DNA of 39,359 nucleotides from Kondoa subrosea (GCA_039545335.1 BCIN01000002.1:2218484-2257842); one strand, 5' to 3'; counted from the first letter of the stretch, positions 1 through 39,359 are shown. Program-made: numbers and translations. The notes: generated from the letters alone by a model not told the origin.

Positions 1-303
1 GCTCCTCTGTCTGCCGCAATTCCACTTCAATCTACTTCCAGTGTCCCTAGTCTCACCTTTGTGTTTTCTTCTCCTTGTTCTCTGCCATCTTCCTGCTTTT
101 CTTGTGCTGCTCAATTAGATCGAGGCATTAGGCCTTGTTAGCAGTCCTTCCGTCGTTATTTTACGTCTCTTACACGCTATCCATGGCGCTGAAGCAACAC
201 AGCTGCGCGCAGACCCTCAAGTAGGCAAGCAATCTCACACTAAAGCATGCTTTTTCATCCACACTCACGTCACCTCGTCCTCTTTGATCCACATCGGGAA
301 CAT
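1..303 (-). CDS. Possible spliced hypothetical gene running off the left edge (boundaries uncertain)
   Basis: The minus strand carries several donor-like sites (gtgagt, gtaaga, gtgaga), branch/acceptor-like tracts and short coding-like segments (MFPMWIKEDEVT; QHKKSRKMAENKEKKTQ). No family recognised and the frame is unresolved. Confidence 0.3.
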
Positions 304-512
304 CTCATCGTTGCCTGTCCCTTTCCTACTTCTCGTCGTTCCGTGTTCAGGCTTGACATGTCAGGGTCGTAAGCAAGATCGTGTGACATGATCTAGGCAT
401 TTCGAGCCTGAAGATCGGCCATCTCGCAAGCTACTAAGGACCACAGCTGAAATATGGCTACTTCGAAACCGAACATCACGTGGATCAAGAGATGTGAGAT
501 CAATATTAAGCA

Positions 513-647
513 TGAACGCGGTTTTCAGCGCGAACGCGCCAACTGTACACTTCGGATTTGCTAGTATACAAAGTAAACCTCATAGCACAACTGTACACTG
601 CAGCACAAAGCCTTCTGAGCGATTCTTGAAGAGTCGGCAATGTTTAC
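513..647. promoter_or_regulatory. Candidate cell-cycle promoter elements upstream of the Bud4-like gene
   Basis: Three CGCG cores (two as ACGCG) at 513-540 resemble MCB boxes. TGTTTAC at 641-647 is a forkhead consensus. CAACTGTACACT is directly repeated at 540-551 and 588-599. Confidence 0.3.
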
Positions 648-900
648 CGTGAACTGTTGTTTTGATTTTGCGTCAGAAATCTCTTCTTCCCCTTCAAAGA
701 CTTTGCGATACCCTTGCTCGACGGCCGGACACTCGACAGAATAGGTCCTAGCCTGCATACACTTGGTTGCAAGCAAGAAAGTAGCAAAGTGTAGATCGAG
801 CTATTCAACAAGGTGAAATTGGAATCTCACAGGCTGGCAACAAGACTAGGTGCGCTCTTTCTTGAGCCAGCATACGTATACAGAGCACAGTCTGATCATA

Positions 901-3900
901 ATGGCACAGGCACCGCTATCACCTACAAGAAGACAAGCCTACATGGCAAGCCCAACTCGAAGCTCGCCTTTGCGAGAATCCTTTACTTTCACTCAGACCT
1001 CACCTCAGCCACAGCAGTATGGCGGCACTAGTAAGAAAAAAGTACCAGCTTCACCTATTCCTTCAAAATCTTCGATTTTGTCCGATTCGACCAAAGGCTG
1101 GACTTCGCCTCTCAAGATCTCTAAACGAAATTCACCTGTAGTCGAGGACGATGTCTTTTCCTCAGAAGAGAACAATCTCAATAGCACTATTCCGGAACCT
1201 AGAAGAACTTCAAATTCGTTCAAACAGCTCAATAGAGGCTTGGTCTCCAATTCCATCTTCAAACAAGGAGGCAGCAATGCTGCAGGCAGGTCACCGCATC
1301 CGTCTCCTCGAACTTCTCGATTCGTCTCTAGTCCAATGACCGAATCAAGCTCAACGGATTCAATGTCTTCTTTAGCTAGTTCAAACATTTCTTTCAAGAA
1401 CACCGGTTCAGCTCTAGGTCTAGGTCTCAGCAACAATGTTCGTACTTCGCCATCACGGAAAGTCTCAAATGAATCTCGTCAAAACAACAAGACTCAAGAT
1501 CTTAAGTGGGTCGCACCACCTATGCCTTCACCTATTGATCTACCTCAACCCAAATGGAATCATTCAGAAGAAAGGAAAGCTCGTCAATCGGTTGGCGCTC
1601 TGGGAAATCGTTCTTTGGTCTCCGGTAGCGTCTTTACTTCAGACGAACCTGCCTCTCATCAACATCATCGATCTCAACCATCCATTGAATCAGTGGAGAC
1701 CATCACTTCACCTACTCGAACTTCAGCAATGACTCATTCCACCTCTGCTTCGTCCTTGAACAGCTCCACCAATGGCGTTTTGCAACAGTCCAAAAGAATG
1801 AAAGGCCCCCGAACAATGTCTCCTACACCACCTGGCTCTTCTTCCGATTTAGCTTCTATTACAGCTGGTATGGATCAATACGAAGAAGATCATCATGAAA
1901 GAGAATTTGGAGGTGGTGGGGAAGCGATGGCTTTGAGCTTTAGTCAAAGATCAACTAGAAGTTTGAAAACTGTCACGTTCGCTTCCGGTGATGAAGTTAG
2001 GGAGTTTGAAAAGGCTGAGTATGAGGATGAAAGTAGGAGGGAGTCGTTGAGTTCCAATTACTCGGATAGTACTACTTCTAGCACTGAAGAAGCTCGTAAG
2101 TGATCACTTGGCTGACAAAGCGTTGTTCTTGATTTGTAGTTTCCGATCAACAGCTCGCACGAATACCGCAGAAAACATACATACGCCTTCTGTGGAAGAA
2201 ATGCTCGAAAAGTTCCTGCAAGAAGATATGCTTGAGAACCAACAGCAGCTCGCAGCCATCTCAGCTCATCGCGAGGCTCCACAAGAGGAAGAATATCACC
2301 ACTCTACTCGTGCTTATACTCTTTCTCAAGATGTACAAACTTCCCCTGCTCGCCGGCCGGACTACGAATACAGGGAAGGCAACGGAACCGGTTTAGCACC
2401 TGAGAATACTCGCGAAAAGAAAATGATCGTCAACCACATGCATCGACCTCACCTTACAGCTTCCGGTCTACCTACTCTGCATGACTCAACTTCCTCTTAT
2501 GCTGATTCGACTATACCTCGAAGAGATAGCTTTGGTTTTGATTCGCCAAATGAACGATCATTGGTTGATTCTGCTTTGACTTCACTCAACAACTCACCAG
2601 TCAGACAAGGAAGCTTGGTTAGAAGACCTTTACCCAGATTACCACCTACTCCTACCCAGACTTCATCTACAAGATCAAATCTGCCGGAAAGTCTTCCTGA
2701 GCAGAAAGTTAACGGGCAGCAAGAAGATGTGCAGGAAGAGCTACAAGACGAAATCAAACAGGAACCGCAAGAAGAGGAAGTGCTTTCTTCTTATTCCAGA
2801 ATCCCTCGATTGAGCCGAACCGCAAGTGAATTTTCTATACCTGAAGTTGATGCCGTCAGCCCTTTGCTTTTCGACGCTAGCGACTACGATGCTTTGACTA
2901 CTAAGCAAGAAGAAGAAGAAGCAGCTAAGAGAACTTCTCCTCCTCAAACTTTCAGTCAAATTCCTAAACCTGTTTCTTTGAGAGCCAGCACTGTTTCAAT
3001 GGCTGGCACCATTGTCAGTGACGGCTCTGATCTTAGTCGAAATGGTTCACTTGCTTCTTCCACTAATACCGGTGGAAGTTTGAATGGCAAAAGAAGTTTC
3101 AATATGCGTGAAAGAATGGAGGCAAAGATGGCTGCTAAAAAAGCTGATATCCTGGTAGTAGAGACTGGCGTGACACCTCCTCGAATTCAACCCTCTGTAG
3201 CCGCACCTCCGATGCAACTATCGCTACCTTCACCTGTTGGTTCAGTCAGTCTTCTTGGCAAATCTCCTGAGGCTTTGCAAGCTATGAGAAGTCCATTGGA
3301 ACAGTTCAAGTTCAATTCCTCTACCACTCACGCTGATTCCTCTGATGATGAAGGTGAAGATTATTTTGGTTCGCCAACTACCACAGCTACTACTCCTTCT
3401 ACTATCCATGCCAAAGACGACTCTCCTCTCTTGTCTTCTTCATCTACTGTTCCACAAGTACCTGCAAAGGAGAACTTGGCAGAGAGAGAAGCGAAATTGC
3501 TTGAGGCGAGAAGAAGAGCTCGAGCAGCGAAAGATGGTTTGGATGTACCTTTGCCTAGCAAAGGTGGTCGAAGAAGGAGCTTATCTACTGGTGATGTCGA
3601 ACGCTCTCCTTCTCTGGAAGAAAGAGAACCAGAAGCGGTAAGTACATCTTTTCTTGCTGAATTTTGATGACTGATACATCATGCTAGCAATTGGTCATTG
3701 TCCCGCCGACTCCACTACTAAATGCTCAAACACATCGATTACCTTCCTTGGTCTCATCGCCGACTCCCAGATTTGCGGAACAATTGGGAGGCGAATTAGA
3801 CGAGATCTATGAAAACAAGGATGTGAGTGACAATCTATTTGCTTATTCACACCTGCTCATCTGTTCTTCAGCGATCGTATCGTATACGCGAGCGCAAAGT

Positions 3901-5759
3901 TCAGGTTCTAAGCGATGTAGCCGAACACAGCGCTGCTGGTGATTTGCTTTCGGTTGCTCCAGCTAAAGCATGGAAGAAAGTCAGAAAAGCTTCTGATATG
4001 GTAAGGTGTCGTGTTTTGGAATGCTACACCTACTTATGTGACTTGATCGCCGACAGAATCAATACAAAGAACAACTTCGCCAGTATCGGGAAAACGAGTC
4101 TCAGATTCCACAAAAGCGGCTTTTCATGAAGAGTAGGCTGTTTCTATCTTTACGCTTGAAGTATGCTGAAGTCTTTTAACAGTAAGCCATATCAGCTTGC
4201 CCAAGCTTCCTGTGCCACGTCACGCGACGTACTGCAATATTGGGTTGGACACAAACCAGCAGCAGATAGAATCAGAGCCAATGCTTCTGATGAATGAAAT
4301 GGTTGTGAAGGAAGTTGAATGGGAGCTGTGAGTGATATGCTGGCAGCCCAGTTCGCTTGCTGATTTGGTGATGAACAGGTTGGCTCCTGATGGACTTTCG
4401 TTTACTCTGGCGGTACAAGTAGATCTGAACTCGCCTGACAATCGTCACTTGCGTCCTATTGCTTCTGCACCCATTCAAGAAAACCAGCCAGTCAAGCAGA
4501 AATCGGGCTTCAGAAGCAAGTTGTTCGGCAAGTCTTCAAGACCTGCTTCTGTTGCTCAAGTCCATCAAGCTGCAGCTCCCAGAGCAGATCCTCTGACCTA
4601 CGAGATGAATATGACTGGTCTTATCGGCGAAGCAAGAATACTCTTCAGCAGCATCGAGAAGAAATCCGAAAATCAACGCCATACCTTGAAACTGCCTATA
4701 CAATCCGCTAAAGGTCATGTTGTCGGTGAAATGAGGGTTGATTTCTTCACTCTTCCAGCTATCAAAGGTGTTCCGGGCGATAAACTTCCCCTCTCATTGG
4801 CTGATTGCGTCGATGGTTTGCACAAATTGAGCCAAAGCAATATCAAGTATCATGAGGGTAACCTCAGTCAGATGGGCGCTGATTGCAAAGTAAGCCGATC
4901 TCTCGTACGTTAAGGGCTGGGCTAAAGGTTACCGCAGACTTGGCGTCGTCGAAAGATTACAGCTCAAGGTGACAAGCTCATTGCTTCCAATGAAGTGACC
5001 AAGGCGATGCAGCTTACCATGGATCTTTCACTTGTTGTTGACATTCAAGATTGCAATCTTCCGGCAGACGATACCGAAACACTCGGCGAGGTTGCTGGCA
5101 GCGAGCGAACAGCTCAACGCTCTACAAGAACTGGGAAGTCTTCAGCTCACTCGCAACGGATTTCCGATGAAGAGGAACGTTACCATGTTGAACGAAGCTT
5201 TGCTCTTCACTTTGCGGATGGTTCGGAAATCCAATTCTACGCTGACACCGATGCGGAGAAGGAAATGTGGTTGGAAGTCTTACCCAAAATCATTGGCAAG
5301 TCCGCTTGCAAGCCTCCTATCTGGGCAGCAGCTCTCAATCAGCAAGTAGCTTTGGCAAAAAGTCCATTGTCAGCTGCAATGCAACCTACGTTGTCAAACA
5401 GCTCAAGCAAAAGTGCAGCAAGTAAGCAACGAGTCCCACCTCCTGTAGCAGCTACAAGCAAACAACCCAGAAGAGCTTCAAATTCTCAAATATCGCGAAA
5501 GACATCTTTGTCCCAGCTGCCCTCCCTTCCACCGGTTGCCGGACCCTCAAAAACAGCAACAGCAGCGCGACCAGCCTCAGCTCAAGGATCTGTCAGCAGC
5601 AGCAAACCACCCCGACCGCCTTCTCGGCAATTGGGCGAGCGGCCTGCTTCAGTCGCTTCTTCCGCTGCACCAGCTAATCGTTACCTTACCGGTTCAGTCG
5701 CTCGCTACGCCAACAATGCATCTCAAACTGGCGCAGGACCTCAACGAAGGAGACCATAG
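901..5759 (+). CDS. BUD4: Bud4/Mid2/anillin-like septin-associated protein: long Ser/Pro-rich disordered N-terminus, anillin-homology region and C-terminal PH domain (multi-exon)
   Basis: ATG 901, first intron 2096-2139, stop TAG 5757-5759. The spliced C-terminus reads YHEGNLSQMGADCK|TWRRRKITAQGDKLIASNEVT...ERSFALHFADGSEIQFYADTDAEKEMWLEVL, typical of the Bud4-type PH domain. Confidence 0.8.
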
Positions 5760-5991
5760 TTGCAGGGTGTCGGGTTGCTGTTCGATATAGCACACACATG
5801 TATTTGTCGTTCTTTTCTTATCTAGCATTTCTTTCGCATGTACATATAGGTTGCTTGATATTATCTCGTTTCATGGGTCTCACGAAATGTATGTTCAGAC
5901 GAATAGATAAGAAGATGGTATTTAATGCATTGTAATACCACTGAAAACACACACAGAGTCCCCAACAGATTCGTATTGTCACCTCTTTCCG

Positions 5992-8014
5992 TTAAAGAGC
6001 TGGTTCCGCCAGAGGTTCTGCAATACCCATCTCTTTGTCCGCAGCAGGTTCGGGTTGAATCGCTGCTTTCTGCTTTGCTTTCCGATCTTTCCTAGCTTGT
6101 ACCTTTGCTTTGTTGGCTGCTCTTCTTGCTTGTCTTGAAGCCTTGGGATTGAGCGGTATGGTGACCTTCAAATGTTTAATGTGCGTTGGTATGAATTCGG
6201 GTTGAGTAGGTTGCGACACTACAGCAGTAAGCGGAGCGGGTCGACCGATTTGGGTAGGAATGAGATCAACGGGCTTAGCGAAGGAAGAAGCTGGTGGTAG
6301 TGCATCCAACCAGCTTGCACGAGGTAATTTTAGGTGATGTCTGGCCAAGGCTAGCAATTCGTCTAGTTCTGGTGCAGAGGCCTGTTTGCATATGATTAGG
6401 CGCGGTCCTCAGCAAACGTAAAAGATACACTGACTCTGATGCCGACCACTGCTGCATGGTTAATACCCAAAGCTTTAGCCAATTCCTCATCTGCGCCCTT
6501 GTTCAGCTGAATTACATACATCCCGCTTTTTTCCACCTCTGCTTCGGTAGTCTTGCCTCTCGCTAGTAGACCATTTGCGGTGCAAGCCAAAGTGAGCAGA
6601 TGAGTGACAAGAGAAGGTGGGTTGATGTCAGGCAAACAAACAAAGATCAATCGCAAAGGTGAAATGTCTTCTTCCTCATCTTCGACTGCCGATCCTTGAT
6701 CCACATCCATTTCCTCGATTGTATCTGATTCGATCCAATTTCCTCCTTCAACAGCGACCGCAGCTTTCGCAGCTTTGTCCAGTTGATGCTTGTCCAATAA
6801 TTTGCGATACTTGGCTACAGCTCTTGAAATAGTATCGAAACATTGTTTACCATGGTAACGCTTCGCAAGTCGATCTCTTTCGTTATCCAGGAAAATATAA
6901 GTCGCTTTCGGAGTATCGGAATTAATGATCTTTTCCAAATGTTGCAACTCTTTCTGTAAGTCCAGCATATTCGCTTGTCTTACTGATCGCGGTTGTACAG
7001 GTTCAGGTTGGGCTGGTCTTAGATTCTTCCTGCAGAATTCTGGATCGGAGCGTTCGAGAAGTGGTTGTAAGGAAGACCACATAGATCCCGTAATTTGCGG
7101 TGAAGGCTTGAGACCTTTCTTATTGGTTCGAGGAGGGAAGACAGTTCGGTGAGATAAACCGAAAGGAATTGGATCGTTCTTATCGTTTGGGACGTAAGCT
7201 GGAGGACCAGCATGACCAGTTGTGGTTTGACTTTGTTCCGCCAGTGTACGTAAATAAGCATAAACAGCACTTTCTTTGCCAGGCAACTTAATATTTGGTG
7301 TCGCTTTGCTCTTTTTGCTTACTGAAGAAAGCTTCTTTCGCGTTGCAGCAAGTTCTGCTTTCTTCTCCTTTTTGCTTTTGAACTTCTTGCCCTTCTTCTT
7401 GACTGCTGGAGGACATTTAGGAGGAAGTCCAAGTGCTTGTCTACGCCTTGCATCAATCAACTCTTCCAGACATTTGGTTACCCCGTTGATACCCAATACC
7501 AGACTAGATAAGATTTCAGGCTCATCAGGAGCCGGATTAGGATGATAGGGTCCATCAGATTGACGGGGACGAGGAGCAAATTTGGCTGGAGGTCTGAAAT
7601 CTGGGATACTGACTGGTCTGTCTCTGCCTCGCAACGATATTTCGTGGGTAGCTGGTAGAGTAGAAGTAGAGGCTTCAGGAGCAGTATTTGTATCCATTGC
7701 ATCTCTTGCCTTAACTTGAGCAGCTTTCTTAGATTTGCGCTCTGGTTTACGTCCACCTCGATGCTTGCGCTGGTATTCCTTGTAAGGTGCCACGGCTATC
7801 AGAAGCTTCTTGAAAGCGAGCAGCATCTGATTGCGAGCATGAGTAGGCAGAGCAGGCCTGTGGAAAGAAAGTCAATTCCAAGGTTTGTGTGCGAAGTGTG
7901 CAGAGCGGACCATCGCAAGTCATAGGCGTTGGATACGACGGGCTTGAAGACTTGCTTGCGAGCTTTTGCATCGGCTCGCAGTGATGGAGGAGCGACCTGA
8001 GCAGCGGCACTCAT
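5992..8014 (-). CDS. POP3: RNase P/MRP subunit Pop3/Rpp38-like (L7Ae-type fold) with a large basic insertion
   Basis: Motifs RKQVFKPVVSNAYDLRWPALP (joined across an intron), LVLGINGVTKCLE, LIFVCLPDINPPSLVTHL, LNKGADEELAKALGINHAAVVGI and C-terminal IKHLKVTIP. ATG 8014, stop 5992. Confidence 0.75.
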
Positions 8015-8150
8015 TTGGTTTGGGAGCAAGTTGCAATCTTATGTAATTGGACTAATTTCACTTCTAAACTTAAGCCGACGCCCGTTATACAACCTGTGAT
8101 ACACCATGACACTGAAGAAACTATTGCTGCCTACGCAATTAGTTGTTGAA

Positions 8151-9322
8151 CTAATACATCCCGTACTGATGTTGCTGCTGATAACCAGCCGAAGGCATCC
8201 CAGAGTAAGGAGTAGCGGTATAAGGAGTATACGGATTGCCATACATTGCTTGCTGTTGTTGCTGCTTGAAGTTCGCTGAGGTTGCTGTCGAGTTTCCGCT
8301 CATAATCTGCTCGAGCGCTCGAGCTTTGAGCATTTTCTGCGTATCCTTGTCGCTCCCCACTAGCTTCTGTACTGCACAAGATATAACAGAATCAGTGGAG
8401 ATCAATCAGTAACAGATCAGACTTACCGACTTCTTTCTTCTTCCTCTCTTCAGCTGCCATCTGTTTCGCCATATTCCTCCTCTCTTTCAATTCCATCATC
8501 TCTGACTGCTCTTGCGCTTGTACTTGTCGATCATGATATTTCTTCCGTTCAAGCATATCAACATAGACGGGATCCATGCCTAGAAGTGAAGCCATCCATA
8601 CGCCAAAGACGATCAAAGAAATCGATAGCGATTCAGTGATGATGGAAGCAATACCTATTTGCAAACCGGTTTGATTTTTTGTTATAGTCGACATCCTGCA
8701 AAGCTTGCTCGGTTATCAAACGCCAAGATAAACAGTATTAAGACTCACAGTATATACGCTAGGGGTAGAGGTGGTAGTAGAGGTACCAGAGACAGCCTCA
8801 GGGATCTTCGAATGCGTATTTCCATTTCTTCATAACGCGGATGCGGAACGAGAGCTACAGCCAGCCATTGGCATGCTGCGATAAAGATCACGAGAAATCT
8901 GGAAGCGACCCAAAAAGCAACTACATGCTGCAAATCAGCCTGCATCCTCATAATCGTGGAAGGAGGAACGTACAGATATCTTGCCTTGAAGCTTCTCCGA
9001 AATTGTCTGAAGGTATAAATGCGGAAGTACAAACATCATCCAAGCAAGTCTGTCTTGCAAAAGATCCTAATCGAACAATCGTTCCATTTTCTTTTGGAGA
9101 AGTCCATTGAAATCCGAAAAACATTTTGCCTAAATCTGAAGTGGCGCAAGAAAGACCTGAATGAAGAACGAAGAAGAAAAGACCTGCTCCAATGATGAAT
9201 AGTGGTAAAGCTCGCTTTGTCCAAGAAGTCCGGTCACTTTGAACTGGCGTTTGATCAGTAGAGCCGTACTTAGAGAGATCTTCATAGATCGTCTGAGGTT
9301 GCTGGGAGTCAACGATGGACAT
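8151..9322 (-). CDS. Four-TM membrane protein, SUR7/PalI (claudin-like) family-like, with a Q/Y/P-rich C-terminal tail
   Basis: Four exons splice in frame and give four hydrophobic segments. The first loop has VRLGSFARQTC-x4-C, a degenerate G-L-W-x-x-C...C motif. The tail ends QQQQQAMYGNPYTPY...YGMY*. Confidence 0.55.
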
Positions 9323-9875
9323 CCTCTGTTGTTATTGTCTTGAGATCATATCGTGATGAAATAGGCGTTCGCGAAGGAGGACCGTCAGGAAGGTGAAATG
9401 ACAGGTATAGGACAAAGGGATCAAACAATTCAAAAGATACAGACGTGTCTGCAGACGACGCCTACGAGCATACTTGGGCGGAGGAGGCCCTGCACTATCG
9501 CGAAGAGCTTCGAAAGCGGGCAAAAGCTGGCTCAGAAGAACCCTTCCTCCAGCCTTTTCATTAGCGCCAATAGGTCTCGGAGCGCATATTACTTACCGCT
9601 GCGTCTATCGGCTTCAGGAGACGGATAGAGGAGATATCGAAAACGAAATTATCGAAATTAATCAATCACGATGAACGCTAGAACAAGGACTGAAGCAGCG
9701 TAATCGCTCGAAAACAGCAGCACAATGCAGTACACAGAGGAAGACATTAAAGCAGTCGTGTTTCGAAGAAAGCTCACGGCGAATAATAGAAAGAGTTAGA
9801 GATCGAGGGACTATATAACATCGTGAGATAGTCGCTGCATTACATATAAATACTGGTAGTAGCGTAAGTGCACCC

Positions 9876-10920
9876 TCAAATTCGTCTGTCTATACATGTT
9901 TTACAACCTGCCATAATCTTGAGATCCTGCGAGTCCTGCTCGTTTGTTCTTTCATGCTTTTGATCCTTGCCCGGCCCAGCTGCCCATGTAAGTGTCGAAT
10001 CGTGGCCAGAATTCTGTTCAAATGTACCTAGATCAGCCAGATCCAGGAAATTAGGGAATCAAATCTTACCCCATTCGCCATAGCATGACAATACCGAAAT
10101 GATCTGGAAGGCATAGGCAGCATAGTCTGAAACAGCAGATGAATTGGCTGCTGAGTAATGAATGAGGTCAATGCCAACTTACAATGTCTGAAGACATCTC
10201 CAGGTTCCGCATGTTGTACATGACTCGCTGCTAAACCTGCTCTGAACATAGGTAGCGCTCCTAATCTGTTGAAATTGCTTGCTGCTTCTGTGAACTGCTC
10301 TTGTATAGCCAAAGTCGCAGATAGGGTGAGGACAAAAGCGGAGAAATTTATGACTGTTCCAGTGAAGAAGATCCATTTCGCTACTGAGTATTTCATTCTT
10401 CTTAAAGGCGAGCTTGGACTTGTGAACCGGGCCAGCATTGGAACGAGTAGAAGAGGAAAAGCCACGACAACCATTATGACTGAGACAACTAAGACAATTG
10501 GTGTCGTTCGAAGAGCCATTGGTAATGATCGCTCGACCAGAGCTGAAGGTAGATTCAGTGCATCCATCGATGCAATGTAATTTGGTTCCAGAGCTGTTCT
10601 CGTGCACGTGAGGACCGGCGTTTCGTATTGATAACACGACCCTGCAATAAGTCAGAAGAAGAAGAAGCTTTACGATGTTTGATCTCACCCAGGATGCCCA
10701 AGTATATGCCTGTCGGTTTCGAAGGGTCCAACGTCGGATCGTCAACCGCTGGCAATAGTCGCAGGACCGAGAATCGAGGGTCTTTCACTATCGGTATGCC
10801 AAAGAGTGAAGTTAACAGCATCACGAAAGCCGCTACATGAAAGAAGAAGGGCGCAAAGTGTACCACTTGCGATCGCGAAACTGGAGATTTGCTTCGAATG
10901 GCTTGGATAAAGTTCGACAT
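9876..10920 (-). CDS. SUR7/PalI/Rim9-family four-TM membrane protein (3' end uncertain)
   Basis: TM1 FAPFFFHVAAFVMLLTSLFGIP, spliced loop motif IYLGILG|SCYQYETPVLTCT, three further hydrophobic helices and canonical introns. Confidence 0.7.
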
Positions 10921-11378
10921 GCTCGCTGGACTATGCCTTGATGCTTGATAGATTGCAGATGGATGCTACAGGTTTCCAGACCTCTGCGAACAGTCGGTAA
11001 GGGCTTTTGTCGCATTTTCCGTCTGCCTTGGGCGATTGGTCCTTTTGTGCGAACAAGACAAAAGAGATTTTACCGAAGTTGCGCTGTCTCTCTATTTCGA
11101 AGCTATGGTGTCTTCGAATAGTACAGAAGACACCCGAGCACCATCAGAGGCTTGTTGACATGCTCTGCGCAAATGTCGAATTTCCCTCACATATGGAATT
11201 TGCAGCGCTTCGATGGATCACAGTTCTTGTCAGGTCTTTCTTCATCCTTGCGTCATGTCTGTATACTTTACGTGTCGCTTCTGAGTGGATTGTCATCTTC
11301 TTTGTCGTCTCTTCGCTCACGCCCTCTTGACCGCGCCTCTTTTACGAACGACTCTTGCTTGCGATCTATCGAGGCCTG

Positions 11379-12940
11379 ATGCTGGTCAATCACGCTCGAA
11401 GGAGAGAAGAAAAGAAGGCGCGCAAACTGCTGGCAGCTGCGCCTAGAAGACAAGTTTCTGTTCTGAAAGCTGCGCCGAATCAAGTTCAGAATCCATACCA
11501 TTCGCCTACCAAGAGGATTGATCCTGCTACTGGACTAATCATTCCTCGAGATGCCGTGACTGAGGAAGATCTCCTGGCTATTTCGCTGAAAGAACAGAGT
11601 TCTTCATCGCATTGGCCTATTTGGATTGCTGGCAGCATTCTGATACCTATCTTAGCTGCTCTAGTTATGCTGTTCATGATTGTATTTGGCTCGGGCACCT
11701 TCATCAGCTCTTCCTCAAGCGGCTTCCTCTTACATCTCGAACAAGGCTCAACGAAAAATAGCAGTGCCACACTTCATTCTGATCTCTGGTTAGGTCTTTC
11801 AGGCTACTGTATCAAATCTCAGGATGCTACCAAGAACTGCTCGACATCGGCCTTGAACAGTTTCTATGCTCAAGCTTATACTCAAGTTAGCTTGGGCTCT
11901 TTACAAACCTCCGTGCCGAACAATTACGGACCTCAAGCATCATCTTTACTAGCTTCTATGGTGTTCTTCATCACTTCCATAGTCTTTCAAATCTGGGCAG
12001 TCATAGATTTACGAAAAGCAGAAAGGGACGAATTCGCAAAACGGCAAAGATGGGTACATGAAATGATCGTAGCCAAACGATTGGAGATTTTCTTCCTCGT
12101 ATTTGCTGTTGGAGCTTTTCTTTGTGGCATTAGCGCAACTACTACTTTGGCTTCTTCTGTTTCTGCTGCTTGTGCAACTGTCAACGCTTTAGGACCTAGG
12201 ATTGATGATACAGAATTTGGGAAATGTACGCAGGGTAATGTTACGACTGTATTACTGGTCGCGTGGATGTGCACTGGTTTGGCTATATTGACGCAATTGT
12301 GCGTGATTGCTTTCGATGGCCTGAGCAGGAAATTGCGCTTCGAATAGTGAGTGGCACAAGTCTGCCGTAGAGACACTCTCTGATAAGATGCACAAGCGAA
12401 CAACTCTATCATGATGTAGGTGTTACACATCGCAATTAAGTCTAGCTAATGATCGAAGCAGTTGCAAGCTTTTGCAAACGATGACTTTGTGCAGCTTCAG
12501 AATAAGCTAAATCATATGCGTGCGCCAGAAGACTTGCTCTCGTCTTGGTCACTCTTGCTCACTCTTGCATCTGACCAGATTCGAAAGCGGAAGCTATACA
12601 TGCCGCATCAGCCGCGTACCAAGACTTTAGGCGGAAAGAGCTCGAAGTACGTTTGAATTCCATGTCATAGCTACATGTTTGATTTTCTTGCCAGGACTAC
12701 ATTGTTTTTGAAGACGTTCAATCAGTTCTGAGGCGTCAAGAACAACTCATTTTGGCCCAGCGATATGAATTCGAGAACCTATCAAATCAGACGCGACCGC
12801 CTGTCTACGCTGCACCTGTGGAACAACCGGTCTTTGTTCAGCAACAGCAACCAACTTATGCCATGCCTGTCCAAACACCTTATTACAGCACTGCACCCAT
12901 AAGCAGCGGGACGATGGCATATGCTCAGCAGTACGCTTAA
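11379..12940 (+). CDS. SUR7/PalI-family four-TM membrane protein with a Q/Y/P-rich tail (start uncertain)
   Basis: Motif DLWLGLSGYC-x8-C and four TM segments. The apparent TAG at 12345-12347 overlaps a gtgagt donor; splicing continues YEQLYHD|LQAFANDD...|HSKAEAIHAA...|DYIVFED...AYAQQYA* to TAA 12938-12940. Confidence 0.7.
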
Positions 12941-13058
12941 TCACCTTCTTTTGTCTGTATCTTTGTAGTTGTGCAATATCAATACGTATTACGTAATGTA
13001 TCGCTCAAACGCGGCTCAAATAAATTACCTTCCAACTTGTTGCGAACTTCCAGCAACG

Positions 13059-15488
13059 ATGTCTGTCCCTCGTAGCAGTGGTCTGGCATTACAAGATGAT
13101 CCAGCTACACCTAGAACCGATGCGACCGTTTCTTTTAGAGATATAATTCCAAAGCCAGATCATCCTAGAACTGCTGGCATTGACAAGCACGATGCGGTGT
13201 CCTGGTGTGAAAGCAGAAAACAGATTGATGCACCTGCATGGTTGATCAATAGACTGCAAGCGGAAAACTTGGAGACGCCTTGGATTGGTTTCACTGTAGA
13301 TGGGAAAGTGGATATGTCTGTTTACAAATGGGCGAAAGATGAAGGAGCACCAGTAGAGAAGGCTTGTGATGCTGCTCAAGCTCTAATGCAGCTGTTATCG
13401 GAAGAAGAGAAGACTAAGACTTGTTTGGACATCGACTCGGATCTGCTTAGACTATGGTCAAGTAAGCAGAACCCTGTCTCTTCACTTGCTCTCTCTGATT
13501 TCGAATCAAGATCCAGAGCTTTATGTTAATCCAGGTGGCCTTAGACTAGACGAAATCTCGAAAGACAAGCAAGAAGCGGTTCATGCCATTCTCAAGGCTT
13601 CGCTATCCGAGTCAGGCTTCAAGAAGACGCATGGCTGCATGCTGACCAATGGCTTCTTGGGAAAACTAGTATGTCATTACACAGTCTCTTCGATACCGCT
13701 GCTTATGTATGTTGAGCAAGGTTAATGGAGAGAAAGTACTCAACGAGCATTCTTACAACTTCAGACTATTCGGACATCCAGACCATCAGAAACCTTGGTA
13801 AGTTCTGCCGTACTCGTTGTTTTCCTATGGTTACTTACAGCTGGTTGAAAGGGGATGGACTATCTTTGGGCATCATCTATGTCTTTCCGTTATGTTTGTA
13901 GGCAGAAGAATGGTCATTGGTCCAACCTTCCTAGGTGCTGAACCGGATAGGATAGATGAGGGACCTCACGAAGGACTGCGCTTGTTTAGCGTAGAAGAAA
14001 TAGAGGGCCTCAACCTGTAAGTCTTAGACAGCCGGAAATCTGTTGAGTCTTAAGTGTTGTGCGTAGTATGCGAAGCTTGAAACCTGAACAGCAGAAGCAA
14101 GCACAGCTGAATGAAGATATGAAAGAAGGTCTAGCAGAAGATAGGTGGAACCCCTTTGACGAAAGGCATTTAGGCGGAACTCGACAAGATAACAGGTGAG
14201 TCGCTTTACTTATCAGTAGTATGTTGCTGATACTTGTGCTCAGAATTGTACCGTTCGTCTTGTGTTGGCTATATCAACAAGGCTAAGCTTACATGTCTCT
14301 TAACGCTAATCTAGATACGGTATGGAGTCATCATATGACATTTATATGAGTAGCTGACAGCATATACAGAGGGCTGCCCTGTATCTACCTTCAGCCCAGA
14401 TCAAAAAGCTCAAGTCATGCGCATTTTCGGCTCCTTTAATGACTATTTGCCGCAAGGCCCTTACGATGCTCGCATGAAGTTGCTCGAATCAAATCTAGAC
14501 AAGACCTACTTCGCTTGTATGTACAAAACTTTAAACCTGCTGACTGCTGTTCTGATACTTCGAAAGGGATCGGGAAGTTTGGCTTGGGCGATCCCTACTA
14601 TTATCGCCTACATTCTCCCGTCACTTTCTGCGAATTTGATTTCCACTGCGGAAGTGAGTCAGAGGTCTTCAAAGCGTTGATCCACTCTAATATACTTCGA
14701 CAGTCTTCCTCACGAATACGGTAGGTTGAACTACAGCTACGCATACAAAGCTTACGCGCGAACAGTCACCAGCAAAATGTCATATCCATACTATCAACAG
14801 GCTACCGAACAAAGCAGATTACGGGCGAGCCTTGATACATCAATATGAAAGAGAACAAGCGGAAGCCGAAGGGAAATCAGTTCCTATCAATCTGTGCTCA
14901 GTGGTACGTATATTACTGTACTTGGTCTCAGACGTGTACTTACATTCAAGACAGAACACTGCTCCCGAGCGTGCGAAAAGATTGATTGGTATCCTCATTG
15001 AAGACATCAAGGATCGATATAGCCTCAAACATGCAGCTAATAGCTCCAGTAAGCAGCTGCTTCAGTTGTGCGAGAAAATCTCTCACAGTTAAGACTAGCT
15101 ATCGAAGGTGTAAAGCCAATGCTGCTATCAATTCAACCGCCTCGTGAGATCAAAATTTTGTGTTTGTAGCAAGCTAATATTACTATTTCAGCCGGTATCC
15201 TCTTCTGTGCTTCTATGTGGACTCCAGAACAGCAAGAAGAGATTCAACGAATCGCTCGAGAAACGATTCCAGGCATCAAGACTGCTGCAATTCCTAGTGA
15301 GCAAGCTTTGCTATCGACTTCTCTGCCCTGATATCGCACATCAGCTGGTTTACAAGTGGAGAAGGGTCCAGATGCTGTCGTAGAGGTAAGGTTACATTGC
15401 TATACATCCGCTGCTCTTTCTAATAAAGTTCTCTCTGAAGTTTCTCAAGGCAAAGATAGACGGGATAATGCAAGGGACTCAAGCCTGA
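13059..15488 (+). CDS. DUF3500-domain protein fused C-terminally to a ~115-aa uncharacterised domain (NTAPERAKRLIG...FCASMWTPE...GLQVEKGPDAVVE)
   Basis: DUF3500 motifs WSNPELYVNPGGLRLDE, YNFRLFG, WGWTIFGHHLCL, PTFLGAEPD, YYYRLHSP, EFDFHCG and HIHTINRLPNKADYG. The frame continues with no stop into the second domain through introns 14904-14954, 15049-15098, 15144-15191, 15297-15344 and 15386-~15440. Stop TGA 15486-15488. Confidence 0.8.
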
Positions 15489-15589
15489 TAGTGCAGCTTA
15501 TGTAGTATACGATTCCTGTGTACCCTGTCGAAAGGCAATGGCCCGACCAATCATGCGGTAGATTACAGGAAAGATGTCGGAAAACAATC

Positions 15590-16928
15590 ATGGCTTTCAG
15601 ACGTACTATAGCAGCTATGTCAACTTCATCCTGGTCCAGATTAGTACGATTCGTACCAAAATCCAGTCCTTCCAAAGTTCTTATTGGAGAGCCTGTCAAT
15701 TCTACGATTGATTTGGGTCTTGCTTCGTTCGCTGGAGATAAGATCGATGTCAATGTCTACGGTAGGCTGATACCTCGCTCAGCCAGTCATTTAGCTCATC
15801 AAATTATAGATGGAACCTCTATCTTGAATGCTGGAAAACAGACAGGCCAAGTTGAGCAAGTCGAAAGGTTCGCCTTGTCTGAATGTCGAATTCGGGAGCT
15901 CAATAGATCTGACTCATACTTGATAGACTTCTATCTCCGCTGTCAGAGGCTGAAGTTGGCACTATCCGCTGCATTGGTCTCAATTACGAAGGTCATGCGA
16001 AAGAAGGTAAGTTGCCCTGACGCTCAAGCGGGGTACATCTGACAGCTTTCGGTTTGTAGGAGGTTTCCCAATTCGTACGCACTGCTCTAGACTAGAGATT
16101 GGGAGCTGAACTGAACTATCCTGTAGCCAAAGTACCTGTCATTTTCCTAAAGCCAGCAACTTGCATACACGACCCTTATCCAGCTAAGATCATTGTACCC
16201 AAATGGACTATTCCTTCAGATTCGGCAGACTTTGAATCAGAATTAGGCGTAGTAAGTATTGCTCGTTTTAAGCTAGTGATGTAGTTTCTGATCACAGAGA
16301 TCCAAGGTCATATCCAAAGACTGCAAAGATGTGTCTGTAGAGAACGCAATGGACTACGTCTTAGGTTATACATCAACAAACGATGTCAGCTCAAGGGAAT
16401 CCCAATTCGATCAAAGCCAGTGGTGTTTCTCAAAAGGTAAGTTTCTATCGCTCTCTGTTCGCTCATTACTCATTGCATATGTGACAGGATTTGACAAAGC
16501 TTCACCTGCCGGACCTTGCATTGTATCACCAAAACTTATCCCAGATCCATCAAAGCTGAAGCTAAGAGGTTTACTGAATGGCAAAGTAGTACAAGAAAGT
16601 GGTCTCGAGTGAGTCAAGCATATGTTCCCATCCGCATGAGAAAGCTGAACTGTATCGTAGCGATCTCATCTTCGATGTTCCTCGACTGATTTCAGATTTA
16701 TCAAGAGGGACAACACTTCGAGCAGGCTGCTTGATCCTGACTGGTACTCCAGCAGGAATCGGTCAGTCATCTCTTAGCCTTAGCTTCAGCTGTAATTGGT
16801 CGCTAAATTTCCCGCGTTTAGGTTGGATGAGAAACCCAAAGATCAGGCTGCAAGAGGGTGACGAATTCAGAGTAGAGATCTTGCCCTCAATTGGTACTCT
16901 TATCAACGTTGTTGAGCATGAAAAGTAG
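15590..16928 (+). CDS. Fumarylacetoacetate hydrolase (FAH) family protein, FAHD2/Fmp41-like
   Basis: Motifs WSRLVRF, IRCIGLNYEGHAKE, PVIFLKP, ADFESELGVVI, YVLGYTSTNDVSSR, WCFSKGFD and LRAGCLILTGTPAGIG. Stop TAG 16926-16928. Confidence 0.92.
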
Positions 16929-17088
16929 AGAGAAGCGGAATCGGGTATTTAAAACCGCCGAAGTTGCATAGGATTTGAAAGCAACCTCTTGTCCTCTTAC
17001 AAGCCATAATATACTCAAGCGACTTGTGCTTGCGTCGTCCTCCACTGAAGCCAGATTTCAACTGGCCCTGGCCTTTCCTCAAACCATT

Positions 17089-18132
17089 ATGTCAGCCAAA
17101 CTCACGCCTGCCTTCAAGCAAGTCTTGCTCCGAGGTGGTGATCCAGCCAAAGGACCATCAGCAACAGCACTTAGATCTCTCTTCAAGAGATGCGAAGAGA
17201 CTTCCGCAAAGCATTCAGTTCCTACAAACCATTGGTTGGCTTTAACGAGCGCTTCCTTCTATACGCTCAACACACCTGGAAGTCTGGTTCATCTGTATGG
17301 ACATTTGAAGGAAACTGTTTCGGCTGTAGAAGAGCGAGCGAAGAGGGCTGCTGTTATGCGAGAAACTGGGTTAAAGTGCATTTCGTGAGCATTTGTATGA
17401 TTCGCTCGGGCCTGCAATTTACGGATGCTTAGATTCATCGGCATAGCCAAGGTGATTCCACTTCTCCGGGCGATCGACTTTCTTCTAACGAGCAAGGCAG
17501 ATCATCAATGAACTCGGTGTACTCAGTTCAGCTTTCGATCCCGAAGTAAAGGAAGCGCTGTCGAAGCAATCATCGAGGTCAGCTTCTCTCTTTTTGCGAT
17601 GACCTGTCCTCACAAACAACCTTAGATCAGTCAAACCTGATAATCTCCCAAACGTCCGTACTTCAGGAGTACGTTCATTTTGGATATCGGCTAGTAGTAG
17701 CTAACTTGTATCTCTCAGTCTGATTTATGGAAAGCAATCTACGCGCCTCACGATACCAAATTGATCAATAAGCTGCAAGATTATCATCCTGATCTACCTG
17801 TTCATATTCTCGAATCGCACTATGGTCCTCTTCTTTCTAATCCAGCTCGTCAAGGGGATGTGGACCGAGTAGGTACATCTTTAGTAGCTATTGCTTGCTT
17901 GAGAGGTAAATTGGCCTCCGTTCTACCTTTAATCAAATTATGCTGAACAATTACTCTAGCCCAAGGTGGTGTGGGACCTCAAGTCATTTCCCATGTACTA
18001 GGACTCAAGAAAGCTGGAGCTGAAGCTGGCTGGTTAGCTACTGATGAAGGGTCAGAATGGACTGTTGGTGTAGTTGACGAAATCATCAAGATGTCGGAAG
18101 AAGCAGCCAAGGAACCTCAGGCGAAGTTATAG
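17089..18132 (+). CDS. AhpD-like/carboxymuconolactone-decarboxylase-fold fungal protein (Pxp2-like) with C-terminal PTS1 AKL
   Basis: Motifs MRETGLKCISFIGIAKIINEL, LWKAIYAP...KLQDYHPDLPVHILESHYGPLLS and [28 protein letters not shown]. Ends EPQAKL* (TAG 18130-18132). Confidence 0.7.
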
Positions 18133-18435
18133 GTAGAAAACAATGTATTTGTGATAAGGGGACATATCGTCCGTATTACTACTCTTGCCAATGTCAAAAA
18201 CCTTGAAGGTGTCCGAAAATCATGCAGAGCGCAGTGGCTTCTTCTCATTCGACGAGTTCATCTTCCTCGTGTAGAGTCATCAGTCGATTGGACTCTGCCT
18301 CATGATACGGCTGCTCTTTTCGCTGATTAAAGCTTTGACCTTTGCGAATTGCAAATTGAAATTGCCAAGTCTGCGCTCGAACCTCACTATCCATTCTGTG
18401 ATGCTGTTTTCTCGTTCTTCTGCAGCATCTGCACC

Positions 18436-20539
18436 ATGTTTTCTCTCCTCTCCAATGGCTCTATCCAGCTGCAATCACCTGACCTGGGTGGAGGCAGAAG
18501 CAAGCGGCCTCGAGCTATTTCGAACAGACGCATTATAGCTGGCCTACTCTGCGTTGTTCTACTCATAACTCTGGCTCTGTACCAAAAGCAAGAACCTGTC
18601 AGAAGATACATCAATACATCTGTTGGCGATATTTTGCAGCCAGATCTTTCTGAAGCAGTTTCTCAAATAGAATCAAGCTGTCCAAGTCCTCTTATACCTC
18701 CTCTACCCGATTTATCTTCTCCTTTAGATCTATATCAATGTGTAGAGCAGCCTTCTATCAACCCAGAATTCAAAATTTCCATCTGCCCATTGAGAGAAAG
18801 ACAAACCTGTAACACATTTACTGTGCTTGTGGAAAGGACGGATATTCTTGTATGCAGGGATTCAGATGCACTACCGATAACGAGTTTCAAGGAAGAGGCA
18901 GAAATGGTCAGGAATAATCTGGGGCCTGACGCATTTGAGGTGGTCATTTCTGGTGCACAGAAGCTATCAGTTGTGATTCCATATCAGGTCAGTCATTTTC
19001 TATTGAAAGGTTATCTTAGCTGATGCGATGAATCAGTACAACCACAATACAAGGCCGTGTCAATATGCTTTTCCTATCACGTTGAGCAATGCTGGCAATT
19101 TCAGCATCCAGGTCTATCACATGTATGATCGTTATCAAGGTTTCAGTGAAATCATGGAGAACCCTGATACCGGAGCGCTATGGGACGCGAGGTGAGCCAA
19201 ACTCATTGAGTTTGCACATGTCCATTGAAAAAATGGATCAGGCAGTCAGATCGTTACGATATGCCTCTAGTACCAAGATTGATCGATACACCTCTGCTAC
19301 CCGAAGGCGGTCTATCTAGCGATCAATTACCAGCCAGTATCGTTTGCCCATCTTCATGTCGTTCTTTCGCCTTCCCGACTCGACCAAACACTTCTCCAAC
19401 CGGTTCCGTTCGCTTTCTAGCAGGATCGGAAAATTTACCACTATGCAGCTTTAGAAGTGTCATTGAAGGCGTCTATCTACCTGATCCTTCCCCCAACCGT
19501 CAAAATGCAGAGGTTCCGGTCGTTCCATATCGATTTCAGCCTCTCGGATGTCGGTTTCACGGAGCTAATATGGCGATATTGAACGGTACGGATGGTATGA
19601 GGGAAAGAGAGAAGTGTTTTGCAAATAACAAGAAAAGGAGGATCATCATTCAGGTATGCAGCCTTGTCAGGCGGTCATTCTGGCGCTGAACCTTTCTCAC
19701 AGGGAGATTCTCATGTTCGCATGACCTTTGATGGTCTTATACCAAGACTGCTTGCGGAAGGAGATGAAGTGCCTATATATGTACGCGTATTACATCGTTA
19801 CCATTACCATGACTGATTATTATTTGCAGGAGAAGGCAAAGAACAAAACGCAGGCACTCGGTCCTGATCTAGTCTTTGACTTCAAGTGGGATCCACATCT
19901 CAGATATCTCATTGGAGAAGAGCAGCCTTACGAGACGGATGTCCTGATCATCTCCAGCGTGAGCACGATCTTGCACTGCTGTCTTCATGTGGCTGACATT
20001 TCGATCATGCAGGGATCGCATCAAGCTCGAAAAAGACATAGCACACGCAGTTTGTCTTACTATCTAATCGTATGAAGTTGACCTGAGACTTTCCTCCCTC
20101 TAGCCTATATGAGTGCCATGACTGCAGCTTTCACTCGCGCCCGCGCGATGTACCAAGGGATTAATGCACCTCCGACACCAAAGGTCATAGTAATTAGCGT
20201 TCCTTCAAAACTAGTGCGTACTCCTTTTTGGCTGGATATATTGCTCAAGCTCCTCGTTTATAGCCTCAAGAGCAACAATGGAGAACACAAACTCGACTGC
20301 AGAACTGGTCTGCTCGTGCTCTAGCGAACGCTGCTACTATTGGCATACCAGATCTCAGTCTGGTTGATGGCTTCTCGACTACCCTGCCCTTTTCTCGTCT
20401 ATCGCCAGATAATATAGTAAGATTTATGACTGTGACAACGCTTTCAATACTGATCTTGAGGCAGCATTTTCGTGATTTACCACCTCAAGAAGCCTGGTTT
20501 ATGATCCTACTGCATCAAATGAATCTGTGCGGATCGTAA
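18436..20539 (+). CDS. Type II membrane protein with an SGNH/PC-esterase-like domain; putative polysaccharide O-acyltransferase or esterase
   Basis: N-terminal TM IIAGLLCVVLLITLALY. YRFQPLGC precedes the spliced RIIIQ|GDSHVR motif, and the C-terminus has SPDNI|HF (DxxH). Stop TAA 20537-20539. Confidence 0.6.
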
Positions 20540-21104
20540 TGATCACAATTCGGCTGTTGATCGACGCTGACTGTGTCTTCGCAATAATTTGATCCTCATT
20601 CTCTCTTCTGTTCTTCCTTTCTCCTTGACTTCTGTTTCAGGCTAGGTGCCTCCAGAAGCGTCGGAGGCCGCACTTGAAGTGAGATGGACCATCTGGCCCT
20701 CGTAAGAAGACTGTCGTTGTAGCCAATTCCTGATCAGCATAGATCACGCTTTCTACATGCTCTTTCCACACAAAGAGATCCGTGTATCGTATTCGCTCTA
20801 TCCTTGTTCACAGGCCGAAGCAGAATCGTACAAGTAGAGGAAGCTTGATTTGCTGATGGCATAATCTCGCAAGATACACCTCAGGCTTCTCCTTCTCGAG
20901 AAGAGACCAGTCCGGAGCAAGGAGTCCTTCCGAGGCGGTGTGCCGCTTCCATTAAGTCCAAAGTCTTGTGTGATTGTATATCAGCGGCCAAAATTGTATA
21001 ATTGAGCGCACGGAACTCGAGAATATAGTACAATATTAATATCTGACAGCCTCTATCCCTAACAACATACAAATATAACATATAGGTTTGAATTCTAAGG
21101 ACCC

Positions 21105-22575
21105 TCATCGATCAGCAAACGGATTCTTCCATTTCGATCCAGCAGAACTTGTCGCGCTCTTCCATGTTCCAGTCTGTTCTTCATTTAACCGAATAGGGAA
21201 GAATTGGGGTACAATTGAATCCCCATCTGATGTTATTGTAGATGCAGTCAGGGATGTACTGCGGGAAAGAGTATCTTCTTCTTCGTTAGAAGAGGCTTTG
21301 GTAGCTGCTGTTTTTATTGATAATCGTTTAGATTCAGCTAAACTGTTGATGGAATAGCTGTCTATGTCTTTTGGTAATCGAGCTGCTGGTGTTGGAGCTT
21401 TGAGCAGTGGGAATCGAGAACCGACAGTACTTGCTGCTGACATTGGTGATTCAGCATCCACATCGTCTGCGAAAGGATTGGAAGAAGTTTGAGAATTGCG
21501 TTGATTGTTTCCTGCTTGATTATGATATAAGAAGAGACCTTGAGTGCCAGCTTCTAGTTCAGCTGGATTGAGAGAAAGAGCGCTTTGGCGCGGAGTTGTG
21601 GTATAGCCGGAATTGGGAGTGAGTGCCCGCTGAATCATGTAAGGTTCCGTGACGTTGTTGACTGAAGTAGTAGTATAAACCGAAGAAGATCCATCATCGA
21701 TTACTGGTCGAACACTTGACACTCGTTTATTTGTCTGCTTGCTCAGCAGCCGCCGATATACAAAGTAGAAGTAGCCCGCTAGAGCTGTGGTGAAGATGAG
21801 GAAAGCGAGGAGAATGACAGAAGAGTGAGGTAGCAGCGATTCCATCCGATGCATTTTGACAACTTCCGTTAAGCATTTGTCGCTGGTTTTCTCGTCAGCT
21901 CACTGCATTCGTGAATAGGTCTATCAAATGACATACTCTTTTGAGTTCTGCACCAAGAAGGGCACAGAGTTTTGTGAATCTGCGGGGCAAAGTCAGTCAC
22001 GACCAAGTAAGACAGAATCTCGTTAGACAACTCACATGAGCCAGCATGGTCCACGATGACGACCCAGAGGTTCTTTCCAGCTTCTACATTCGTTTGCCAT
22101 TCAAGGGTCGGCCCTCCCGACTGATTGTAATACACGTTGAACATGCTGGGCGTAAAATCTTAGCCCAATTGTCAGACAAATGGACTTCATAACGCACCCA
22201 TCCGAGACTACTTCCCAATCCTGTCCCGTTGGTCCAACACCGTGCGGATCTTGTTGATAGAATTCGACCCGCTGTTGAGAGAACGTTCAGGAAATTGACG
22301 GACAATGGTCTCGAAGTCTCAGACTAACCACTGGTTGTACTCCGCCTTGCCATGATAAAGCTATAATACACCAGAGCATGAGCCAACAGAAACCCCGAGA
22401 TGAAAGAGCAATTTCACTGACTCGTATTCTTGCATTGGGTGGGCTGCGTTAGGAAGGTAATAGAGTCTGCTCCTCCTAATGGATCATCAGGCATAGTGTC
22501 CGTCTCGTCACTGGTCGACCACCGTTAGAAGCCTAGAGCTTTTGTGTACCAAGAGAATTTCCTTCCTTACCTCAT
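21105..22575 (-). CDS. Single-pass membrane protein with a small N-terminal beta-rich domain and a Ser/Thr-rich cytoplasmic tail
   Basis: Exons give MSDETDTMPDD...TQPTQC...TLSWQGG...LEWQTNVEAGKNLWVVIVDHAG, resembling the basidiomycete Ser/Thr-rich cell-surface protein domain. TM VILLAFLIFTTALAGYFYFVY is followed by RR, and the tail has two NPFAD motifs. Confidence 0.55.
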
Positions 22576-23400
22576 GGTTGCGAATTATTTATTGGCCGAT
22601 AGCCCGACAAGGTTCTAGGGCCAAGACTGGATGGACTGCGAAGAAGACCGAAGTGACTGAACCGGCTGTACTGTGGACAGCTTGATCGAAGTGTTGGCGG
22701 ATTGAGAGAAACTTGAAGGCCGCGATAGGTTCTTTTGAGCAAGTTAAGCCGAGTGAAGTCAAGGCACAGCGGCAATTCAGCGGATATCAGGACAGGACAG
22801 GACAGTGTCAAGACGGTTGCGATGTTCTACAATGCAACGTCAAATCTGCGCTGAAGTAGTATATTAATCAAATACGTTATATGCAGTTCAATGTTTCTCG
22901 TGATTTGCTTCGGATCTTCTATCCCTGTCCGATTGAGTTCGTTGAAGCTGCTAGCCAGCAGTACATATGATTAATAGTTTCGAAGGTTGAGAAACAGATT
23001 TGCGAGATAATACGGGTCCACCTGGTATGAAGAACAGGAGAGAAGAAGGAAAAGGATAAAGAGATAGGAACAGGAATGCGTACGCTAGCCAAGCAATAGC
23101 CAGAATGAGAAATCGGAAAGCCTTCGATAATTAGAGATGATATTACACATTTGCCCGTTGAATCATTTGATGCCAGTCGATCCTTTCCCAGTCGATTTCG
23201 TTGCGTCGCATACACTTCGTTCTATTGCTTCACTCTTCTGCTTCTTCCTCCTCAGCAGGCTGCATGTCAAAGCAATTCAAATTCAAATTTGCGTGCACGT
23301 CGTATTCGCAAAGACTTACAGTATCGGATTCAGCCATCTTCTTGGCAGCACTGCAGTAACTACTTTAGCCACTACGTCCGCCTTCTCTAGATAAGAAAGC

Positions 23401-24562
23401 TCACGGTTTAGCACGACCAGATTTGCGAGCACCCTCGGCAGGTTCTTTTTTAGTAGTTTTTGCCTTCTTAGCCTTAGGTTTCTCTTCGTCTTCGTCAGAT
23501 CCAGTAGCTTCTGCTTCTTCTTCCTCAGATTCTGCCTTTTTGGCTTTCTTCTGTTCGATCAAGCCAGGTGCCATCAGTATACTACTGAATGTCTGGTCAG
23601 AAACGAACAGCAGGAGCCTTGCGTTTGGTAGGCTTTGGCTTTTCCTCTTCCTCTTCGCCATCATCGTCTGCTTTCTTGCCCTTCTTCTATTCATCACATA
23701 AGAGTAGGTCAAAGTGTGTTTAATATCAACGCACGGCAGGCTTCTTCTTAGCAGCAGCTTTTTCTTCCTTAGCAGCGGCTTTCTGAGCTTCCTTTTCTGC
23801 CTTGGCAGCAGCTTTTGCTTCTTCTGCTTCTCTGACAACTAATTAATATACGTCAGTAAAACATCGACTTTGAGGCGCTTCAAATCAACTTACCAGGTGT
23901 AACATCCTCCTCAGCAACTACACATTGATGAGACATACTGAAGGGAAATAAGCGCTATTGCTTACCATGACCAGTTTCCCAAGCTTTACGAATACGTTCT
24001 TGATCTTCTTCACGCATGTCTTCAAAGCCATCCAATTCTTCTGGCTTGTCTTCAGTCTCGGCTTTCATGTTACTGATAACCTCTGTTCCCAACGGTCATT
24101 AGGCCATTGCGCACATAAAAGACGGTAAGCAATGTGGAAACTAACTCTCGGTAAGACAGCCCCAATGTTTCCACTGCATGCTGTCTTTTGCTTCACCATC
24201 ACCTTTGGATGGGATCTTGGCCAGAGTACCAATACGAATTTCACCTTTCACTGTATTCAATTGATTATATCAGCTTTGCAATTGTATTCTCGAAGGGCCG
24301 TAAAACGTACAGAGCTTGTTAGCTGGACCACTGTCCTTGCATGCTTTCTGTATTCATGGACGCGTCAGTGGATCATACAGTAGCCGATTGAAGATGCATA
24401 CGCTGGCTTTGCATCCAGCTCTGTGCGGTGATTCAAGTTAGAAAGAGGCTTGAGATCATTCTGAGACGATTGCAAACCTGTTGTTGGCAGAGTACTCGAT
24501 TCTATGGCACAGGATTAGCTCCATAGGACCCTATCTAGAGTTAGAGCATACCTGTAAGGCAT
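23401..24562 (-). CDS. PARP-type zinc finger (zf-PARP) protein with a Lys/Glu/Ala-rich tail
   Basis: Spliced MPYR|IEYSANNR|AGCKAS|KACK...KGEIRIGTL...QWKHWGCLT...EELDGFEDMREEDQERIRKAWETGH, followed by a low-complexity KKAK tail. Stop at 23401. Confidence 0.85.
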
Positions 24563-25022
24563 CGCGCTCGTTGATGTAAGAGAAGCTAGAATCCGCAAAA
24601 CAACGTCAGCGGGTCATCGAAAGCGCAGAGCTGCAGAGAGGCTGACTGAGATAGACTTGTAGTGATAGCTGAGAGAGAGTTTCGCTGAGGATTCAGAGAC
24701 TTCAGACTTCGATTTGACAAAGTTAGCTCCGACGTATCAAGAAACGCCCAAAATAATGATGCCTTGGTAAGCGACAACCGCAAAGTCGGAAGAGCCGCTA
24801 TTGGGTGAGTGCTTTGCTTCATTCTCTTACTTTCTGTCACTTCTGCCGCTTCCGATTTCTTGCTTTCTTTCGTTTTCCTATTGTTTTCGGGTTTTCACTC
24901 TGTAGCACTTTGTAATGCAAGCTTCAAATGGTGCTGTCGTAGTGCTCAAAGTTCTTCTTCTCATCGGCTCTTTCATTTGAAGACCTTTCTCATACGATTG
25001 TACCATAACTATCGGCAGAACG

Positions 25023-25896
25023 ATGGAGGTACTCTTCTTTCTTTATGCTCTTTTTGCTATATCTAACTCTTAAGAGTAGACACTGGATCGTCATATCGGT
25101 TATTTATCCAACAGAGAAGTCCTAGACCTCTTAATAGAAGACCAACGTACTCAAACCGCAGCTGTTTCTGCATTGAAAGATGCTAGAAAAAAGTTAGAAG
25201 ATTCGCACAAGACTGAAGCTAAGAAGAAGTTGTTACCTAAATGGGATGAAAGGCAAGAGATTTCAAGATTGTTATTACCTGAGAACGTAAGGAGTATTCA
25301 AATTCAAGTCAGTTTCGTCGTGAAACCAAATTCATTCTGGTTTGGCAATTGATACAATTGACAGGCTATCGAGTTTTTGGAAGATACTGAATTCAATACC
25401 GTTAGACAAACAAGCGACAGCGTAGCTAAATTAACGCGAGAATTGGGTTCTTTCGAACCGGGTCTGACTAAATTGGAGAAGTTGCAATTGGTCAATATGA
25501 GTCCTGCTTATGAACCCGAAATCACAGTAGTAAGTGTTACATGGTCCCTCTTATGTGGTATTGTAGACTAATTGCATGCGCAACAAACAGATGATTGACA
25601 ACATCGAGCAACGTTTAGGCGATCGCTCTTCAGAATTACTAGAACTCATTCAATCTCATCTTTCAGCGCCAATATTACCAGCTGACGCAGATGCGAACAA
25701 AGAAAAGGCCAAGAGAGAAGCAGAGGAACTGGAAAGGCAAAGTCGGAAGGAAGCACGAGAGAATTTGGCGGATCAAGAAGAGCAAGCTGATCAGATGGAA
25801 GACGAGGATATGGAGGATGATGATTTAGTCGGTGCAGCGGGAGGCAAGAAAGCACCTACAGGAGATGTCGAATTAGATGAAGTTGTAGGCGATTAG
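25023..25896 (+). CDS. RPC17: RNA polymerase III subunit Rpc17/RPC9 (Rpb4/HRDC-like family)
   Basis: ME|TLDRHIGYLSNREVLDLL, ENVRSIQIQ|AIEFL, LTKLEKLQLVNMSP and MIDNIEQRL, then an acidic tail. Confidence 0.85.
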
Positions 25897-26113
25897 TCTG
25901 TAGTGATGGATAGGTGTTGCGGGTTTTAATGGTATAGAGGGCCTGGTGCTCATCATGCAGCACCGTATCAACATTGCTATAATACAGTTTTACATTTGCC
26001 TTGTATGATGCATCTTGTATATTCATCTTACAATTGTGAACAAAAAGTATTTACAACAATGAAGTATTCCGTCTTGCCTTCACCTATGTAGAGAGCTAAA
26101 TATACTGAGCGCG

Positions 26114-27313
26114 TCACTGTGAAAGTCAAGTTCAGCACATTCGAACAATTCGATCGCGAATGACAACTCACGCTCTGAGTACATTGCTGATCAATAACAG
26201 CAGCTGTCCCTCTTCTCGAATATCCAGGCAATTCCTGCTCATGTAAAGTCCTTTCCAGATCTTCATCAAGAACAGGAGCTGCTCCAGCACCCCGTTGAGC
26301 GAAATAATGATCCAAAGCCGGATCAACATGACATTCTTTTTGCTGTTGTTCCAATTGGGCTCGAGCAGTAAAAGTTTGTATAAGTAATGGACAAGCGAAA
26401 CCGTTATTCGTCGAAGCTGTTTTCAGTTGAGGGAAATCTTTCCGTAATCGGTTAGTCGCTTCTAGACCTTGAGGTGTAGTAGCTTTTTCAATTGTCATAT
26501 CAGGTTTACCCTGAAGCAAAAGATGAGATGGATTGACCTGGCAGAACACCTATTCTTCGCCCTCCTGATACTGATTCCATTGCAAGAGCCTTGAATTGCT
26601 GCCCTCCAACTCGGAGAACGTGCAAGCGATTTCTGGTAAAGCATTGACATCAGTTTATGCCGATATAAAGACTCGACAGACATACGTGACCCAAAGATGT
26701 ATACAAAGGGTCCTGATCTTGGCAATGACTCGTTCGCAGGAAGAATCTGCACAAACATCAGGCGACGTGCGAGAAGCTTGAATAACGATAGACTTACTCC
26801 TCATGAATTTGCTAGTGCCATAGTCAGAATGATTCCTCATACGCGAGAAGTACAACTCACGCAACAATGTACTGCCAAGACCAATCAATTAAAAGTACAA
26901 GCAGTCGTTGAAAAACGCACGCAAGTAAGGACTTCTTCGATAGCTATCACATCTTCACCGCATTTGCCCAATAGATGAGCTGTCGCCTGACATTACTGTC
27001 ATCAGCACGCATGAAAAGCGGAGAGCCGGGGCTTCACATACGATCTGATTCAACATAGCGATTACAGAAGAGGCAAGGGACGCAAAGTAGAGAAAAGGGG
27101 AAGGCCAAAGCCAGGCTATATAGAGAGGTCTCGAGTTGTACACCAAGTTGAGCGGGAATTGCAGATTACGAAAGCAGGCTTAGATACTTGGCGAATCGAT
27201 GGACTGTGCTGGATCTGTGCAGTTGACTGGTATCCCGATGTATTGAGACTCTGCGTGGTATAGCTTGCTGATGGGTGCGAGAAGAAAGTAATTACAAGCA
27301 GAAGTCGTCTCAT
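26114..27313 (-). CDS. Multi-exon hypothetical protein with a CxxC...H...C motif (start uncertain)
   Basis: Canonical introns join LALAFPFSLLCVPCLFCNRYVESD|PHLLGKCGEDVIAIEEVLTC|YIVA|KFMR|NSSCERVIAKIRTLCIHLWVT|NRLHVLRVGGQQFKALAMESVSGGRRIGVLP|ATTPQG...QQCTQS|* in one frame. Confidence 0.6.
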
Positions 27314-27365
27314 TCCACCATTCGCCTGATTTCAGCTGTACAGCACAGCTTGTGATTAAGGAGCT

Positions 27366-28375
27366 ATGGGTCAGTGGATCTATCTGTTCCAGCTTGATTG
27401 AGGCTAACCCGCTTGTTGCAGTTCTCGGTAAGACCCTGCTTGCAAGACTCGTTCAATTTGGCTCACAATGCCCCGCTAGTGCTTGTGATAGGCGATCTGC
27501 ATATTCCTTATAGGTAAGAGAAGCTCTGAGGTCGCAATTGTGCGTCCCTCTAGAGCTGCCTTACAGATGTCATGACCTGCCAGCGAAGTTCAAGAAATTG
27601 CTAGTGCCAGGCAAGATTCAGCAGATCCTATGCAAGTCCACTCGACTGTGCACTAGGATCCAGCTCAAAGATTGCTTTAGGTACGGGGAATGTGTGCGAT
27701 AGAGAAACCTTCGATTATCTGCGAGGAGTCGCGCCGGATGTGAGATGCGTGCGAGGGGATTGGGACGAAGTAAGTAGTCTCGAATATATGTACCTATCTG
27801 TGACTCATCAAATAGTAGAACAATGCCTTTCCACCTTCACTTGTTTTGCAGCATGGACCGCTTCGGATAGGCCTCATACATGGTCATCAAGCTGTTCCTT
27901 TAGGCGATAACGAGTCATTGGCAGCAATAGCGCGGACAATGGACGTGGATGTATTGATCAGTGGAGGAACGCATCGGTGAGTGGAGATGCTGTTGCTTTG
28001 ATGGATTCTTATCTAAAGAACTCACGCTCATCTCACAGTTTCGAAGGCTACGAGCTAGAGAACCGTTTCTTCGTCAATCCTGGATCCGCTTCAGGAGCAT
28101 TCATGACTTCTTCCAGTTTCTCAGCGCAAAGTCCGTCAGATCCAGCAGCAACTAACTCAAGCACGAATCCTCCTTCTCCTACTCCTTCTTTCGTACTTTT
28201 GGATATCCAGGGTTTCGTGATCGTCACGTATGTGTACCAGTTGATCAATGATGAGGTCAAGGTGGAGAAGGTGAGTCCCGAGAATGTTTAATCGTGCACA
28301 AGCTGATATGGGCGCAAGGTGGAGGTTCGCATAGGTGGTCCAGGTACGCCAGCTGCAGGTCAGCGACAGACATAG
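27366..28375 (+). CDS. VPS29: Retromer subunit Vps29 (metallophosphoesterase fold)
   Basis: Spliced [40 protein letters not shown]...VRGDWDE...IHGHQ...[12 protein letters not shown]...[12 protein letters not shown]...[10 protein letters not shown]...[14 protein letters not shown]. Confidence 0.97.
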
Positions 28376-28882
28376 CATCAAAGCTACATGTGCATGTATG
28401 AGTTTCTCTTTCATTGCAAGACGATCAGGCAACTTCTGTTCTATCGCCTCAGTCCGCTCTGTTGTCTTTAAGTGCATCGGTCTCTCCTCTGCAGAAACAA
28501 CTGCTTCTATCATATTTCCATTCTGAGATTTATTGTGAGTGGTACATGTCAGAACATTTTCGCGTGATATCGCGCCCGGGAAAAAGCCTGGCGAGTTCTG
28601 CTGACCTCCGGCTGCTCTCATCTGCCTTCCATCGCGTCGTTCAGCATATTCTTTCGCGAAAGCGATTGCTAAATTGCTGATTCCAAAGACCCGCTCAGAC
28701 TTCCATTAACGCCTAATCTTCCTTCTTCATTGGACACTGAGCGCAGGTAGCATTGAGCAGTGTATATAGCTACTTTGTAACGTGGACTAGTTCTGGACCT
28801 TGTTTATCCAACAAACCGTAAACATTAAAGTTGCTCACTCGAGTCTCTTCTTCTCAACGCACCATCACGTTCCGACCGACAG

Positions 28883-30359
28883 ATGGATCCTCTACAGACA
28901 TTGCAACAGCCAGCTCAGGCTACCAACAAGGGGCATCAGCAGCGAAACAGTCTCCAGGCCAGCAGTCTAAAGAAGATGCCTAGGTACGTGATGTTTAAAG
29001 ACTGGCTTCTGTGGGAGCTGCTTCTTACATTGGTCGAATAGTCTGGCTGAGCTGCGTCTGAGACTCAAAGACAAGCTACCAGCTGGCGCCCTGGATGATC
29101 CACCAAACTCAAGTGATCATGTTTCAGCTATTTCACCCACAGATCACATTCATCGTCTGTCTACTGTGTCTCCTCGAATGTCTCCAGTCAAGGCTTTCCC
29201 TCCCTCAACGAAAGATGGACCAATGTTACCTCCTCCGCCTGGACTGATGATGAGAGCAGCAAGCACAAACAGCATGCCTACTCTAGCTGTCATTGAACGT
29301 CGTTTCGCTGGTCGGAACACTGAAGCACGTACTTTGGCTTCTCCTACTCCTTCCCTTTCCGTCAATACTGGTTCTCCTTCACTCAAGATTATCGGCGGAG
29401 AAGATATGTTTCGTTCCAAATCTGTATGTACTATCTCATTTTACGCGTCAAGATTGCAAAAGAGCTGATGAGAAGTGACACAAGGCACCTGAAGCTCCTT
29501 CACCTATTTCTGCAACCTCTTGTCATCCTTTACAAAGACCTTGGACTCTCTTTGCCGATACAAAGCATTCAGTTGCAGCTTCACCAACAGTAACGAAAGC
29601 CAGTCCAGCAACTTATACAGCTACAATGACTCGAGTTGGTACAGTTACTTCAATTGAAGCTTTTGCTCGATTGATGAATTGGTCCAAACGACCATCTCAA
29701 CTTTTAAATGGAGCGAATCTTTCTGTTTTCCGTGATGAAATTCATCCGACTTGGGAAGATGCTGCTAATACTAAAGGAGGGAAATGGAGTGTTTTGTTGA
29801 AAGCATCAAAAACTGGTGGAAGAGTTGATGAGTTTTGGTTGAACATTCTCTTGGCTTTGATTGGTGAACAAATTGAACCGGAAGAATTCGTCACTGGTGC
29901 TGTTTGTAGTGTGAGGGATCGAGGTCACCGGATTCAGCTTTGGATCAAGGATAAGACGGATATTGAGAAGATCAATCAGGTTGGCAAACAGATTGCAGAC
30001 TGTTTGGCTTTGATAGATGGCCAAGGAGTGACCCTGGAGTTCAGTGTATGTGCTCTTCGACTTCCCTGCCGTCGTACTGAGCTGATGAGCTGTAACAGTA
30101 CCATCAAGGTTCAGCATCAGGTATCGCCGGCAAGCTGTTCAAGATTGTTCCAGCGTTGAATCCAGTTGGACAACCTCTCATCAGCAGATCTACTTCAATG
30201 CCTCATAACTTATCTATTCAAGTACCTTCTTCTCCTCAGAAGTCGCCCTTAGGTTTCAGTGGATTCTTACCTTCTCCTACTTTTGCACCAAGATCACCTT
30301 CATCTCCTCGCCGGTTGGCGACTGCTCAACTTATCACGGACGAGAACAGAGTCGCTTGA
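28883..30359 (+). CDS. Atypical eIF4E-family cap-binding protein with long Ser/Pro-rich N- and C-terminal extensions
   Basis: HPLQRPWTLF, FRDEIHPTWEDAANTKGGKW, VDEFWLNILLALIGEQ and GAVCSVRDRGHRIQLW. Stop TGA 30357-30359. Confidence 0.9.
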
Positions 30360-30770
30360 ACACATTCACACCTACTCATCGCCATATCATCTCACTCATG
30401 CATCCGCTTGCTGTCTTGCTTGTCGTTTTAGTTATTAGATTGTATATAACGCATCAGTCATTTTGTATTCTTCTGTGCAGTGTTCTCTTGCAATAGCATT
30501 TTCTTTGTCGCGCTTCACAGCTTGTTGTTGATTTTCAGCGAAATTAATGATCAAGGTTTCTCTTGTACAGTCACCGGACTTGCTAACACCCTGAGAAGCA
30601 TAGGACTGCATCTCTTGATTCCCATCGTACCGCATCCGCGAGCGCCAGGTCTCGTCTAGCGGCTCGAAAACGAGTTGCCTCGGAGTCTGGGACCGACTGT
30701 GCTCGAAGCATCTCACGCTGTTTTCATCTGTCTCTCTCTCCTTCCTTATGTCCTGGCGTACTGAGCTGTG

Positions 30771-33529
30771 ATGGAAGTCCGCAAGCTTTCAACGGAAGTG
30801 ACGAGAAATCTACGCAGTGCAGTTCTGGTTACTTCACTTTGTGATTGTATCGAAGAAGTGCTGTACAATTGTGCGCTTCCTGATTCAGACACAAACTTTG
30901 TGTGTGTAATCTGCTTTCGGAAAATACAGCATTGGACGCTGGTAGCTCGGTCATTGAAGTCGCTCTTTCTGTTGGTCAATGGTCTGCGAGAATAACAGAT
31001 AATGGAAATGGTATTCAAGCGAATCATCTTGCTAGAATAGGAGAGAGGAACCGTTTGTGAGAATAATTTGACCAAAGGATGATAGCTGAAGATAATTGGC
31101 AGTGACGACTAAACTGGATGGATCAGCATTCGGCTCGAGAGGTGAAGGTAAGATTCACATATACATATATTGAGACATGTAACTAATACGGATGGTCAGC
31201 TCTGGCCAGTATTGCTGAATTAGCCTACCTGGAAATTCATTCTCGTCACAATGGAAGCTCGCAGACCTACACTTCGATTCTTCGTGTAACATCTCTCTCT
31301 GCTCCCAGCTCCGATATTCGCTCATAGTGCTCTTAGGGTGGAAAACAAATGGCTTTTGGACCCTCAAAGCAACACCGTCAAAGGTTGCTCAGCGGCACTT
31401 CTGTTCAAATTCGTGATCTATTCTACAATATGCCAGCACGAAGAACAGCCGTCTCTACTTCCAGTGCTTCCTTAGCTACAATCAAGCGGAAAGTTCAGAT
31501 GATCGCATTGGCTCATCCGCATGTCGATTTCAGCTTGAATGATCTCGAGAAGGAGATAAACCGCAACTTACTGAAGTTGAAGCCTGTTGAAAGTCATGTT
31601 GAACGATGGAATCAGCTTTGGGGTGGAAGTGCATTAGAGGTCGGTGGCAGACTGGACCCCATATCGATTTCTGATCTGACGGAATTATCGCAGAAAATCG
31701 AGCCTATACAGCATACTTTTGCCCGAGGTACCGTAAAAGGCTTCTTCTCCCTCTCTGCGGCTAGCAGCAAACTCTTCCAATTCATTTGTACGTTGATAGC
31801 ACTCTCAAAAATGCACGAGACTCATGCAGCTCGACAGATGTCAATAATCAGCCAGTTGAGGCCGAGAACGTCTGTAAGGAGGTCAACAGGATGTTCAGAG
31901 CCAGTTCCTTCTCAGCCAAGGTGAGCATTTCTCTGCTTATTCGGTCAAATTTGGTTAACAGTACTACCAGGCGGAGAATGAGTCTAGGTCGACCTATGTT
32001 TCGCCGCAGCCTTCCTCGAAGCAGTTGCCAGAACGTCTGACACCAGCCAAGTCACCCAATAAGCCCGAGAGATATCCCATGTTTTTGCTGCTCGTGGAAT
32101 TCTCTGCTGGACAAAAGAGCCCAAGTGACGTTTCTCAGCCAAGCTCGAGCTTCGTCAGTTGCATAACCTCTCTTTGATACTGCACCGGTCTTGATTCTGG
32201 ACTATAGCGCTTGGGACCATTGCAATCTATTCTGGAAGATATCACAGCAACTTTCTTACAGAATCACAACTTTGTCAAGAAGCGCAACCCAAAATTCAAT
32301 TCTACTGATCAATTATCTCCTCTTGCATTCCCAGTACATCAATCCTCAAAGGTCGAAATCTCGCAAAGCTGTGTGAGTATTGAGCTGTTGCTGTATATTA
32401 CTAGCCTGATTTTCTTCGATCAGCGGTCCACAGCTTTGAGCGATCTACGAGCAGGTGTTGATGTTTTTGGTGAGACTTCTCAAACGAAAGCCTGCATTTC
32501 GAATTCTGCTCGCGAAAGTCATGCCACACCTATGCTGCATACTACCGAAGAACACGCAAGAAGCATGTCACTGGAGCCTGACAAGCGTTCGACGAGCTGG
32601 ATAGACGAGGCTTTGCTGAGCGACCCGCGGCAATCTGCTCAGAAGAAAACACAATTAGCTATTCCCGCCATGGGCAATGATTTCTCGCCCTTTTCATATG
32701 ATCCTGAAGCTGAGACAACGCCTGTCCTTGTTGAGCTGCTCGAATCCGCTGTCTACATCGCTCAAATGGATGAAAAGTTCCTACTTTGTCGATCGAATTC
32801 CAGCAAAGGAAAGCAGCATATACTACTCATCGATCAACATGCTGCCGATGAGCGGGTCAGAGTCGAACGATTCTTCTCCGAATATTGCGATCAAGCTCAA
32901 TTTGGCAATGTCAAGACTGTGCCATGTGATGCTTCAATCTTGCTGAACAATAGTACAACCACGTTACTAGAAGACAGTATGCTTCAGATTTGCGGTAAAT
33001 GGGGCTTTTCTGTCGCATTTGAAGTCGAACAAGGAATCAACCAGCAGCAGATGCGGGTCCAATCCGTACCTGCGATCATTTCGGGACGCCTATTGGCGGA
33101 GCCAAAATTACTTACTGACTTGTTACGTGTGTGCTCTGATTGAACAGCCTGGTATGGCTTCTGAGTATGGGTGCAGATCTCTTTTTCGGTCAACTGTCAG
33201 AACGGCCTCAAACTAGTATCGAAGGTCGTCATCGTCAATGGATTAGCTTGCTGCCTGATATGCCACAAACGGCTGTAGATCTGATCAATTCGAAAGCCTG
33301 TCGAGGTAGGTGATTCACTTAAGCATGATCAATCGCTTACATTTGTTAAGGCGCGATCATGTTCAACGATAGACTCACTTTTGGGCAAGGCCAAGATCTG
33401 CTATCAAGTCTGCGTCAGACCTTCTTTCCTCTTCAGTGTGCGCACGGGAGACCATCAATGATGCAGCTTCCGTTGTTCGATTCCGGAGCAGAATTGACTA
33501 GACCAGTCAATTGGAGTCTCATTGACTAG
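30771..33529 (+). CDS. MLH3: MutL-family mismatch repair/meiotic crossover endonuclease Mlh3
   Basis: GHKL ATPase motifs EEVLYNSLDAG, DNGNGI, FGSRGEALASI and GTSVQIRDLFYNMPARR. Endonuclease motif DQHAADERVRVE, plus SKACRGAIMFND and FPLQCAHGRPSM. Confidence 0.93.
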
Positions 33530-33863
33530 TAGACACTATCTCTACAACTGGAACCGTCGATCATATGCCTTACCTGGTTTATCTAATATCGATGGCCAGA
33601 CCTTTTTCAGCTTCGGCGTGGTCTCTTGCAAGAATAAGGACGATGGGATGGGTTCCGTGCTTCTGTGCGTTCCGTCCCGTTGCTTTGCGGCAACTCATAT
33701 CGCTCAGGAGGCTGATCATTTCTCTCATCAATTACAGAAGTCGCCGAGTGACGAGAAGATTCGCATGGGTGCGGCGATGGGTATTTTATATATGAACTCC
33801 GGCGTCTCGTGTAATGGGGTCCCAACCGGAGTCGGTCAGTTCATCACAAGCTCAAGGTATCAT

Positions 33864-33908
33864 TCAAGTCCAGTCACGTCAAGTCAAATCAAGTCAAGTC
33901 AAGTCAAA
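33864..33908. repeat. Imperfect pentanucleotide microsatellite (TCAAG)n, about 9 units
   Basis: tcaag tccag tcacg tcaag tcaaa tcaag tcaag tcaag tcaaa, read directly from the sequence. Confidence 0.85.
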
Positions 33909-34093
33909 TGTTTTACACGGAATTTTTTTTTGGTTTCGTTGCGTCGCGATACCCAAAAGCTATGTACAAGTAAAAGCTACTTACAAGAAAGTATAAAGTC
34001 AAGCCGCAAACTCAGGCAGTATTGTCAGCTCGTTTACAAAAGTACGGTATCATGATATACTATACGCCCTGCCCTCTTGTTCCATATCTTCTT

Positions 34094-35710
34094 TCACGCG
34101 CGATTTTCTCTTCGAACTTCTCGATCATTGACTCTGGCAGCTCCGTTGACGTAGTTTCGCTTACGCTTCATGATAGGCCTGACTTCAGCCCGAGGTGCAT
34201 TGGGAACAGGAACGATGACGTCGTCCTCTGCGAATCGAACGCGCCTTCTAGCTGGACCTGCTTCGTTATTGACATTGTGGTTTGGCAGGACTTGGTTCGG
34301 AAGGTTAACGACATCTTCAACAGGACGTCTTCTTCGACCCAGAGCAGGAGCTACAGGAGCTTGAGCGGCTATTCGCATATCAAGATCTGCAATATGATCA
34401 ATCAGCCGTCTGATCTCAGCATCCTGCACACGATTAAACTGACCGGCGATAGCTGCCATCTGCGCTCGCATGAGATTCCTGTCGCCTGCTTCAGCCACAC
34501 CTCTTGTCGCCTCTCTCAACGCTTGCATTTGCCTATCTTCAGCCAGAATCTTGTGAGCTTGATCGTGCAGCTCCGGGTTGGCTTGTCGAGGAATGACGAG
34601 GACCAGCTGGTCGAGCTGAATTCGAGCTTCCTCGGTAAGCTGGACCCGATTGTGATTGGCTTTTGCTGCTCGGATCGTGTCGACGATCATTCGCATTCTC
34701 GCCAGCATTCGAGGCAAAGGATTTCTTTCAGCTCGTTCATGGGCTTCTGCTTTCTTTGCGTTTGCTACTGCAGTTTCTTTTGCATTCTTGATGACTTCCT
34801 TGGCTTCTTCTTCCCTCACTTTGCGATAGTCATTGAATTCTTTGATTTTGTCTGTTTCACCATTGTCCAGCCATTGCTTTATACGGAGGTTTGTGAGATA
34901 GGTAACGAGGGTTTCGATGTGTTTAAGATGGTTTGTGAAAGACTTGGCTGGGTGTTGACACATTGGACATTTCGCTGACGGAAACCACCAAGGAATGACG
35001 CAAGAATGACAGAAAGAGTGACCACATGGCAAGGCGACAGGCTGCAAGAATGGATCGCGACAGATGGCACAGGTTATTTCTTCTTCTACTGATTCTTGAA
35101 AGGCTGCAGCAGATCTGTCTTCTTTTGGCTTGACTTGAAGAGGGAGAGGATCGGTTTGGATGGCGATGCTTCTAGCGTGGACAGTTTTCGTTGCGGTGAG
35201 ACGCTCAGGCTCAGGACTTGGAGCTCTCTCCCTTGTGAAGCGGCGAAGAGTGCCCAAGTCTGATGGTAATTTTGTAAGACATTTTTCAGGGTCATTGTCA
35301 GGGCGTAAATTACCTTGCTCAAGCTTCGGCGAAGAAGCTGCAGTACCAACAGAAGACGACGCGCCGGTGAGGAGGGTCGGGGGAGTAGAGAAGTATCGAG
35401 CTTTGCCTTTGTTGTCTGAAGTTGGCTTGTCGAGAATTTCATTTGGCGGAGTTTCTAATTCTGGCCATGGACTACCTACTTGAGTGACAGTATCCACTTC
35501 CATCATCTCGTCTTCCTCATCACTGCTTCCTTGCACCGACGACTTTCTTACATACGAGCCATCTTCAGCGACATCGAGAAGCTGAAGCTTGTCATACAAA
35601 GATTTGCCATCGAGGGCAAAATTGCTACTGAATTGCTTTTGCGTATCGATGTTCTCATTGGTCAATCGCTCTACTGGAGGAGATCCAGACATTGAATGAT
35701 CAGAAGACAT
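34094..35710 (-). CDS. C3HC4 RING-finger protein (putative E3 ubiquitin ligase), apparently single-exon
   Basis: 538-aa ORF with CAICRDPFLQPVALPCGHSFCHSCVIPWWFPSAKCPMC, an acidic disordered N-terminus and a helical Arg/Ala-rich C-terminus. Confidence 0.85.
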   Translation of the reverse strand: MSSDHSMSGSPPVERLTNENIDTQKQFSSNFALDGKSLYDKLQLLDVAEDGSYVRKSSVQGSSDEEDEMMEVDTVTQVGSPWPELETPPNEILDKPTSDNKGKARYFSTPPTLLTGASSSVGTAASSPKLEQGNLRPDNDPEKCLTKLPSDLGTLRRFTRERAPSPEPERLTATKTVHARSIAIQTDPLPLQVKPKEDRSAAAFQESVEEEITCAICRDPFLQPVALPCGHSFCHSCVIPWWFPSAKCPMCQHPAKSFTNHLKHIETLVTYLTNLRIKQWLDNGETDKIKEFNDYRKVREEEAKEVIKNAKETAVANAKKAEAHERAERNPLPRMLARMRMIVDTIRAAKANHNRVQLTEEARIQLDQLVLVIPRQANPELHDQAHKILAEDRQMQALREATRGVAEAGDRNLMRAQMAAIAGQFNRVQDAEIRRLIDHIADLDMRIAAQAPVAPALGRRRRPVEDVVNLPNQVLPNHNVNNEAGPARRRVRFAEDDVIVPVPNAPRAEVRPIMKRKRNYVNGAARVNDREVRRENRA

Positions 35711-35872
35711 TTTTATGATATGCTATGGCTAATCTAGTGAGGGTGCTACAAGAGCTAATATTGCTATAATGTATTTAGAAAGCGAGTAACCTTGTTGATT
35801 GGCTGTCTGCGATTTTTGGAATTGTGGCGCAAGATAGCCGTTCAGGCAAAGAGGCAAAATTGAAAATAGGCA

Positions 35873-35880
35873 TTTATATA
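35873..35880 (-). promoter_or_regulatory. Candidate TATA box of the RING gene
   Basis: TATATAAA on the minus strand about 165 nt upstream of the ATG at 35710. Confidence 0.4.
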
Positions 35881-36131
35881 GCCATTCCCGCCACCTCGAT
35901 ACGTGACCGGTGCCTCGGGAAGCCGTGGATTAAGGGACTAGACCGGCCGGAGAGCACTGTCGGGAGCACAAGAGGATTGTAGAGGCCACCAGGGAGAGAA
36001 AAGGTAGAAAGAAAGAAGGTAAAATGACGAAAAGAACCGTTTTGATGGAAAAAGGGAAAAGAAGACGAATCATAGCTTGACGATAGTAGCTTGCATGGCT
36101 TACTGACTACTCTTAGCCTCGCTCTTCATCA

Positions 36132-37451
36132 TCAAGCCAAAACTTCTTTTACTTCCGGATCGATCTTGATCCAAATTTCTTTCAAATCATTCCAACTCTT
36201 GCGTTGAGCTTCATATCCTTCCGCACTGAGCGAATAATCACTTTCTTCTTCCACATCACATGAAGCTGTACACAATCTCAATTAGATACGTTCACAAAAA
36301 AGGCATGTCCACGCCGAGAGAAACGCACCGACATAAGCTCCTTGTTTAGTTTGATTGGTGCAAGCCCAAACTAGATTCCTACTGCCTACTTCTGTTGTCC
36401 GAGCGATAAGAGTTTTCATGAGTATAAAGAAGTAGCTGTCAAATGTTATTTCAGCCATAAGAAAGGAGTGTGAAAGAACTAAAGTTGGAGCTTACTATTG
36501 AAGACCCTTTGCATCTCTTGACAGTTCACTATGACATAAACCTGGGTTGACCTGTTCATTCAACCCCACGTCGTCAGCACCGACTGGTTGGAACAGACAA
36601 TGAAGGACGAACGACATTGACCACAACTTTGTCAGTTGCAATTTTCCCAATTTCTCTAACCAAGAAAAGATTCAACAGTTTCGAAACATTGTATCGATCA
36701 TCAGCATTGAATCTTTTTTGATCGTTCAAAACATGAATAGGATGATCTTCTCCATTTTTGGCTTCAATGAATTTAGTCCAATGATGAACTTCAGAACCGG
36801 TCAAGGTTAGATGAGGTTTGAATGAGGAAGAAGTAGATGGTGGTGTGGGTATGGAAGCTGTTGATTCTAATAATGGTAGAAGAAGGAGAGCTAACAATCC
36901 AGTGGAAATAACATTGGTTTGTAGGCTGTTAAGTATCAAGCGTATCAACATGGAATGTGAGATGTGATATGAGAGATAGACAGACCAAGCTTCATAACCA
37001 TCTGAAGTAGTATTCCACTGACCGGGGGCTATTCCAGCATTAAGCAACAAAACATCCAACCGTTCCAATTCTTTCTTGACTCTTTCAGCAAACGTTTTAA
37101 CGCTTGCAAAAGAAGATAAATCCAAATTCCAAACTTGAATATTCACACCAGGATGACTTTGAAGAATATCACTTTTCGCTTCTTCTCCCTTTGATAAATT
37201 TCTAACTGCTAAGATGAGGACATCGGGTTTCATGGAAGCGAAATGTCTAGCTGCTTCTAATCCTAATCCTGTGTTGCTACCTACGGCAGATAAGAAGCAT
37301 AGACATGAGCGAACAGTATTGTTGTTACTGCAGAGACCCTTTACATACCAGTGACAATCACATTGCGTCCAGTTAAATTAAGGGAATTGTCGACCTGAGG
37401 TAAAGTCTTGAATTGGTTATGCAAGAAAGTGGTGAGTGGGTAAGGAGCCAT
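36132..37451 (-). CDS. Short-chain dehydrogenase/reductase (retinol dehydrogenase/WWOX-like subgroup)
   Basis: VIVT|GSNTGLGLEAARHF, LILAVRN, LDLSSFASV, LDVLLLNAGI, catalytic YNVSK and VNPGLCHSEL. Confidence 0.93.
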
Positions 37452-37837
37452 ATTTCTTTTTGAGCTGCAGTGAATGTAAAAAGGTAGGCTTCAGAGCAAG
37501 TTGTGGTGCAAGAAGAAGAGTAGATAAGCAATCGAGAAAGTGACGCCCGTAATTTCGGCTTGGACGCGCGGCATGGCTTACTAAGCGCAATACTCATGCC
37601 GGGCGACGGATATCTCCAGATATCTCAAAGCAAGGTGTACAGAGAGCTGTATCGCGACAAGCTGTCACCAAGAGGATATGAGGGTTGCAATCTAGCTATG
37701 GTTGTCATGTAACTTACAATGGTATACAAATGCTGCAGTTATCCTATACTCCCTCTTCTAACTTTTGACTGACACTCTCACAGCTCTCTCTCACCAGTCC
37801 ACATGTGTACGGCCCCAGACTAAGCACAAGCTCTGAT

Positions 37838-38218
37838 TCAAGACGACTTGAAATTTGGAAATTGAGTTTCTGAAGGTGAATGCAGGGGTTCTGCTTTCCT
37901 AGCCTCTTCTAACAATTCATTCAATCCCTTAGCTTCCAAATCGCTCTGCAGTTTCACATGAGTGCGAGACTTCTACGTAAAAGAAAGAAAGTTACTGACT
38001 TCTATGCATGACCTATACATTTTAAACAAATCACCGCATTTTGACTGCAATTCTGCTCCTTTTGCTTTAACTGCTTCTTGATCTACTGTATTCGTCGTTG
38101 TAGTAGAAGGATTGGAAGAAGGTAAAGCCAAGTTGAGGTATTGCTCGAACCAAGTGTTGAAACAGGAATCATAGCGACGTTTGTAAGCGTTGCATTCTGG
38201 ATTTAATGAGTTTGCCAT
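37838..38218 (-). CDS. MDM35: Mitochondrial intermembrane-space twin CX9C protein Mdm35/TRIAP1
   Basis: MANSLNPECNAYKRRYDSCFNTWFEQYL...CGDLFKMYRSCIE|SDLEAKGLNELLEEAR, with one intron. Confidence 0.92.
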
Positions 38219-38356
38219 TAGTACGTCAGGTGCAATGAAGGGAAGGTTCCTAGGGAGGTTGCTAGTTCGTGAGATAGAAGACACAATTTCGACTCGCTTT
38301 TGGTCTTGGTCGAGCATTCGGTCTCCTCTCTATCTCTCGTACAGTAGCAGATCTGG

Positions 38357-39359
38357 ATGCAACGATCCGGTGTGAAGGTTGCAAGATGTCTCAATCGCCA
38401 AACAGCTCATGCGATGGCTTCATTAACATTTCAACCTTACCATCGTAGCTATGCTTCAATAGCTCCAGCTTTCCCTCATTCCCCTCCTCCTTCTTCCTCT
38501 TCCTCTTCTACAACTACTGATAAAAGTTGGTTATCTCGTGTATTACCCACTTCCACACCAACCAAGAAACCTACATTCGATGCAAGGAACAATCAAGCTT
38601 TACAAAGAGTAGTCGATAACCCCTCTCTTTCCTCTTCCAATACTACAGATGGATTCTCTGGTTCGACAATGCAAAATTTGAGAGATGGAATGTTAATGCG
38701 ATGTACTATCTTTGATCAGCAAGGGAATGTGAGATCCATTAGCGGCGTTTTCAAAAAGGGTGAATTATGCGCAAAACATGGGTTACAGGTCGGTCAATAG
38801 TTTTACTCTCATTCAGTGTGACGCTGATTGAGGAGAATCTATTGATCACAGGCTAGAGATTTGAGGAAAATCGATTCTGCTATTCCAAATGCCGTACCTA
38901 CAATTCTAGTCAGGAAGCAATGCATACTGGTCAGTCCCAGAGTGACTTCATCAGAATCCATCTGATAGTTGGATCACTGGAATCTGACAGGTCAATATAT
39001 TGCATATCCGCGCGCTCATCAAGCCAAAAGAGATTTGGCTTTTCCATACACTAGGGGCCGACTCTTCTCTACATTCTTCCTTTGTATACAATCTTCAGGT
39101 TCGTGATATTCAAACATTTGGTATAGTATGTACCTAAGTTGTTCGATTCATGAACAGCATAATCTTCGATCAACAGGATGTAATATATTACCGTATGAAC
39201 ACAGGTACGTATGTGAACACACATTTCAGTCTCATGGCTGATTCGTTGTTTACCATCGTACAGAGCACTAGAAACCGTTCTTGCATCAGCATCAAAAGCT
39301 TTGGAGGATGATTTAGTCAATGTCAGATCTTTGGTGCTAGATTTATTGGAGGATTTGGA
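38357..39359 (+). CDS. MRS2: Mitochondrial Mg2+ transporter Mrs2/Lpe10 (CorA family), truncated by the window edge
   Basis: Presequence-like N-terminus, then MRCTIFDQQGNV...FKKGELCAKHGLQ|ARDLRKID...PTILVRKQCIL|VNILHIRALIK...RALETVL. Confidence 0.88.

What the first reader, a model, noticed from the sequence alone, without database searches (positions are those of the whole stretch)
14766..15488. DUF3500 enzyme fused in frame to a small uncharacterised domain (Rosetta-stone fusion)
Seen: after the DUF3500 end motif HIHTINRLPNKADYGRALIHQY there is no stop and no new in-frame ATG. A short linker (EREQAEAEGKSV) runs into PINLCSV|NTAPERAKRLIGILIEDIKDRYSLKHAANSSTIEGVKPMLLSIQPPPGILFCASMWTPEQQEEIQRIARETIPGIKTAAIPTGLQVEKGPDAVVEFLKAKI, assembled across five canonical introns and invisible in the ORF track. 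From recollection (not verified), this ~115-aa sequence occurs as a stand-alone hypothetical protein in other fungi. Inference: the fusion links two unknown-function families in one pathway or complex, and the alternating beta/alpha pattern suggests a small flavodoxin/receiver-like fold.
Basis: partly seen in the sequence, partly recalled or inferred. Interest (0 to 1): 0.75.

Follow-up and report, generated by a model that had tools for sequence, protein, structure and literature searches.

The report
Two gallate-pathway enzymes fused together
A yeast-like fungus has joined two neighbouring enzymes of a recently described pathway for breaking down gallate-type plant aromatics into a single protein, which confirms a partnership that was already published and does not reveal a new system.

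Summary
The DUF3500 gene (ATG 13059) has no stop after its family end motif. It runs through its own 18-residue tail into a 117-residue domain spread over five GT..AG introns, and stops at 15486-15488. An uninterrupted ORF on a metagenome contig (L001) has the same DUF3500-then-small order. It aligns to the spliced model at 72.7% identity with only two small gaps, which supports the exon joins it spans (residue 80 to 549). Between the two genes the small domain is under strong constraint (pN 0.145, pS 0.78), while the linker is not.

Elsewhere the small domain is a stand-alone protein of about 118 aa in Dikarya, with no Pfam family and a predicted four-stranded flavodoxin/CheY-like fold. It carries a conserved C-A-S-M-W motif. 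It very probably belongs to the "conserved short protein" family (AN0331/ATEG_04855) of the fungal 1,2,3,5-tetrahydroxybenzene pathway (Martins et al. 2023). In that pathway DUF3500 is the proposed ring-cleavage step and a FAH-like hydrolase follows. A FAH-like gene starts 101 nt downstream in the window.

The Rosetta-stone inference is therefore right, but the functional link is already in print. What is new is the fusion itself. It also occurs in the opposite order (L008, and Exobasidium P0020 by annotation only). No transcript data were available for this window.

The parts
13059..14828 (+). DUF3500 part of the fused gene. Exons: 13059-13461, 13511-13668, 13721-13797, 13852-14016, 14067-14195, micro-exon 14244-14256, 14372-14516, 14567-14653, 14704-14720, and 14766 onward.
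   Evidence: Exon fragments hit Pfam PF12006. The spliced model is 63-69% identical over 391-434 aligned residues to proteins that carry PF12006. It keeps 84 of 87 invariant columns of A2, and one of the three apparent changes is an alignment artefact.
14829..14882 (+). Linker. This is the DUF3500 protein's own C-terminal tail (18 residues after D-Y-G-R), with no stop codon and no ATG.
   Evidence: The tail resembles the free C-terminal tails of Rhodotorula orthologues. Against L001 it is unconstrained: pN 0.61, pS 0.64 over 13 codons.
14883..14903 (+). First seven residues of the small domain (P-I-N-L-C-S-V), in the same exon as the end of DUF3500.
   Evidence: They align with residues just after the start Met of the stand-alone proteins (M-x(2-7)-P-V-N-L-V-S-V).
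14955..15488 (+). Rest of the small domain in five exons: 14955-15048, 15099-15143, 15192-15296, 15345-15385 and 15441-15488 (TGA 15486-15488). The C-A-S-M-W motif lies in exon 15192-15296.
   Evidence: GT..AG. Identity is 85.1% to P0001 and 83.6% to the L001 tail. 27 of 29 invariant columns of A1 are kept; the two changes are V->I and I->L.
15590..16928 (+). FAH-like hydrolase gene, whose ATG lies 101 nt after the stop of the fused gene. It probably encodes the next pathway step.
   Evidence: Pfam FAA_hydrolase scores 66.2 and 54.3 bits (cut-off 23.9) on ORFs 16292-16609 and 16590-16925. Homologues of it lie beside the small gene in 43 of 80 metagenome loci.

Best explanation
This is a genuine in-frame gene fusion encoding a protein of about 554 aa with two catalytic parts. 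The N-terminal DUF3500 part is the enzyme proposed to open the ring of 1,2,3,5-tetrahydroxybenzene. The C-terminal 117-aa part is the fungal 'conserved short protein' needed to convert the product, 5-hydroxydienelactone. The FAH-like hydrolase encoded 101 nt downstream would take the following step. Shown here: the DNA-level fusion, its presence in a second organism, purifying selection on both parts with a free linker, the stand-alone state of both partners elsewhere, and their habitual adjacency. Inferred: the fusion arose by loss of the DUF3500 stop codon, the spacer, and the start codon plus first few residues of the small gene. Also inferred: it fixes 1:1 dosage and keeps the second active site close to the first, which would help with an unstable substrate and a reactive lactone. 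The conserved residues of the small domain follow the C-terminal ends of strands 1-4 (N-T after strand 1, H-x-G-N at strand 2, C-x-S-x-W after strand 3, T...P-x-G at strand 4). That is the usual active-site edge of a flavodoxin-like sheet, so a Ser or Cys nucleophile acting on the lactone is the most likely chemistry.
For: One open frame with canonical introns. L001 carries the same fusion as an uninterrupted 471-aa ORF, 72.7% identical to the model. Nei-Gojobori counts, window against L001: DUF3500 part pN 0.179, pS 0.808; small part pN 0.145, pS 0.777; linker pN 0.608, pS 0.638. Family-invariant residues are kept. The small family is stand-alone. The small gene lies beside DUF3500 in 22 of 80 loci and beside FAH-like in 43 of 80. 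Of the 28 loci with at least 3 kb on both sides, 22 have one or the other. Locus tags put the two genes 2-3 genes apart in Kwoniella shivajii and Rhodotorula toruloides. An opposite-order fusion sits within a single exon in L008 and is annotated in P0020. Pathway roles come from deletion mutants in PMC10832562. That paper describes a short protein with a 357-nt CDS, no domains and a conserved Ser at position 64. Eurotiomycete members of my family have the motif Ser at residue 64. Fold.
Against: There is no transcript or protein evidence for this window. The sequences of AN0331 and ATEG_04855 were not available, so identity with the published short protein rests on length, motif position, lack of domains and gene neighbourhood. 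The catalytic roles of both parts are hypotheses in the paper; no enzyme assay exists. The only solved DUF3500 relative (9x86) is titled a dehydratase, not a dioxygenase. My gene model lacks one conserved Glu at the micro-exon, so a local sequence or model error cannot be excluded in the DUF3500 part. No monooxygenase or transporter gene was detected in the scanned flanks, 13 kb upstream and about 11 kb downstream.
Confidence: 0.8

Rival explanations
1. There are two products, not one. The small domain is made separately from an internal transcript, by non-AUG initiation or by cleavage of the linker, and the shared frame is only a by-product of very tight gene packing.
For: Genes here are packed tightly: only 101 nt separate the stop at 15488 from the next ATG at 15590. 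The linker is unconstrained, so it could hold a processing site. No RNA data were available to exclude this.
Against: There is no in-frame ATG anywhere in the last DUF3500 exons or the linker. The only nearby ATG (14845) is out of frame, and there is no room for an intron that would restore the frame. L001 keeps the same stop-free, ATG-free junction at 73% overall identity, which would be unexpected if the frame did not matter.
Confidence: 0.08
2. The small domain is not an enzyme. It is a ligand-binding or accessory subunit with a receiver-like fold that the DUF3500 enzyme or the next step needs, for example to hold the reactive product.
For: The best structural matches are non-catalytic receiver and MID domains. 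Fusions in both orders fit a subunit relationship as well as they fit consecutive enzymes. The paper shows only that the deletion mutant accumulates 5-hydroxydienelactone.
Against: The nearly invariant C-x-S-x-W sits directly after strand 3 and before helix 3, and the other conserved residues line the same sheet edge. This pattern looks like an active site. In many genomes the small gene pairs with FAH-like rather than with DUF3500 (43 against 22 of 80 loci).
Confidence: 0.12
3. Artefact or relic. An assembly error hides a stop or start codon at the junction, or the small gene lost its start and is decaying.
For: The window is a single unverified assembly. One splice site in the same gene (the micro-exon donor) does not fit unless a base is missing.
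Against: An independent contig has the same fusion. 27 of 29 invariant residues are kept. pN/pS is far below 1 in the small part. All five introns are intact with canonical ends.
Confidence: 0.04

Closest known systems
Aspergillus 1,2,3,5-tetrahydroxybenzene (gallate) pathway genes: DUF3500 AN10530 / ATEG_08221-22, short protein AN0331 / ATEG_04855, FAH-like AN12484 / ATEG_04856 (Martins et al. 2023, PMC10832562; passages and supplement text read)
   Same: The same three gene families, the same order of steps, and the same habit of clustering. The paper's Figure S4 legend describes Basidiomycota clusters containing these genes. Its cluster list includes species in which I found the small protein and DUF3500, among them Cryptococcus JEC21, Rhodotorula toruloides, Kwoniella and Cutaneotrichosporon.
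   Different: There the DUF3500 and short proteins are separate polypeptides, and in Aspergilli they are not even neighbours. Here they form one reading frame. The words 'fusion' and 'fused' do not occur in that sense in the paper or in the FAMeDB paper.
Opposite-order fusions: metagenome locus L008 and Exobasidium rhododendri CBS101457_004880 (P0020)
   Same: The same two families in one frame.
   Different: The small domain is N-terminal. In L008 the join lies inside one exon, on a 1043-nt contig. P0020 is an annotated model only, and I could not inspect its DNA.
[quoted passage not shown]
   Same: Consecutive aromatic-catabolism steps joined in one polypeptide in Basidiomycota.
   Different: It involves different protein families and a different pathway. 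It is an analogy, not a relative.
ApmL / Amc20, PDB 9x86, 'dehydratase in amipurimycin biosynthesis'
   Same: It is the only solved relative of the DUF3500 part (profile E 5.7e-17; Foldseek E 1e-12, TM 0.82 on the target).
   Different: It is a 297-aa protein of an antibiotic biosynthesis pathway, with 19% identity, no small domain and a different stated reaction. I found no paper on it.
CheY-like receiver / flavodoxin-like domains
   Same: The predicted alternating strand-helix topology. VIA-align gives Z 10-11.6, rmsd about 3 A and about 100-107 aligned residues.
   Different: The model has four strands, not five. There is no acidic pocket or phospho-acceptor Asp, and no FMN-binding loop. 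Identity is 6-16%. Foldseek found no PDB match at E <= 1e-3.

Membership tests
DUF3500 (Pfam PF12006) | Sequence match to the family profile over its whole length | tested here: met
   Exon fragments match profile positions 2-56 and 277-297 of 297, each below the whole-protein cut-off because they are fragments. The spliced model is 63-69% identical over 391-434 aligned residues to nine proteins carrying PF12006. 84 of 87 invariant columns are kept.
Fungal conserved short protein of the tetrahydroxybenzene pathway (AN0331 / ATEG_04855) | About 118 aa with no known domain | tested here: met
   The domain is 117 aa. Stand-alone relatives are 100-144 aa. The ATEG_04855 CDS is 357 nt. No Pfam family reaches significance in any of the 28 members scanned.
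Fungal conserved short protein of the tetrahydroxybenzene pathway (AN0331 / ATEG_04855) | Conserved nucleophilic Ser at about residue 64 | tested here: met
   C-A-S-M-W is invariant in A1 and present in the window. The Ser is residue 64 in Eurotiomycete members P0068 and P0220.
Fungal conserved short protein of the tetrahydroxybenzene pathway (AN0331 / ATEG_04855) | Clustered with FAH-like and/or DUF3500 genes | tested here: met
   Among 80 loci, 43 have FAH-like and 22 have DUF3500. In the window the gene is fused to DUF3500 and FAH-like lies 101 nt downstream.
Fungal conserved short protein of the tetrahydroxybenzene pathway (AN0331 / ATEG_04855) | Direct sequence similarity to AN0331 or ATEG_04855 | not testable with these tools
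   Their sequences were not held. A search from Eurotiomycete member P0068 returned only 6 hits, none from Aspergillus.
CheY-like receiver domain | Acidic residues after strand 1, phospho-acceptor Asp after strand 3, and five strands | tested here: not met
   The model has four strands. N-T follows strand 1 and C-A-S follows strand 3. The likeness is at fold level only.
Flavodoxin | FMN-binding phosphate loop after strand 1 (signature recalled, not taken from a call) | tested here: inconclusive
   After strand 1 the family has V-N-T-A-P-E-R-A. There is no Pfam flavodoxin hit; the only weak hits are to B12-binding in 2 of 28 members, best E 0.016.
Fumarylacetoacetate hydrolase family (PF01557), for the neighbouring gene | Profile match above the curated cut-off | tested here: met
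   66.2 and 54.3 bits against a cut-off of 23.9.

The most novel reading that the evidence does not exclude
The short protein is not merely the next enzyme. It is an obligate physical partner of the DUF3500 ring-opening enzyme: a two-component system in which the small flavodoxin-like subunit captures the unstable ring-fission product or lactone, perhaps covalently through its Cys/Ser motif. The repeated fusions in both orders would then be the footprint of that complex. This would define a new kind of aromatic ring-cleavage machinery, and the natural fusion would be the form in which to solve and assay it.
Probability: 0.25. Interest if true: 0.65.

Novelty: new variant of a known kind. Interest (0 to 1): 0.45.

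Why it matters
The 1,2,3,5-tetrahydroxybenzene route is a recently described central pathway for gallate and syringyl-type lignin and tannin fragments. Its two key proteins have no demonstrated biochemistry. Natural fusions of exactly these two proteins, in both orders, are independent genomic support for the order of steps that was proposed from mutants. They suggest the two activities benefit from proximity. They also offer a ready-made single polypeptide for expression, assay and structure work. For annotation, the finding warns that this 117-aa tail is a second enzyme, not a DUF3500 extension.

Tried and rejected
- RNA evidence: no RNA holder was listed for window 14300-15700, so the transcript test could not be run.
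- Whole genome: none is held for this window.
- Complex prediction for the stand-alone Rhodotorula pair (P0052 + P0004): no answer, score 0.00, the alignments were not used, and the controls were not folded. This is no evidence either way.
- Direct link to Aspergillus: a search from P0068 gave 6 hits, none from Aspergillus. The supplement holds no gene identifiers for the basidiomycete clusters.
- Small domain: no Pfam family, no PDB sequence relative at E <= 0.1, and no Foldseek PDB match at E <= 1e-3. The ESM Atlas returned only unnamed Ascomycota clusters, scores 0.87-0.89.
- Prokaryotes: 19 pattern matches in genome contigs, none confirmed.
- Earlier scan notes: nothing found.
- Papers: none holds both 'amipurimycin' and 'ApmL'. 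The 10 listed of 105 papers holding 'Amc20' looked unrelated by title.
- A start for the small domain at ATG 14845: rejected, because it is out of frame with no room for an intron.
- Rest of the pathway in the window: no monooxygenase, MFS or transcription-factor Pfam hit in ORFs of at least 55-60 aa across 1-13000 and 16900-28300. Short exons could hide them.
- One apparent loss of an invariant Gly in the DUF3500 part was an alignment artefact.

Full report
**What is in the sequence.** The region is an intron-rich eukaryotic gene on the + strand. Splicing by coordinates in scripts gives a single frame from ATG 13059 to TGA 15486-15488. It has 15 exons and a 554-aa model. The Pfam DUF3500 profile reaches its last position (297 of 297) at about 14828. 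No stop codon or in-frame ATG follows. The frame runs through 18 residues (14829-14882) into P-I-N-L-C-S-V (14883-14903), then across five introns of 48-55 nt, all GT..AG. The first of these (14904-14954) is 51 nt and stop-free, so retaining it would not break the fusion.

**Is the fusion real?** A metagenome scan using an alignment of stand-alone relatives (A1) returned 80 loci. These were the best 80 of 106 confirmed stretches, out of 199 pattern matches.
- Locus L001 (2885 nt) holds an uninterrupted, 5'-open ORF of 471 aa. It is DUF3500 from about residue 80, then a 15-residue linker, then the small domain and a stop.
- L001 aligns to my spliced model over 466 positions with 339 identities (72.7%). 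The only gaps are 1 aa at the micro-exon and 3 aa in the linker. The exon joins it spans (model residues 80-549, so all but intron 1) are therefore supported by an independent sequence that needs no splicing.
- Nei-Gojobori counts between the two genes: DUF3500 part pN 0.179, pS 0.808 (341 codons); small part pN 0.145, pS 0.777 (112 codons); linker pN 0.608, pS 0.638 (13 codons). Both domains are constrained and the linker is free.
- The window keeps 27 of 29 invariant columns of the small family; the two changes are V->I and I->L. It keeps 84 of 87 invariant DUF3500 columns, and one of those three changes is an alignment artefact.
- Because L001 has none of the introns in the stretch it covers, and its opposite-strand 406-aa MIP-like ORF is also uninterrupted, it may derive from RNA. 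That is an inference only.
- No RNA run was listed for the window itself, so transcript-level proof is missing here.

**Is the tail the ordinary DUF3500 C-terminus?** It is not. A search with the first exon product found 36 DUF3500 proteins of 236-536 aa. Sixteen of them reach the D-Y-G-[KR] motif, and all sixteen stop 8-25 residues later. The window's linker resembles these free tails (R-E-Q-E......K-S-V in Rhodotorula). The join therefore sits at the very end of DUF3500. The small gene's Met and first few residues are missing, since stand-alone forms begin M-x(2-7)-P-V-N-L-V-S-V.

**What is the small domain?**
- A search with the ORF around its largest exon gave 31 hits. Twenty-nine are proteins of 100-144 aa from basidiomycete yeasts and one ascomycete. 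One is a 208-aa model with an odd N-terminus. One is a 536-aa Exobasidium protein.
- A profile search of 1.84 billion representatives gave 517 hits at E <= 1e-3. All 150 listed are 216 aa or shorter.
- Of ten representatives looked up, eight carry fungal names (six Ascomycota, two Agaricomycetes), one is a Physarum transcript and one is unnamed.
- No Pfam family matches and no PDB sequence relative exists.
- An AlphaFold model of the closest stand-alone member has pLDDT 85.3. Its order of elements is strand-helix four times, then a final helix pair.
- VIA-align places the model among CheY-like receiver and similar flavodoxin-like domains (Z 10-11.6, about 100-107 residues, rmsd about 3 A, identity 6-16%). 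Foldseek gives nothing at E <= 1e-3.
- The receiver signature residues are absent. The conserved residues (N-T, H-x-G-N, C-A-S-M-W, T...P-x-G) fall at or just after the C-terminal ends of strands 1-4. That is the usual active-site edge of this fold.

**What it does.** Five papers in the library hold 'DUF3500'.
- Martins et al. [quoted passage not shown]
- Deleting the DUF3500 gene led to transient 1,2,3,5-tetrahydroxybenzene accumulation. Deleting the short protein led to accumulation of 5-hydroxydienelactone. Both catalytic roles are proposed in the paper and have not been assayed.
- The supplement gives ATEG_04855 a 357-nt CDS. It also describes Basidiomycota clusters with the same genes and lists clusters in Cryptococcus, Rhodotorula, Kwoniella and Cutaneotrichosporon.
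- My family matches this description in length, lack of domains and motif. The Ser is residue 64 in Eurotiomycete members.
- It also matches in gene neighbourhood. In the 80 loci, DUF3500 lies within the locus in 22, a homologue of the window's FAH-like gene in 43, both in 6 and neither in 21. Of the 28 loci with at least 3 kb on each side, 22 have one or the other. Locus tags place the pair 2-3 genes apart in Kwoniella shivajii and Rhodotorula toruloides.
- I could not align the domain directly to AN0331 or ATEG_04855, so this identification is strong but indirect.
- In the window, the FAH-like gene begins 101 nt after the fused gene's stop. No monooxygenase or transporter was detected in the scanned flanks, 13 kb upstream and about 11 kb downstream.

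**Other fusions.** In L008 the small gene has its own ATG and two introns. Inside its last exon it runs without a stop into a DUF3500 N-terminus. Exobasidium P0020 is annotated with the same small-then-DUF3500 order, but its DNA could not be checked. With the window and L001, that makes at least two architectures. The other 20 loci that hold DUF3500 keep the two genes separate, most often divergent (10 loci) or in small-then-DUF3500 tandem (7 unfused).

**Comparison and novelty.** The fusion is not mentioned in the passages I searched ('fusion' and 'fused'). The only solved DUF3500 relative is 9x86, titled a dehydratase of amipurimycin biosynthesis. This is a caution against taking 'dioxygenase' for granted. 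The DUF3500 model itself is only moderately confident (pLDDT 63). A complex prediction for a stand-alone pair gave no answer and counts neither way.

**Verdict.** This is a real, conserved fusion of two consecutive or cooperating proteins of a known pathway. It is a new variant of a known kind and of moderate interest. The organism is probably a basidiomycete yeast: the closest small-protein relative is from Naganishia at 85% identity, and the gene has many introns of about 50 nt. That is an inference only.

Noticed in passing
window 14196-14371: A 13-nt micro-exon (14244-14256, donor GTCTTG) is needed to keep the DUF3500 frame. Even so, the model lacks the Glu of the conserved P-[FY]-E-G-C motif seen in all orthologues and in L001. 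Restoring it would need a non-GT donor at 14258 or one extra base, so this may be a local assembly error or an unusual splice.
   Followed up: partly
window 15489-15592: Only 101 nt separate the stop of the fused gene from the ATG of the FAH-like gene (15590). An out-of-frame ATG at 15574 opens a short upstream ORF. The 3' and 5' UTRs must overlap or be very short, so co-transcription is conceivable.
   Followed up: no
L008 251-958: An opposite-order fusion. The small domain has its own ATG and two introns, and continues in the same exon, with no stop, into a DUF3500 N-terminus. The contig ends after 1043 nt.
   Followed up: partly
P0020 (Exobasidium rhododendri, 536 aa): Annotated small-then-DUF3500 fusion with a 10-residue Ser/Thr-rich linker. 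The model is truncated at the DUF3500 C-terminus.
   Followed up: no
P0006, P0007, P0017, P0028 (alignment A1 columns 1-25): Some stand-alone small proteins (Cryptococcus CNA08170, Papiliotrema, Naematelia, Cryptococcus sp.) carry an extra N-terminal stretch of about 25 residues rich in R/S/T, which may be an organelle-targeting peptide. Papiliotrema and Kwoniella dendrophila each have two paralogues on one contig.
   Followed up: no
P0075: A 115-aa full-length homologue (E 1.1e-26) comes from a Physarum polycephalum transcriptome. The family may therefore reach beyond Dikarya, contrary to the paper's statement, or this may be contamination or gene transfer.
   Followed up: no
PDB 9x86 against the DUF3500 model: The first solved DUF3500-family structure is titled 'dehydratase ApmL in amipurimycin biosynthesis' (molecule name Amc20). 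It covers profile positions 103-423. This is relevant to what chemistry the fungal DUF3500 enzymes perform.
   Followed up: partly
L001 1517-2737 (- strand): An uninterrupted 406-aa ORF with two N-P-A motifs (MIP/aquaporin-like), convergent with the fused gene and only about 100 nt from its stop. Synteny differs from the window, and the lack of introns in both ORFs hints that the contig derives from RNA.
   Followed up: no
window 850-3664 (+), 6399-7871 (-), 11331-12344 (+): Long open frames of 338-538 aa have no Pfam match at E <= 0.01. They may be lineage-specific or low-complexity proteins.
   Followed up: no
window 25362-25568 (+): An exon-sized ORF with a weak RNA polymerase Rpb4 match (E 1.3e-4, 22.6 bits, below the 25.6 cut-off).
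   Followed up: no
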